NCBI GenBank assembly: GCA_044222185.1
Contig: JBGANV010000007.1
Location: 64,001 to 128,000 of the forward strand
Direction: 5' to 3'
Length of the DNA: 64,000 nucleotides
From: Planctomycetota bacterium
GTDB taxonomy: Bacteria > Planctomycetota > GCA-002687715 > CAIWVZ01
Shown here: positions 1-64,000 of the stretch, piece after piece
Numbering within the stretch: position 1 is the stretch's first letter
Layout of the letters: the number at the start of each line of letters is the position of its first letter
Translations under genes and position numbers: made by a program
The notes under the pieces: model-generated
Databases searched by the model: none
The model's input: only the letters and a program-made list of their open reading frames with translations
Told to the model about the DNA's origin: nothing

Positions 1-510
1 AGCGATGCGCGGGATGAGCTGTGTTTCGTCACGCACAGCATGGGTGGCGTCGTCGTGTTCGACACGATCACGGAGATGGCGAGAAGAGGCGAGGTGCCCG
101 GGGGCCGGCGCATCGTTCATTACATGCTCGCCAACCAACTGGCTCTCCTCGAACTGGGCAAGAGCGACGCGGTCCAGACGCTCGCTGGCACGCCCGGCCT
201 CGCGGCGACCTGCACCGACGCCGACACGCTCGTCGAGGCCGTGCTGTTCAGTGACCCGAACGACATGCTCACGTTCGGCGTGCCAGAGGTGTTCAAGCAG
301 ACGCATGCCCGCTATCGGAACCTGCTCTACACCTACACGAACGTCGCCGTCACCGTCGCCGACACGTCGTACTTCGGCCTCCTGGCCAACCCTCTCGAGG
401 CACACGCCGGCTATGCACGCTGCAACCGGGTCTTGGACGCGCTGATCGCCGGGAACGCACCGAAGTCCGAGTCGACCGAGGAAGGCACAACCGGCTCCGC
501 GGCTCCCTGA
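1..510 (+). CDS. alpha/beta hydrolase-like protein, 5' partial
   Basis: Frame 1 is open from the window edge and reads SDARDELCFVTHSMGGVVVFD, a nucleophile-elbow (x-H-S-M-G-G) motif. There is a candidate catalytic His near the C-terminus (LEAHAGY). Confidence 0.6.
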   Translation, partial: SDARDELCFVTHSMGGVVVFDTITEMARRGEVPGGRRIVHYMLANQLALLELGKSDAVQTLAGTPGLAATCTDADTLVEAVLFSDPNDMLTFGVPEVFKQTHARYRNLLYTYTNVAVTVADTSYFGLLANPLEAHAGYARCNRVLDALIAGNAPKSESTEEGTTGSAAP

Positions 511-685
511 GACGGCGGCATCTCCATACGCACTCGCGCGGCGGCGCCTTCGCCGGACGGAGTATGGCCCCGCGATCTGAAGCACGGAGGATGGGTGCGG
601 TTCCTCCGCCCTGCGTCTGCCCCGTCGCTTTCCTCCCGACACCCTGCGGCGGACGCGGGGTCTTTGTTTCCCAGGTAGCCGCGCC

Positions 686-3400
686 ATGCTCGACTCACTT
701 CGCCGGCGTCCGGTCGGACTCGTGTCAGTCGCTCTCCTCCTCGCATTCCAACTCGCCCCGGCCCAGGCCCCGAACCTGGACCCTGCGCAGCCGCTGCCGG
801 GGAGCCCCATCGTCGGCCCCGCTCCGGGAAGCCAGAAGGCGGCCGTGGTGGCCCTCGGCCTGGGCTCGTCGCTGATGGTCTTCGAAGACGACCGCGCTGG
901 CGACAGCGACCTCTTCGCGGTGCGACTCGGACCGGGCGCGGTCCCGCTCGACTCGGTGCCGTTCCCCGTGACGAAGGCGCCGGGCAATCAGACGGTCCCC
1001 AAGGTCGTCTGGAATGGCGCCAACTGGCTCGTCGTCTATCTGAACCAGGTCGACCCCGGCAGCGGGTACTTCGCCTACCAGTTCGCGGCCCAGCGCGTGT
1101 CGCCGGCGGGACAGGTGCTCGACGCCACGCCGATCGTCCTCGGATCCGATGACACCGGCGGGAACTTCGGCGTCGCGAGCGACGGCAACAACTGGGTCGT
1201 CTCCTACACGGGATACTCCAGCGGCTCGAACGGGATCACCGCGAAGCGCATCAGTCCGGCGGGAGTGATCCTCGACCCGGCTGGCGTCACCGTCTTTCCG
1301 GCGACCTACTACATCATCTTCGGCGTCTCGACGACGTTCGGGCAGAACGAGTACGTCTTCACCTGGATCGACAACGGCCTGAAGGCCCGACGGTTCACGC
1401 CCCAGATGCAGCCCATCGACGCAGCGCCGATCTCCACCGTGTTCGCGGACGGCACCCTCACGTCGAATGGCTCACAGTTCTTCATCGTTCGGACGCGGCA
1501 GACGTCGCTCTACACGTCGGAGGTCGTGGCGAACCGCCTGAACGCGTCGCTCGCACCGCTCGAGGCGAATCCGATCAGCGTCTCGGGCTTCGGCGCGAAC
1601 GTCAACTACACCGAACCGCAGGCCGCGTGGGACGGCTCGCAATGGATCGTTTCGTGGCTCACCCTCGCGACACAGACTCCGAAGGCCGCGCGCGTGACGA
1701 CGTCTGGTGTGGTGCTCGATCCGGCGGGCGTGACGATTCCCGAGAACGATCCGAGCTACCTCTACGGATTCACGCTCGGCGGGCTGCCGGGAGGCGGAGC
1801 GCTCCTGGCCTGGCACGACGTGCGGTTCAACGGGACGAACGACGTCTTCGGCACTGCGGTCAGCGGTACGGGTGCTCCGGGAACCGAGCAGTGCTTCAGC
1901 ATCGGCGCCGAAGCGCTGCGCAACCCGCGCGTGACCGCCGGCTTGGACCAGCTTCTCGTCACCTATCGCGCGGAGCTCGCGGCGACGTCGCGCGTGCTGG
2001 TCCAGCGACTGGATGCGGTCGGTGCGGCAATCGACGGCGAAGGCATCGAGGTGGCGTCCGCCGTGCACACGGGCCTCTATGCGGGTGGGGTGGCCTGGAA
2101 CGGGAGCGTCTATCTCGTGACCTGGTCCGATGCCCAACAGGGAAAGGTGTTCGCGCGGCGATTCCTGCCGAGCGGTGGCTGGCTCGACGCAGCTCCGATA
2201 TTCGTGATGAACGGATGGGGGAGTGATGCGGCCGCGCTCGGGTCGGACTTCCTCGTGACGGGTCTGCGATCGCCCGGATACCCGCAGTACGTCTCGTCGT
2301 ACGCGGCTCGGGTTCGCGGCTCGGACGGGTTGGTTCTCGACAATCCCGCGCCAGCGGTGGCGGGGACGTACGCGACTCGTGCGCGCGTCGTCACGCTCGG
2401 GGGGCGATACCTCATCGCCACCGAGTCGCACGTTTCTCACGACTCGAACCAGGCGGGCATCGTCCTCAATTTCGTCGACACGGCAGGCGTCGTCACCGCT
2501 CCGCTCAACGTCGGACCGCTCAACATCCAGGACTGGGGGAGCATCGACATCGCGAGCGCGGGCACGAGCGCGCTCGTGATCGGCCAGACTGGCAGCAACT
2601 GGACGAACACGGACGTCTACGCGCGGCGCGTTCTGCCCGACGGGTCCATGCCAGCGCCGATGTTCAACGTGACGGCCACGGCGCCCTTCGGCCAGTCGCG
2701 CGCGTCGGTGATGTGGACCGGCACCGAGTACGCGGTGAGCCATCTCACGTTCCAGAACAACGTGTGGAGCTACGACCTGGAGCCGGATGTGTACGTCAGC
2801 CGGATCACCGAGGCCGGAGTCCTGGTGGGGTCGGCGGCCGCGCCGCTGTGGAATGGCGAGGACTACGAGGTGTCGGTCGACGGCGACGGCACCGGCGGCG
2901 GGCGCGGCGTGTTCGCCGCGTCGACGTACGTGGATGGCTCGTACGCGGCGTTTCGCATCAGTCTCCGGACCTTGCGCGCGGCCGGTGTGACGCCATTTGG
3001 CGTGGGCACGCCGGGTTGCACCGGTCCCGAGCAGCTCGACGCAATCTCGCGGCCGTTCATCGGCAACGCCGCGTTCGGGTTCGTCTGCACGCATGCGCCG
3101 GCAGGCGCGAGCGGGTTGCTCGTGGCGAGCACGGTGGCAGTTCCAGGCGGGGCGGATCCGTTCGGGGTCGGCGTGGTCCTGCACGTCGGCATGGCGTCGC
3201 CGACGGCCTACCTGACGCTTCCGATGAATGCGGATGCGGCCGGTGTGGGTCGCACGCCCGTCGCGCTGCCCGCGTCGCCTTCCCTCGTCGGCAGCACGTT
3301 CCACTTCCAGGCGGCGTTCGTCTGGAACGGACCGTGCACGCCGTCACCCCTCGGGATCAGCACGTCGAGCGGATTGAGCCTGCAGATCCAGGCGCCGTGA
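686..3400 (+). CDS. secreted repeat surface protein with C-terminal beta-sandwich-like domain
   Basis: 904-aa ORF with a signal peptide (VGLVSVALLLAFQLAPAQA), repeated VxW(N/D)GxxWLV...RVxxxGxVLD units, and a C-terminal domain running GTPGCTG...HFQAA...STSSGLSLQI. Confidence 0.75.
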   Translation: MLDSLRRRPVGLVSVALLLAFQLAPAQAPNLDPAQPLPGSPIVGPAPGSQKAAVVALGLGSSLMVFEDDRAGDSDLFAVRLGPGAVPLDSVPFPVTKAPGNQTVPKVVWNGANWLVVYLNQVDPGSGYFAYQFAAQRVSPAGQVLDATPIVLGSDDTGGNFGVASDGNNWVVSYTGYSSGSNGITAKRISPAGVILDPAGVTVFPATYYIIFGVSTTFGQNEYVFTWIDNGLKARRFTPQMQPIDAAPISTVFADGTLTSNGSQFFIVRTRQTSLYTSEVVANRLNASLAPLEANPISVSGFGANVNYTEPQAAWDGSQWIVSWLTLATQTPKAARVTTSGVVLDPAGVTIPENDPSYLYGFTLGGLPGGGALLAWHDVRFNGTNDVFGTAVSGTGAPGTEQCFSIGAEALRNPRVTAGLDQLLVTYRAELAATSRVLVQRLDAVGAAIDGEGIEVASAVHTGLYAGGVAWNGSVYLVTWSDAQQGKVFARRFLPSGGWLDAAPIFVMNGWGSDAAALGSDFLVTGLRSPGYPQYVSSYAARVRGSDGLVLDNPAPAVAGTYATRARVVTLGGRYLIATESHVSHDSNQAGIVLNFVDTAGVVTAPLNVGPLNIQDWGSIDIASAGTSALVIGQTGSNWTNTDVYARRVLPDGSMPAPMFNVTATAPFGQSRASVMWTGTEYAVSHLTFQNNVWSYDLEPDVYVSRITEAGVLVGSAAAPLWNGEDYEVSVDGDGTGGGRGVFAASTYVDGSYAAFRISLRTLRAAGVTPFGVGTPGCTGPEQLDAISRPFIGNAAFGFVCTHAPAGASGLLVASTVAVPGGADPFGVGVVLHVGMASPTAYLTLPMNADAAGVGRTPVALPASPSLVGSTFHFQAAFVWNGPCTPSPLGISTSSGLSLQIQAP

Positions 3401-3412
3401 GGCTGCTGCGCT

Positions 3413-3907
3413 TCAGGCCGGCGTCGCTGCGGCGACGGCCGGCCGCCGGGCGCGAAACGCGATGGCCCAGGCGATGAACCACACCAGTGCGGCGAACGCC
3501 ACGTGGATCAGCGCCGGCATCACCCAGTTGAACACGAGCACCAGCCAGGGTGACGCATCCTCGGGCATCTTGAACTCGCGAAGCTGCACCTCGTAGCGCG
3601 TCGGCCCGCCCGACGGCGTCTTCCACCGATAGGCCCAGGCCAGCGCGTAGGCCGCCGCGATGGCGCCGCGGTAGATGAACGCGAACACCGCCGCCGTCTT
3701 GATCATGGACCAGAGCGAATGTCCGGCCCGCAACATCAGGATCGACGACAGGATGATCCAGAGCGCTCCGAGGGCGAAGACGCTGAGGACCTTCATCGCT
3801 GCCGCATCGGGGTGATTCACCTCGAGCCACGCGCGCAGCACGGTGAGCGGGAGGAGGATCAAACCCGGAACGAGGCCAAAGCGGACGATGGGAGTTGGGC
3901 GGGTCAT
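3413..3907 (-). CDS. hypothetical membrane protein (about 4 TM segments)
   Basis: 164-aa ORF with about four hydrophobic stretches and a protein-like composition, convergent with the preceding gene. Confidence 0.7.
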   Translation of the reverse strand: MTRPTPIVRFGLVPGLILLPLTVLRAWLEVNHPDAAAMKVLSVFALGALWIILSSILMLRAGHSLWSMIKTAAVFAFIYRGAIAAAYALAWAYRWKTPSGGPTRYEVQLREFKMPEDASPWLVLVFNWVMPALIHVAFAALVWFIAWAIAFRARRPAVAAATPA

Positions 3908-3958
3908 GGGGCGAAGGGTATTTCATCGGGGGGACGTTCACACGGGCGGCGGCCGAGC

Positions 3959-4266
3959 GCATCGTCGTCGATTGCTTGCTGCGAACGAAGCGAGCCGCCG
4001 ATCTCTGCAGGGCTGGAGCCCTGCCAACCGGCCGCGTGGAACGCGGCGTTCCGTGCGCAGGACGGTGAGTTCGAGCGAACAGGAGCGCCAAGCTCCGCTT
4101 GGCCGGACCGGCAAGGCTCCAGCCTTGCCGCGAACGTCGACGGACGATCACGCGCCCCGACGCGTTGCGGCATCGTCGTCGATTGCTTGCTGCGAACGAA
4201 GCCAGCCGCCGATCTCTGCAGGGCCGGAGCCCTGCCAACCGGCCACGTGGAACGCGGCGTTCCGTG
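3959..4266. repeat. REP/BIME-like cluster: two 97-bp direct repeats flanking inverted palindromic units
   Basis: 3959-4055 and 4170-4266 match with 3 mismatches. Each holds the hairpins GCAGGGC(T/C)GGAGCCCTGC and GGAACGCGGCGTTCC. The spacer holds CCAAGCTCCGCTTGG and CGGCAAGGCTCCAGCCTTGCCG (4109-4130). Confidence 0.8.
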
Positions 4267-4332
4267 TTGCCGCCCGCAGCACGGCACTCGGCCCGGTATA
4301 GTCCTGCCTCGAACGTCGAGGAGGTCCGCGCC

Positions 4333-7300
4333 ATGTTCATGTCGTCGCGCCGGGGCATGCCCGGGTTGGTGTCGCTGGTCGCGTGGTTGGTGACGGTTTC
4401 GGGCGCGGCCCAGACCGACGTGGGCGAAACGCTGTTGCTCCAGCAGCCGACGATCTCCGCAGATCACGTCGTGTTCGTCTACGCGCAGGACCTGTGGATC
4501 GTGGGGCGCGACGGCGGCGTGGCGCGGCGTCTGACCAGCCACGTGGAGAGCGAGCGCGCGCCGGCGCTGAGTCCCGACGCGAAGCTCGTCGCGTTCACGG
4601 GTCAGTACGACGGCAACGACGACGTGTACGTCATTCCGATCGAGGGCGGGATCCCGCGGCGGCTGACGTTCCACCCGGGCCGTGACGTGGTGCAGGGGTG
4701 GCATCCCGATGGCAAGCGCATCCTCTTCACGAGTGATCGGGATGGCGGCGCGCCGGTCGAGCGGGCGTTCCTCGTCAGCGCGGATGGCGGCAACCCGGAA
4801 CCGCTGCCCATGCCGAAGGTGGCGCGGGCCCGCCTGAGCGGCGATGGAACGCACGTGGCCTACACCCCGATCCGCGACGCGTTCCGCACGTGGAAGCGCT
4901 ACCGCGGCGGACAGACGACGCCGATCTGGATCTTCGACCTTTCGACGTTCGCGACGGAGCAGATCCCGCACGAAAACGCCAGCGACACCTTCCCGTGCTG
5001 GGTCGGCGCGGACGTCTACTTCATGAGCGATCGCGACGGTCACATGAATCTCTGGCGATTCACGCCCGGCGGAAGCGCGCCGCAGCAACTGACGCGGTTC
5101 ACCGATTTCGACGTGAGGTCCGTGTCGTCGGGCGCGGGCGTCGTCGTCTTCGAGCAGGCCGGTGCCATTCACGTCTGGGATCCGGCGAAGGGCAGTGACA
5201 CGCGACTGCGCGTCACCGTTCCCGCGGATGGTCTGGGCGCCCGGCCCCGGTGGTCCGAGGCGAAGGGGTTCGTTCGCGGGGCGGCGATCGCCCCCAACGG
5301 CAAGCGCGTGGCGGCCGAGGTCCGCGGCGACATCGTGACGTTCCCGAGAGAGTTCGGTGATCCGCGCGCCGTCACCGATTCGCCGAGTGCGCACGACCAG
5401 AGCCCGGCGTGGTCGCCCGACGGAACCCAGCTGGCGTGGCTGTCGGACGAGAGCGGCGAATACCGCCTCTTGATGCGTGACGAGCGTGGCGTGGAGTCGC
5501 CGCGAGCTTTCGACCTCGGGCCCGGCGGGTTCTTCTTCGAGCTCACCTGGAGCCCCGACGGAAAACACATCTCGTTCCACGACCGTTCTGGCCGCATCGC
5601 GTTCGTGACGCTCGAGACGGGCGTCGTCACGACCATTGGCTCCTGGCCCGCGGCATTCGGCGGGTCGCGTGGGACGGCGTCGTGGTCGCGGGACAGTCGC
5701 ACGATCGCGCTCGCGACGCGTGATCCGGCCACGCTGTACGACTCGATCCAGCTCTACGATCTGCAGACCGGCAAGCTCACCGCGATCACGGACGGGTTCG
5801 GGTCGGCCGACCAGCCTGCGTTCTCGATGGACGGCAAGTACCTGTTCTTCCGCGCCACGGTTGACGGCGGCATGCGCCGCTTCGGCCTCGACATGAGCTC
5901 GCGTGCGAGCCGCGATCCGACGATGAGCCTCTACGCCGTCGTGCTCCAACGTTCGCAGAAGAACCCGCTGGCGCCGAAAAGCGACGAGGCGAGCGACGAC
6001 AAGAAGGCCGCGGCGGAATCCAAGCCGACGGCGGAGAGCCGACCCGCTGTCGAGCTCGACGGCATCGACCAGCGCATCGTGGCGTTGCCGCTGCCTCCGC
6101 GAACCTACAGCGGGCTTGCGTGCACGAAGACCCGGCTCCTGTTCCTCGAAGCCAGCGAGCCCGGCGCCTCCGATGCGACGCTGCGCAGCTTCGACTTCGA
6201 GTCACGCAAGGCGGAGGACGTGGTGGCGAAGCTGTCGTCATTCGCCGTGTCCGCGAGCGGCGAGCATCTGCTCGTGCGCATGGGCGACGAGATCTCGATC
6301 GCGAGCGCCGAGGGCAAGGACAAGAAGGTCGTCGGGTTCGACAAGGTAAAGGTGCGGGTGGAACCCACCGTCGAATGGAGGCAGATGCTCCGCGAGGTGT
6401 GGCGGATCCATCGCGACTACTTCTACGACCCGAAGATGCACGGCGTCGATTGGAATGCCATGTGGGAGCGGTGGCAGGCATTCCTCCCGCACGTGCGGCA
6501 GCGGGACGATCTCAACCTCGTCATCGCCGAGATGATCGGCGAGCTGGCGTGCGGTCACGAGAACGTCAACGGCGGCGACAGGCCCACGGCGCCGGAGAGC
6601 CCGGGCACCGGTCTGCTCGGCGCCGACTTCTCCGTGGAAGAAGGGCGCCACCGGATTCGCACGATCTACCGCGGACAGAACTGGAACCCGACGTTGCGGG
6701 CGCCGCTCACCGAGCCCGGGGTCGATGCGAAGGTTGGCGACTACCTGCTTGCCGTCGATGGGCGCCCGCTCGCGGGGACGCAGGATCTGTATGCCGCGTT
6801 CGTCGGCACGGCGAATCGTCAAACGGTGCTGACCTTGTCGTCGACGCCTGACGGAGCCGGCGCGCGGAAAGTCACCGTGGTTCCCATCGCGAGCGACACC
6901 ATGCTGCGTCGCCGCGCGTGGGTCGAGGCCAACCGACGCCGTGTGGATGCGCTCTCGAACGGGCGCCTCGCGTACGTTCACATGCCGGACACCGGCTCAT
7001 CGGGCAAGGAGGCGTTCGATCGCGACTTCTACTCCGAGCTCGGCCGCGACGGCGTGATCCTCGACGAGCGATACAACACCGGCGGCATGGCGGCCGATTA
7101 CGTCATCGCCACGTTGTCGCGGCAGGTCATCGGTCATTGGATGACGCGCGAAGGCTGGGCGGCGCGCACGCCGTTCGCGACGATCCCGGGTCCCAAGGTG
7201 ATGATCGCCAATGAGAACGCTGGCTCGGGCGGCGATTGGATGCCGTGGGCGTTCCAGCGGCTGAAGGTGGGGCCCGTCGTCGGCATGCGCACGTGGGGCG

Positions 7301-7563
7301 GTGCCGTGGGCATCGGTCCCGGCATCGTGTTGATGGACGGCGGCACGGTCACGCCACCAGCGTTCGGAGCCATGGACGCGGACGGGCATTGGGCCATCGA
7401 GAACGAGGGCGTGGCTCCGGATTACGAAGTGGTGGAATGGCCGAAGGACGTCATCGCGGGTCACGATCCGCAGCTCGAGAAGGCCGTCGCGCTCGCTCTC
7501 GCCGAGTTGGAGAAGAATCCGCCGAAGCCCCGGCCTTCGTTCACATCACCCAAGCCTCGCTGA
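4333..7563 (+). CDS. tricorn protease homolog (S41 family; beta-propellers, PDZ, peptidase)
   Basis: GAGGAGG RBS before ATG 4333, a signal peptide, PD40-like repeats (PALSPDAKLVAFTGQYDGNDDVY), WKRYRGG, FYDPKMHGVDW, and the catalytic Ser region NENAGSGGD ... GMRTWGG. Confidence 0.93.
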   Translation: MFMSSRRGMPGLVSLVAWLVTVSGAAQTDVGETLLLQQPTISADHVVFVYAQDLWIVGRDGGVARRLTSHVESERAPALSPDAKLVAFTGQYDGNDDVYVIPIEGGIPRRLTFHPGRDVVQGWHPDGKRILFTSDRDGGAPVERAFLVSADGGNPEPLPMPKVARARLSGDGTHVAYTPIRDAFRTWKRYRGGQTTPIWIFDLSTFATEQIPHENASDTFPCWVGADVYFMSDRDGHMNLWRFTPGGSAPQQLTRFTDFDVRSVSSGAGVVVFEQAGAIHVWDPAKGSDTRLRVTVPADGLGARPRWSEAKGFVRGAAIAPNGKRVAAEVRGDIVTFPREFGDPRAVTDSPSAHDQSPAWSPDGTQLAWLSDESGEYRLLMRDERGVESPRAFDLGPGGFFFELTWSPDGKHISFHDRSGRIAFVTLETGVVTTIGSWPAAFGGSRGTASWSRDSRTIALATRDPATLYDSIQLYDLQTGKLTAITDGFGSADQPAFSMDGKYLFFRATVDGGMRRFGLDMSSRASRDPTMSLYAVVLQRSQKNPLAPKSDEASDDKKAAAESKPTAESRPAVELDGIDQRIVALPLPPRTYSGLACTKTRLLFLEASEPGASDATLRSFDFESRKAEDVVAKLSSFAVSASGEHLLVRMGDEISIASAEGKDKKVVGFDKVKVRVEPTVEWRQMLREVWRIHRDYFYDPKMHGVDWNAMWERWQAFLPHVRQRDDLNLVIAEMIGELACGHENVNGGDRPTAPESPGTGLLGADFSVEEGRHRIRTIYRGQNWNPTLRAPLTEPGVDAKVGDYLLAVDGRPLAGTQDLYAAFVGTANRQTVLTLSSTPDGAGARKVTVVPIASDTMLRRRAWVEANRRRVDALSNGRLAYVHMPDTGSSGKEAFDRDFYSELGRDGVILDERYNTGGMAADYVIATLSRQVIGHWMTREGWAARTPFATIPGPKVMIANENAGSGGDWMPWAFQRLKVGPVVGMRTWGGAVGIGPGIVLMDGGTVTPPAFGAMDADGHWAIENEGVAPDYEVVEWPKDVIAGHDPQLEKAVALALAELEKNPPKPRPSFTSPKPR

Positions 7564-7690
7564 GTGACGAGGCCGGCGCGACCGGGGCTCAGCCTCACCG
7601 TTCGACGGAATCCGAGTGGCCGTCGCGGTCGCCCCTGAGGCTCGCGGCCGTGTGCACCTACGATCCTTCGCCATCCGAAAGGGGCGCCCC

Positions 7691-9061
7691 ATGTCACCGA
7701 GCATCATCGAGCCGTTCAAGATCAAGGTCGTCGAGCCGATTCCGCTTCTCACGCGAGAGGAGCGCGAGCGGCGACTCGCCGCGGCGCACTTCAACCTCTT
7801 CGGGCTGAAGGCCGAGTCGGTGACGTTCGACTTCCTGACGGACTCGGGGATCTCGGCGATGTCGGTTCAACAATGGGCCGCCATGATGCTCGCGGACGAA
7901 TCGTATGCCGGGTCGCGGTCGTTCTTCCGCTTCGAGAAGGCCGTGCGCGACCTCACGGGGTTCAAGCACATCATCCCCACGCACCAGGGCCGCGCCGCCG
8001 AGCGGATCCTCTTCGCCATCACGGTGAAGCCTGGGATGCGCGTGCCGTCCAATTGCCACTTCGACACCACGCGCGCCAACATCGAGTTCGACGGGGGCGA
8101 GGCGGCGGACCTCGTGATCGAGGAGGGGAAGGACCCGAAGTCCGAGCACCCGTTCAAAGGCAACGTGAACCTCGACCGTCTGGATGCGTTCTGCCGCGAG
8201 CACGCCGGCACGATTCCGCTCGGCATGACGACCATCACGAACAACACGGCAGGCGGGCAGCCCGTCAGCCTGGAGAACCTCCGCGGTGTCGCGAAGATCC
8301 TGCGCTCGCACGGAATCCCGTTCATCCTCGATGCGTGCCGCTTCGCCGAGAACTCCTGGTTCATCAAGACGCGAGAGCCGGGCCAGTCGCATCGATCCGT
8401 GCCGGACATCGCACACGAGATCTTCCGGCTCGCGGATGGCTGCACGTTCTCGGGCAAGAAGGACGGCCTCGTGAACATGGGCGGGTTCCTCGCGCTCAAC
8501 GACGACGCGTGGGCGGAGCAGGCCCGCAATCTCCTCATCCTCACCGAGGGGTTCCCGACCTACGGCGGATGCGCCGCGCGCGATCTGGAGGCGCTCGCCG
8601 TCGGCATCGGCGAGTCCATGAGCGAGGAGTACCTCGAGTATCGCCAGGCGAGCATCAAGTACCTGGCGAAGGGGCTGAACGCGCGCGGCATTCCCACCGT
8701 TCAGCCGCCAGGCGGACACGCCGTCTACATCGACGCCAAGTCGTTCCTCTCGCACATTCCGCCCGAGCAGTTCCCGGGGCAGGCCCTCGCGTGCGAGCTC
8801 TACCTCGAGGGCGGCATTCGCTCGTGCGAGATCGGGTCGGTGATGTTCGGAAAGGTCTCGGCGGACGGGAAGTTCACGCCCTCAGCCATGGAACTCGTTC
8901 GCCTCGCGATTCCTCGCCGCTGCTACACCCAAAGCCACATCGACCGCGTGGTCGAGATCTGCGGTGACGTGGCGAGGCGGTCCCGCGAGCTTCGCGGCAT
9001 GAAGATGACCTTCCGCCCGCCGTTCCTCACGCACTTCACGGCGCGGTTCGCGCGGATGTAG
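7691..9061 (+). CDS. tnaA: tryptophanase (beta-eliminating lyase)
   Basis: IEPFKIKVVEPI, DFLTDSG, PTHQGRAAE, PLP-Lys motif SGKKDGLVNMGG and EGFPTYGG. The C-terminal HFTARF favours tryptophanase over tyrosine phenol-lyase (FFTARF). Confidence 0.85.
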   Translation: MSPSIIEPFKIKVVEPIPLLTREERERRLAAAHFNLFGLKAESVTFDFLTDSGISAMSVQQWAAMMLADESYAGSRSFFRFEKAVRDLTGFKHIIPTHQGRAAERILFAITVKPGMRVPSNCHFDTTRANIEFDGGEAADLVIEEGKDPKSEHPFKGNVNLDRLDAFCREHAGTIPLGMTTITNNTAGGQPVSLENLRGVAKILRSHGIPFILDACRFAENSWFIKTREPGQSHRSVPDIAHEIFRLADGCTFSGKKDGLVNMGGFLALNDDAWAEQARNLLILTEGFPTYGGCAARDLEALAVGIGESMSEEYLEYRQASIKYLAKGLNARGIPTVQPPGGHAVYIDAKSFLSHIPPEQFPGQALACELYLEGGIRSCEIGSVMFGKVSADGKFTPSAMELVRLAIPRRCYTQSHIDRVVEICGDVARRSRELRGMKMTFRPPFLTHFTARFARM

Positions 9062-9414
9062 CTCGGCGTCGCCGTCCTGGCGGACGGACGTTCGTTCCTG
9101 ACGTCTCGGCCTGGATGACGACCTCCGTCGTCGGGGATGGTCGCCCGTTGCGACCGGCGGACGCGTCTGGTGACGTCCGCGAGACTCTCGAACGACCGCG
9201 CGCTCGGCTCGAGCCCGTCCATCGCCGGTGGACGCGAGACGTGAATCGCGTTTCCAGGCGACGATGCCTGGTCGTCGAACGCCGGGAGGCGCGATGTACG
9301 CTCGAATGGCGGGGCTTGTGCAGCGTCGAGCTGCCGCGACATTCGCACGGTGGCTGATTGGCCTGAACCGGTGCGCAATGAACGATGGAGCGACGATCCT
9401 TCGGAGGCTCCACC

Positions 9415-11907
9415 ATGAGGACGAGACCCTCGGTGCTCGTGGCCTTGGCGTTCGCGATGCTCGGGTCGGTCGAATCGGCCGCACAATGTCCACCGGCGCA
9501 GTGGTCGGGAATGGCGCTGCCTGGGGGACTGGGCGCAACGGCCATCTATGCGACGTTCCGCTGGGATCCCGACGGTGGTGGACCGGCGTCGCCGCTGCTC
9601 GTCGCGGGCGGCGACATCACGATGGCCAGCGGCGCGCTGGCGTCGCGCGTGGCGGCGTGGAACGGTTCCACGTGGGTTCCGATGGGCGCGAACCTCGTTG
9701 GTGGCCGAGTCTGGAGCTTCGCGGAGTACCAGGGAAGCCTATATGCCGGTGGCAATCAGACGAGCCTGAGTACGGCGACCAGCCCCAATATCGGCCGATG
9801 GGGCGGCACCGCTTGGCAACCGGTCGGCAGCGGACTGAACGGCAACGTCCGCGCCCTCGCCGTGTTTGGTGGAGAGCTCATCGCCGGCGGCGATTTCACG
9901 ACGGCAGGTGGAGTCGCGGCGCCCTACCTCGCCCGGTGGAATGGGACGGCATGGGCGGCGTTCGGTCCACCCGTGAACGGAGAGGTGGACGCGCTGCGGG
10001 TTGCGAACGGCGAACTCGTCGCTGGCGGGAACTTCACGACGGCGGGCGGGCTCACGGTAAACCGGATCGCGCGGTGGAACGGCGTGTCGTGGCAGCCTTA
10101 TGGTGTCGGATTGGGCGCGACGGTCTACGCGCTTGCCGAATTCGGTGGTCAGCTCGTCGCGGCGGGCCAGTTCAATTCCTCGGGCAGCGCGTCGATTGGC
10201 ACCGTCGCCCGGTGGGACGGCACGTCGTGGCTGCAGCTCGGCGCCGGTGTCTGGAGCGCCGTTCGCTCACTCGAGGTGCTCGGGAGCGAACTCGTCGCCG
10301 GTGGGGATTTCGTTGCGGCCGGCGGCGTCTCCGCGGGCCACATCGCCGCATGGGACGGCTCGTGGGCGTGGCGCTCGCTCGGCCTGGGACTGTCTGCGAC
10401 GGTGCGGGCGCTGATCGTCGATGGGGGCACCCTCGTGGCGGCCGGCGACTTCGACGCAGCAGGCACGGTCGGATTGAACCGGATCGCGCGCTGGAGCGGC
10501 ACGACCTGGTCAGCGCTCACCCCTGAGGGTTTCAACGGGACCATCGCGAGTTTCAGCGAGTTCCAGGGCGATCTGGTTGTGGGCGGGGGGTTCACGATTG
10601 CCGGCGGTCCGTCGGCGAGGCGCGTGGCCCGGCGTATCGGAACGGGATGGCAGCCGTTGGGCGAAGGGATGACCGGATCTGGCCAGGTATTCGTACCGCC
10701 GCCCGCGGTGACGTCGCTCACGATCCACGGTGGGGATCTGATCGCCGGCGGGAACTTCGAGTTCGCGGACTCGAACCCGGCGCTGAACGTTGCCGCGTGG
10801 AATGGGACGTCGTGGCGCGCACTCGGCGGCGGCGTCGGCGCGGGGATCATTCCGGCGATTCCCGTGAATGCCGTGACGACCTACTTGGGCGAGGTCATCG
10901 CAGCCGGTCAGTTCACGGCGGCAAGCGGAGTTCCCGCATCGAACATCGCAGCCTGGAATGGAACCTCATGGCGGGCGCTCGGTTCGGGGCTCAATGGCCC
11001 CGTGCGATCGATGCGTGTCGTCGGGGGACTGCTCGTCGTGGGGGGGAACTTCAGTGCGGCCGGAGGGCTCTCATGCCGGGGGATCGCCACTTGGGACGGC
11101 GCGAGCTGGCAGCCGTTCGGGTATTGGACTGCATGCTCGACGGAGACTTCCGTAGCCGTTTACGCCGTCGGTGAGTATCAGGGGAACGTGGTTGCCGGGC
11201 ACGTGTTCTCCTGTGGACCGTTCGGTCCCACGCAGTTCTGGACCGTCCTACGGTGGACGGGTTCGGCATGGGTTCCGCTGGGTGGAGCATTCACGAATTT
11301 CGTTGGGGCGGCATGGCTGACCACCATCGAGGAGTTCGGTGGCGATCTGGTGGTCGCTGGTGATTTCACCAGTGCCGGTGGCGTCGCCGTCGAACGGATC
11401 GCCGCCTGGAACGGAACCAGTTGGCGCGCACTCGGCACGGGATTGGACGGGACCGCGGGCAGGCTCCATGCCTGGCGTGATCAACTCCTGGTTGCGGGTA
11501 CGTTCCGCATGGCGGGAGGGATCACCTCGCCGTACTTCGCGCAGTGGTCCGTGGCGCGACCTTACCTCCGTCTTCTGCCGAGCACGGCGTCGTCGTCCGT
11601 GACGGTGATCGACGAAGACCTCATCGCGGGGCACGAGTACTTCAATCTCTACAGCACGGAGCTCTGCGGGGGCGGTGTCGGAACAGGCCCATGGATTGGA
11701 CTATGCGCGACCGATCTGACGTCGCTCCTCGATCAGATCGCGTTGCCGATTGGCGCGCAGCCGTTCCATTTCGTCGCAGTGGGTCCTGAGATCGGATTCG
11801 GACCCTATGCCGTTCCGCCGGGATTCGCATTCGACGGTGTCTGCATCGACGTGACGCCAGCCGTCTTCGGATGTCACTCGGGTGTGCAGCGGTTCCTCGC
11901 TCCGTGA
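9415..11907 (+). CDS. secreted beta-propeller protein with W(N/D)GxxWxxLG repeats
   Basis: GGAGG RBS before ATG 9415, a signal peptide ending SAAQC, about 13-14 repeats of ELxAGGxFTxAGGxxxxxIARW(N/D)GxxW, and a distinct Cys-containing C-terminal domain. Confidence 0.85.
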   Translation: MRTRPSVLVALAFAMLGSVESAAQCPPAQWSGMALPGGLGATAIYATFRWDPDGGGPASPLLVAGGDITMASGALASRVAAWNGSTWVPMGANLVGGRVWSFAEYQGSLYAGGNQTSLSTATSPNIGRWGGTAWQPVGSGLNGNVRALAVFGGELIAGGDFTTAGGVAAPYLARWNGTAWAAFGPPVNGEVDALRVANGELVAGGNFTTAGGLTVNRIARWNGVSWQPYGVGLGATVYALAEFGGQLVAAGQFNSSGSASIGTVARWDGTSWLQLGAGVWSAVRSLEVLGSELVAGGDFVAAGGVSAGHIAAWDGSWAWRSLGLGLSATVRALIVDGGTLVAAGDFDAAGTVGLNRIARWSGTTWSALTPEGFNGTIASFSEFQGDLVVGGGFTIAGGPSARRVARRIGTGWQPLGEGMTGSGQVFVPPPAVTSLTIHGGDLIAGGNFEFADSNPALNVAAWNGTSWRALGGGVGAGIIPAIPVNAVTTYLGEVIAAGQFTAASGVPASNIAAWNGTSWRALGSGLNGPVRSMRVVGGLLVVGGNFSAAGGLSCRGIATWDGASWQPFGYWTACSTETSVAVYAVGEYQGNVVAGHVFSCGPFGPTQFWTVLRWTGSAWVPLGGAFTNFVGAAWLTTIEEFGGDLVVAGDFTSAGGVAVERIAAWNGTSWRALGTGLDGTAGRLHAWRDQLLVAGTFRMAGGITSPYFAQWSVARPYLRLLPSTASSSVTVIDEDLIAGHEYFNLYSTELCGGGVGTGPWIGLCATDLTSLLDQIALPIGAQPFHFVAVGPEIGFGPYAVPPGFAFDGVCIDVTPAVFGCHSGVQRFLAP

Positions 11908-12023
11908 CGTGAGGTCGATCCGACTCCGTTCGCGACGGAGCCACGTGCAGACGGAGCGGGCCGTGGCTCGATGATCGGCGCGGCGGAATGATGTCCGTCG
12001 CGCGCGGTCGGACGACCCCGAGG

Positions 12024-13745
12024 CTATTTCCCGGTGCTCCGGTCGGCTGGCAGCTCGTGTCGCGTGGCGATCGGCACGTACCCCGCCTCCAGCCCCTTGG
12101 GCGGCTGGACGATCTGCGCCGGATCGAGTTCGGCGAGCGTGCCCGTGGTCGGCGGGGCGAGATAATCGCGATCCTTCGTCCAAGCGCGGTGCAGTTTCTC
12201 GACGCGCGCTTGCATCGACTCGCGTTCCGCGAGAGTGAGATCAGCATTGAGCAGCGCGGGCTGATCGGCGAAGCGATACCAGCAATAAGTGACGACGCTT
12301 CCGTCGCCGAGTCTCGCCTTGAACGGGCCGGCGGCGGGGCCGGGCGTCCTCCACGATGAGTCCTTCGATTGCGGCGTGTCGTAGGCCTCGGGGGCATCCT
12401 CGCGCGGACGGTCGAAGTGGGCACCCTTCAGGCCGGTTTCCGAAGGGACGTCGGCAGGGGCTGCGACGACCCACTGCGACTTCTTGGCTTCCGTCCGGAG
12501 TCGGTAGTACTCCGGGAGCATCACCATGTCGCCACCAGGCGAGGTGACCTTCGTGACGAAGCGGGAGTTCCACTCGAACCCGTAGGTGGTCGGGTCCGGC
12601 GCAATCGGCGTGGCGAACGACTTCCAGGCCATCGGCATCTTCTGATCCTTTGGAGTGTCGTCCGCGTAGATCTTCCACGTCGAACCACCGTCGGACCGGA
12701 AGTGCTGCACGAATTCGCCCTGGGGGTTGATGGCGCCGCTCACGGGATTGCCGCCATCGAACCAACTGCGGACGCCATCCCAGAGCGCGGCTTTCGTGTA
12801 GGACGTCAGGCGGTGGAGGGCGATCGTCTTGCCCCCGGCGCCGACGGGAAATCGCGTCGGCGCGATGCGGGCGAAGGGTTCACCCCACGAGCTCGTCCCC
12901 AAGGCAGCCGGAACGTATTGCGTCTCCATCTGGAATGCCTTGTTTGGCGTCGACGGCCGCGCGTCGAGGAGCAGGCCCGCATAACGGGGATCGACGACCG
13001 CGGAATGCGACCAGAAGTACGGCGTGAAGAAGCAGACCGGCCCTTTGAAGGTCCGCGTGTTGAGGAAGAGCGTCCAGCAGTTGTCGCCGGTCGGGATCTT
13101 TCGGCCCGCCGTCGTCGCTTTGGGTGCCGTAAGCGGCAGCGGGAGGTACCCGTAACCAAGAAGGTCTCCGCAGGTGCCCTGCTTGAGGTTCAAGCCGTCG
13201 ATCGGGAACAGCAGCCACGGGCTGAGTTGGGCGACGCCATAGAGACCCGCGGGCTTGTCCCACGTGCCGCGACCGTGAGCGGGGCCGTTCGCGATTTCGT
13301 TGAAGTTCACGGCGACGCCCCCCATGATGAACTTCGGCGTTTCGCTGGGGAACCGAGTGTCTCTCCACCAACCCAGGCCGCCTTCGATGTCGGAATACAG
13401 GTCGACGGGCGGCTTGGTGTCGTGTTGCGCGTGCATCCACGTACCGAACAATCCCGTCTGGAAGCGGTGGCCGGGATACTGCTGAAGGAGCGGCCACGCG
13501 GCGGCATACAGCGAGAACCCCGCATTGAACTGGTCGGGCACGTTCTCGGTCGAAACGAGTAGATATCCGGCCATTTCGCCCTTTTGGATCTCGGTTCGAC
13601 TTCGCGCATCGAGACCTCGAGGTTCCGCGTTTGGGGATCGCGCCAAGTGGAGCGAGCCACCTCGTTCGTCCTGCGACACGATGGCTGGGGTCGTCAACAG
13701 GCAGGCGAGCGACGCCCACACGATCGCGGTTCTGCGCTGCTGCAT
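12024..13745 (-). CDS. secreted hypothetical protein (aromatic-rich, possibly an enzyme)
   Basis: The start was moved to MQQRRTAIVWASLACLLTTPAIVSQ (GGAG upstream, signal peptide). The 573-aa body is rich in Trp, Tyr and Gly (YSDIEGGLGWW, VTYCWYRFADQP). Confidence 0.75.
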   Translation of the reverse strand: MQQRRTAIVWASLACLLTTPAIVSQDERGGSLHLARSPNAEPRGLDARSRTEIQKGEMAGYLLVSTENVPDQFNAGFSLYAAAWPLLQQYPGHRFQTGLFGTWMHAQHDTKPPVDLYSDIEGGLGWWRDTRFPSETPKFIMGGVAVNFNEIANGPAHGRGTWDKPAGLYGVAQLSPWLLFPIDGLNLKQGTCGDLLGYGYLPLPLTAPKATTAGRKIPTGDNCWTLFLNTRTFKGPVCFFTPYFWSHSAVVDPRYAGLLLDARPSTPNKAFQMETQYVPAALGTSSWGEPFARIAPTRFPVGAGGKTIALHRLTSYTKAALWDGVRSWFDGGNPVSGAINPQGEFVQHFRSDGGSTWKIYADDTPKDQKMPMAWKSFATPIAPDPTTYGFEWNSRFVTKVTSPGGDMVMLPEYYRLRTEAKKSQWVVAAPADVPSETGLKGAHFDRPREDAPEAYDTPQSKDSSWRTPGPAAGPFKARLGDGSVVTYCWYRFADQPALLNADLTLAERESMQARVEKLHRAWTKDRDYLAPPTTGTLAELDPAQIVQPPKGLEAGYVPIATRHELPADRSTGK

Positions 13746-13959
13746 CACATCCGTCTCCGTCGAATGCAGATCGCCGCCGGTTGCGGGATCGCTCACCGAG
13801 TTCCGTGCGATTCCGGAGGACGCAGGCATTGCAACACTCGCGGACGCGCTTCGCAACGAGGACTCGTTCGGACTGGGTACGGGAGGCAGTGAATCGGGTG
13901 GCGCGCGGCCCAACAAACGCTGAGCGAGCTGGGTGGGTCCGGGCATGATCGCCTCCCAT

Positions 13960-14195
13960 CGCGATGCCGCGGGCGGGAAGCTGCGGCAGGTAGCCGTTCC
14001 GCACGACTTGTCGCCGGCCGCGCTCGTCAACAGGCCTGCATGTCGGGCGACGAACTCGTCCGCCTCAGGAAACAACGCGGCCTGAACCATCCGGTGGGAT
14101 CCATCGCGTGCGATCCCGTCCAGCGAACCACGAAAACACTCATCGCCTTTCGCTGCGACGGCGGGCCGCGGTACGGTCGACGCGTTCAATCTCAC
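13960..14195 (-). pseudogene. IS256-family transposase N-terminal remnant (frameshifted)
   Basis: SLDGIARDGSHRMVQAALFPEADEFVARH is followed in another frame by VRNGYLP. This matches the IS256 N-terminal pattern LDxLxREGARxMLxAALExE...RNGYxP. The boundaries are approximate. Confidence 0.65.
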
Positions 14196-14893
14196 GGCCC
14201 ATCCTTCTGCCTCACTTCGAGGAGCCGGCGGTCAAAGCGCCGACGGGAGGCGCCGCGGTTTTCATTCTGGCTGAACACGACAGTTGGTCAGGCCGCTGTT
14301 GGTCGATCTCGACTGGAGATCGCGGATCGGTCAGCCGAGCGGATTCATCGTCACCGTCAGCCCATCGCGGAGGATGTTCGGGACAGCGTCGACGGAAGTC
14401 CCAAACTCCTTCATCATGGCGGCTTGGCCCGGGAGAAACCCGGAGATGCATCGCGCGAAGGCGATCGTCGACAGGATCCCTCGGAACAGCAGGCCGTCGA
14501 ACCCCAGGGGCGCTCCGGTGATCTTCGACGCGTGACAGGCCATGAAGTCTTGCGCGGCGCTTCCCCCCGTGGCAGGTCGCCATTCAACAGCCTGGTGCAT
14601 ACACGGGCGGCGCCGTGCGTTCATTCACCCGCGTCGCTCACCGAGCGACATTCGCACGTAGGCGCCAGCGTTCGGCTTCGGGTGAGGCGTCAGCCGAGCC
14701 CGAGGTGTGGACGAGCCTCACGAGCGCCGAGACTCGTCCCTCGGCCGGCCGCCATTTTTCTTGAAAATCATGCCGTGATTTTCCACGCAACCGACACGGC
14801 CGTCGCATTTGCCCCAATGCCGACGGGATGCTGTAGGATGCCCGCGCCCGTATCCTCACGGGAACGTTCGGGCCACCTATCGGAGGGATGCCA

Positions 14894-17026
14894 ATGACTT
14901 CGTCTTCGTCTGATGCTGAAGCAGCTCGGGGTGTTCGGCTGTTGTTCGCGGTGAGTCTGCTCGTCGTCGGAGTTCGCGCACAGTACGTGTGCTCTGCCGC
15001 CGAGTTCGGACCAAGCTCTCAGGATCCGATGGTCATCTCTGGCGCATGGACGATCGGACCAGGGTGCACTCTGAATTTCGGTCCGCGACACGTCATTCTG
15101 AGCCCGACCGCAAACCTTGCGATCAGCAACGCGACGATTTCATGCGCGAAATTCACGGCGCAGCCTGGAAGTCAAATCGTCGGGCTCGGCGCGACGCTGA
15201 ATCTGTCGACGACATCGTCGGGCCCGAACAATGGTGACGTCCGGCTGGATGGAACCGTCGACGTCCATGGACTTGCGGCGGGAGGATCCGTGGCCATCAA
15301 TGCGTCCGGCGCACTCACATCGAGTGGAAATGGGAACATCGACGCAAGCGCCACGGCAGCTGGTGGAAGCGGTGGAACGGTGTCATTGACGGCGGCGTCT
15401 GCAATATCGATAGCCGGTGCCGCGACATCGATTGATGTTGGGTGCACCGGTTCGCCATCAACGGGTGGAAGCCTCGCTATTCAATCGACTGGCGGTTCCG
15501 TCACTGTTTCTCGCGATCTGTCCGCAGCCGCAGTCGGTTTCAGTGGTGGTGCCGTGACGATCACCGCGTTCGGGGACATCTCGGTGGGCCCGGGTGCGAT
15601 CACCACGTCCAGCACTGCGTTCCAAACTAACCCGAGTTATTACACTGGAGTCGGTGGGCCTGTGGTACTCACCGCAGGTGGCCAGATCACGGTTGGTGGG
15701 TCGATAAGTGCGAGCGCATCCACCACCATATGGCCGTCGCCCTATTATCTTGCCGGGGCAGGTGGGAGCGTCACTCTGATCGCCGGAACCCACGTGCTAA
15801 TTACCCAGCCTGTCGAATCTCAGAACTTCAGTGCGATCGGACCCCCAGTTCCGCCGAGCACACTGAACATCACGGCGGGAGGAAACGTTACGATCGCGCA
15901 CAACTTGGATTTCTCGAGTCTGTGGGAATACGGACGCGGTGGGGCGATCGCGATCGCGGCAGGTGGCAACCTCGTCTTGATGACGGGAACCATCAGTGCC
16001 GCCGGAGGCGACTATCCTGGACAGAACGGGCCGGTGGGTTCCGCAAGCCTGTCGGGGAGCCAAGGGATCATTCTGCACGGGTCAATCGTGCTTCCCGGTG
16101 GCTACCTCCCGATGACCTCAGCGTTCGGATCAGTCACGCTGTTTGGGGGGATCAGTCTTCACCGCGCCGTAAGCGGACCGTCTCAGACGACCATCAATCA
16201 GAGCGGAACTCTGGAGGTGACTGCACATGGAGACATCACGCTATCGACCTACCTCGATCTTTCCGGAATTTTTGGTGGCCACCTTTACCTCACATCCGAT
16301 CGTGACGTGATCCTTACGCCGTCAGCGCACGTCAACGGCAATACGTTCTTCAGCTCCTACGACGGTGGAGGCTCGGGCGTTCGTGTGGGGCTGAGAGGGT
16401 GCCGTGTGACCGTACAGCCGGGTGCGACGCTCGTCGCAACGATCAATCCTACATATTACAGCTACTACTATTCGGAGATCGTGATGACTGCGGGAGATCT
16501 GCTCACGATGGGCGGCGCCATCACCACGAACTCTCTCGCACCGGTGTTCACGACGAGGTTGGCGTCAGCCTCGATCACGGGGACGATTTCAAGCGGGCCC
16601 GTCGTGCCTATCGTTGACCCAACTCTTGCCCCCTGCCTTGCCTCGGACCTCGCAACACTCACGGCTCCGGCGACGGTGTCGTTGGGCGGCGGTCTCACCG
16701 TGTCGGCCACCGGCCCCCCTTCGCGCCCACTCATCGTTGCGGTCGACACGCAGATCACGCACCTGTCGCTCGGAGGCTTGCTCGGGTGGACCCAGGTGAG
16801 CTTTTTGAATCCCACGCACTTCTTTCTTGCGGATCTCGGTGCATTCGGATCACCGATTGCGGGATCGACGACGGATGGCAATGGCGCATGGTCGTACTCG
16901 ACCACGATTCCGAACGTTCCCTCACTCCACGGGCTGGACGTCTTCATCGAGGCGTACATCCTCGATGCATCAGCACGCAACGGTGTGTTCCACCAACCTC
17001 CGTACAAGTCCGTGCATCTGAACTGA
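14894..17026 (+). CDS. secreted Gly/Ser/Thr-rich adhesin-like (beta-helix/FHA-like) protein with C-terminal domain
   Basis: GGAGG RBS 7 nt before ATG 14894, a signal peptide ending VRAQ, repeated GGxGGxVxLxAxGxIxV units, and C-terminal IPNVPSLHGLDVFIEAYILD. GC is lower than in flanking genes. Confidence 0.75.
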   Translation: MTSSSSDAEAARGVRLLFAVSLLVVGVRAQYVCSAAEFGPSSQDPMVISGAWTIGPGCTLNFGPRHVILSPTANLAISNATISCAKFTAQPGSQIVGLGATLNLSTTSSGPNNGDVRLDGTVDVHGLAAGGSVAINASGALTSSGNGNIDASATAAGGSGGTVSLTAASAISIAGAATSIDVGCTGSPSTGGSLAIQSTGGSVTVSRDLSAAAVGFSGGAVTITAFGDISVGPGAITTSSTAFQTNPSYYTGVGGPVVLTAGGQITVGGSISASASTTIWPSPYYLAGAGGSVTLIAGTHVLITQPVESQNFSAIGPPVPPSTLNITAGGNVTIAHNLDFSSLWEYGRGGAIAIAAGGNLVLMTGTISAAGGDYPGQNGPVGSASLSGSQGIILHGSIVLPGGYLPMTSAFGSVTLFGGISLHRAVSGPSQTTINQSGTLEVTAHGDITLSTYLDLSGIFGGHLYLTSDRDVILTPSAHVNGNTFFSSYDGGGSGVRVGLRGCRVTVQPGATLVATINPTYYSYYYSEIVMTAGDLLTMGGAITTNSLAPVFTTRLASASITGTISSGPVVPIVDPTLAPCLASDLATLTAPATVSLGGGLTVSATGPPSRPLIVAVDTQITHLSLGGLLGWTQVSFLNPTHFFLADLGAFGSPIAGSTTDGNGAWSYSTTIPNVPSLHGLDVFIEAYILDASARNGVFHQPPYKSVHLN

Positions 17027-17189
17027 TTTGCCGAGAGCGGGGGTGTCTCCGCTGACGGTGACAATCCAAAGGTGCGGGCCTCGAGCCTCAGAGGGTGCCG
17101 ACGAGCGGCCCGTTCGGGGCGCTCGAACAGCAACGCTGGTGGATTGTCGTGCAACGCCCTGCGTTGGGGTCGCAGGCTGCCTCAGGAAC

Positions 17190-17620
17190 GACGGGATTCG
17201 GGTCGGAAAGCCCAGCGATGTTGCGAAGGCGGGACGTTCGCCGGACGGCATGCTCGATGACGCGCCGGAAGAGGTGGACGCACTTCGACAGCGTCGAAGC
17301 GCCGAATCTTCTTCCTGCCAACGTCCCGGTCACCGACGCCCTCCTCCGGTCCGCCAACGTAGGTTTCGTCTCCCTGCATGAAGCCCTTCAGCGGCTCGAG
17401 GTCCTTCCGCACGAGGACGTCGCGGATCTTCTGCAGCCACATCCGGCCCGTTGCGTAGGTCGACTCGCGCAGGCGGGGGATGTCATTCGCGTTGCGCCCG
17501 TCCTTTCTGCGCGCGAACTCAAACACGGCGCGGAACCACCTTCGCAGAGGCTCCCGGGCGCCGTGGAACAACGTCCCAGCGGTGACCGATGCTTGGTGCG
17601 TGCAGCCAGAGCACTCCTCG
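17190..17620 (-). pseudogene. IS1595-family transposase remnant, internally deleted
   Basis: ECSGCTHQASVTAGTLFHGAREPLRRWFRAVFEF...MWLQKIRDVL...QGDETYVGG covers half of the Zn ribbon, the HTH and the first catalytic D. LFRRVIEHAV, resembling the C-terminus, follows in another frame. The boundaries are approximate. Confidence 0.8.
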
Positions 17621-17790
17621 GGCTGGAGTGCGTCGTGTGGCTGTCCTACGCATCCGCCTTCGAGTTCTACGCTGCTCTCGTGTCGATCGTCCCCGGCAAT
17701 GCGTATCCCGAAACGTCTGCCGACCGAGCGTTGGGGGCTTTGGCCGCGCGCCCACTATCGATCAAGGCGTCTGATCCTCGCTCCGAACCT

Positions 17791-18891
17791 TCACATCACC
17801 ACCACCCCGCGCGCCAGATCGCCTGTCAGCAGATCGGCGTAGGCGCGGTTGATGTCGCCGAGGGCGTAGCGGCGCGTGACGAGGCGATCGAGAGGAAGGC
17901 GACCGGCGATGAAATGAGCGGCATAGGCCGGGAAGTCGCGGTCGGCCTGGACGCTGCCGTAATAAGACCCGAGGATGCTCTTCTCCTCGCGAACGATCAG
18001 GGATGACGGGAAACTCGTGTTGCTTCCCATGGGCGACAATCCCACGAGCACGAGCCGTCCACCGGGTCGCACGGCCTGAAACGATTGCTCCTGAACGGCG
18101 GGCGAGCCCACGGCCTCGAACACGACGTCGGCGCCGCGACCATCGGTCAACCGGCGAATCGCCGTTGCAGCGTCGGGCCCCGCGGGAACCGCGTCGGTTG
18201 CACCGAAATCGCGGACCATGGCGAGCTTCGCCGGGGACTTGTCGACGACGATGACCTGCCGCGCATCGGAGAGTCGCGCGCCGAGGACGACGCTCAACCC
18301 CACGCCGCCCGCGCCGAAGACGGCGACGCTCTCGCCGGGAGAGACTCGCGCGGTGTTGAGGGCTGCGCCCACACCCGTCGCGACGGCACACCCGAGAAGC
18401 GCCGCGACCTCGAACGGAATCTCCGTGCGAATGGGAATGCAGCACAACTCGGGAACGACCGTCCGCTCGGCGAAACACCCAAGTCCGCAGTAGGTGAACA
18501 CGGGATGACCATCGCGGGAGAATCGCGCGGTGCCGTCGAGCATCGTTCCGGCCCAGAGCGGACCGACGTAGGTCGAGCACAGCGCCGGGCGTCCCCGCTC
18601 GCAGTAGAAGCACTCACCGCACGCCGGAGCCCAGTTCAAGACGACGTGGTCGCCGACCTGGACGCGCGTGACGTCAGCGCCGACGGCCTCGACGACGCCT
18701 GCTCCCTCGTGCCCAAGGACGGCAGGCAATACGTGCTGAGTATCCCCCGTCACGAGGTGCCAGTCGGAGTGGCAGACGCCGGTCGCATGCACGCGCACGA
18801 GCACTTCGCCCCGCTTCGGAGGTCCCAGTTCCAGTGTTTCCACCGAAATCAGCGTTCCGACCCGGTTCAGAACGGCAGCTTGGGTTTTCAT
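17791..18891 (-). CDS. Zn-dependent alcohol dehydrogenase (class III/MDR-like)
   Basis: GVCHSD, LGHEGAG, structural Zn motif CGECFYC...C, LGCAVATG and Rossmann motif GAGGVG. Confidence 0.95.
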   Translation of the reverse strand: MKTQAAVLNRVGTLISVETLELGPPKRGEVLVRVHATGVCHSDWHLVTGDTQHVLPAVLGHEGAGVVEAVGADVTRVQVGDHVVLNWAPACGECFYCERGRPALCSTYVGPLWAGTMLDGTARFSRDGHPVFTYCGLGCFAERTVVPELCCIPIRTEIPFEVAALLGCAVATGVGAALNTARVSPGESVAVFGAGGVGLSVVLGARLSDARQVIVVDKSPAKLAMVRDFGATDAVPAGPDAATAIRRLTDGRGADVVFEAVGSPAVQEQSFQAVRPGGRLVLVGLSPMGSNTSFPSSLIVREEKSILGSYYGSVQADRDFPAYAAHFIAGRLPLDRLVTRRYALGDINRAYADLLTGDLARGVVVM

Positions 18892-18983
18892 GGGAGGTGC
18901 GCGCCATCGTACAGGGACATCGCGCGGCTGAAACACCTTCCTTCGTCTCGCGCTCCGTCCTGCACACGGATATCCTCCGGCCC

Positions 18984-20516
18984 ATGGAAATGATCGACTG
19001 GGTCGTGCTCTTCGGATACGCAGCGATGATCATCGCGATCGGGCTGCGCGCATCGCGGGGAGTCACGACGGCTGAGGGCCACCTCCGCGCCAACCGGAGC
19101 CTGCCGGCGTGGGCCGTGGTCTTCTCCGTGCTCGCCACAGAGATCTCGGCCGCCACCTACATCGGCGTCCCTGAGACGGGCTTCAAGTCCAACTGGAATT
19201 ACATGCAGTTCGCCATTGGCGCGCTGCTGGGCAAGGCCGTGCTTTCCAAGTGGTTCATCCGGCTGTATTGGCGGTTGAACTTGACCACGGTCTACGGGCT
19301 GCTGGGTCAGAGGATCGGGCCCGGAATACAGAAGGCGTCAGCTTGGGCCTTCCTCGCGGGGCGACTGGTTGCTTCGGGCGTACGGCTCTTCATCGCGGCC
19401 CTCGCATTCAACGTCGTGACGGGAATCGACCTGACCGTCGCCATCGTCTGTGTCGCAGCGATCGCCACGCTCTACACATTCATCGGCGGCCTCAAGGCCG
19501 TCGTCTGGACGGACGTCTGTCAGGGAATCGTGTTCTCGATCGGTGCGGCGACAGCCATCGGTGTCGGTCTTTGGAAGTTGAACACGCCGATAGGCGATCT
19601 CGTGCGCGCCGCGTCGGAAGCCGGCAAATTCCAGTTCATCACGTTCGACTCCGGCGAAGCGAGCTGGCTGACATCGTTGAAGCCACTTCCCGTCGCCATC
19701 CTCGGTGGGTTCTTCCTCGTCTTGGCGACTCACGGGACGGATCAGGAGAACGTTCAGCAACTGCTCGGAACGAAGAGTGAGAAGGCGTCGGGCCGCAGCA
19801 TCCTGGCGTCGGGGCTCGTGACGTTCCCCATCGTGGCGCTGTTCCTCTCCGTCGGGACGATGTTGTGGGCCTTCCACCGCAAGTTCCCGCCGACGGCCTA
19901 TTCCGCCTCCGACACCGCGCGGATCTTCCCCAACTTCATCTATCACGAGTTGCCCATGGGGATACGCGGCGTGGTCTTCGCCGGGCTCTTCGCGGCCGCG
20001 ATCTCGAGCCTCGGCGCCACCGTCAACGCGGCGACGACGGCCTGGATGAGCGACGTCAATCCCAAGTCCGAGGCCGAATCCGCCAAGTTCCGGCGGATCC
20101 GCCTCCTGACCTGCGTGTTCGGGGCGCTTCTCGCGCTCATCGCATTGTTCTTCGCGTGGTACGCCAAGGACTCACGCGATGACCTCGTGCAGATCGCCCT
20201 CGGTGCGATGACGATCCTCTATGGCGGAATCCTGGGCGTCTTCCTTTCGGCGCTCCTCTTCCGCACGCGCGGCAGCGACGCGTCGACGCTTGCCGGACTC
20301 TGTGCCGGCGTCGCCTGCGGAGCGCTCCTCTTCTTCCACCGCCAGATACTCAACGGCGTCGGACCGAAGTTCCTCCCGTCGTTCCAGGAGCTGAAGGATC
20401 CGCTGCTGGTCTGGCCCTATTTCATTCCGATCTCGGCGACCGTCACGCTCGCCGTCGCCGCACTGGGAACGCGTAACCCCTCGATCGGCCAGGAGCCCCC
20501 ACGTGTCGCAGCTTGA
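18984..20516 (+). CDS. sodium:solute symporter family transporter
   Basis: About 13 TM segments, with SVLATEISAATYIGVP, GGLKAVVWTD, HGTDQENVQ and AAAISSL. Confidence 0.9.
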   Translation: MEMIDWVVLFGYAAMIIAIGLRASRGVTTAEGHLRANRSLPAWAVVFSVLATEISAATYIGVPETGFKSNWNYMQFAIGALLGKAVLSKWFIRLYWRLNLTTVYGLLGQRIGPGIQKASAWAFLAGRLVASGVRLFIAALAFNVVTGIDLTVAIVCVAAIATLYTFIGGLKAVVWTDVCQGIVFSIGAATAIGVGLWKLNTPIGDLVRAASEAGKFQFITFDSGEASWLTSLKPLPVAILGGFFLVLATHGTDQENVQQLLGTKSEKASGRSILASGLVTFPIVALFLSVGTMLWAFHRKFPPTAYSASDTARIFPNFIYHELPMGIRGVVFAGLFAAAISSLGATVNAATTAWMSDVNPKSEAESAKFRRIRLLTCVFGALLALIALFFAWYAKDSRDDLVQIALGAMTILYGGILGVFLSALLFRTRGSDASTLAGLCAGVACGALLFFHRQILNGVGPKFLPSFQELKDPLLVWPYFIPISATVTLAVAALGTRNPSIGQEPPRVAA

Positions 20517-22059
20517 TCTCGTCGCGCTTGCCGGTCGTCGGATCTGGCTCGGCATCCCAGGACTCACGCTCGACGACGCGACCAAGCGCGTCCTCGACGA
20601 CGTCCGCCCGGGCGGTGTCGTGCTGTTCCGTCGCAACGTGCAGTCGATCGATCAGGTGACGGCGCTCTGTCGTGCGTTGAAGGCGCAGCTCGGCCCGCAG
20701 CTTCTGATCTCCGTCGATCAGGAGCATGGCCTCGTTCTTCGCCTCGATCGCGAACTCACGGTGTTCCCCGGCAACATGGCGCTCGGTGCCGCCGGCGTCC
20801 GGGAGCCCTCGCTTGCCGAGCACCTCGCGCAAGAACAGGGCAGGCGCTCGGCTGCCGAACTGCGGGCCGTCGGCATCGACATCAACCTCGCGCCGGTTTG
20901 CGATCTCGCGACCCGAGGTGACAACCCGGGGTTGGGAGTCCGGTCCGTCTCCGGGTTCGCCACGCTCGCATCGAGAGTGGTGGCCGCGATCGTGCGCGGC
21001 CAGAGCGAAGGCGGAGTGTTGTCGACCCTGAAGCATTTCCCCGGCCTCGGCGACGCCGCGATCGACTCCCACCTGGATCTGCCTGCGGCCATCGCAGGCG
21101 ACCTCGACGTCGTCCTGGCACCCTTCGTCGCAGGAATCGCCGCGGGAGCCGAGATCGCGATGACGACCCACGTCTACTTCCGCGACCTGGACGACGGCGT
21201 GCCGGCCACGTTCTCGCGCGTCATCGCTCGCGACCTCCTGCGAGGGCGGCTCGGGTTCCGTGGAGCGCTCATGACCGACGATCTGGAAATGGGCGCGATG
21301 ACTCGGCGCTTCGGGTACGACGAAGTGATCCGGCGGGCGTGCGCCGCGGGCCACGACGTGCTCTCCATCTGCCATGACGCGGAGAAGCAGCGTCGTGCGC
21401 ACGAGCTGCTTCGTCAGGCGTACGCCGCCGGTGAAGCGTGGGCCGGTGATCCCGTGGAGACGACAGAGCACCTGGATGCGTTGCGCGTGCCCGCGACCGC
21501 GCCGGTTCCTGACCGCCGCGCCGCGGCCGATCTCGCGCGCGCGATCGCGGGGCGCGCCGTCACGGTCGTTCGCGACCCGTGCGGCCTCATCCCTCTCGAC
21601 GCCACGCAGCCCGTCTACTTCGTCGGCACGATCGTGCGAGGCGAGACCCAGGCCGAGGATCCGCTCCGGGGCGAACCCCTGGACGTACTCCTCGGCGGGT
21701 TGCCGGCCGGATCCAAGGTCGAGATCCTTCCGGCGCCGCCGACGCCGGCTGACCGGGCGCGCATCGTCGCGGCCGCGACCACCTTCGGGCGGGTCCTGAT
21801 CGGGACGACACTTGCCCGGTTCAACGCCCTCGAGCGCGATCTGGTGCTGGATCTCGCTGGGGCGCATCGCGGCGCCGTCGTACTTGCCCTCCGCAACCCC
21901 TTCGATCTGGACGTCGTCCCGGCGAATCTCCCCGCCGCGCTGGTGACGGCCTTCGGGTTCCGACCCGTCCATCAGGAAGCGCTTCTTTCCGTCCTGTTCG
22001 GCCGGGTTCAGCCCTACGGTCGCCTCCCGGTCGAGTCCAGGCCGATCCCGCGCGCTTGA
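20503..22059 (+). CDS. nagZ: beta-N-acetylhexosaminidase (GH3)
   Basis: GGVVLFRRN, SVDQEHG, NLAPVCD, the NagZ signature KHFPGLGxxxxDSH and MTDDLEM, plus a C-terminal second domain. Overlaps the SSS gene. Confidence 0.88.
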   Translation: MSQLDLVALAGRRIWLGIPGLTLDDATKRVLDDVRPGGVVLFRRNVQSIDQVTALCRALKAQLGPQLLISVDQEHGLVLRLDRELTVFPGNMALGAAGVREPSLAEHLAQEQGRRSAAELRAVGIDINLAPVCDLATRGDNPGLGVRSVSGFATLASRVVAAIVRGQSEGGVLSTLKHFPGLGDAAIDSHLDLPAAIAGDLDVVLAPFVAGIAAGAEIAMTTHVYFRDLDDGVPATFSRVIARDLLRGRLGFRGALMTDDLEMGAMTRRFGYDEVIRRACAAGHDVLSICHDAEKQRRAHELLRQAYAAGEAWAGDPVETTEHLDALRVPATAPVPDRRAAADLARAIAGRAVTVVRDPCGLIPLDATQPVYFVGTIVRGETQAEDPLRGEPLDVLLGGLPAGSKVEILPAPPTPADRARIVAAATTFGRVLIGTTLARFNALERDLVLDLAGAHRGAVVLALRNPFDLDVVPANLPAALVTAFGFRPVHQEALLSVLFGRVQPYGRLPVESRPIPRA

Positions 22060-22103
22060 TTCTCCGGAGGGTTGCCGCGCATCATCACGGCTCGGAGGCG
22101 AGA

Positions 22104-23381
22104 ATGACCATGCGAGTCGTGTCCCTGATCGCGTTCGTGTTGTTTGCGGGCGTGACCGTCGTCGCGCAAGAGAGCAAGCCCGCCACCGATCCCAACCTCT
22201 TCGTGGCCGGCACGGTCTACGACGGCCAGGGGAACGGCGTCAACCGCGCGAAGATCATCGTGAAGGTGAAGGCCCAGGGTGGCGGCGACAACGCATGGGA
22301 CGAGCTGGATTTCCACCAGGAGATCTACTCGGACTTCATCGGCCGCTTCGCCATCCACGCGCGCATGCCCAGCGATGAGTACGCGATCGTCGCCCAGAAG
22401 GAGGACTACACGTCGGACGACCTCGTGCCGTTCAAGGCCGGGGCCGCCAACGTCCGCGTCACGGTCTACGCCGCGGGAGCGCTCGGCGGGAACGTCCTCG
22501 TCGATCCCAGCGTCTTCCCGTCGTCGATCACGGTCGAGGTCCGACCCGACGTCCCGACGAACAAGCTCCCGACGGACGACCGAGACGAAGTGACCATCGG
22601 GCATCCCGGGAGCGACGGCAAGTTCAAGATCACGCCGCTGAAGGCGGGGAAGTACGAGGTCACCATCTACGTCGGCGATCGCGAGGTCCTCGCCCATGCC
22701 GTGCCCGTGAGCGTGCGAACGGGCGAGACTTGCGTCGACGTGCGACTGAAGGACCTCGACCTGCGGGCCAAGCTCCGCAACGTGCGCGTGACGGTCACGG
22801 ACACGAAGGGCGAGCCGATCAAGACGGCCAAGTGCATCGTCCTTCCTCCGTTCGGCACCCACACGACGTCCAACGAGGTCTTCACGGCATCCAATGGCGT
22901 GATTTCCGTGATGCTGAAGGCGCCGGGATGCACGTTGATGGTGGCGGCCGCCGGCTACGCGCCGATGAAGTTCAAGGATCCGAAGGCCGACCTCACGTTG
23001 AAGTTGAAGCCCGGCATCGGCGTCAGGCTGAAGCTCGGGAACGGCGTCAGGGTCCCGGGTGAGCCGAAGCGCGTCACGGCCGCGTTGCTCACGGACCAGG
23101 AGATGAAGGATCCCGAAACCGAGGCCCGCCGCGCGCTCGGCATCCAGACGAGCCCCGATCCTGCGACGTTCGACGAGAACGGCGAAACGACGGTGTGGGT
23201 GGCCGATCCCGGCCGCTACACGATCCTCATCACCGCCGGCATCAAGAAGGAGAAGGTGATCTCGGCTGTGACCGTCCCCCTGAAGGACGCCGAGATCTCC
23301 ATCAGCAAGGACGAACCGAAGCCGTTCGTCGTGGCACTCTCCGGCGACGCGCTCGCCGACGCGTTCAAGCGTCTCGAGTAG
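22104..23381 (+). CDS. secreted protein with carboxypeptidase-regulatory-like (beta-sandwich) repeats
   Basis: GGAGG RBS, a signal peptide ending VVAQ, and motifs GTVYDGQGNGV, DGKFKITPLKAGKYEV and VTVTDTKGEPI. Confidence 0.75.
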   Translation: MTMRVVSLIAFVLFAGVTVVAQESKPATDPNLFVAGTVYDGQGNGVNRAKIIVKVKAQGGGDNAWDELDFHQEIYSDFIGRFAIHARMPSDEYAIVAQKEDYTSDDLVPFKAGAANVRVTVYAAGALGGNVLVDPSVFPSSITVEVRPDVPTNKLPTDDRDEVTIGHPGSDGKFKITPLKAGKYEVTIYVGDREVLAHAVPVSVRTGETCVDVRLKDLDLRAKLRNVRVTVTDTKGEPIKTAKCIVLPPFGTHTTSNEVFTASNGVISVMLKAPGCTLMVAAAGYAPMKFKDPKADLTLKLKPGIGVRLKLGNGVRVPGEPKRVTAALLTDQEMKDPETEARRALGIQTSPDPATFDENGETTVWVADPGRYTILITAGIKKEKVISAVTVPLKDAEISISKDEPKPFVVALSGDALADAFKRLE

Positions 23382-23784
23382 CGGCCGCGCGGGCGGCGCC
23401 GATCAGCCCCACGAGCAGCAACGCGCCGCCGACGGGCACCAGCACGATCCCGAGGGACGGGTCGCCCTCCGTGTTCAGGATCCCGCCCAACAGGAACCCC
23501 AGCGGCATGAGCGCGGCACCGGCGACGATCCATCGCGCGATGCGCCCGCGTCGTCCCGCGTCGGCCGTGATTTTTTCGCCGAGCGCCGCGAACACGAGGC
23601 ACAAGAGCCCCAGCAGATTCCCGTGTGCGTGAGCGAGCGTCCACATCTCGCGGCGCATGGTGCTGCCGAGATAGACGGGGACTTTCATGGCGTGCAGGGC
23701 TTCGAGCGTGAGGCCGAGGGGCAGAAAGACGGCCAGGAGAACCCAGCCCGCAACGAGGACACGTCGAATCGATGGGTCTTTCAT
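23365..23784 (-). CDS. small membrane protein with HxH motif, coupled to multiheme cytochrome
   Basis: Its ATG overlaps the cytochrome stop codon (ATGA). It has about 4 TM segments and the motifs LEALH and WTLAHAHGNLLGLL. Confidence 0.75.
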   Translation of the reverse strand: MKDPSIRRVLVAGWVLLAVFLPLGLTLEALHAMKVPVYLGSTMRREMWTLAHAHGNLLGLLCLVFAALGEKITADAGRRGRIARWIVAGAALMPLGFLLGGILNTEGDPSLGIVLVPVGGALLLVGLIGAARAAATRDA

Positions 23785-25661
23785 TCGCCGATGGAGATGG
23801 GGTTCTGGCCCTGGAGGTTGGTGAGGTTCACGATTTGACGGAGGTCGACGCGGAAATCCTGGCCCACGAACGTGCCCGGGGCGGGACGCGCGAGGCGGCC
23901 GGGCGCCCGTTCGGCGATGGCGTCGAGCACCGAGAATACGGCCCGGCGGCGTGCCTCCGGTCCCTCCGTGTGGTCGATGCGTGAAAGGACGTCGCGCAGT
24001 CCGATGGGAACCCGCTCCTCCAGCGATTGGAGGCTGCGTTGAGCGATCCACCGGATGCTCGGGTATCCATCGCCCATGGTGATCGCGAGCCATGCGCGGA
24101 GCCCCGCGCCGAACGCCGGATCGAAGCTCGCGCCACTGCGCCCGAGTGCGGCCGCGTAGACCGCGCGCTGGACGGCGTCACCCGACAGGAGCGAGGCCGC
24201 AGCGTCTGGCAGAGCCGAGGGCGCGCGATCGCGTCGAGACGTCGGGAGCTCGTAGTGATTGCCCCAGAACGCATTCATCCGTTCGGCGACCCAGGTCAGC
24301 GGGCGGTCGAGGTGACACAGCGTGCATGCATGCGGGCGGCCCGCGTCGGCGTCGCGTTTGGGTTCGGGGGATTCGATGCGGTGGCTGCGGTGGATTTCGA
24401 CGATGCCATACACCATGCGCGGCATGTGGCACTCGACGCACGAGGAACCGCTGCTCTGTGGTGCGTGGTGCGTGTGGGCCGTGACGTCGGCCGCGTAGCG
24501 TTCGTGGCATTGCGTGCAGATCTGGTTTCCCGGCAGGTCCGGGCGCAGTTGCCCGTGAGGATCGCCAGCGTGCATGGCGTGACATGACTGGCAGGTCATG
24601 GGGCCGCGCAGGTAGCAGGGCGACGACGTCACGCCCTGGAACTCGTAGGCGGTGAGCCGCGGCGTTCCGTCGGGCCAGAATCGGACGCGGAACAGGTCCT
24701 GGTCCGATGATCCGCGCACGGGCGTCGACTGCGTGATGGGAGACACGTGATCCGTCAGCTTGTCGCCGGCGCGAAAGGTGGGCCCCGTCGTCATCCACGC
24801 CGAGATGCGCTCGATGGGTTCGGGGAGGCGCTGGCCGTGGCATTGGCCGCAGGACGACACGGCCCGTTCCTTGTCGAGGCGCGCCGGGTTCACGATCGTC
24901 GGGTCGACGGGCTTGGAGGCGTGCAAGGCGTATCGCGCCACGGGATCGCGTCGTGCGTCGGAGTGAGCGGCACCCGGCCCGTGGCACGCTTCACAGGCGA
25001 TGCCGAACTCGCCCACCCGGGAGTCGAACTTGTTTCCCGCAAGCCGCGAGGCGTCCGCGTAGTTGAGCATGCGCGGCTCGGGCCCCGTGTTGTGACAGAA
25101 GATGCAGTTCTCGTTCCACGTGGATTTGTGTCCGTCCCAATTCGGATCGTCGGGATGGAGGAAGACGGTGTTCAGGTGCAGCCAGCGCCGTGCGCCCCGG
25201 TGCCAGAGGATCGGCAGCCGAACGAAGGCATCCGTGTCGCCGCGGTGCTCGACCTCGAAGTACTGCTGGTAACGGCGTGAACCCACGAGCAGCGCGACCT
25301 CGGCCCGTCGCCGGCCGCCCTGGGCGGTCGGCAGGTCCATGAAGAAGCGATCACCCTCGCGGAACGGGCGGGCCTCCGCACCTTCGTACCGGACGGAACG
25401 TCCGTCGAAGATGCCTTGGATCGCGGCGGGCGAGGGACGCTGGGTCATCGTCGAATGGAACGTCGCGCGCCACGAGTCGAAGTGGTCGGGGTGACAGGCG
25501 CGGCAGGTGCTCGAACCCACGTAGCCGCCGTCGCGATGGATGAAACTCGCGGCGGCCTCGTGCGCGACGGGATCGTGCCCGAACCGCAGAGCTCCTGCGA
25601 CGAACAGGGGAGCCGCGACGAACGCGAGCACCGAGAGAGCTTTGACGTTGGCTGATGACAT
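23781..25661 (-). CDS. multiheme (8 x CXXCH) c-type cytochrome
   Basis: CRACH, CIFCH, CEACH, CGQCH, CQSCH, CTQCH, CVECH and CTLCH, with an N-terminal signal or anchor and a helical C-terminal tail. Confidence 0.9.
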   Translation of the reverse strand: MSSANVKALSVLAFVAAPLFVAGALRFGHDPVAHEAAASFIHRDGGYVGSSTCRACHPDHFDSWRATFHSTMTQRPSPAAIQGIFDGRSVRYEGAEARPFREGDRFFMDLPTAQGGRRRAEVALLVGSRRYQQYFEVEHRGDTDAFVRLPILWHRGARRWLHLNTVFLHPDDPNWDGHKSTWNENCIFCHNTGPEPRMLNYADASRLAGNKFDSRVGEFGIACEACHGPGAAHSDARRDPVARYALHASKPVDPTIVNPARLDKERAVSSCGQCHGQRLPEPIERISAWMTTGPTFRAGDKLTDHVSPITQSTPVRGSSDQDLFRVRFWPDGTPRLTAYEFQGVTSSPCYLRGPMTCQSCHAMHAGDPHGQLRPDLPGNQICTQCHERYAADVTAHTHHAPQSSGSSCVECHMPRMVYGIVEIHRSHRIESPEPKRDADAGRPHACTLCHLDRPLTWVAERMNAFWGNHYELPTSRRDRAPSALPDAAASLLSGDAVQRAVYAAALGRSGASFDPAFGAGLRAWLAITMGDGYPSIRWIAQRSLQSLEERVPIGLRDVLSRIDHTEGPEARRRAVFSVLDAIAERAPGRLARPAPGTFVGQDFRVDLRQIVNLTNLQGQNPISIGE

Positions 25662-25703
25662 CGTGTCGGCGCAGAGCGCGAGGTTCGTATCTTACGCGCC
25701 GCG

Positions 25704-27200
25704 ATGAGTGATGACCTCGGGATCGATGACCGGTTCGACGTCGCCGTCGTGGGCGCCGGGTTCGGGGGCATGGGTGCCGCGCTCGCATGTGCGGAGACGG
25801 GCCTCCGGGTCGTGATCTTCGAGGCGCTGAACTATCCCGGCGGATGCGCGGCCACCTTCGCGCGTGACGGGTATCGGTTCGAAGCGGGCGCCACGCTCTT
25901 CTCCGGACTCGGGGCCGATCAACTGTTCGGGCGGTGGATCACCCGGCACGGACTCCCGGTCACGGTCGATTGGATCGACCCCGTCGTCACGTTTCGAACG
26001 GAGGACCTCGAGCTCGAGATCGGCCGCGACCGGGACGCGTTCATCACGCGGCTCTGTGCACTCGATGGCGCTCCGGCGGTAGCCATCAGGAAGTTCTTCG
26101 CATGGCAGGCGCGACTCGCCGACGATTTGTGGGACGTCATCCTCGACCCGACGTCGCTCCCACCGTTCTCGCTGCGTGCGGTCATCCGGCATGCCCTCCA
26201 GGTGAGGAGGAACCTCTCGCTGACGCGCCTCGCGGGGCGATCGCTCGCCCAGATCCTCGATCGGTTCGGACTCGCCGGGTTCGTTCCCCTTCGCCGGTAC
26301 CTGGACGGCCTCTGCCAGATCACGGTCCAGTGCCCGGCGGCCGAGGCGGAGGCGCCGTTCGCGCTCGCGGTGATGGATTACTACTGGCGGGGCACGGGGC
26401 ACGTGCGAGGTGGGATCGGCGAACTGGCGCGCGGGCTGACGGATGCCATCGGCAGGCTTGGTGGAGTCGTGCGGATGCCCGATCGCGTCACGGGGATTCG
26501 ACCGCATGGCGACGGCTGGCGGGTCGAGGGACGTGGTCACGCGGTCGTCGCCCGAAACGTGATCGCGAACGTCCTGCCCGGCAGCCTCCTGAATCTCGCC
26601 CCCTCGGATGCGCTGGACCGACGTCGGCTCGACAGGCTCGATCGAGACGTGAGGCAGGGATGGGGCGCCGTCATGCTCTATCTCGTGGCGAAGGCACCCG
26701 CGGATGCGGCACGAGAGCCGCGCCATCTGGAACTCGTGGCGACCGCCGATGCCCCGTACACGGAGGGCAACCACGTGTTCGTGTCGATCAGCGGTGCGGA
26801 CGACGTCGGGCGGTGTCCGCCGGGATTCCGCACCCTGACGGTCTCGACGCACGCCCCGCTTCGGCCAGACGGCTCGACGGAGGCGGATTGGGCCGATGCA
26901 GTCGCGCGGATCCAGGCTCGCATGCGAGCGACGCTCGCGCTGCGAGCCCCGGAATGGGACGTGGGGATCGTTCACTCCATGACGGCGTCGCCCCGAACCT
27001 TCGAGCGGTTCACCGGCCGAGGGGGCGGTGCCGTTGGAGGGATTCCGAGGCGCGTGGGACTGCGGCAGTACCTGGCGCTGGGACCCGTGTCGGTGGCCAA
27101 GGGCTTGTGGCTCGTTGGCGACTCGACCTTTCTTGGTCAGAGCATCCTCGCCGCGGCGACGAGCGGCGTCCGCGTGGCCCACGCGCTCCGTCCGCGCTGA
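25704..27200 (+). CDS. phytoene desaturase-family FAD oxidoreductase (CrtD/CrtISO-like)
   Basis: DVAVVGAGFGG, PGGCAATFARDGYRFEAGAT, ASPRTFERFT and C-terminal GLWLVGDSTFLGQ. Confidence 0.85.
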   Translation: MSDDLGIDDRFDVAVVGAGFGGMGAALACAETGLRVVIFEALNYPGGCAATFARDGYRFEAGATLFSGLGADQLFGRWITRHGLPVTVDWIDPVVTFRTEDLELEIGRDRDAFITRLCALDGAPAVAIRKFFAWQARLADDLWDVILDPTSLPPFSLRAVIRHALQVRRNLSLTRLAGRSLAQILDRFGLAGFVPLRRYLDGLCQITVQCPAAEAEAPFALAVMDYYWRGTGHVRGGIGELARGLTDAIGRLGGVVRMPDRVTGIRPHGDGWRVEGRGHAVVARNVIANVLPGSLLNLAPSDALDRRRLDRLDRDVRQGWGAVMLYLVAKAPADAAREPRHLELVATADAPYTEGNHVFVSISGADDVGRCPPGFRTLTVSTHAPLRPDGSTEADWADAVARIQARMRATLALRAPEWDVGIVHSMTASPRTFERFTGRGGGAVGGIPRRVGLRQYLALGPVSVAKGLWLVGDSTFLGQSILAAATSGVRVAHALRPR

Positions 27201-27250
27201 GCGGTCCGTCCGCGCTCTGCTACCGTGGCGGCCCACGCAAGCAGAGCACC

Positions 27251-28531
27251 ATGCCCGACACCTTCACCACGACCATCACCGGGATCGGCGCTTCCGGCGA
27301 GGGAATCACGCGCCATGACGGCAAGGTCGTGTTCGTTCCGGGCGCGTTGCCTGGCGAGACCGTGCAGGTCGAGATCATCCGCCGTGGCGCGAGTTTCGAT
27401 CGCGCGCGACTCGCTGGCGTGACCGATCCCAGGGGCCGGCGCCCGACGCCGTGTGCGCACGATCACGCGGGTGGCTGCGGCGGATGCGGGCTCCTGCATG
27501 CGACCCGCGAGACACAGGCCTTGATCAAGGCCGGGATCGTTCGCGATGCACTGACGCGCATCGCGGGGATCGACGGTGCGCGGGTCAAGCCGACGCTCAC
27601 GCCGGGGCCCGAGTTCGGCTACCGCAATCACGCCCGGTTCGGCGTGAACGGCGATGGTCGCCTGACGTACGTCACGCGCGCCGACAGCGCGCCCTCGCGT
27701 GATCGCCCGTCCATCCCGATCGACGCATGCGCCGTGCTTCATCCCCAGCTCGACAAGCTGCGCGGAATGCTCGATGGGCGCGTCGCCGGCGCGAGCGAAG
27801 TCGAGCTGCGCATCGGAACGGCCACGGGCGAGAGCCTGGCGATCCTCCACGGCATGACGGCGCTCCCGAGGACGATCGCCGCCGAGCAATTCCCCGGAGC
27901 CCTCGCAGTCTCGCGCGGAGAGCAGGTGCTACCAGTCAAAGGGCTTCCGCAGACTCGTGAAGTCGTGCGCGGCGCGACGTTCCGCGTCTCTGCCAGATCG
28001 TTCTTCCAGGTGAATGCTGCGGGCGCCGAGTGCCTCGTCGACTGCGTGCGGGAGGCTGCCGCCGTTCCGAAGGGCGGTCGCGTGCTCGAACTGTTCGCCG
28101 GTGTCGGACTCTTCGCCGTGGCCGCGTTCGACTCCGACACCGAGGTCATCGCCGCGGAGATCGATCACTCGGCCGCCGGGGATTTTCGCGTCAACGCGGC
28201 GGGGCGCCCCCGCGTGAAGCTCCGCGAGCTGGACGTGGCCGAGCTGCTGCAGGACTTCCGATCCGGCGTCGATCGTTTCGATGCCGCGGTCATCGATCCG
28301 CCGCGGGCCGGTGTCGGTCCCGGGCCCCTCGGACGCCTCGCGCAGCTCCGGATCCCTCGGCTCGTGATGGTCTCGTGTGATCCGGGGAGCCTCGCCCGCG
28401 ACGTGAAGACTCTCGTCGCGAACGGCTACGAACTCGTCGAGGCGACTCCCGTGGATCAGTTCCCGGGCACGGCGCACGTCGAGACCGTCGCGCTGCTCGT
28501 GCCGAAGGGGCGCGCTTCCGACGCTCAGTAG
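27251..28531 (+). CDS. rlmD: 23S rRNA (uracil-C5)-methyltransferase with TRAM domain
   Basis: GEGI..VFVPGALPGE (TRAM), Cys cluster CAH..GGCGGC, SFFQVN, LELFAGVG, DPPRAG, VSCDP and DQFPGTAHVE. Confidence 0.88.
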   Translation: MPDTFTTTITGIGASGEGITRHDGKVVFVPGALPGETVQVEIIRRGASFDRARLAGVTDPRGRRPTPCAHDHAGGCGGCGLLHATRETQALIKAGIVRDALTRIAGIDGARVKPTLTPGPEFGYRNHARFGVNGDGRLTYVTRADSAPSRDRPSIPIDACAVLHPQLDKLRGMLDGRVAGASEVELRIGTATGESLAILHGMTALPRTIAAEQFPGALAVSRGEQVLPVKGLPQTREVVRGATFRVSARSFFQVNAAGAECLVDCVREAAAVPKGGRVLELFAGVGLFAVAAFDSDTEVIAAEIDHSAAGDFRVNAAGRPRVKLRELDVAELLQDFRSGVDRFDAAVIDPPRAGVGPGPLGRLAQLRIPRLVMVSCDPGSLARDVKTLVANGYELVEATPVDQFPGTAHVETVALLVPKGRASDAQ

Positions 28532-29238
28532 TCGAGCTTCATCGGAAGTCCGGAGAGCACGGACTTTCGCGCGAGCGACGTGAACACGTCGAGGCCGAAC
28601 CGTGCGGCCGTCTTCAGCGCCGTGCCTGCGTCCGGCAGATCCGCGGACGGCTTGCCGAGTTCGGCCGGCGCAGTCGAATAGGCCTCGGCACCGATCTGCT
28701 CCAGTTGGCGCAGCAACTCGTACGAGGACCCGAAATGGCACTCGTCGTTCGACGGCTCGATCGCCGCGAACACGAAGTCGAAGTCGACGGGAAGCCAGAT
28801 CTTCGGCATGAAGACCTGCTGGAAGCGGTTTTCGGCGAAGCCCGCAGCTTGGGCCTCCTTCCACACGGCATCCGTCGACCAGTCCTCGACGGCGGTCTCG
28901 GGCAGGTCCCGCCCGGGCGCATCCAGGTAGACGGAGAGCAGAAGCAGGCTGCCATAGCCGAGCCAGTTCGGCCGGTCGGTGAAGTACTCGCCCGAGTCGG
29001 ATTCGCTCCAGTTCAGCTCGACGGGGCTCACTTCGCCGAGCGCGACCTGAAGCGCGTCGCGCCACACGAGGACGGCGGAACGTACGGCATCCTCGGCAGG
29101 TGCGGGCTCGTCCTCCGTGTGGGCGGGGCGGGGTTTTCGCGACGTGAGCCCGGTCGAACGCGCCACCCGGTCCGCGACGTTGTCCCAGTCACCGCAGTAG
29201 TAGCGGGTGAACGCACCAACGTAGACGTCCAATGGCAT
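28525..29238 (-). CDS. hypothetical protein
   Basis: 237-aa acidic ORF (MPLDVYVGAFTRYYCGDW...GLPMKLDY) with a protein-like composition. Confidence 0.75.
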   Translation of the reverse strand: MPLDVYVGAFTRYYCGDWDNVADRVARSTGLTSRKPRPAHTEDEPAPAEDAVRSAVLVWRDALQVALGEVSPVELNWSESDSGEYFTDRPNWLGYGSLLLLSVYLDAPGRDLPETAVEDWSTDAVWKEAQAAGFAENRFQQVFMPKIWLPVDFDFVFAAIEPSNDECHFGSSYELLRQLEQIGAEAYSTAPAELGKPSADLPDAGTALKTAARFGLDVFTSLARKSVLSGLPMKLDY

Positions 29239-29294
29239 CGCGGCGCATCGTAGACGAATGCCGGGCCGTCGTCAGCCCAAAGAGCGGGGCGACG

Positions 29295-31289
29295 TCACTT
29301 GAGGGTCGTGCGTGACGGAACCGTCGCGCGCCGCAGCGTCAGGAGCGCGAACGAGGTCTGGATCGTGTCGTTTCGGTTCTGCGCACCCGGCGTGTCCCAA
29401 CCGCCGCTTCGGCGCTGGATGTCGACCAGGAACTCTCCGGCCTCTCGGTACCAGTCGTGGCGACCGACGAACCGCGCGTCCGTCAGCACCATCGACCGCT
29501 CGAGAGTGTAGAGCCAGTAGTAGTCGGGGAAGAACTCGCCCGCTGCGGGCTGGATGTCGACGCGGAAGATCGAGTCCAGGTGGTTGACGGCCATATCGAC
29601 GGCTGCGGCGACCTTCGGCTTGCGCTGGTCTCCGGGGCCGTCGCCCGAGATCCCGTCGAGACCGAGCATCAGCACGGCGATACCGATGCAGTCCGTCGTC
29701 CCGCGCCCCACGGATTCGCGGTGGAGCGGGTTGTAGTTCCACCAACCGTAAGGCATCGCGCGCATTTCGAACTTCGGCCATGCATGGGGATCGACCGCGC
29801 CGAGGGGCTGGGCATACGGGCGCGTGCCGTTCGCCTTCGATTGGAACGAGAGGTATGTGTCGACGAGCTTCTCGAAGGCTTCGCGGGGGACGGTGATTCC
29901 GCATCGCTTCGCCGAGAGAAGTCCGAGCGCGCCGTACTGCGTGTTCGAGGCGTCGGCCGTCTTCGGGTACGCGAGGTAGCTCCAGACGCCCCGGTAGCGG
30001 GCCTTGACGAGCCAGTCGGCGGCCCGTTCCATCGCCTCGCGATCCTTCGGCGCCAACGTGCGCTTGAACGTGAAGTTCACGCGCTCGGCTGGGGGGAGGC
30101 GCAGGAATTCGATTCGCTCGCCGGACGGCGAGGCTTTGTGTTCGAGCGCACTGAGGAAGAGGCCGTTCTCGTAGGTGGACGATGGCGTGTTCGCGAGCAG
30201 GAAGTCGAATGCCTTCTGGATCACGGCCTCGTGCTTCGAGACGCCGGAGGCGAGCAGCGCCATGACGGCGAGGGAGGTTGGGCCCGTCACCCATTTCTCG
30301 GCGCCGAAATTGGTGTTGAAGCCGCCGAAGGAGCCGTCCTCCTTCTGGCGCTTCTTCAGCCATTCGACGCCTCGATCGACGGCGCTGTCGACGCGCGCTT
30401 CGAAGGCCTTCCAATCCTCGGCGTCGGTGACGACCTCCGGCGAGGTCGTCGGCATTTCCTTGAACGTGGGTTCGAACTTCTCGGCGGACTTCTCGCGAAC
30501 CCTTCGGGCACGATCGAAGGCATTCTCGAGCAGATCGCCCAGGAGCGTTCGAGACTCCTCGTTCGAGTCGGACTTCACGCGATCCACCGCGCCCGCGCAG
30601 AGGATGGCGAGGCCTCGACCGATCGAGACTTCCTGGAGCCAGGGGAATGCGAGCTTGTAGCGGTGGCCCAGGATGATGCGCGAGCCTGGGGCACCAACGG
30701 GCGTGTCCACGCCCGCTGCCCAACAACCGTTCCACTTGCCGATGCGGTCGGGGAGGATCGTCTTCGGCTGTGAGAGGAGCGGATGGTGCGAATGCACCAT
30801 CACGACCGAGTCGTAATGCTGCGGCGAGTAGTCGAGCTTGAACTCGGGTTCGAGGAAGCCGAAGGTGCGTCGCTCCTGGGGCTGCTTCAGGTCGGGAAGC
30901 AGCTTCTCGGCAGCCACGTTCCGGGACCAGAACTGGGCGAACATCACGACGACGCCGCCGCCGTTGATGAAGGCCCGGATCGTCTCGCGCGACAGGACGA
31001 GCGTCTTCTGGACCGGGTCCTCGTAGTTCGACCATGAACCGAGGACGAGGACGTCCGTCGATGACAGGGTGAGCTTCCCGGCCCTGGCATCGGCGAGCAG
31101 CGGGCGGGCCTGGACGCCGAGCGAGCCGATCACCGACGCCATGTGGTCGGGGACCATCCCGGACTCGTCGGGCCGCGGAGGCAGCGCCAGGTAGGCGACG
31201 CGAAGGGGTTGCTGGCCGTGAGCGGGATGAGCGGCCAGGAGGAGCGCGCCGAGCGCGATCAGGAGGAAAGCGCGAGGTCGGAGTGGCAT
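29295..31289 (-). CDS. secreted prenyltransferase/squalene-cyclase-repeat (alpha/alpha barrel) protein
   Basis: Signal peptide ending AHG-Q, QW-type repeats (GVEWLKKRQKEDGSF, FLVDIQRRSGGW), DASNTQYGALGL and YYWLYTLER. Confidence 0.75.
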   Translation of the reverse strand: MPLRPRAFLLIALGALLLAAHPAHGQQPLRVAYLALPPRPDESGMVPDHMASVIGSLGVQARPLLADARAGKLTLSSTDVLVLGSWSNYEDPVQKTLVLSRETIRAFINGGGVVVMFAQFWSRNVAAEKLLPDLKQPQERRTFGFLEPEFKLDYSPQHYDSVVMVHSHHPLLSQPKTILPDRIGKWNGCWAAGVDTPVGAPGSRIILGHRYKLAFPWLQEVSIGRGLAILCAGAVDRVKSDSNEESRTLLGDLLENAFDRARRVREKSAEKFEPTFKEMPTTSPEVVTDAEDWKAFEARVDSAVDRGVEWLKKRQKEDGSFGGFNTNFGAEKWVTGPTSLAVMALLASGVSKHEAVIQKAFDFLLANTPSSTYENGLFLSALEHKASPSGERIEFLRLPPAERVNFTFKRTLAPKDREAMERAADWLVKARYRGVWSYLAYPKTADASNTQYGALGLLSAKRCGITVPREAFEKLVDTYLSFQSKANGTRPYAQPLGAVDPHAWPKFEMRAMPYGWWNYNPLHRESVGRGTTDCIGIAVLMLGLDGISGDGPGDQRKPKVAAAVDMAVNHLDSIFRVDIQPAAGEFFPDYYWLYTLERSMVLTDARFVGRHDWYREAGEFLVDIQRRSGGWDTPGAQNRNDTIQTSFALLTLRRATVPSRTTLK

Positions 31290-31295
31290 GGCAGG

Positions 31296-31338
31296 AATGA
31301 AAACGCCGTCGCGAGGCTCGTTGCCTTCGCGACGGCGT
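31296..31338 (-). terminator. putative intrinsic terminator or attenuator hairpin downstream of the sigma factor gene
   Basis: The minus strand reads ACGCCGTCGCGA-AGGCAACGAGCC-TCGCGACGGCGT followed by TTTCATT: a 12-bp perfect stem with a short U-rich tail. Confidence 0.45.
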
Positions 31339-31353
31339 CAGGGCCGAAGCGGG

Positions 31354-32739
31354 TCAGTCGTCGACCATGTCCTTCAGGACCGTTCCGTCAGGTCCGCGGC
31401 GCAGGCGCTCGAAGGCCGACGCTTCGATCTGTCGGATGCGTTCGGCGGAGACCCCGAGCATCTTGCCGATCTCGGCCAGAGTGTGCGGCCGGTTGCAGTC
31501 GATTCCGAAGCGGAGTCGCAGCACGAGCCGATGACGATCCGGAAGGATCTTCAGGCTGTCGCGGACGAGCGTTCGGATGTCGTCTCGGATGACTTCGGCG
31601 TCCGGGCGCGGCGAGCTGCTGTCTCCGACGAGGTCACCGAGGCGGCTTTCGTCCTCGGGCCCGTAGTCGAGCGAGAGCACGGGCCGCGACACCGACGGGT
31701 TGGCGAGCATGTCGCTCAGCCGGTTCCGGCGGTGCTCGTCCTCGATCATCCGCGGATCATCGAACCCTTCCGGATCCTCCTTGGCGGCCTTGCGGAGGCT
31801 CTGCGTGACGTTCACCGGAAGACGGATCGTCCGGCTCTTGTCTTCGAGGGCCCGAAGGATGGCCTGGCGGATCCACAGGTACGCGTAGGTCGAGAATCGG
31901 ACGCCGAACCGGGCCGAGAATGACTCGGTCGCGCGGATCAGGCCCAGGTTGCCTTCCTGGATCAGTTCGCTGTAGGCCAACGGGCCGCCATCGAACTTGC
32001 GCGCCACCGACAGCACGAGTCGGAGGTTGCGCTCGATGAGCGGACGGCGAGCCGCGACGAAGAGATCGCGAACCTGCTGGATGTGCTGTTTCAGCGGACG
32101 GCCGCACGTGTCGATGGCCGCGTCCCGGTACCGCTTGAGCGGGCCTGGACGGAGACCGACGAACAACAGGGCGCCGACGAGTCGGCCAGTGTTGTTGTTG
32201 CGGACGGACGCGAACGGCTTGCGCGGATGCTTGTCCACGTGCCGCTTGAAGATGTCGAACAGGCGGGCGACGTGGTTGTCGCCGTCCTCGCGGCCCGGCT
32301 TGGGCTTGGGAGGTCCGGGGACGAGGCTGCGCGCAGCCATCTCGTTGCGCTTCCAACGCTCGAGGTCGGCCCAGACCGCTTCCAGGCCCGGCTCGGTGCC
32401 GAGGAAGGACGCGATCCACCGATTGCGGGCAAGGATGAGATCCCCGAGGAGGAGATGCTCTTCTTCCGGCTCGAGCAGGTCGTGGGCCCCGACGTCCTTC
32501 AGGTAGATCCCGAGCGGATCGTCAGGCGCCGTGTGGTGCACGGGTTCAAGGCGTGACCCGGTCTTCGGCGCGAGGAGTGGCGCTTCGACGGCCTGCTCGT
32601 CGCGGTCTCCGAAGGTGGTCCACTCTTCCTCCTGAACCGGGGTGAGTGGTGCTGGTTCTGGTTTTTCCTTGAGTTTCACGGCACTGGCTTTCGCGTTTGA
32701 CTGGCCGGGCGGCCTCGCTCCGTCAGATGGACGTTTCAT
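31354..32739 (-). CDS. RNA polymerase sigma-70 factor (RpoD/RpoS-like)
   Basis: Region 1.2 DPLGIYLKDVG..LLEPEEE, region 2 NLRLVLSVARK..LIQEGNLGL..RFSTYAYLWIRQAI..RTIRLP, and region 4 LRFGID..TLAEIG..VSAERIRQIE. Confidence 0.92.
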   Translation of the reverse strand: MKRPSDGARPPGQSNAKASAVKLKEKPEPAPLTPVQEEEWTTFGDRDEQAVEAPLLAPKTGSRLEPVHHTAPDDPLGIYLKDVGAHDLLEPEEEHLLLGDLILARNRWIASFLGTEPGLEAVWADLERWKRNEMAARSLVPGPPKPKPGREDGDNHVARLFDIFKRHVDKHPRKPFASVRNNNTGRLVGALLFVGLRPGPLKRYRDAAIDTCGRPLKQHIQQVRDLFVAARRPLIERNLRLVLSVARKFDGGPLAYSELIQEGNLGLIRATESFSARFGVRFSTYAYLWIRQAILRALEDKSRTIRLPVNVTQSLRKAAKEDPEGFDDPRMIEDEHRRNRLSDMLANPSVSRPVLSLDYGPEDESRLGDLVGDSSSPRPDAEVIRDDIRTLVRDSLKILPDRHRLVLRLRFGIDCNRPHTLAEIGKMLGVSAERIRQIEASAFERLRRGPDGTVLKDMVDD

Positions 32740-33167
32740 TTCCCGAAATTTTTGACGAAAACCCGATCCCCGCCGAACCGACGATCAACGGTACGGACGC
32801 TGCACAGGTGAAGCGGCGTGCAGGTTCTTTGGAGTCCGGACTTTCGCCTCCTGTCCCGCGGTCCCTCGGGAATCCCCAACCAGACCACGACGACGAACGC
32901 GCGGAACGACCATCTGACCGCTGCAGGATGCGGACTCCGCTTGCTCGACGCAGGGGGATCCTAAGGCCCAAAACCAGCTTTGTCCACTTTCGGGCCTAAT
33001 CTTTGAGCCAGGACTCGGGGCGCCTCCCTCGAGGTCGCATAACGACCGCCGCAGGCATGATTTGAACGGAATTCAGTGCTCAGGTTTCGTGACGGCGGCG
33101 GCTATCTTCGGACGCCTCGCGGTGACCCCCCGGGCACGCTTCTCACCCGGTCCGTTCGATGCTCGCC

Positions 33168-34358
33168 ATGAACGACGTGATCCTGATTCAATACGACGAG
33201 ATCGGCTTGAAGGGCGGCCGAAGCACGTTCTGCGAGAAGCAGTTGGTCCGTGCGGTTCAGAACGCTTTGCGCGATTTTGGGTCGGTGGCCGTCGAGGGGG
33301 TCCGAAACCGGTTCCTGATTCGCCTCGCGGAGAAGCCCTTCACAGCAGGGGTTGCGATGGATCGCCTCTCCCGTGTGTTTGGCGTCCGGTATCTCCTGCA
33401 CGCCATCGAGACGGAGCCGTCACTGGCGGCCGTTGCGGCGGCCGCGATCGAGCTGGTTACACGTGAGACCGGGGCGCGCTCGTTCGGAGTGCGGGTGCGA
33501 CGGGTGGACTGGCCCGCCGACCAGTCGTCACCTCAGATCGAGCGGTGGCTCGGCGACGAGGTCGGCCGGGCCAGCGGCCTGCCTGTCTCGCTCGAGAACC
33601 CGGACGTCTGGATCCGAGTCATGCTCGTGTCGCGCAGGGGCCTCGTGGGAGTACGCCGGGTGGATGGTCCGGGCGGACTCCCCAGCGGGTCGTCCGGCCA
33701 CGGGGTCGTGCTCCTTTCCGGGGGCATCGACTCGCCGGTCGCCGCCTGGATGATGATGGGGCGCGGGCTGAAGGTCTCCGCCGTCCACTTCCATTCCGCG
33801 CCGTTCACGAGCGCGGAGAGTCAGCGGAAGGTGAAGGATCTCCTCGCGGCCCTCTCGCGCTGGCAACCCACCGTCCCCGCCGCCTTCATTCCCTTCGCGA
33901 CGACGGTTCAGCAGGCGATCATCCAGAACACGCCACCGAAGTTCCGGGTCCTGCTCTACCGTCGTTTCATGCTCCGCATCGCAGAGAAACTCGCGCGGGC
34001 GGTCGACGCGACAGCCCTCATCACCGGCGACGCACTGGGACAGGTCGCGAGTCAGACGATCGAGAACCTGGCGACGACGGAAGCCGTGGCCGTACTGCCG
34101 GTCTTTCGTCCGCTCGTCGGCATGGGGAAGGAGCAGATCATCACCACGGCACGGAGGATCGGGACCTATGAAATCTCGATCCGTCCTCATGACGATTGCT
34201 GCTCGTATCTCGCGCCCCGCAACCCGGCGACCTCGAGTACCGCTGCCGAGCTGGACGAAGTCGAGCGCAGCCTGCCGGTTCAGGATCTGGTGGACGCGGC
34301 GGTCCGTGCGCGCGAGGTCTTCTCCGTGCGCTTCGAGCGCGACGTCTTCGGATCGTGA
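33168..34358 (+). CDS. thiI: tRNA 4-thiouridine(8) synthase
   Basis: YDEIGLKG, a THUMP domain, GPGGLP.G, PP-loop LLSGGIDSPVA, GQVASQT, RPLVGMGK and DDCC. No rhodanese domain. Confidence 0.93.
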   Translation: MNDVILIQYDEIGLKGGRSTFCEKQLVRAVQNALRDFGSVAVEGVRNRFLIRLAEKPFTAGVAMDRLSRVFGVRYLLHAIETEPSLAAVAAAAIELVTRETGARSFGVRVRRVDWPADQSSPQIERWLGDEVGRASGLPVSLENPDVWIRVMLVSRRGLVGVRRVDGPGGLPSGSSGHGVVLLSGGIDSPVAAWMMMGRGLKVSAVHFHSAPFTSAESQRKVKDLLAALSRWQPTVPAAFIPFATTVQQAIIQNTPPKFRVLLYRRFMLRIAEKLARAVDATALITGDALGQVASQTIENLATTEAVAVLPVFRPLVGMGKEQIITTARRIGTYEISIRPHDDCCSYLAPRNPATSSTAAELDEVERSLPVQDLVDAAVRAREVFSVRFERDVFGS

Positions 34359-35269
34359 TCTCGGGCCGGAGCGGCCAGTGCGAGGAGGCCGTGAGCGAGC
34401 CACCCGACGACTTCGGCGATCGCCGCCGCCTCGCCGCCCTCGCCCGAGCCAAGCGCCTGCGCGCGCCGAACGGCCAGTGATTCGAGCCGGAATCGCGACT
34501 TTCCGCGCGCCGCGCGCACCTGACGCCAGGCGGGGGCATCGAGTTCCACGATGCGGGGCAGGAGCGACTCCGGGTCGCGCGTCAATGCGAGGTACTCATC
34601 CGCGCGCCGGACCGACTGGTGCACGGTGCGCAGCTCACGCCTTCGATCGCGCACCAGCGTGACGAGCTCCTTCACGTTGTGCCGCATGCGGAAGAACTGC
34701 ACGTGTCGCGGGACCACGACGGTCGTCTGGAGGAGGTCGTCGACGGTGCCCTGGGCGATCCGCTCGATCACCGCTCGCGTCGCGGGAATCTCGGACCCGT
34801 CGAGTGCGTACTCGACGTCGAGCCGCGCGCATTCGATCGCCGCAAGCTCGCCAAGGACGGGAACACGCTCGAAAGCCGCACCGAACGTCTTGCGCAGGAA
34901 CGCGCGGAAGCGGTCCGCGAGTTCGCGAAGGCTGTGGGTGCTCGCAGGGCCATCGAGGAGGAACGCTTCGATCATCGCACGAAACGTCATCGGCTTCGTC
35001 GCGCGCGGACCCGACTTCTGCGCGAGACCGAGGACGGCGAGCGTGGTTGCAAACGTCCACCCGAGCATGGACTGGTGGCCGCCGACGACCAGGTCGTGGT
35101 AGACGGCGAGGCGCTCCCTGGGGATGCGTGCCAGGGCGTCGCGCTCGCGGGCGCGCAAGCCGGGTGTCGTTGTGACGATGCGGTGCGCCGAGCGGGCACC
35201 CGACGAGAACTCGGTCGTCGAGTGCAGGACCATGTCGCGGAACGCAGCTTGGACGTGACGTAGCGGCAT
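34280..35269 (-). CDS. DUF2063-type MNIO partner protein (HvfC/BufC-like)
   Basis: N-terminal LRHVQAAF...RERLAVYHDLV...FATTLAVLG...FRAFL...LGELAAIE pattern of DUF2063 proteins. Starts 8 nt after the DUF692 stop codon. Confidence 0.72.
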   Translation of the reverse strand: MPLRHVQAAFRDMVLHSTTEFSSGARSAHRIVTTTPGLRARERDALARIPRERLAVYHDLVVGGHQSMLGWTFATTLAVLGLAQKSGPRATKPMTFRAMIEAFLLDGPASTHSLRELADRFRAFLRKTFGAAFERVPVLGELAAIECARLDVEYALDGSEIPATRAVIERIAQGTVDDLLQTTVVVPRHVQFFRMRHNVKELVTLVRDRRRELRTVHQSVRRADEYLALTRDPESLLPRIVELDAPAWRQVRAARGKSRFRLESLAVRRAQALGSGEGGEAAAIAEVVGWLAHGLLALAAPARDHDPKTSRSKRTEKTSRARTAASTRS

Positions 35270-35277
35270 GTTCACTC

Positions 35278-36135
35278 TCAGGCCGAGCGGGCCGGTTTCC
35301 GTTCGGCAGCGAAACCTGTTCGGGAGACGATGCGGGCGGCGCGAGCCGCCTCCTGGAGCAATCGCTCCCAGGTGGGAATGTCGTTGTCCCACTCGATCAT
35401 CACGGAGCAGGGCGGCAGGAGCGGGAGCACCCGCTCGAACAGCCGCCAGACCGGCGGCGGCACCGGCGCACCGTGAGTGTCGACGAGGATCTCTCCCGAG
35501 TCGTCGTGCCCCGCGAGATGCACCTGGACCACGCGTTCCAGCGGCAGGCGCGCGATCATCGCCTCGGCGTCGTAGCCGTGATTGCACGCGTTGACGTAGA
35601 CGTTGTTCACGTCCAGGAGCAGTCCGCAGTCCGCTTCTTCGCAGACTGCGCGGATGAACGTCGCTTCGTCCATCTCGCTGTCGTCGACGACGGCGTAGTA
35701 CGACGCGTTCTCGACCAGGTAGGGCACTCCGACTGCGTCCCGCACACGGGTCACGTTCTTCGCGATCCGTCGGACGGCTTCTTCCGTGAACGGCATGGGG
35801 ATGAGCTCGTTCATCGAGATCGGGCCTGCGGTGGAGTACGAGAGGTGATCGCTCGCCCAGAGCGCGTTCGCCGATCTCACCGTGTCACGAAGGTGACGGA
35901 GGAACGTGCGATCGACCGGGCGATCGGACCCGAGCGAGGCGCCAACGCCGTGCGCGACCATGGGGAATCTCTCGGCGACGGCCAGGAGGTTCCGCCGGTG
36001 GAGCCCGCCGCGGTTCATGTAGTTCTCGGGAGTGAACTCGAACCAGTCGACGCCCGGCGCGGTCTCCAGGATCCGTGCCACGTGTGGCCTGCGCAGGCCC
36101 ACACCGATCCCGAGCGGGCGGGTAGCGGATGTCAT
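35278..36135 (-). CDS. DUF692 multinuclear non-heme iron oxidative enzyme (MNIO; HvfB/BufB-like)
   Basis: GIGVGLR.PH, WFEFTPENY, HGVGASLG, SDHLS, LVENAS, LLLDVNNVYVN, HLAGH, DTHG and IEWD, covering the typical iron-ligand motifs. Confidence 0.95.
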   Translation of the reverse strand: MTSATRPLGIGVGLRRPHVARILETAPGVDWFEFTPENYMNRGGLHRRNLLAVAERFPMVAHGVGASLGSDRPVDRTFLRHLRDTVRSANALWASDHLSYSTAGPISMNELIPMPFTEEAVRRIAKNVTRVRDAVGVPYLVENASYYAVVDDSEMDEATFIRAVCEEADCGLLLDVNNVYVNACNHGYDAEAMIARLPLERVVQVHLAGHDDSGEILVDTHGAPVPPPVWRLFERVLPLLPPCSVMIEWDNDIPTWERLLQEAARAARIVSRTGFAAERKPARSA

Positions 36136-36264
36136 CGAGCGTTGGGGTGCCATCGAGGGGGTGCTTCGGAACGAAACCGCGCGGGCATCGCCGCTCGACG
36201 GAGCGGGATGCACGCGCGCGGGTCGAGCCGGGCCGTCGCGGCCTGACTCACGGGGTGATCGGCA

Positions 36265-36546
36265 TCACTTCGCGGAGCCGCAGGACTTCGTCCCGCCGCA
36301 GCTCTTGTTCGAGCCGCAAGACTTGTTGCCACCACAGCTCTTGTTCGCGCCGCAGGACTTGTTCGCGCCACAGGATTTGTTGGCGCCACACGATTTGTTG
36401 CCGCCACAGCTCTTCTGGTCGGCTGACGTGCCCGTCGATCCCGTCTCATCGCTCGAGCACGCGGGCAGCATCAAGCCACCGAGCCCGAGGAGGGCGCTGG
36501 CGACGATCACCTTGCGGAACTTCGTGAACGGCTTCTTCGAGGACAT
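36265..36546 (-). CDS. putative MNIO-modified RiPP precursor; lipoprotein with 8 KSCG repeats
   Basis: AAGGGAGA RBS-like sequence upstream. The protein reads MSSKKPFTKFRKVIVASALLGLGGLMLPA-C (lipobox), then a Ser/Thr linker, then eight KSCG hexapeptide repeats. It lies directly upstream of DUF692. Confidence 0.88.
   Translation of the reverse strand: MSSKKPFTKFRKVIVASALLGLGGLMLPACSSDETGSTGTSADQKSCGGNKSCGANKSCGANKSCGANKSCGGNKSCGSNKSCGGTKSCGSAK
36271..36414 (-). repeat. 18-bp coding tandem repeat x8 (KSCG[G/A/S][N/T/A])
   Basis: Eight 18-nt units with many synonymous differences between them. Confidence 0.9.
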
Positions 36547-36777
36547 TCCTGATTCTCCCTTGATCTTCATCGAACTCTCCCATCGAGCCTCCGGCGCACG
36601 TGCGCCGACGCAAGATGGCCTATCGATGATGAGATAGATGCGCGCAGCGAGGTCTGCGTTTCCTTCGCCCCGAAAAATCGGGTCCGGACAGGCTACAAGC
36701 AAGTTCGTCCGGTGTGAAGCGCAGTCGGCCGTCGCCGCCTTGGCAACGGAAGTACGACCTGAGCGGTCGCTCGGATT

Positions 36778-38385
36778 TCAGCGCGGCCTGATCCGCGAGC
36801 CGAGGAGCAGATAGGACGGCTCGCCGTCGACGGCGGCGGCCGTCGCGCGAATCGGGAAATCGCGCAGCGATGTCGGAACCTCTGCCGCCGTGCCCTCGAA
36901 GAGCAGCAGGGCCCCCGGCGTCCCGTCCAGAAATGATGCGGCACCGTCGGGCGGGATGATGCGCAGGTCCGGTCGTCCCAACGCGAACGCGACCGCCGGG
37001 TTGGCGTCCAGGGACGCGAACGGGGCGTCGCCGACTTGCGGGGCCAGCGCTCGCATGATCGGGGCGACGGAGCGGTAGGGCGCGACGGCCGAGGCCACTC
37101 CGGCGTCAGCGAACAGACAGTCACTGACGAGCGGCAGCCCGAGCACGATCAGGCCGGCGGCCGTCAACTCGGTGCGCCGCCCGATCCTGTGGAGGATCAC
37201 GACGGCGGCGACGGCGAGAGTCAGGGAGGTGACGGCCGATGGGACCAATGGCGCCGCAGGATCCGCTCCAGGTGCCATGGCGGAGATGCCCCAGGTGACG
37301 GCTGCTACGGCGACGCCCAGCCCGGCCACGAACACGGCGGCCGTGCGCAACCGGCCCGCGAGCACTCGTACCGCGGTCGTGCCGCCCCAGACTGCGAAGA
37401 GGGGATAGAACGGCAGCAGGTAGTGCGACTGCTTGCTGCGGCTGACGGAGAAGACGATCAACCCGAGGATCCCCGTCAACGCGGCGGCGCGAACGGGCGG
37501 CAGCAATCGCCGCCAACCGAGGATCATCCATGGCAGGAGAAGACCCGCGGGCAGCAGCCCCTCCGGCAGTTTCTCCAGGTAGTACAGCGGCCCGCGACGA
37601 TGCTCGACGTTCGCCATCGTCAGGCGGTCGATCAATGCGCCCCACGAGCCCAGCGCACGTGCGACGGGCCAGGCCCAAAGGAGCGCGAACGCCACCGCGG
37701 TCACGACCAGCGCCACGGTCCCACGCCAGTGGGTCCACGGAGCGCGACGACGCGCGACGCTGCATCCGAGCATGAACGAGATGGGAAACAGGAGCGCGAG
37801 CACGGGGCCCTTCGTCCACGTCATCAGGCCGACGGAGAGGGAGGCCACGACCCACGGCCCGGCGCCGCGCACGTCGAAGAGAAACGGACCCGACAGCGCG
37901 AGGTAGCCAGCCGTCGCCAGCGTCGTCAGCAGGATCTCGAGCTCGGTCGAGCGCGCCTGCGTGAAGAAGCGGAAGCTCGCCAGGAGGAAGAGCCCGGATG
38001 CGAGACCCGCCAGCGGCCCCCCGAGGCGCCGGCCCAGGCGGGCCGTGAGCCACACGCAGACGGTCGCGGTGAGGACCGACGCCAGCCGCATCAGCCACAG
38101 GTCCGTCCGTCCGGTGATCCCCGCGAGCGCTGCCGAGAGTGAATGCGCCAACGGTGGCTTGTTCACGTAGGGCTCGCCGAGCATGTAGGTCGGGAACAAA
38201 CGTCCGTGGGTCGCGATGTCCCAGGCGACCAGCGGAACGCGGCCCTCCGATCGTTCGTCCATGTCCCGCGCTGCCAGCCAGGGGATGAGGGTCGCCACGG
38301 TCACGAGTCCGAGGACGAGCCCCGTCGCAAGTCCTGACGGTCCCGGTGCTGCTTGCGTTTCGGTCGTTTCGATCGGGTCTGACAC
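36778..38385 (-). CDS. ArnT/PMT-family (GT-C) membrane glycosyltransferase
   Basis: ERSEGR, GEPYVNKPPL, MRLAS, TKGP, HRRGPLYY and SKQSHYLLP, with many TM segments. Confidence 0.88.
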   Translation of the reverse strand: MSDPIETTETQAAPGPSGLATGLVLGLVTVATLIPWLAARDMDERSEGRVPLVAWDIATHGRLFPTYMLGEPYVNKPPLAHSLSAALAGITGRTDLWLMRLASVLTATVCVWLTARLGRRLGGPLAGLASGLFLLASFRFFTQARSTELEILLTTLATAGYLALSGPFLFDVRGAGPWVVASLSVGLMTWTKGPVLALLFPISFMLGCSVARRRAPWTHWRGTVALVVTAVAFALLWAWPVARALGSWGALIDRLTMANVEHRRGPLYYLEKLPEGLLPAGLLLPWMILGWRRLLPPVRAAALTGILGLIVFSVSRSKQSHYLLPFYPLFAVWGGTTAVRVLAGRLRTAAVFVAGLGVAVAAVTWGISAMAPGADPAAPLVPSAVTSLTLAVAAVVILHRIGRRTELTAAGLIVLGLPLVSDCLFADAGVASAVAPYRSVAPIMRALAPQVGDAPFASLDANPAVAFALGRPDLRIIPPDGAASFLDGTPGALLLFEGTAAEVPTSLRDFPIRATAAAVDGEPSYLLLGSRIRPR

Positions 38386-38553
38386 CTCAGAGCGGCTCGC
38401 ATCCGCGCGTTTCGGCGGTCTTTGGCGGTTTCTGGTCGTGGATTCTCACCGAAGCCGACGCCCGGGCAAGACCGACCGCTCACGGTGAAGTTGCGAAGCC
38501 GTAATGAGGTCAGTGCGCAACTGCCGATGAATTCCTGTAAGCTGACGACCCTC

Positions 38554-38754
38554 ATGTCCGACCGACGCGACAACTCCGGCTCCGAGCCCGCATCTCGTGA
38601 GAGACCCGGCTTCCCCGCACGCCTCCCTGACGTCATCGAGAGCGTGAAGCGTGCCTGGGCAGCGCTGCGCGAACGGCTCGGCATCGCCGAGGAGCGCATC
38701 CCGGTGCCCGTCCGCGTGCCCGCACAGCGGTCAGCCCCCCGTCGTCCGCGCTGA
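38554..38754 (+). CDS. possible small protein (66 aa)
   Basis: Fills the gap between two minus-strand genes. It has an amphipathic helix (VIESVKRAWAALRERLG) followed by IPVPVRVP. Confidence 0.35.
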   Translation: MSDRRDNSGSEPASRERPGFPARLPDVIESVKRAWAALRERLGIAEERIPVPVRVPAQRSAPRRPR

Positions 38755-39606
38755 CGTACGAACGAGCGTTTCCGGATCCAGCCGGCGCGCTTCGTGGCCT
38801 CTGACGCGCGACACCTCGCGCGACACGACCTCCTCGGTCGAGGACAGGTCTCCGATCGCCGCCTCGCGGGCGTAGCGTGCGAGGAACCTCGACGCGTGCT
38901 CCGTGCCGAGGATCAACTCGCATGCGAGGGCGATGGGCGCGAGGTCTCGCGCATGACGGCGCGATACCGTGCCTCGCCAACGCGAGCGTGCGCCGCGGCC
39001 CGCGTCGATGGCGCGGAACTCGGGCGTCACCATCTCCGGTGCTCGCACGAGGACGTTTCGCGCGTTCAGGTCACCGTGTACGAAGCCGGCGCGATGGACG
39101 CGCGCGACCCACCCCGCGAGCGCATCCACGGCCTCCGCAGCGCCATGCGCGCTCCATCGGCTTGCAGCCGCGAGCCATCGATCGAGACGGATGGCGCCGT
39201 GAAACTCCTCCGTCACGAGGAGCGCCGAGCGAAGCAGCCCGAACTGGCGTCGCTCGCCGAGGGCGAGCCGGCCGACGGTTGGAATGCCGAGCTCCTCCTG
39301 AATGCGCAGACTGCGCCACTCCCGCTCCGCGCGATGCCACCACATGCGCCGCGAGACGATCCGCAGGACGAGATCCAGGGGCGTCGGGTAGTAGAAGCAC
39401 TTCGCGAACACGGCGCGACCGCCGTCGATCTGGAGGCGCCGCACCCAGCTCGTCCGCGACCCCGCCACGAGCTCTCCTCTCGCGAAGGCGTCGATGCCCT
39501 CGAGCGAGGTGATCGCCAGCGCCGCGACCGCGCGTTCTCCACCGGCGTGGAACCGCCAGCGGTCGCCGTGCCAGCGGGCCGAAGGAATGCGGCGCTTCCC
39601 GTTCAT
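38731..39606 (-). CDS. lipopolysaccharide kinase (Kdo/WaaP/InaA family)
   Basis: VFAKCF, RAEREW..L, LLVTEE, catalytic loop HGDLNARNVL and AIDAG. Confidence 0.82.
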   Translation of the reverse strand: MNGKRRIPSARWHGDRWRFHAGGERAVAALAITSLEGIDAFARGELVAGSRTSWVRRLQIDGGRAVFAKCFYYPTPLDLVLRIVSRRMWWHRAEREWRSLRIQEELGIPTVGRLALGERRQFGLLRSALLVTEEFHGAIRLDRWLAAASRWSAHGAAEAVDALAGWVARVHRAGFVHGDLNARNVLVRAPEMVTPEFRAIDAGRGARSRWRGTVSRRHARDLAPIALACELILGTEHASRFLARYAREAAIGDLSSTEEVVSREVSRVRGHEARRLDPETLVRTSARTTGG

Positions 39607-39799
39607 CGCTCAGGAAACTATCAGCCGGCGTTCGACCCAACGGCTGAGGCGAGCCTGGAATCCCCGCGCCGGCGAGGCTCGGCCGCGTGGCGGTTTCGGG
39701 CCGCGAGGAAAATCCGGCGGTTCATTTCGGACGTTCTTCGGGCGGGTCGCGCCAAGGGATTCGGACGCGGTGATCGACCGCGATGGAGGCCGAACCCAG

Positions 39800-40483
39800 A
39801 TGACGACCGACATGATCCTGAACGGCAATGTGGATTTCGCGGACGAGCGGAACCTCGTTCTGGCCCTGCGACGGGGCGACGACGCGGCGTTCGAATTCGT
39901 CGTACGAACGTTCTCTCCCCGCCTGTTGCCGGTCGCGAGGCGTCTCCTGAAGAACGACACGGACGCGGAGGACGCCCTTCAAGATGCGTTTCTGTCTGCG
40001 TTTCGTGGACTCGATGCATTCTGCGAGGGTGCGCGGCTGTCCACCTGGCTTCATCGGATCGTCGTCAACGCGGCGCTGATGAAGCTCCGCCGGCAGCGCC
40101 GGAAGCCCGAGTGTTCAATCGACGAGCTCCTGCCGCGCTTCGACGCCGAGGGGCATCACGCCATCCCGATTGCAGCCGCCAGCGCCACGGCCGAGTCCTC
40201 GATCACGCGCGACGAACTGCATGCCCTCGTGCGGTCTCGCATCGCCGAGCTTCCGGACGACTATCGGAACGTGCTCGTCCTTCGCGACATCGAGGAACTC
40301 GACACGGAGGAAACCGCCGAGGTTCTCGGGATCAGCATCGCGGCCGTGAAGACCCGCCTGCATCGCGCGCGCCAGGCGCTGCGGACGCTGATCGCTCCGA
40401 GCCTCTTCGGCGCCGATGAGGCGAAGGACGCCGCGCCCGGACGGACGGCGCGGCGCCGCGACGTGGCGGCGCTCCTCGTGTGA
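39800..40483 (+). CDS. ECF RNA polymerase sigma factor
   Basis: GGAGG upstream; region 2 GDDAAFE..DAEDALQDAF..LSTWLHRIVVN and region 4 LPDDYRNVLVLRDIEEL..AEVLGISIAAVKTRLHRAR. Confidence 0.92.
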   Translation: MTTDMILNGNVDFADERNLVLALRRGDDAAFEFVVRTFSPRLLPVARRLLKNDTDAEDALQDAFLSAFRGLDAFCEGARLSTWLHRIVVNAALMKLRRQRRKPECSIDELLPRFDAEGHHAIPIAAASATAESSITRDELHALVRSRIAELPDDYRNVLVLRDIEELDTEETAEVLGISIAAVKTRLHRARQALRTLIAPSLFGADEAKDAAPGRTARRRDVAALLV

Positions 40484-40486
40484 CGT

Positions 40487-43400
40487 TCAGGGCAAGAGGA
40501 GGCCGCGGGCTCTCAGGATGTCGCGCAGGGCGGCAACCGCCGACGGCTCGGCGGTATCGATGGCTCGCAGCCCATCGGATCGGATGCGTCCCCGGATCAT
40601 GCGGCGCCATGACTGGGGCGTCGTCGGGGCGAACGCGATCCGGGTTCCGGCGACCGTGCTCACGGTGAGCGGGCGACCCATTCTGTCGAACCATCTCTGG
40701 GCGAACGCCACGCGCGCGTCGTCGGAGGGCAGATTTGCCGCCACATCGGCGACGGCCCGCAACGTCTCGACCGTGTCGTCGAGCGAGGCGACGAAGGCCA
40801 CCAGGTCGCGAGGCTCGATCGGAGCCGGCGCCGAGTCCGTGCCGGTGGCCGCGGCCGCCAGTTGCTCGAAGGCCTGGGGCTGAACCGGGCCAAGCACGGC
40901 GAACAGGGCGACGCGATCACGCGCCGTGCGTCCGACGGACCAGCGGCGCCACAAGTCCAGGAGTTCCGGCCCCAGCGCCTTCTTCGCCGACGCAGGGAGG
41001 AGTCGGACGACGTCGATGACGGAACCTCGCTCCGGTCCCTCGGGCGCCGATGGATCCGGGCACGCCTCGGGCGACCCGAGGTAGTGCTTCAGGTCTTCCT
41101 TCGTCCATTGCGCCGCTCGTGCGGTCAGCGGCGATCCGTCGGGCAATCGTCCGAATCGTTGCACGTCCTGCGGCGTTGCCTGATTCGAAAGGTCGCTCCA
41201 CCAGGCGTTGACGTCCGCGTCGCTGGCGTTCTGGCTTCGGGTGAGCGCCGCCTCGAGCCAGCCGCGCACGATCGTGCCGGCGTCGGGCTCGCCGGCGCGC
41301 GCGCGCAGTCGCGTGTCGGTCCGCGTGTTCTCCGGATCGTCGAGGCTCCAAGGCACGGCGATGAAGTGCGCGTCGCCGAGAGCCCTGATGAGGATCGAGA
41401 CGATGGGCCCCTCGCGGGTTTGCGACAGCGCTGCCGCCACGGTTTCCGGATCGAACTCGACCCTCCGCCTGACCTCCGCCTCGAGCATCTGGAGCCGCGA
41501 CTCGGAGAGGTTTTGAAGCGCAACGAGCCGCGCGATCGGCAGGTCCTCGAATGGATTCGCTTCGATCCGAGCCAGGGCGGAGACGACTTCGTCGGCCACG
41601 TCCCGGGGGACGTCCTGCCGGAGTGCCTCGCGGAGGATCGCGACGGCGTCCGGCCGATCGAGAATCAGCTCCAGCGCTCTCTGCGCCGTCTCGCGGGACC
41701 TGAGTCGGGCGACGAACACGGGGACGGGAAGCGCGGCGCGGTCTCGCTTGTCGATCGCCTCGAGCGCCGGCATGGCCCATTCCGCGGAGCCCGTCGACGC
41801 CAGGCCCATGAGCATCAGTCCGAGAGTCGACTGGATCGGGACGCGTCCGCGCATGCGCGCGAGTACGGTCGTCGTCACGTCCTGCGCACGGGCGCTCGTG
41901 GCCGGATCGCCGCGCGCCCAGGCCACGATCACGCGGACGCGTTCCTGGATTGCCGCTGCGTCCGTGTCCGTCGTCACGGCCTCCGTTGGCAACGCTCCCG
42001 GGTCGAGGTCTCCGTTCACGAGGCTCGCGACGAGTGCGTCGGCGGCCGCGCGGTGCAACGCGGCGGCCTCGTCGAGCAACGTGGAAAACGATGCGTCGAC
42101 GCGTGCCCCGAACGGCGGGCGGACGACTGCCGCGCCGAACTCCAAGCCAAGCCGGGCCCATCGCACGTCGCCACGGTCCGTGGCGAGACGGCCGCGCACG
42201 AGGCGAATCAGCTCGAGCCAGCTGGCGAGCACGGCTTCGCTCCCGGTTGCGTCGCCGGTGACGATGCCATCGACGGTCGCGACCGCGTGAGCCGAGCCCG
42301 CGAAGGCGTCATTCAACCGCAGGTCGAGGATCGCATCCAGTCGCTCGCCGCGAGCGTCGGCCGAAGAGTCGTCGCCCCGTCGATCTCCCAGGGCCCTCAC
42401 GAGCATTCCCGGGTCGAACGAGCGTCGGATCGCGATCAACGCGGCGAGCCGCGCTTGCAGCGGCGTCATGGCCGGATCGCCGAGTTTCCAGCGGTCACCG
42501 AAGGCGCGCCCCTCGGTGGTCTGGCCGATGGCTGCGGCCAGCGCGGCGAGGGCCTCGATCGCGGGCGGATCGCCGAGGATCTCGGCGATCACGGGGCCGT
42601 TCAGGAGCTCCGTTCGATTCGCGCCCAGGGCCAGTACGAGCGGTACAAGCACCTCGGGCGTGCGAAGGAGCGGCGCGAGAGACCTCACCGCAGAGGCGAG
42701 CGTGGGACATGCGTCCGCGAGCGGAAGCCCGGCGAGCATGTCGAGGCGCGCGCGAAGAACGGCAGCGTCCGTGATGGACGGCAACGCCGCAATTGTCTCG
42801 TCGCGGATCTTCCCGATCGTCGCGGTCGAGAGCGCGTTCACGGTCGTCCGCGGCGCAACGGGCGCGCCCTCGTCCACGGCCCTGACGGCCATCCACGCGC
42901 CAGCGCCGACCAGCGCCGGGTTCTGAACCGCCCAGGCCGAATCCGGCGGCCAGGAGGCCTCGGTCGCGGACGTCACGACGAGTCGCATCCGGACCGTTCG
43001 CCGGCCGTCGTCTCCCGCGTCGTCGAAACCGATGAGGATCCGGTCATCGCGCAGGTCACCGGATGGCGTCGCCGTCAGGATCTGGCAGCCGGGCGGCAGC
43101 GGGCACTCGACGAGGAGCGGACCCGAGTCCTTCGGCGCCGTCACGCTCGTCTGGACGTCGAGCATCTCGCCGACGCGAAACGACAGCCGATCGGGCGCGC
43201 TGGCGGGCAGCGGCGAATCGGCACCGGCTCGTCGTACCTCGCGGACGACCGAGAGCAGGCCTGTCGAGGTGCGCGCCGCGTCCGGCCGCGGATGCCACGG
43301 GCGACGAATGAACGCGAAGACGGGACCGCTCGTCGCACGAACGGTGAAGGGGCGATCCTGCGCGCTCAAGTCGATCGTCTTCCGTGCGCCGCGACCAGCG

Positions 43401-46400
43401 ACGAGATCCACCGTCGAGACGGAGGGAACGCCCTCGACGTGCACGGTGACCGGAGGCAGCTCGGTGGGAAGCGGTGTCGTCCGAGTGCGCGCGAGCGCCG
43501 CGATGGCCAGCGCTCGCGAAAGCGGATCGCTCTCCGGGTTCGCTGCAAGCGCCGTCGTCACGGCCTCCGCCAATCGCTTGCGAACGGGCGGCGAGGCCTC
43601 GACCAGCGCCGCGAGCTCGAGCCTGTGCGCGGCCCGGGCGACGGCACTCTCGAGCCACGCCGGGCGAGTCACGTCGGCCACGGTGTCGCCGGCTTCGATC
43701 CGCGAGAAGGCAAGCTGGGCGCCCTCCGCGTCACCGGCGCGAGCGAGGACTGCTGCCGCCCAGGCGAGCAGCCCTGGAGGCTGGCGCGTCGATTGGCGGA
43801 CGAACGCCGCCACGGCATCGCGCGCGAACGCATGCGTCGCGTCGTACTCGAACGCGGCAATGGCCGTCGTCGTGACGATGGTCGGACGCTGCGCCACCGG
43901 CACGCGGTTGTTCCACGGCGCGAACTCCTGGATCTCCTCACCTTGGACGGCGACGGCGCCGTTTCCCCGCGCATCACTGAAGATCCTCCCGGCGAGGCGG
44001 GGGAACCCATCGCGGAAGTCGGGGAGGACGTTCAGCGCGTCGACGTCCAGGCCGAACGATCGAGCTACGGCGAACAGGTGAACGAGTCCCGGCGTCAGCT
44101 CGAAGTCCGTCGCCACGCCCTGGAGGCGCGCGAGGCCGTCCGCGGTACGGAACGTCCGCAGTCGGGCCGCGCGTTCGCCCGCGGCGCGGCGGGTGAGCTC
44201 GTCGCCGCCACTTGGCACCGGGTCTCCGAGGAGCTGCGCGAGCATGGTCGCAGCGAGGGCGTCGGCGGTGGGTGTACCGTCGACGAGGAGCTCCTCGCGG
44301 ACCTGGCGCACGAGTGCTGCTTCGCCGTACGCGAGGATGAGGGCCGTACCCGGCACTGTTTCCGCCGCCACGCTCGTGGCTTGACCGGCCGTCACGGGTT
44401 CCGTTCGCCACGTGCGTCCGACGGGCGTTGCGCCGACGGGGAAACGGGCCGAGTTCGTCGCGGCGACCCGGCCGTCCGCGCCCGCGGCCAGCACGCGGAA
44501 TTCGACGGAACCCGCGTTCGTGCGCGCCTGGATCCCGTAACGCCGCACGGCGACCTCGCCGGGCGTGAGCGTGATCGACTCGTGGGCGTCGATGAGCGGC
44601 GGATCGGTGACCGCGCCCGCGGCGATCGCCGTCGCGCGCAGTTCCAGGGTTCGTGGGGCGGCTTCGTCGGGGCCGATCCTCACCACGACCGTGGTCTGGT
44701 CACCTGGCCGCATGAACGACGGGGCGACGACGGCGATCGGCACGGCCCCGGTCGAGTCGATGGACGCCATGCCGAGACCCGGTGCACCGCCATCGTCGAA
44801 CGCGATCGCCGTGACACGCATGCGGCCAGGGCGATCCGGCATCGTCACGCGCGCCGCCACGCGCCCATCTGCGTCCGTCTCGAGGTCCGCGGCGAAGAAG
44901 ACCGTCCCCAGGGTGCTCGGCAACGTCCCCGACTCTCCGCGAAACGGGTTGAGCGGGGCCGACGGCGCGCTCACGCCGACCGAGCGGAACACGACGGAGT
45001 CATCGGACTCGCTCAGCACCGCGCCGACGGATCCGCCGGAGATCAGCTGGCCGACGACGCGCAGCGGCCTGTTGAGCGGAGCCGTGGCGAGCGTGTGGAC
45101 GTAGCTCGGTCGCAGCTGCGGTCGCATCAGTTCCGCGAGGTCCGAAGCGCGCAGATTGAACAGCGCTTGATCCTCGTCGACGACGGACAGGGCCACGCGG
45201 GCCTGTCTCGGGTTGCCGTTCCGGCTCGTCACGCGGACGGCGATCGAGGCTTCGGCGCCGGGTTGCACGCGCCGCGGAGCATCGCAGGCGACGACGAGGT
45301 TGCCGCCGGGTGGCGCCACGTCGACGACCAACGCCGCGTCGGCAGGGCGTTCGCGACGGGCTCGGAGTTCAGTCGCGACCGCCGCTCCCTCGCAAGGGCC
45401 GCTGGCGCGGCTGGCCGCGAGTTGAACGCGCGGCCACCACCTGCCGTCGGTCGCGAACGTCGCGGTGCCCTCCCCCCGATCGTCGAGCAGGACGCTCTGG
45501 ACGGCGATGGGGCCGATGCGCACCGCCGACACGAGGAAGCGCGTCCCGGGATCGCCGCGGAGCCGGACGGTGAGCGGTTCGCCCACGGCGGGGGCTGGTG
45601 TTTCGAGGTCCAGGGTCGCCACGGCGTCGGCCGTGCGCGCCGATCCTTCCGAGGGCACCCGGATGTCCCCGTTCCACGCGACGGTGGCCTGGTCGGATCC
45701 GCGGACGAGAATGCTGAGCTTGACCACGCCTTCGCGGACCAACGCCGCGGCGTCGAGTCCGGAAAGGCCCAACGACAGCTGTGTCCGTCCCGAGTCGTCC
45801 ACCGTGAACTCGTGGGATTCGCGATGGGCTCCGAGGGTGCAGGTGAGAGTTCCAGTCAGAGGCCCCGGCGACGTACCGTTCGACAGCCGCGCCGTGACGT
45901 CGATCTGCGGGTCGGGGTCGCCGGGGCGGTAGGTCGACGTCGTTCGTGCGTGGATCGTCAGCGGCGATCGCGCGGAGTCGCGCACGGAGAAGACCGGGAC
46001 GTCGGCCGCGACGTCGGCGTCGTCTTCGGGCTTGTCATCCGCCGGGACCTGCACGCGGATGCGCGCCACGCCCGGCCCCACGCCCGCGGGGAGCGTGAAC
46101 GTGACGTCGAATCCGCCGTGTTCGTCCGTGGCCCCGTGGAACGCGAGCGTCTGCGGTTGACGCGGAAACGCCGTGACGACGACCCTCGTTCTTGCTGCGC
46201 GGGTGAGACCCCAGGGGCGGTCGGGCAGCATGCCGGCGGCCGGCTCCTGACCGATCCCTGCCAGCTTCCAAAGCGAGACGCGCATGCGGACGACGTCGCC
46301 CGGGTCGTGGAAGGCCCGGTCCACGTCGACGTGCGCGACGTGTCCGGGGATCGTCGCCGGCTGGACCGCATCGGCTGTGAACGCGGCGACGGCGAGGTGT

Positions 46401-47467
46401 CGGCCGTACGACGCCTGGATGAGGGTGTGACGCGGTGCGAGCGCTCCCACCCAGGTGCCATCGTCGCGAGTCACGCCCGTGATCACCGCCGGCCATGCGC
46501 CGCCGTCGGTGCGATTGAACCCGGCCTGGGCTCTGGGATCGGTCGAGAACCGGAGTTTCACGCCAGGTGCGGGTTTGCCGGCGAGCGTCGCGAGGAGCGT
46601 CGCGCCGCCCGTCGTGCCGTGAGCGACGATCTCCAGGTCGGAGACGATGAGCGCGCGTACGCGACGTGCGCCCGTGACGGGGGAGGCGACCTCCACGCGA
46701 TACGCGCCGGGCTCGAAGCCGGGAAGCGGGTCGAGGGTGACGTCGCGGGGAAGGATGCGGTTGATCACGGGAGCCGAGGTCGGCGCGACGAACGACTCCG
46801 GCTCGAGCTCCTGCGTGTCGACGTCGATTCGGTGGACCTGCAGCGCGACGGATTCGGCGAGCGGCCACGGAAGGGGAATGGGCGTGCCGGAGGGGATCCG
46901 GATGGACGAGGGCCGCTGGCTCGCGAATTCGAGCAGGTAGCGCCGGGCCTGATCGAGGGCGAGGTGATCGGACGTCGGGATTCGCGCGCGCCGTGCGACG
47001 ACGTCGGCGAAGCCGGGCAGGAGCGCGGCGACCTCCGCGGACGAGGGGGCCTCGACGCGATGACGGCCGTCCCCCTCGGGGCGTTCGACGAATGGCTCGA
47101 AGAGGTCGGCACAGGACTGGGATTCGATGAGCATCGCCGCGAGGCCGGCGACGATCGCCGTGTCGGCGGCGGCGTCGTCGACGTAGGCGCGAGCGACGCC
47201 GAGCATCGCCCGCGGTCGCCGGCTCGGCGGCTCGGCCGCCGCGCGCAGGAGTGCGATCCGCGGAGCCATCTCCGTGGCGACAGCGGGATCGAGCGTGAAC
47301 GTGAGGTCGTCGAGCGCGGTGCGTGCGAGGACGGAGTCGTCGCGCAGCAGGGCTTCCTGGATCGGCGCCAGCGGCGACGAGGCGGGGAGCAGGACCTGGG
47401 CCGAAGCATGGCCCGCGAGGAGCGCGGACCCGACGGCAGCGAGCACCCGGATGATGAGAGTGCGCAT
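40487..47467 (-). CDS. alpha-2-macroglobulin-like giant secreted protein
   Basis: Signal peptide, MG2-like DRAFHDPGDVV, VALSVVDE, A2M-like TVFFAADLETDADG..MPDRPGRMRV..APSFMRPGD, and an MG10-like segment LLVECPLPPGC..DLRDDRI. Confidence 0.75.
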   Translation of the reverse strand: MRTLIIRVLAAVGSALLAGHASAQVLLPASSPLAPIQEALLRDDSVLARTALDDLTFTLDPAVATEMAPRIALLRAAAEPPSRRPRAMLGVARAYVDDAAADTAIVAGLAAMLIESQSCADLFEPFVERPEGDGRHRVEAPSSAEVAALLPGFADVVARRARIPTSDHLALDQARRYLLEFASQRPSSIRIPSGTPIPLPWPLAESVALQVHRIDVDTQELEPESFVAPTSAPVINRILPRDVTLDPLPGFEPGAYRVEVASPVTGARRVRALIVSDLEIVAHGTTGGATLLATLAGKPAPGVKLRFSTDPRAQAGFNRTDGGAWPAVITGVTRDDGTWVGALAPRHTLIQASYGRHLAVAAFTADAVQPATIPGHVAHVDVDRAFHDPGDVVRMRVSLWKLAGIGQEPAAGMLPDRPWGLTRAARTRVVVTAFPRQPQTLAFHGATDEHGGFDVTFTLPAGVGPGVARIRVQVPADDKPEDDADVAADVPVFSVRDSARSPLTIHARTTSTYRPGDPDPQIDVTARLSNGTSPGPLTGTLTCTLGAHRESHEFTVDDSGRTQLSLGLSGLDAAALVREGVVKLSILVRGSDQATVAWNGDIRVPSEGSARTADAVATLDLETPAPAVGEPLTVRLRGDPGTRFLVSAVRIGPIAVQSVLLDDRGEGTATFATDGRWWPRVQLAASRASGPCEGAAVATELRARRERPADAALVVDVAPPGGNLVVACDAPRRVQPGAEASIAVRVTSRNGNPRQARVALSVVDEDQALFNLRASDLAELMRPQLRPSYVHTLATAPLNRPLRVVGQLISGGSVGAVLSESDDSVVFRSVGVSAPSAPLNPFRGESGTLPSTLGTVFFAADLETDADGRVAARVTMPDRPGRMRVTAIAFDDGGAPGLGMASIDSTGAVPIAVVAPSFMRPGDQTTVVVRIGPDEAAPRTLELRATAIAAGAVTDPPLIDAHESITLTPGEVAVRRYGIQARTNAGSVEFRVLAAGADGRVAATNSARFPVGATPVGRTWRTEPVTAGQATSVAAETVPGTALILAYGEAALVRQVREELLVDGTPTADALAATMLAQLLGDPVPSGGDELTRRAAGERAARLRTFRTADGLARLQGVATDFELTPGLVHLFAVARSFGLDVDALNVLPDFRDGFPRLAGRIFSDARGNGAVAVQGEEIQEFAPWNNRVPVAQRPTIVTTTAIAAFEYDATHAFARDAVAAFVRQSTRQPPGLLAWAAAVLARAGDAEGAQLAFSRIEAGDTVADVTRPAWLESAVARAAHRLELAALVEASPPVRKRLAEAVTTALAANPESDPLSRALAIAALARTRTTPLPTELPPVTVHVEGVPSVSTVDLVAGRGARKTIDLSAQDRPFTVRATSGPVFAFIRRPWHPRPDAARTSTGLLSVVREVRRAGADSPLPASAPDRLSFRVGEMLDVQTSVTAPKDSGPLLVECPLPPGCQILTATPSGDLRDDRILIGFDDAGDDGRRTVRMRLVVTSATEASWPPDSAWAVQNPALVGAGAWMAVRAVDEGAPVAPRTTVNALSTATIGKIRDETIAALPSITDAAVLRARLDMLAGLPLADACPTLASAVRSLAPLLRTPEVLVPLVLALGANRTELLNGPVIAEILGDPPAIEALAALAAAIGQTTEGRAFGDRWKLGDPAMTPLQARLAALIAIRRSFDPGMLVRALGDRRGDDSSADARGERLDAILDLRLNDAFAGSAHAVATVDGIVTGDATGSEAVLASWLELIRLVRGRLATDRGDVRWARLGLEFGAAVVRPPFGARVDASFSTLLDEAAALHRAAADALVASLVNGDLDPGALPTEAVTTDTDAAAIQERVRVIVAWARGDPATSARAQDVTTTVLARMRGRVPIQSTLGLMLMGLASTGSAEWAMPALEAIDKRDRAALPVPVFVARLRSRETAQRALELILDRPDAVAILREALRQDVPRDVADEVVSALARIEANPFEDLPIARLVALQNLSESRLQMLEAEVRRRVEFDPETVAAALSQTREGPIVSILIRALGDAHFIAVPWSLDDPENTRTDTRLRARAGEPDAGTIVRGWLEAALTRSQNASDADVNAWWSDLSNQATPQDVQRFGRLPDGSPLTARAAQWTKEDLKHYLGSPEACPDPSAPEGPERGSVIDVVRLLPASAKKALGPELLDLWRRWSVGRTARDRVALFAVLGPVQPQAFEQLAAAATGTDSAPAPIEPRDLVAFVASLDDTVETLRAVADVAANLPSDDARVAFAQRWFDRMGRPLTVSTVAGTRIAFAPTTPQSWRRMIRGRIRSDGLRAIDTAEPSAVAALRDILRARGLLLP

Positions 47468-47537
47468 GAGCCCGAGGGAGGTAGGACCGGTGGCGGGGGT
47501 CCGCGGCGGAGTCTACCACGCAGCCCCGCGACGGCGG

Positions 47538-48638
47538 CTATGCGTTTCGTGCGCGGTCGCGCAGCGGTTCTTGGCGCACGAGACAGTCCCGGCACGGCGA
47601 AGGGACCTCACCCGTGGCCATGGCGCGGCGAAGGCTGCGCGCCGGCGCGCCATTCCAGACGGCGTCGAATCCTTCGCGGTAGACGTTCCCGAGTCGGAGT
47701 TCGCGGGGTCCGCGACAACACGGAAAGGCCTCGCCGTCGGGCTCGACCTTCAGGTAATGACCGACCTGGGGGCAATACCCCGCCGCTTCGAGTGCCAGCT
47801 TGTCCTGCAGCGAGTCGACGACCAATGCCTCGGTGATCCGCAGGCCCTCCTCGCGGACCTTCCAGCGGCCTCCATGCGGACCGGCGATCCGGAGCGTGAG
47901 GTTGACCCCGCGGCGATGCGCCCGTTCCCGGGACGTTCGCAGGATCTCCTCCACTCGCTCGGCGCCGAGCCGGGCGACCGAGTGCTCCGCCGCATCGCTG
48001 GTGTTGTAGAGCTGCTCGAGAACCGTCACCTCGAACCCACCGTGATCCGCCACGAAGTCGATGAGCTCGGGGAGATGCGGAGCCGTTTCCGCCATGAACA
48101 CCGAGTGGACGACGCAAGCGATCTGCTCCGCCACGGCCCGCTGGAGCGCGTAGGTGATGTTGGGCAGGGCCTTCGCCCATTTTGCGGGCCACCGAACGGC
48201 CTCGAAGACGTGTGGAACGCTGGAATCGAGGGAGAGAGTGAGGCGGTAGAGGTGCGGCACCAGGCGGTCGAGCACCTCGGGCGTGAGCAGCGTCACGTTC
48301 GTGATGAGGTCGATGAACACGCGGTGCTCGCGGCACATGGCGATCATCGTGTCCACGTCGTTCAAGAGCGGCTCGCTCGTCGCCGACGGCACCCAAACGG
48401 TGACGCTCGGCAGGACGGAGCCGAGAAACGTGACCGCCTCAGCTTTCGGGGCGCGAATGACGGGCGGGTTCTCGGCCTGGCTGCACATGGGGCATCGCAG
48501 GTTGCACGCGGACGTGAAGGCATATTCCAGGATCGAAGGCCCGTGCTCGAACTGCTCGTCTCCTCGCGTGACGGACCGAGCTTCGCGTACGAACGCGCGG
48601 AGCACGGCGTCGACTTTTGCAGTGGTCGGATCGGGCAT
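47538..48638 (-). CDS. radical SAM protein with SPASM/twitch domain
   Basis: CNLRCPMC motif, SEPLL, SLDS, and C-terminal C...VEPDGEAFPCC..LGNV..VWNG..CRDC. Confidence 0.9.
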   Translation of the reverse strand: MPDPTTAKVDAVLRAFVREARSVTRGDEQFEHGPSILEYAFTSACNLRCPMCSQAENPPVIRAPKAEAVTFLGSVLPSVTVWVPSATSEPLLNDVDTMIAMCREHRVFIDLITNVTLLTPEVLDRLVPHLYRLTLSLDSSVPHVFEAVRWPAKWAKALPNITYALQRAVAEQIACVVHSVFMAETAPHLPELIDFVADHGGFEVTVLEQLYNTSDAAEHSVARLGAERVEEILRTSRERAHRRGVNLTLRIAGPHGGRWKVREEGLRITEALVVDSLQDKLALEAAGYCPQVGHYLKVEPDGEAFPCCRGPRELRLGNVYREGFDAVWNGAPARSLRRAMATGEVPSPCRDCLVRQEPLRDRARNA

Positions 48639-48702
48639 GCGGACGCCATGGTAGCCGACCGCGGGCCGTGCGTATCATCGCCGCTCAACTGGAGGTTCAA
48701 CG

Positions 48703-49191
48703 ATGTCGAACAAGCCGCTGGTGGCCGTGTTGATGGGCAGCAAGTCGGACTGGGAGACGATGCGCCACTGCGACGAGACGCTCACGAGCTTCGAAGTCGC
48801 ACACGAGTGCCGCGTCATCTCCGCCCATCGTGCACCCGCTGCGCTGACGGAGTTCGTGAGTGGCGCCGAGGCTCGCGGGGTGGAGGTCCTCATCTGCGCC
48901 GCGGGCGGAGCGGCCCATCTCGCCGGGGTGACGGCCGCACAGACCGTCCTCCCGGTCCTCGGCATTCCCATGGAAGGCTCGGCGCTGAACGGGCTCGATG
49001 CGCTGCTCTCAACCGTTCAGATGCCCGGCGGAATTCCCGTCGGAACACTGGCGATCGGCAAGGCTGGCGCCGTGAACGCCGCGCTGCTCGCCGTCGCGAT
49101 CCTGGCCAACAAGCGGCCGGAGTTGCGGGACCGGCTGCGCCGATTCCGCGAGGATCAGACGAAGAAGGTCCTCGCGACGACCGTTCCCTGA
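48703..49191 (+). CDS. purE: N5-carboxyaminoimidazole ribonucleotide mutase
   Basis: GGAGG RBS; MGSKSD, SAHR, AGGAAHLAG and LLSTVQMPGGIPV. Confidence 0.97.
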   Translation: MSNKPLVAVLMGSKSDWETMRHCDETLTSFEVAHECRVISAHRAPAALTEFVSGAEARGVEVLICAAGGAAHLAGVTAAQTVLPVLGIPMEGSALNGLDALLSTVQMPGGIPVGTLAIGKAGAVNAALLAVAILANKRPELRDRLRRFREDQTKKVLATTVP

Positions 49192-49208
49192 TCGGCGCGC
49201 GATCGCGG

Positions 49209-50051
49209 TCAGTACATGCGCTTCTTGCCGGCTGCGAGGCGCGCGATGGCCGCCGTGACGCGCTTCCTGCGTGTCTCCGGCTTCGCCGCCTGCTCGACGA
49301 GTTCGACCCAGTCGGCTTTCATGCGCGGCGTCAGCGTCTGCCACGTCGCAGTGGCCTTCGGCGAGGCTTTCAGCGCCTTGGCAAGATCGGCCGGCGGTCG
49401 CGTCGCGGTCGCGGCCGTCGATCGCTCGCGCTCCTCGTTTCCCAGTTCATAGGCGGCGCGCAGCCATTTGCCGACGAATGCGTCGATCTGCCCCACATCC
49501 GTGATGCGTATCCGATGGGTGATGCGGTTGCCGGCGGCGCGGCTCGACAGACGTTCGAGGCGGCCCGACGGAGTCTCGGTGCCCAGCGCCAACCCCAGGT
49601 CGATGCTCGTGTTCGTCGTCGGCTTGATCTCGGCGAAGGCGTATCTGCGATAGAGCGGCACCATGGTTTGACAGGGGCACGCCTTCACGTCGTCCGCGAG
49701 CGCGAGGCCTGCGGCGAGCAACGCGTCGTAGACCGGCCGAAGCCCCGCCCGTTTCCCGGCGAACAGGGCGTCGACCATCGACGCCGGGTCGTAGCTCTCG
49801 GCGGACCAGTCCTCACCGCCAGCGACCCAGGTTGCATAGTTGATCGAGAGCCCGTGGTCATTGCGGAGCCAGTCGCGGCGTGCGTTGACCTCCGCGGGGC
49901 CGTTCTTCCGTGCGAACTCGACCCACGACTCGAATGACCGCCCGGTCTTCTTTTCGAGCGACTTCCGGTAGCCATCCATCAACCGATAGGACGGATGGAG
50001 CGAATAGGGAGACGTCTTGGAAGCCTTCTTCCTGCGTGCGGGGGTCACCAT
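49209..50051 (-). CDS. DUF4287/DUF5655-like protein with C-terminal YdeI/OmpD-associated-like domain
   Basis: LEKKTGRSFESW..WLRNDHGL, PCQTMVPLYRRYAFA, THRIRI, and C-terminal PADLAKAL..AKPETRRKR. Confidence 0.7.
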   Translation of the reverse strand: MVTPARRKKASKTSPYSLHPSYRLMDGYRKSLEKKTGRSFESWVEFARKNGPAEVNARRDWLRNDHGLSINYATWVAGGEDWSAESYDPASMVDALFAGKRAGLRPVYDALLAAGLALADDVKACPCQTMVPLYRRYAFAEIKPTTNTSIDLGLALGTETPSGRLERLSSRAAGNRITHRIRITDVGQIDAFVGKWLRAAYELGNEERERSTAATATRPPADLAKALKASPKATATWQTLTPRMKADWVELVEQAAKPETRRKRVTAAIARLAAGKKRMY

Positions 50052-50063
50052 CGCGTCGATCTC

Positions 50064-51227
50064 TCAGCCAAGGAGCGGGTAGTTGGTGCGGGCTCGGTGA
50101 CCACCCGTTCGGAAACGCAGAGGGGCGAAGAACGTGGCGTCGAAGGCCGACGGCCGGCCGGCGGTGATCCACTCGGCGACGCCGCGCCCGACGGACGGTG
50201 CGAGCTTGAAGCCGTGGCCGCTGAACCCGGCGACGAGCCAGAGTCCACCGACTTCGGGCACGGGACCGATGATCGCCTGCGAGTCGGGCGTCACGGCATA
50301 GATCGCACCGCACCCGCCCCAGGAGACGGCGTTTTCGTACCGCGGAAGGCGCTTCATGATCTGGCCGCGGGTCCAAGCGACGAACCGCCCCGAGCAACCC
50401 TCGTCGAAACTTTCCGGGTCTATTCGCTCGTCGTCCTCGTAACCGAGCTTCCCGACGCGCGTGCCCCGTCCGCCCTCGCACTTGTAGTAGACGTCCAATT
50501 CCAGGTCCGCCACGATCGGCGTGACATGCTCGCCGCCCGTCGGAGTTTCGAAGTACGCCTGCTCGGGGCGGACCGCGACGATGGGCGCCGTGACGCCGAC
50601 GCCTTCGAGAATGCGGTCACTCCAGGCGCCGGTCGCCAGGACCACGGCGTCAGCGGGTTCGATTCCTTGATCGGTCTTCACGCCCGCGACTCGCCCTCCA
50701 TCGAGAACCAGTCCGCGTGCCGGTGTGTGTTCGCGGATCGTCACGCCGACCCGCCGAGCGGCCTCGGCGAAACCGGCGACCGTCCGCACGGGATCCACGT
50801 ACGCGGCCTCCGGCTCCCACCCGGCGACGTGCGTCGCGTCGACGGCCATGTCCGGGGCGACCGACAGGATTTCCAGTCCGACGAGCACCGACGCGGCGAC
50901 TCCGTGCGCCTGCTGGACAGCCACGGTGTCGCGGATGACCTGCGCCTCCGCGGGTCCCCCGATCACCATCATTCCCGGCTGGCGGAAGCCGATGTCGATT
51001 CCGGTCCGGGCCGCGAACGTGCGATACGCCGCACGGCTGTCACGGGCCATCTGCACGAGGACCGGTTGGGGATAGAAGGTGCGGAGGATCGCTCCGGACT
51101 TGCCGCTCGACCCGGCGCCGAGGAACCGTCGTTCGAGAAGGGTGACGGCACCGCAGCCGTGCTCGCGGAGCTCGCGCGCCGTGGCGAGTCCCATGACCCC
51201 GCCGCCGATGACGATGACTTGTCCCAT
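50064..51227 (-). CDS. FAD-dependent oxidoreductase (DAO/sarcosine oxidase beta-like)
   Basis: VIVIGGGVMG, GSSGKSGA, YAVTPDSQAIIG and GFSGHGFKLAP. Confidence 0.9.
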   Translation of the reverse strand: MGQVIVIGGGVMGLATARELREHGCGAVTLLERRFLGAGSSGKSGAILRTFYPQPVLVQMARDSRAAYRTFAARTGIDIGFRQPGMMVIGGPAEAQVIRDTVAVQQAHGVAASVLVGLEILSVAPDMAVDATHVAGWEPEAAYVDPVRTVAGFAEAARRVGVTIREHTPARGLVLDGGRVAGVKTDQGIEPADAVVLATGAWSDRILEGVGVTAPIVAVRPEQAYFETPTGGEHVTPIVADLELDVYYKCEGGRGTRVGKLGYEDDERIDPESFDEGCSGRFVAWTRGQIMKRLPRYENAVSWGGCGAIYAVTPDSQAIIGPVPEVGGLWLVAGFSGHGFKLAPSVGRGVAEWITAGRPSAFDATFFAPLRFRTGGHRARTNYPLLG

Positions 51228-51723
51228 GGGCACCCGGTGCGGTGCGCGCCCGCGTAGCTCAGCCGGACTGTGAGGCCGTCGCAGCCGCGCCCGCGCTCTT
51301 TGGCTGGCACGAGCTCAGCGGAAGGAGGTGGTGAAGCTGAACCGGACGGCCCTCACGGCCGAAGCTCGGGAGGCGTCGCTTCTTCAGCCGGAGTTCACTG
51401 CGCGTCTGGCCACTGGGGCGACGTTCGCGAGATCCATCCTGGCTCATGCTGCGTTCCCGACTTTCTCGTCCGACGACGTGATCGCGTTCGCGCTCGCCGG
51501 TCTCCGACACCCTGGCGGGGGCGTCCCCAGAGCACGTCGGGGTCGGCGAGCGACCGCGATGGTAATGGGGCCAGTGAGCGGGCATCAAGTGGCGACCGCC
51601 GACGGCTGATCGGAGGGAGGGGCCTTGACAACGGATCGTTGGTTCCTTTTGTGTCGCTATCATGCACGCCTTCGCACGCCGGCGTGCGAGGTTCACCGAC
51701 CAGATTTCCTCGGAGTCACATTC

Positions 51724-52407
51724 ATGCGAACGATCATCTCCGTTTCCGCCATGGCTCTCGTGTTTGCACTGGCGAGTTGCGACGAAACCACCGCGAAGCC
51801 CAAGACCCAGGACGCCAATGCGTCGCGCGCCACGTCCGCGGCGTCACGCAAGACGGAAGAGCCGATCAAGGCTCCCGACGGCAAGGCGGATTTCGCCGTC
51901 GTGAAATTGACCACTTCCGAAGGTGACATCCTTCTCGAGCTGAACCGCAAGCGCGCACCGAACACGGTCCAGAACTTCATCGACTACGTGAAGGCCGGGT
52001 TCTACGACGACACGATCTTCCACCGCGTGATCAGCAATTTCATGATCCAGGGCGGCGGCATGGCGCCGAATGGCGTCCAGAAGAACACGCGCAAACCGAT
52101 CCAGAACGAGGCGGACAACGGCCTCACCAATCAGCGCGGGACGATCGCCATGGCACGAACGGGGGACCCGCACTCGGCCACGTCGCAGTTCTTCATCAAC
52201 GTCGTGAACAACACCATGCTCGACCATCGCAGCAAGGCCAACGGGCAGACCTGGGGCTACTGCGTGTTCGGAAAGGTCAAGGACGACGCGAGCCAGGCCG
52301 TCGTCGACAAGATCAAGGCGACGCCGGTCACCATGAACGCCATGGGCGAGAACTCCTCGCCGGTGAAGCCGCCGAAGATCGTGAAGGCCGAGATCGTCAG
52401 CGAGTGA
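51724..52407 (+). CDS. cyclophilin-type peptidyl-prolyl isomerase, lipoprotein
   Basis: Lipobox LASC; [30 protein letters not shown] and SATSQFFIN. Confidence 0.95.
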
Positions 52408-52805
52408 TCGCGACCCTCGCTCGGGCGGGCGCCGTCTTCTGCGGTGCGGCGGACGACGGAGCGCCGAGCCGGGCGGTCCTCGAACGCCTCACAGCGATGG
52501 TCGCGTGCCTGCCGGCGGACCAGCGTGCACTCCTGCGTGCCGGCGTCTTCATCCTCGACTGGATCGCGGTGCCGCGGTACATGAAGCGGTTTCGACGGTT
52601 GGATGCGGGACGCGCCGAGCATGTGTTGCGCTGGCTCGCGCGCGCGCCGATCGCTCCGCTGCGCCGCCTTCACGCGAGCCTCAAGATGATCACCCAGATG
52701 GCCTGGTATGCGGATCCGGCCCGCTGGCCGGAGATCGGATACGACGGCCCCTGGCTGGGGACACGAGCGGTCGACGTGGGCCCGGGGCCCAAGCTCGCGC
52801 CATGA
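52404..52805 (+). CDS. small partner of GMC oxidoreductase (gluconate 2-dehydrogenase subunit 3-like)
   Basis: Start/stop overlaps at both ends (GTGA, ATGA); F..L...RA..L..L pattern and [16 protein letters not shown]. Confidence 0.7.
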
Positions 52806-54283
52806 TCGCCGCGGCCGATCGGCGGCAGGACCAGGGCGAGCTGGCGTGTCAGGTCGCCGTCGTCGGATCCGGTGCCGGCGGAGCCGTCGTGGCTCACGTG
52901 CTGGCGCAGGCCGGCCGCGACACCGTTCTGATCGAGAGCGGTGCACACCATGATCCCGCGACCTTCGATCAACGCGAAGCGACGATGATGCCCCGCCTCT
53001 ATCACGACGGCGGGCAGCAGATGACGGCCGACCAGGCCATGGTCGTGCTGACCGGCCAGGGGCTCGGCGGCTCGACGGTCCACAACACGGGAATGTGCGT
53101 GCCGACGCCACCCGCGATTCTGGATCGGTTCGAGCGGGAAGCCGGGCTTCCAGCGACGCGCGCCGAGCTCGAATCCACGACGGCCTGGGTGCTGGATCGG
53201 CTGCGCGCTCGACCCATGCGGGAGGAGGACACGAACCGCAGCAACCGGTTGCTTCGACTCGGCGCCGAGCGCCTCGGCCTCGCGACGGTGGCGCCGTTGC
53301 ACAACCGCGAGATCTGTGACGGATGCGGCTTCTGCATCCTCGGCTGTGCGTACAACCGCAAACGTCACGTCGTCTTTGCGTTTCTCGAGGATGCGGTCGC
53401 CTCGGGGCTGCGGATCGTCACCGAGCGGGCGGTGACGCGGATCGATCGGCGTGCGAGCCGTTGGGTCGTCAGCGGGCCGGGCCTTCGGGTCGTGGCCGAG
53501 AAGGTCGTGCTCGCCGCGGGCGCGCTTCGCACCCCCGGGTTGATCCTCTCGAATCGCCTCGCCGATCCGTCGAGCGTGGGGCGCTCGTTGCGGCTTCACC
53601 CGTTTGCGCCGGTCGCGGGCGTTTTCGACGAACCGGTGGACGCCTACCGGGGAATCCCACAATCGACGCTCGTGACCGGTGACGCGCGATTCCTGCAGGG
53701 TGAGCGTGGGGGGTGGGTCCTGATGGCGGCCCCGGCGCACCCGGCGACCGCCGCGGTTTTCGTTCCCGGAGTCGGGTTCGAAGTGCGGGAGCGGATGCGG
53801 CGGTTCCGCCACCTCGCCAGCGGAGGTGTGCTCCTTCACGATGAAGTTCCCTCGCGGGTCGGCGTGCGGCGCGACGGGCGGCCGTCGATCCGCTCGTGGC
53901 CGTCCGGGCCCGACGAGGTCGACCTTAGGGCGGGGATTGCAGCGTTGTGTCGTGTCTGGCTCGCGGCAGGTGCGCGTGAGGTGCTCGTGCCCTTCGGGCG
54001 CCGACCGGTCGTGCGGAACGAGGACGACATCCGCCGCTTGGCCGAGCTGGCATTCCGTCCGTACGACGTGGCGCTGACGTCCGTTCATCCGCATGCGTCC
54101 GTGCCTCTCGGTCGAGAGAGTCGCGCTCCGGTTCGACCGGACGGCGGACTGCGCGGCGCGCCCGGAGTTTTCGTCGCCGATGCCTCGATCCTTCCGTCCT
54201 CGGTCGGGGTTCCGCCCCAGGTGACGATCATGACCTGGGCCGCATGCATCGCGGGTCATGTGCTGGCCGAGGCCGTCGCGTGA
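52802..54283 (+). CDS. GMC family oxidoreductase
   Basis: VVGSGAGG, GLGGSTVHN, Cys cluster CDGCGFCILGC, VGRSLRLHP and VADASILPSSVGVPPQVTIM. Confidence 0.9.
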   Translation: MIAAADRRQDQGELACQVAVVGSGAGGAVVAHVLAQAGRDTVLIESGAHHDPATFDQREATMMPRLYHDGGQQMTADQAMVVLTGQGLGGSTVHNTGMCVPTPPAILDRFEREAGLPATRAELESTTAWVLDRLRARPMREEDTNRSNRLLRLGAERLGLATVAPLHNREICDGCGFCILGCAYNRKRHVVFAFLEDAVASGLRIVTERAVTRIDRRASRWVVSGPGLRVVAEKVVLAAGALRTPGLILSNRLADPSSVGRSLRLHPFAPVAGVFDEPVDAYRGIPQSTLVTGDARFLQGERGGWVLMAAPAHPATAAVFVPGVGFEVRERMRRFRHLASGGVLLHDEVPSRVGVRRDGRPSIRSWPSGPDEVDLRAGIAALCRVWLAAGAREVLVPFGRRPVVRNEDDIRRLAELAFRPYDVALTSVHPHASVPLGRESRAPVRPDGGLRGAPGVFVADASILPSSVGVPPQVTIMTWAACIAGHVLAEAVA

Positions 54284-55275
54284 GCGACGTGACCTGGCGG
54301 CGAGGGCTTCTCGAGGCACGCATTCCGGGGCTCGTCGCCGTCGCGCCGCGCCTGTCGCTCGCCGACCTCCCTACGCCAGTGACGGTGATCGAATCCCTCG
54401 CCCGAGAGTGGGGGTTGGCGTCTCTCGCGGTCAAACGTGACGACCTGACCTCCCGTGTCTATGGCGGCTGCAAGGTCCGGGCGCTGGAATTCCTGCTCGG
54501 GGACGTGCTTCGGCGCGGGGGCCGGTGCGTCGCGACCATGGGACCGGTCGGGAGCCACCACGTCCTCGCGACGTCGCTGTTCGCGCGGGAATTGGGTCTT
54601 GGCGTTCGCGCGGTCGTGTTCCCTCAACCCGCGAGCGAGGCTGCTGAATCGACCCTCCGCCGGGTCCGCGGCCTGGGTACGGAAGTCCTGAGGGCCTCGA
54701 CGCTCCTGACCGTGCCGCCGTTGGTCTGGCGCGTTCGGCGTCGGGACGCCACCGGCATCTCGCCAGCCTGGATCCCGCCCGGCGCAACGAACGCGCTCGG
54801 CGTGCTCGGCAACGCGGAGTCGGCCCTGGAAGTCGCAGCGGCGATCACGCGTGGCGACGTCGACCCGGTCGATGACGTCGTGGTCCCGGCGGGATCATGC
54901 GGCACCGCCGCCGGCGTCGCCTTGGGTTTCGGGCTCGCGGGGCTCGATGTGCGGGTCGTCGCGGTCCGCGTCGTCCCCTGGATCGTGGCGACGCGATTGC
55001 GTGTCCGTCGCCTTGCCCGCCGGGCCGCCGGGCTGCTCGAAGCTGCCGGCGGACCGGAGGCCATCGAGCTTCCCAGGATCCATGTCATCGGCAGCGAGCT
55101 CGGCCGGGGATACGCCCATCCAACGGAGGCGGGGGAGCGCGCCGCCCGGCGGGTGGAGGATGTCGCCGGTTTCCCCTGCGACCCGACGTACACGGGGAAG
55201 ACCTGGGGCTTCGTTGCCGGCGGAGCATTGGCCCACCGCCGGGTCCTCGTGTGGCAGACCTTGAGCGGCGTTTGA
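54280..55275 (+). CDS. PLP-dependent D-cysteine desulfhydrase / ACC deaminase family enzyme
   Basis: LPTPV, VKRDD..YGGCKVRALE, GSHH, GSCGTAAG and DPTYTGK; GTGA overlap with the GMC gene. Confidence 0.85.
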   Translation: MSDVTWRRGLLEARIPGLVAVAPRLSLADLPTPVTVIESLAREWGLASLAVKRDDLTSRVYGGCKVRALEFLLGDVLRRGGRCVATMGPVGSHHVLATSLFARELGLGVRAVVFPQPASEAAESTLRRVRGLGTEVLRASTLLTVPPLVWRVRRRDATGISPAWIPPGATNALGVLGNAESALEVAAAITRGDVDPVDDVVVPAGSCGTAAGVALGFGLAGLDVRVVAVRVVPWIVATRLRVRRLARRAAGLLEAAGGPEAIELPRIHVIGSELGRGYAHPTEAGERAARRVEDVAGFPCDPTYTGKTWGFVAGGALAHRRVLVWQTLSGV

Positions 55276-55683
55276 TCCCCACGGCCGCCGCAGCGATTGA
55301 ATTTCATCGGGGCCAGCGCGGTTCCGACAAACCGGTGGGCTGGGGCGGATTTCGCGAAAGCGATCGCGGTCGGCCAGAAAACCGAATTCCAGGAACGATC
55401 GCTCTTATCCGGTTCTCAGGTTGAGACTTAAGGCCATCTCGGTGCACGGGTCGGGTTCTCGGTTTGGGCACGAATTCTGAACAGTCTGCCGGAGCCGGCT
55501 CACGATTTTCGGGCTATGGCTCTGTGATCCGGAAAAGTCTGGAACGCAAAAATCTATTATGTGCTTGTTTCCGGTTTTGCCGAAATCGGGCATACTGTCG
55601 CCCTCACGCGTTCGATTCGGAGCGCTGGTCGTGCAAGCGCCCGCATCGGACACAGACCTTCGGATGCCTCGAGGAGCAGCGTC

Positions 55684-56277
55684 GTGCAGCAACGGTTGAT
55701 GACAACGAACGAGATCGGTCGACTCGTCGGAGTGAGCGAGCGAACCGTCGCCAACTGGATCGACCGAGGCTACCTGCCGGCGTTCCGCACTCCCGGTGGT
55801 CACCGGCGAGTCGATCCGAAGGTCCTCACCAACTTCCTGATCCAGCGCGGAATCCCGATTCCCGAGTCGCTGGATACCCGGACCGTAGTCTTGATCGTCG
55901 AGGACGACGTTCAGGTCGCAGAGACGCTCCGCTCATTCCTCGACAGCGGCGGTGGCCGCTACAACGTCCAGGTCATCCACGACGGAGTCTCGGCGCTCAT
56001 CTACATCGGCAACAAGAAGCCCGACCTCGTTCTGCTCGACGTCGGGATGCCCGGGATGGACGGCCTCGAGGTCTGCCGGAAGATCCGAGGCAACCCCGAA
56101 CTCGCAGACTGCCGAGTGATGTTCGTCACGGCCCGCCACGACCTGAACAGCGCCGACGTGATCAAGGAGACGGGGGCTGCGGGTTGGATCACCAAGCCGT
56201 TCCGCAAGCAGGAGCTGGTCGACGCGGTCAACTCCGTCTTGTTCAAGCCGTCGCCCGCCATGGCGAACCGGGCCTGA
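55684..56277 (+). CDS. response regulator with N-terminal excisionase/MerR-like HTH
   Basis: GAGGAG RBS before GTG; TTNEIGRLVGVSERTVANWID..RTPGGHRR; receiver motifs VLIVEDD, LLDVGMPGMDG and ITKPF. Confidence 0.9.
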   Translation: MQQRLMTTNEIGRLVGVSERTVANWIDRGYLPAFRTPGGHRRVDPKVLTNFLIQRGIPIPESLDTRTVVLIVEDDVQVAETLRSFLDSGGGRYNVQVIHDGVSALIYIGNKKPDLVLLDVGMPGMDGLEVCRKIRGNPELADCRVMFVTARHDLNSADVIKETGAAGWITKPFRKQELVDAVNSVLFKPSPAMANRA

Positions 56278-56304
56278 TCCTTCGCCCGGCGCGCTGGGAC
56301 GGCG

Positions 56305-56559
56305 TCATTTCGGCGGATCGTCGCGGTACAGACGCAGGATGCGCTGGCCGATCTGCTGCATGCGCGTCACGACCTGATTGAAGTCTGTCGTCGCGCGCTT
56401 CACGCTCTCGTCAGCGGCGGGCGACGCCTGGATCGTCTGCAGCGTCTCCTGAAGCCCATACATCACGGTCAGGACGTTGAAGAGATCGTGAGAAACCGAC
56501 TTCAGCTCCGTGATCAACCGCGCGTGATTGGATTGACTCGGGTCGTTGTCGGCAGCCAT
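56305..56559 (-). CDS. small stand-alone HisKA/DHp-like protein
   Basis: GAGG upstream of ATG; 84 aa with two helices and an H-box-like motif VSHDLFNVLTV. Confidence 0.6.
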   Translation of the reverse strand: MAADNDPSQSNHARLITELKSVSHDLFNVLTVMYGLQETLQTIQASPAADESVKRATTDFNQVVTRMQQIGQRILRLYRDDPPK

Positions 56560-56709
56560 CGTTTCCTCGTGTTCGATCCTTGGGTTGTCGGGGAGTGAAC
56601 CGAACGACTTTGGGTCACCGCGCAAGAACGTACCAGATTCTCTCTGGACCGGGCGCGAGGACAACGCCGTAGGCACTCGCTCAGGCGGTGGCCGCGCGTT
56701 CAGACCGGC

Positions 56710-57470
56710 TCAGACGGCGAGCCATCGGCCCAGAGCGTCGAGATCGTCGAACTGCCGCGCGCCGACGGGAAGCGTGTCGGACGCCGGCCCGGGCGGGCGG
56801 CCGTGCGGAATCCACACGGCGCGAAGGCCGGCAGCGTGCGCTCCGGCGACGTCCTCGCTGAGTGAGTCGCCAACGTGGATCGCCTCGGCGGCCCTCACGT
56901 TCATCTGCGCCAAACCCGCTTCGAACATGGCGGTATGGGGCTTTCGCCAGCCCACCTCAGCGGACGAGAGGGCTCCGTTCAGGATCGGTAGGAGATCGAG
57001 GGCCGCGAGGACGCCGCGAAGCGCGCTATGCCAGTTGCTCAGGACTCCAACGCGAATTTGGTGAAACCGCAGGTCTTCGATGAGGCGCCGTGCCTGGGGC
57101 GCGACGACCCAGGCTTCAGCGGAGTCGAAATGGCGAATCAGTCGATCGAGCCAATCATCGTGCCGCCGCACGAGGTCCGGGATCGGTTCGGCGATCGAGC
57201 GCGTCAGTCTCCACCAGGCCGAGCGCTCGAGAGCATCCGACGAACGCAGGTCCGTTCCGCGATGACGGCTGTGAGCCCCGCCCCAGACCGATGCAAAGGA
57301 TGCGCGGATCTCGGCATCGTGCGTCACGACGCCGCAGTCGTGGGCGCACGCCAGGTACGACTCGACGACGGGGACCCTGGGAAACACGAGAGTGAAACCG
57401 GCGTCGAAGAACACGGCTCGGACGTCGGTCGGCCTCGGCCCGAAGGGCCGGGCCTCACGTCCCGGGGCGG

Positions 57471-57474
<4 letters not shown>
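56710..57474 (-). CDS. HAD family hydrolase
   Basis: FFDAGFTL, LSNW, KP and HVGDSLSEDVAGA; GTGA overlap with the ABC-F stop codon. Confidence 0.9.
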
Positions 57475-59354
<1,880 letters not shown>

Positions 59355-59361
59355 CGCCGAC

Positions 59362-59802
59362 TCACAGGCCGCGCATGTGCGCGAGCGCCTCGCGCAGGAC
59401 GCGCTTCAGGTCTTCATGACCGAAGAGGGCGATGGCTTCCTCCGGACTGACCCACCCCCCGGCATCGTGCTCGCGGCTCCGCCAAAAATCCGGCGCATCG
59501 ACGGACCCGAGAAAATAGACAACACGCTTGGTGGGCCTCTCCTCGCCGTCGTCATCGTCGTCGTCCGCACCCGTACCCGGCAATTTGTACACGGACTCGA
59601 TCTGGATGCCGTCGATCGCCTGAATCGACTCAATGCCAGTCTCCTCCGCGAGTTCCCTTCGCGCCGCCCCTTCCGCGGACTCGCCCGGCTCGAGGTGCCC
59701 CTTTGGAAACCCCCAGGTTCGGTGCCGCGCGTTGCGCAGGAGGAGGAAGCGGGGGCCGTCAGGGGTCTCCCGGAACACGATGAAGCCCGCCGCTTCTTTC
59801 AT
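59362..59802 (-). CDS. NUDIX hydrolase (Ap4A hydrolase-like)
   Basis: Nudix box WGFPKGHLEPGESAEGAARRELAEETG, plus KRVVYF and EHD. Confidence 0.9.
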   Translation of the reverse strand: MKEAAGFIVFRETPDGPRFLLLRNARHRTWGFPKGHLEPGESAEGAARRELAEETGIESIQAIDGIQIESVYKLPGTGADDDDDDGEERPTKRVVYFLGSVDAPDFWRSREHDAGGWVSPEEAIALFGHEDLKRVLREALAHMRGL

Positions 59803-60012
59803 CGGCGCATCATAGGCCGATCAAGGGGGCGGCCAAGGCGTGCCGAATGTGTGTGGAGCTGGAAGTTTCCGGGCACGTCACCCGGTGCGGTTTCTCTGGT
59901 ATGGTGGCCGCACGATTCCGGACCGCAGGCACGCGAACGTGGCGAACGGCGGCGCCATCGCTCGCGCGCGCTGACATCGAGAGGGTTCATCCGTCGCGTG
60001 AGGTATCGATAC

Positions 60013-60726
60013 GTGGACGAGACGACAGAGGGTGAGCGGCAGGACGTTCCGCGGCTGAAGACCAAACGGCCCGCCCCCACGGCCGAAGCGGTACTCGATG
60101 CGATGTACGCACTTTCGATCGCGCCGAACGACTCCGATGCAGCGTCGGCGGCGATTCACCTGGTCCAGCTCTGCTGCGGGCGATGCAGTGGGCTCCTGAA
60201 GCTGAACCGTGAGGGATCTCTCGAGGTCGCTTTCTCGAAAGACGGCAGCATCATCGAGTCGCACGCGATCCATCCAAAACAGGTCGCGCTGGATGGGATC
60301 ATGAATCCCATCTTGAGGCACAACGCGACGTTCATCCGCCCCTTGCTCTGGGAGGGCCGGTGCGTTGGGGTTCTCCGCATCACGCTTCATGACGGCCGGA
60401 CGGATGAGCCGTGCCTCTTCGCTCGTTGCTGCACCCAGATCGGTGGCGCATTCGGTACGGCACGTGGGGGACGGTGGCGTCGACTGTGGTCGGCGCTGTT
60501 CCGTGCCCGCGACTCCCTGCGCGACGCAAAGCTCGAGTTCGAGCGTTTGATGATCGAGGACCGCATCGAGGAGACCGGCGGGAACATCGCTGCAGCGGCC
60601 CGCGAGCTGAGGGTCGACCGCGGGCAGCTGTCGCGGCTCATCAAGCGCCACAAGATCCGGCTCCCCGAGGCGAGATCACCCGATGGCTCGGGAACTCCGG
60701 ACTCCGAGGCTCAGCCTGGTGGGTGA
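60013..60726 (+). CDS. putative GAF-like sensor plus Fis-type HTH regulator
   Basis: PLLWEGRCVGVL (GAF-like) and C-terminal SLRDAKLEFER..I..TGGNIAAAARELRVDRGQLSRLIKRH (Fis HTH). The start is uncertain; GTG 60013 follows GAGG. Confidence 0.65.
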   Translation: MDETTEGERQDVPRLKTKRPAPTAEAVLDAMYALSIAPNDSDAASAAIHLVQLCCGRCSGLLKLNREGSLEVAFSKDGSIIESHAIHPKQVALDGIMNPILRHNATFIRPLLWEGRCVGVLRITLHDGRTDEPCLFARCCTQIGGAFGTARGGRWRRLWSALFRARDSLRDAKLEFERLMIEDRIEETGGNIAAAARELRVDRGQLSRLIKRHKIRLPEARSPDGSGTPDSEAQPGG

Positions 60727-60743
60727 TCGTAAGATATTGATCA

Positions 60744-60763
60744 ACAATGACTTGAGTCATTGT
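60744..60763. promoter_or_regulatory. AT-rich perfect palindrome, candidate operator
   Basis: ACAATGACT-TG-AGTCATTGT in an otherwise high-GC intergenic region. Confidence 0.45.
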
Positions 60764-60915
60764 CGCTGGCTCCGTGGAGGCGCCGGCCCGATCCTGGGGA
60801 AGGCCGAAAGAACCCCCGCGGTGCGGCGTTCAATTCCACGGTAGAGGTGCCCGCTGCTTCCGCATGGCGCGGTCGTGCGGCCCGGCACCAATGGATTCGT
60901 CACTGAAGGACTGCC

Positions 60916-61626
60916 ATGAAAAAGATCGCTTGGGGTGTGATGGCGTTTGCGCTCGCAGGACTCGTCGCGGCGCAGGACGGGGCTCCGGCCGGGTCAGGCG
61001 CAAAGAAACAGGACGCGAAACCGGCCCCAGCGGCTGAGAAGCCGCAGGATGCAAAGAAGCCCGGCGAAGCGGCCGCCCTCGATCCGGAGGCGGAGGCCTG
61101 GGTCGACACCCTTGCGAAGCGCATTGCCAGCACGAACACCGTCGTGCGCGACAGCGCCAGCGCGGGCATCGAGAAGGTCGGCAAGCCCGCCCTCCCGATC
61201 CTGAACAAGTACGCCACGGGCACCGACAAGGCCCTCGCGGACGCCGCCAAGAAGCTCGCCGAGAAGATCCAGAAGGGCCCGCAAGGCCCGCAGGGTGGCG
61301 GGTTCGCGCAGCGCGGCGCGGAGCAGATCGACAAGCTCGCGAAGGACATGAACCTGGACGAGGCCAAGACCCAGAAGCTCAAGGACCTGCAGAAGAAGGC
61401 CTCGGACAAGATGCGCGAGAACATGGACGCCATGCGCAACGGCGACATGACCCGCGAAGAGATGATGGCCGAGATGCAGACGTTCCAGACCGAGATGAAA
61501 TCCGAGCTTCGCAAGTTCCTCAGCGAGGACGAGGCGAAGAAGGTCGAGGAGTCGGTCCGCGGCATGTTCGGTGGCGGACGGATGGGCGGCGGCGGCGGTC
61601 GCCGCGGTGGTGGCGGCGGCGGCTGA
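60916..61626 (+). CDS. secreted helical hypothetical protein (HEAT-like plus Spy/CpxP-like segment, Gly-rich tail)
   Basis: AAGGA RBS, a signal peptide ending VAAQ, Lys/Glu/Met-rich helices and LRKFLSEDE. Confidence 0.8.
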   Translation: MKKIAWGVMAFALAGLVAAQDGAPAGSGAKKQDAKPAPAAEKPQDAKKPGEAAALDPEAEAWVDTLAKRIASTNTVVRDSASAGIEKVGKPALPILNKYATGTDKALADAAKKLAEKIQKGPQGPQGGGFAQRGAEQIDKLAKDMNLDEAKTQKLKDLQKKASDKMRENMDAMRNGDMTREEMMAEMQTFQTEMKSELRKFLSEDEAKKVEESVRGMFGGGRMGGGGGRRGGGGGG

Positions 61627-61693
61627 TCCGCACCCCCAAGCGTCCTGATCGCGTGTTCGGTCGCGCACGGGCGGTCGGTAGCATCCGACCCTG

Positions 61694-62695
61694 ATGACCC
61701 GGCGCGGCCGAATCGGTCTTTTGGGACTCGGTCCCTGGGGCAAGAACCAGTTCCGAGTCCTGTCCGAGCTCGAAGAACTTCGGCTCGCATTCGACGTAGA
61801 TCCAGCCGCACTCGCCGCGGCCCCCGAGGCCCTGCGGGCGGCGTCATTCGACGCGATGCTGGAGGATCCACGGGTCGAGGCGATCGTGATCGCCACCCCG
61901 GCGTCGACCCATTTCGCTCTGGCCCGGCGCGCGCTTGCGGCCGGCAAGGACGTCTTCGTCGAGAAGCCCCTCACCCTGGACCCCGAAGAAGGCCAGGAAC
62001 TGGTGGAGCTCTCCGACCGGCTTGGTCGGGTGCTCATGGTGGGGCACGTCACGGTCTACCACCCCGGGATCCTCGCGCTGCGCGAGCTCCTCGTTCGTGG
62101 CCACCTGGGCCAGCCGCGGTACGTCTACTCGAACCGGCTCAACCTGGGCACGGTGCGCGAGACCGAGAACATCCTGTGGTCGTTCGCTCCGCACGATTTC
62201 GCCGTCCTGCTCCACCTCCTCGGCAAGTCGCCCACGCGAATCGTCGCCGTCGGGTCGACCTACGTCCGCGAGGGCCGACCGGACGTCACCGTGACCCACC
62301 TGGAATTCCCACTCGGCGTGCGTGCCCACATCTTCGTCTCCTGGCTGCACCCGATGAGAGAGCACCGGCTCGTCGTCAGCGGCGATCGCCGCATGGCCGT
62401 CTTCTCCGACGACGGGAAGGGCGGGAATCTCACGGTGTTCGACGTGGGCGTGGACCTCGTTGGTGACAAGGCGGTTCACCGGCGCGGCGGCGGGGAGGCG
62501 GTCCCGCTTCCACCACAGGAGCCGCTGCGCCTCGAGATGGCGCACTTCCTCGAGTGCATCGACCGGAGGGAGGAGCCGCTCACGGGCGGACGCCACGGTC
62601 TCGAAGTCGTCCGGCTCCTCTCTGCGTCGGACGGAAGCCTGAAGCGCGGAGGTCTTCCGGTGACGTTCGCTCCTGGCGTGGGGTACGGTCCGTGA
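61694..62695 (+). CDS. Gfo/Idh/MocA oxidoreductase (WbpB/WlbA-like sugar 3-dehydrogenase)
   Basis: GLGPWGKN, IATPASTH, VFVEKP, MVGH and APHD; first gene of a dehydrogenase-acetyltransferase-aminotransferase trio. Confidence 0.85.
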   Translation: MTRRGRIGLLGLGPWGKNQFRVLSELEELRLAFDVDPAALAAAPEALRAASFDAMLEDPRVEAIVIATPASTHFALARRALAAGKDVFVEKPLTLDPEEGQELVELSDRLGRVLMVGHVTVYHPGILALRELLVRGHLGQPRYVYSNRLNLGTVRETENILWSFAPHDFAVLLHLLGKSPTRIVAVGSTYVREGRPDVTVTHLEFPLGVRAHIFVSWLHPMREHRLVVSGDRRMAVFSDDGKGGNLTVFDVGVDLVGDKAVHRRGGGEAVPLPPQEPLRLEMAHFLECIDRREEPLTGGRHGLEVVRLLSASDGSLKRGGLPVTFAPGVGYGP

Positions 62696-63261
62696 CGACC
62701 TCCGGGATTCACGTGACGGCCGTCGTCGATCCCGGTGCCGTGATCGGGGACGGGACGCGCGTCTGGCACTTCTGTCACGTGATGCCCGGGGCCCGCGTCG
62801 GACGCGACTGCAGCCTCGGGCAGAACGGTTATGTCGGAGGCCGCGTCGTCATCGGTGATCGTTGCCGGATCCAGAACAACGTCTCGCTCTATGACGGAGT
62901 CGTCCTCGAAGACGACGTCTTCGTGGGGCCGTCGGCGGTCTTCACCAACGTGGATCGCCCGCGCGCGGCGTTTCCTCGGAAGGACCGATATGGCGAGACC
63001 CGCATCCGCAGCGGCGCGACGATCGGCGCGAACGCGACGATCGTCTGCGGCGTCACGGTCGGTCGCGGCGCGTTCGTCGCCGCCGGTGCCGTCGTCACGC
63101 ACGACGTTCCTGATTTCGTGCTCGTCGCCGGCGTGCCCGCGCGTCCGCGTGGGCTCGTCTGCCTTTGTGGCGAGGCCGTGGACGCCACTTCCCTGAATTG
63201 CACGGCCTGCGACCGGCGCTACATCCGAGCCGGGACGGGGCTGAAGGAGTCGCCATCGTGA
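62692..63261 (+). CDS. wbpD: hexapeptide N-acetyltransferase (WbpD/WlbB-like)
   Basis: IGDGTRVWHFCH, SLGQN, IQNNVSLYDGV, GPSAVFTN and GANATIVCG, plus a C-terminal CxC..CxxC motif. Confidence 0.8.
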   Translation: MTTSGIHVTAVVDPGAVIGDGTRVWHFCHVMPGARVGRDCSLGQNGYVGGRVVIGDRCRIQNNVSLYDGVVLEDDVFVGPSAVFTNVDRPRAAFPRKDRYGETRIRSGATIGANATIVCGVTVGRGAFVAAGAVVTHDVPDFVLVAGVPARPRGLVCLCGEAVDATSLNCTACDRRYIRAGTGLKESPS

Positions 63262-64000
63262 CCGTTCCCTTCATCGATCTGCGGCGCGCAAACGCTTCGT
63301 TCGAAGCGGTCGCACGCGACGCCGTCCTTCGCGTTCTCGAGCACAAGCAGTTCATCCTCGGCAAGGAAGTGGAGGCGTTCGAGTCCTCCATGTCGGCGGC
63401 CCTCGACGGCCTGCGCGTCGTCGGCATGTCGAGCGGGACGGACGCACTCCTTGCCGGCATGATGGCGCTGGGAGTGAAGGCGGGAGACCGGGTACTCACG
63501 TCGCCGTTCTCCTTCTTTGCCACTGCGGGGACGATCACGCGGCTCGGAGCCGTGCCCGTGTTCGTCGACATCGAGCCCGGCCATTTCGACCTCGACGTCC
63601 GTCAGCTCGGCCGGATCGACCGCACGCGGCTTTCGGCGATCATTCCCGTGCACTTGTTCGGGCACGTGGCTGATCTCGACCCGCTACTGGACTGGGCGCG
63701 CGAGATTCCCGTGCTCGAAGACGCCTGCCAGGCCATCGGCGGGAAGGACTCACGCGGACGTCACGCGGGCTCCATCGGCCGCATGGGCGCGTTCTCGTTC
63801 TTCCCGACCAAGAACCTGGGAGCCGCAGGCGATGCGGGCATGGCGACCACGCGGGACCCCGAGCTCGAGAAGTCGCTCCGCATGATCCGGGCCCACGGCC
63901 AGGTGACGCAGTACGTTCACCGCGTCATCGGCGGCAACTTCCGGATCGACGCCATGCAGGCGGCGATCCTGGCCGCGGGGCTTCCGCAGCTCGACTCGAT
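63258..64000 (+). CDS. DegT/DnrJ/EryC1/StrS aminotransferase (WbpE-like), 3' partial
   Basis: GTGA overlap; VPFIDL..FILGKEVEAFE, SSGTDAL, FSFFATAG, PVHLFG, EDACQAIG and FSFFPTKNLGAAGDAG. Open to the window end and absent from the ORF track. Confidence 0.9.
   Translation, partial: MTVPFIDLRRANASFEAVARDAVLRVLEHKQFILGKEVEAFESSMSAALDGLRVVGMSSGTDALLAGMMALGVKAGDRVLTSPFSFFATAGTITRLGAVPVFVDIEPGHFDLDVRQLGRIDRTRLSAIIPVHLFGHVADLDPLLDWAREIPVLEDACQAIGGKDSRGRHAGSIGRMGAFSFFPTKNLGAAGDAGMATTRDPELEKSLRMIRAHGQVTQYVHRVIGGNFRIDAMQAAILAAGLPQLDS

Follow-up and report, generated by a model that had tools for sequence, protein, structure and literature searches.

A compact operon encoding a precursor peptide, an MNIO (DUF692) enzyme, and a DUF2063 partner was located in the window, the whole 64-kb stretch of DNA analysed here. 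The genome is Planctomycetota-like, and the operon is fairly likely to be a captophorin operon with a lipid-anchored, copper-chelating product; rather than a new type of system, the operon appears to be a variant, so far undescribed, of the copper-binding captophorin / DAG-RiPP peptides. All three genes were found co-oriented on the minus strand at the positions given for them in the initial annotation, and its assignment as an MNIO and DUF2063-partner RiPP cluster was supported by profile HMM searches, in which the enzyme matched PF05114 and the partner matched PF09836. The features were as follows:

36547-36777, minus strand: upstream intergenic region of 231 nt, in which GGGAGA, a Shine-Dalgarno-like element, was read from the sequence ahead of the ATG
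36265-36546, minus strand: precursor peptide P0001, 93 aa, without a Pfam or NCBIfam family
36271-36414, minus strand: KSCG hexapeptide array with an 18-bp DNA period, from TRF and a regular-expression match
35278-36135, minus strand: MNIO (DUF692) enzyme P0002, 285 aa, BufB-like subclade, from PF05114, NCBIfam, PDB 3BWW, and the tree
34280-35269, minus strand: MNIO partner P0003, 329 aa, with a DUF2063 N-domain (PF09836) and a probable RRE-like C-domain (PME-type 1)

The MNIO stop codon and the partner ATG were separated by 8 nt, and the partner gene overlapped the convergent thiI gene by 79 nt. The GC3 values were 0.84–0.86 across all three reading frames, compared with 0.675 for the window. 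Captophorins are described as MNIO and PME1 systems with Cys-rich Sec precursors, which carry 5-thiooxazoles and protect against copper (PMC13097082). The window locus encoded an MNIO and a PME1 together with a Cys-rich precursor, and a related locus, L001, was arranged alike.

The repeat array and signal peptide of the precursor

The precursor comprised a signal peptide (residues 1–29), a Ser/Thr/Gly spacer (residues 31–44), and eight KSCG motifs (residues 45–93). The signal peptide had a basic n-region (MSSKKPFTKFRK) and a hydrophobic core, and was followed through the L-P-A-C sequence by Cys30. The array had been annotated as eight hexapeptides with a 6-residue period, which was borne out by the Cys–Cys spacings of 6, 6, 6, 6, 6, 6, and 6. 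At the DNA level, TRF gave a period of 18, 6.8 copies, and 74% matches. The codons varied between repeats, with Ser encoded by AGC (three times), TCC (three times), TCG, and TCT, Lys by AAG or AAA, and Cys by TGT or TGC; this variation and the 74% DNA match indicate that the KSCG repeat is conserved as a peptide sequence. Spurious ORFs are common in high-GC DNA and several overlapped this region on the other strand, but it is vanishingly improbable that the precursor is itself a chance frame, given its GC3 of 0.86, the Shine-Dalgarno-like element, the location in the array of eight of the ten KSCG motifs counted in six frames of the window, and the homologues on other contigs that shared its N-terminus and Cys.

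The precursor matched no Pfam family at E-values up to 0.1 and no NCBIfam family above cut-off. None of 14 KSCG/KKCG-type peptides, the window peptide included, matched the HvfA-family models NF050137 (KCGExKCG_twice) or NF050188 at E-values up to 10; the positive control for these models, the EGKCG peptide of locus L004, scored 31.2 bits against a cut-off of 19.5. The bufferin-signature search of the precursor was made with libraries from which the BUF_6/12Cys profile of Antoine et al. was absent. KSCG had been proposed as a core motif distinct from HvfA (EGKCG) and the bufferins, and it indeed matched neither kind of model. The core is probably a disordered, low-complexity repeat. No KSCG-type MNIO precursor was found among the papers listed in the literature search, and the supplements (Dataset S2 and Table S2 of PMC13097082, Fig. 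S3 of PMC12452194, and Dataset 2 and Table S6 of PMC13056109) may already list such peptides.

In an alignment of 11 precursor sequences, the n-region residues K4, K5, F7, and R11 and the signal-peptide Cys were invariant. The n-region pattern, KK-L/P-F-x-K-V/F-R (also given as KK-L-F-x-x-V-R), was unusually conserved. The relatives begin with M-[SA]-x-K-K, so that the start codon at 36546 is better supported than another in-frame ATG lying eight codons before it. Cys30 directly followed the hydrophobic core in all 11 sequences, and the next residue was Ser in 10 of them. The annotated Sec-type signal peptide, with its Cys in the region of cleavage, was thereby supported, and ten close relatives keep this Cys.

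All ten nearest relatives passed a strict, PROSITE PS51257-like lipobox pattern, whereas the L-P-A-C of the window copy failed it, with Pro at −2. Lipidation is rated as likely but unproven because of this Pro. The literature search gave nothing useful on the lipobox in Planctomycetes. Judging from the sequence, the precursor is probably exported and anchored to lipid at Cys30. The failure of the strict pattern, together with the acceptability of L-P-A|C to signal peptidase I, means that the window copy could be released instead; the same MNIO chemistry would then give a soluble periplasmic captophorin, cut after L-P-A, like the bufferins and HvfA. The residues at −3 (Leu) and −1 (Ala) are compatible with a signal peptidase I site, and 12 of the 31 peptides in the wider set (e.g., P0014, P0018, P0020, and P0025) were SPI-type in look and had no lipobox-type Cys. 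However, there is no obvious reason to keep a Cys at +1 of such a site, and the invariance of Cys30, the Ser after it, and the canonical lipobox of the ten relatives argue for anchoring. Release by signal peptidase I is rather unlikely, and the lipid-anchored form is preferred.

The MNIO enzyme and its partner

The enzyme gave a full-length match to PF05114 (1–262 of 263) with 332.7 bits (gathering threshold 25, E = 1.8e-99), and PDB entry 3BWW with an E-value of 7.5e-49. The nearest curated model was NCBIfam BufB (NF050167), at 309.7 bits against a cut-off of 310, and the HvfB model (NF003818) gave 268.6 bits, below its cut-off of 360. With the BufB model, the L001 orthologue scored 305.3 and the DUF2282-linked controls of loci L002 and L003 scored 330.3 and 376.1, respectively; with the HvfB model, the EGKCG-linked control of L004 scored 412.6 bits. 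The position of the window MNIO below both equivalog cut-offs counts against the captophorin-operon reading. In the tree, the enzyme lay within a separate clade of 11 with support of 100/99.

Residues H62, H97, E142, D175, N178, H206, D219, H221, E248, and D250 were invariant among 34 aligned MNIOs, and the iron-ligand motifs that had been annotated as intact were thus confirmed. The metal ligands of sites 1 and 2 are assigned by analogy with MbnB. Through the 3BWW alignment, N178, D219, and H221 corresponded to the site-3 residues N175, D242, and H244 of HvfB, which are essential for activity. D250 aligned with FonB-Asp249, the proposed catalytic base (PMC13097082). Asn occupied the specificity position that follows the catalytic Asp, whereas Lys-Cys enzymes carry Phe there (PMC13097082), and the IEWDNDIP motif was common to the window MNIO and the DUF2282-linked enzymes of L002 and L003. 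Since Ser rather than Lys precedes the Cys and Asn rather than Phe follows the catalytic Asp, the KSCG chemistry is extrapolated. The Cys-Gly dyad, which FonB prefers (PMC13097082), was retained in KSCG.

A different MNIO oxidation of KSCG (for example, oxazolone and thioamide, or a cross-link) or a partial modification of the Cys residues would give a product other than a 5-thiooxazole metallophore. The separate clade, the scores under both equivalog cut-offs, the differences of the core motif at −1 and −2, and the diversity of MNIO chemistry (PMC13056109) agree with this outcome. It is nonetheless unlikely, as BufB was the nearest curated model, the metal-site residues and catalytic Asp were all kept, and 5-thiooxazole was reported in every MNIO–PME1 system examined by Gadgil et al. 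(PMC13097082). Formation of 5-thiooxazoles is therefore the preferred reading.

The partner matched PF09836 (DUF2063) over residues 6–125 with 33.7 bits, compared with a cut-off of 27.2. Its score with the HvfC model, 31.8 bits, was far below the cut-off of 142, which counts against the captophorin-operon reading. The partner sequence gave nothing significant against the PDB. A low-confidence model of the partner (pLDDT 55.8, pTM 0.54, from a 5-row alignment) had three strong PDB matches only, TglI (8hi7_A and 8hci_A) and NGO1945 (3dee), which are MNIO partners, with a probability of 1.00 and TM values of 0.34–0.56; the probability of the next match was 0.12. The C-domain is probably RRE-like and of PME-type 1. 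When a complex of MNIO, partner, and precursor was predicted, without controls, the precursor chain scored 0.01 and 0.03 where the mark was 0.32, and these values were counted neither for nor against an interaction.

Related loci and gene context

An MNIO-seeded search of genome contigs gave four related loci, of which only L001, from a Planctomycetota MAG, belonged to the same MNIO clade. L001 had the layout of the window, with a lipobox- and KSCG-containing peptide upstream, the MNIO, the partner, and a convergent thiI. The upstream peptide contained L-G-G-C, followed by KRCG, KHCA, and four KSCG motifs. The identities to the window were 70% for the MNIO, 38% for the partner (the last ~28 aa of the window partner had no counterpart), and 59% for the convergent thiI. 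A third pairing is probable between precursor P0033 and MNIO P0057 (63% identity), both from a 6713-bp contig. The gene context was thus seen at two loci and inferred at one among ~30 related peptides, which counts against the captophorin-operon reading.

A phmmer search with the precursor against 1.84 billion representatives gave 28 matches, of which 22 were inspected and P0006, P0007, P0013, P0017, P0021, and P0023 were left out. Seven long matches were set aside as compositional, five of them hexamer repeats without Cys and two other Cys repeats without Lys, and P0019, P0026, and P0032 were dropped as unrelated in appearance. Separately, small hypothetical clusters of Myxococcota gave the best score in the ESM Atlas, 0.88, which falls short of the evidence level and serves as a lead only.

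The Pfam-scanned ORFs of the window, with the operon neighbours included, contained no copper-related, DoxX, or regulator gene, which also counts against the captophorin-operon reading. The annotated lack of a DoxX-type gene in the cluster was accordingly upheld over the neighbouring ORFs and a total of 34 larger ORFs of the window. No sigma-70-like promoter or terminator consensus was found at 34000-37000, and no Rfam match at 33000-40000.

The nine Cys residues of the precursor could bind soft metals directly, so that an unmodified, metallothionein-like thiolate lipoprotein could be imagined, with the MNIO and partner acting on another substrate. This explanation is very improbable: the A-B-C order and tight spacing recurred in L001, the operon contained no other candidate substrate ORF, and PME1 genes are described as almost always adjoining MNIO genes with an upstream Cys-rich precursor (PMC13097082). 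The precursor is preferred as the MNIO substrate.

Proposed mechanism and comparison with known systems

We infer the heterocycle chemistry, lipidation, metal, and physiological role of the window peptide as follows. In the cytoplasm, a complex of the MNIO and the DUF2063/RRE partner would recognise the precursor, probably through the conserved n-region of the signal peptide; the signal peptide has been suggested as part of BufBC recognition (PMC12452194). The complex would oxidise all eight KSCG cysteines, giving a 5-thiooxazole at each, and the modified peptide would be exported by Sec. Cys30 would then be diacylglyceryl-modified and cleavage by signal peptidase II would leave a lipopeptide of ~64 residues on the membrane facing the periplasm, where the eight heterocycles may chelate copper.

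The initial annotation regarded a lipoprotein RiPP as new among MNIO products, which did not hold. Lipidated MNIO peptides were demonstrated in 2025–26 (preprint November 2025), namely the triacylated lipo-DybAH and lipo-NedABC, an SPII-signal EGKCG-repeat copper peptide shown experimentally to be modified by an MNIO and partner (PMC13056109), and ~16% of Buf2 bufferins were already predicted with lipoprotein signals (PMC12452194). Copper sequestration at the membrane was also proposed (PMC13056109), so that the idea of a membrane-tethered metal sink has been published for a sister motif. The window operon opens no new category, as copper peptides that are made by an MNIO and are both lipidated and multivalent have been described before (PMC13056109). 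The KSCG core outside the HvfA and bufferin models, the separate MNIO clade, and the Planctomycetota host remain distinct from the published systems.

The window operon resembled lipo-NedABC (NedA/NedB/NedC of Neisseria dentiae, a DAG-RiPP) in its short precursor, putative lipoprotein-type signal, x-K-x-C-G-type repeats, adjacent MNIO and DUF2063 partner, and proposed role in membrane copper capture. However, the NedA repeats are EGKCG pentapeptides with Lys directly before Cys, whereas those of the window are N-K-S-C-G-x hexapeptides; the window MNIO was nearer to BufB than to HvfB, the host was Planctomycetota-like rather than Neisseria, and lipidation was demonstrated for NedA and is predicted for the window peptide. 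The EGKCG Lys-Cys captophorins (HvfA/oxazolin, fontiphorin, and gonophorin) shared the repeat precursor, MNIO, PME1, and Cys-Gly dyad and, by analogy, probably the 5-thiooxazole and copper role. They differed from the window locus by the HvfB and HvfC scores, the residue after the catalytic Asp, the DoxX/HvfX gene, and, for those with an SPI signal, the signal type, which is predicted as SPII in the window. The bufferins shared the bufABC gene order and the closest MNIO model. Unlike BufA1 (DUF2282) and BufA2 (BUF_6/12Cys), the window precursor had no DUF2282 or other Pfam domain, and unlike the DUF2282-linked MNIOs (330 and 376 bits), the window MNIO was 0.3 bits under the BufB cut-off.

It is possible, if somewhat doubtful, that KSCG-type peptides make up a distinct captophorin family, marked by a Lys at the second position ahead of Cys and a period of 5–6 residues, with its own MNIO clade and substrate rule (Asn/His, not Phe, after the catalytic Asp), mostly of lipoproteins in Planctomycetota and neighbouring phyla, in which the n-region would be both a Sec/SPII signal and a recognition element for the RRE partner. 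If so, the family would be a natural test case for a signal peptide held back until modification is complete, and the conserved n-region could help to explain the recognition and cytoplasmic retention of Sec-signal RiPP precursors before modification. The motif with Ser at −1, Lys at −2, and Gly at +1 and the Asn of the enzyme would form a natural enzyme–substrate pair on which to test the substrate rules proposed for FonB. The range of copper-binding thiooxazole peptides, lipid-anchored ones included, would be widened to another core motif, another MNIO clade, and a poorly studied phylum. The adjamnio-3 precursors are described as unstructured, with Sec signals, MNIOs of a small separate cluster, and true PME-type 1 partners (PMC12452194), and this description, compared apart from motif and taxa, fitted the window locus.

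Gene organization and the repeat of the precursor

Three genes, all on the minus strand, span 34280–36546 and form a real, well-formed MNIO–PME1 operon, which encodes the KSCG-repeat precursor P0001, the MNIO (DUF692) enzyme P0002 and the DUF2063 partner protein P0003.

36265–36546, minus strand: precursor P0001, 93 aa
35278–36135, minus strand: MNIO gene (P0002), starting 129 nt 3' of the precursor stop
34280–35269, minus strand: partner gene (P0003), starting 8 nt past the MNIO stop
33159–34358: thiI, convergent with the partner gene

The last 79 nt of the partner gene overlapped the 3' end of the convergent thiI (34280–34358). The last ~28 residues of P0003 were basic and of low complexity, and this C-terminal tail may be functionless read-on, since it had no counterpart in the homologue of L001, a related locus. 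The GC3 of the three operon frames was 0.84–0.86, versus a window GC of 0.675. Around the operon, no promoter or terminator was found within 34000–37000, and no Rfam element within 33000–40000.

The sequence of P0001 ran in the order MSSKKPFTKFRKVIVASALLGLGGLMLPAC, next SSDETGSTGTSADQ, and next eight KSCG motifs, the cysteines of which kept a constant six-residue spacing. Over its six frames the window contained 10 KSCG motifs in total, eight of them within the P0001 array. The 18-bp DNA repeat of the array reached 74% matches only. The Ser codons across the repeats were AGC (three), TCC (three), TCG and TCT, the Lys codons AAG or AAA, and the Cys codons TGT or TGC. This variation of codon choice between repeats points to selection at the peptide level and not to recent DNA duplication.

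The KSCG-type family and its signal peptides

P0001 is a member of a small KSCG-type family that lacks annotation. It had no family in Pfam or NCBIfam when searched against both, and none of 14 related peptides matched the HvfA models at E values up to 10; the control, the EGKCG precursor of the related locus L004, matched the HvfA model (31.2 bits vs 19.5). A word-indexed search with P0001 gave one match, P0004, and phmmer against 1.84 billion representatives gave 28 matches at E ≤ 1e-3. Among the 22 of these that were read (15 short and seven long), a signal peptide with K-x-C-[GSA] repeats was present in 12 of the 15 short matches; the seven long ones were compositional matches and were set aside. 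The phmmer match P0027 (392 aa) carried a signal peptide and E-P-[ST]-C-G-x hexapeptide repeats with no Lys and with Cys-Gly once per six residues, and from its sequence might be another type of Cys-repeat precursor.

The four close orthologues, P0009, P0024, P0031 and P0033, shared the start M-x-x-KKLF-x-KVR and a Cys at 28–29 followed by SS, and each contained 4–7 KSCG motifs. A profile from four orthologues recovered 23 proteins at E ≤ 10 and nine at E ≤ 1e-3, three of the nine being query members. P0035, P0038, P0039, P0042, P0043 and P0045 combined the N-terminus of the close orthologues with SCGAKSCG-type cores, and P0034 had T-T-A-C followed by eight KSCG motifs with a period of 5. Residues M1, K4, K5, F7, R11, V15, G23, and C30 were invariant in the 11-row precursor alignment.

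The lipobox was counted in 31 peptides, the P0001 of the window and 30 database peptides, with the long phmmer matches, P0019, P0026, and P0032 left out. The strict pattern was found in 18 of the 31 and an SPI-type (signal peptidase I) appearance in 12; the remaining one, P0001, matched solely if Pro was allowed at −2. A predicted lipoprotein signal is present in most of the family.

The n-region of the signal peptide (window 36459–36546; P0009–P0049) was unusually conserved, with K4, K5, F7, and R11 unchanged in 11 of 11 sequences, and a KK-[LV]-F-like start also occurred in the SPI-type relatives P0018, P0025, P0047, and P0049. The n-region may be the element by which the partner protein recognises the precursor.

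The MNIO enzyme, its relatives and the partner protein

PF05114 covered the full length of P0002 (E 1.8e-99), and PDB 3BWW also matched (E 7.5e-49). Residues H62, H97, E142, D175, N178, H206, D219, H221, E248, and D250 were invariant across 34 aligned MNIOs. N178, D219, and H221 corresponded to N175, D242, and H244 of HvfB, which are needed for its activity (10.64898/2026.07.17.739211), and D250 corresponded to FonB-Asp249, the proposed base (PMC13097082).

When 5.8 billion proteins were searched with P0002, 8000 candidates were scored, 7546 of them at E ≤ 1e-40. Among the best 120 of these 7546, 12 were at least 61% identical to P0002 (the closest, at 91%, on a 1811-bp contig), a second group lay at 52–58%, and proteins from Myxococcota under the name 'MNIO family bufferin maturase' lay at ~49%. 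When 31 of the best 120 were placed in a tree with three locus proteins, the fragments P0050 and P0087 being left out, P0002 fell within a clade of 11 (support 100/99) next to a clade of nine (100/99). The residue after the catalytic Asp, the specificity position, was Asn or His in the P0002 clade, whereas it is reported as Phe for Lys-Cys enzymes (PMC13097082), and was Phe in the EGKCG-linked L004 enzyme. The KSCG-type precursor family appears to pair with its own MNIO clade.

A genome-contig scan with the MNIO gave four loci, L001–L004. L001, from a Planctomycetota MAG, held the P0031 peptide, an MNIO (70%), a partner (38%), a YceI-family gene, and a convergent thiI (59% identity). The control MNIOs of L002–L004 scored as expected on the BufB and HvfB models. 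The precursor P0033 and the MNIO P0057 were both assigned to a contig of 6713 bp and are probably linked, as a third precursor–MNIO pair.

Table. MNIO scores on the NCBIfam models BufB (cut-off 310 bits) and HvfB (cut-off 360 bits)
Locus; precursor; BufB; HvfB
Window (P0002); KSCG; 309.7 bits; 268.6 bits (both under cut-off)
L001; KSCG; 305.3 bits; 264.6 bits
L002; DUF2282; 330.3 bits; 237.9 bits
L003; DUF2282; 376.1 bits; 210.9 bits
L004; EGKCG; 259.1 bits; 412.6 bits

The YceI-family gene of L001 (2543–3160), located between the partner gene and thiI, scored 57.9 bits against an equivalog cut-off of 232 and is absent from the window.

P0003 scored above the DUF2063 gathering score (33.7 vs 27.2) and far under the HvfC equivalog (31.8 vs 142). 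Its predicted structure, from a 5-row alignment, was weak (pLDDT 55.8, pTM 0.54). The only three confident PDB matches of this model were TglI (8hi7_A, 8hci_A) and NGO1945 (3dee), with a probability of 1.00 each, and the fourth-ranked match had a probability of 0.12. TglI and NGO1945 are MNIO partners. P0003 is taken to be a partner of PME-type 1, with an RRE half that is only weakly shown.

Known systems and the window neighbourhood

Captophorins, the class with an MNIO, PME1 and a Cys-rich precursor, were defined by Gadgil et al. from > 24,000 MNIO–PME1 loci; their report demonstrates 5-thiooxazoles in fontiphorin, oxazolin, and gonophorin, links the class to copper detoxification and maps 6,906 precursors with repeats according to their 5-mer motifs (PMC13097082). 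Antoine et al. described the families Buf1, Buf2, Buf_EGKCG, and CxxxxC, with predicted lipoprotein signals in ~16% of Buf2, and 'adjamnio-3', an unstructured signal-peptide family with PME-type 1 partners (PMC12452194). The operon fits this description of adjamnio-3. Among the DAG-RiPPs, which are RiPP–lipoprotein hybrids, DybA and NedA, the latter an EGKCG peptide, were shown to be lipidated, and a role in sequestering copper at the membrane was proposed (PMC13056109).

By inference from captophorins and DAG-RiPPs, P0001 would undergo thiooxazole formation, Sec export, lipidation, and copper binding, in that order. The Pro at lipobox position −2 is the weakest link of this mechanism for the P0001 copy. 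The initial annotation had put forward a membrane-tethered multivalent metal sink and had recognised no such lipoprotein RiPP among characterised MNIO products; this idea is not new, because NedA lipidation and a proposed copper sequestration at the membrane have been published for the sister motif EGKCG (PMC13056109). Among the main texts of papers searched, no relevant one combined 'KSCG' with 'MNIO'.

The neighbours of the operon were a sigma-70 gene, thiI, a PMT_2 glycosyltransferase, a Kdo-family kinase, an ECF sigma factor and a 2326-aa alpha-2-macroglobulin-like protein. Neither a DoxX gene nor a copper gene was found among the neighbouring and larger window ORFs scanned with Pfam, in agreement with the earlier statement that the cluster lacks a DoxX-type membrane gene.

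The secreted A2M-like protein (40487–47467, minus strand) contained A2M, A2M_BRD, and bMG10. Directly upstream was a radical SAM/SPASM gene (47538–48638, minus strand), the enzyme of which could belong to another peptide-maturation system. A 1154-aa Tricorn-protease-like protein with PD40, Tricorn_C1, PDZ_Tricorn, and Peptidase_S41 was encoded at 4099–7563 (plus strand). The 626-aa protein at 23781–25661 (minus strand), with paired CXXCH and cytochrome c7-type motifs, is probably a multihaem cytochrome. At 55561–56277 (plus strand), ~19 kb from the operon, a MerR/HTH_17 DNA-binding domain was fused to a response-regulator receiver domain.
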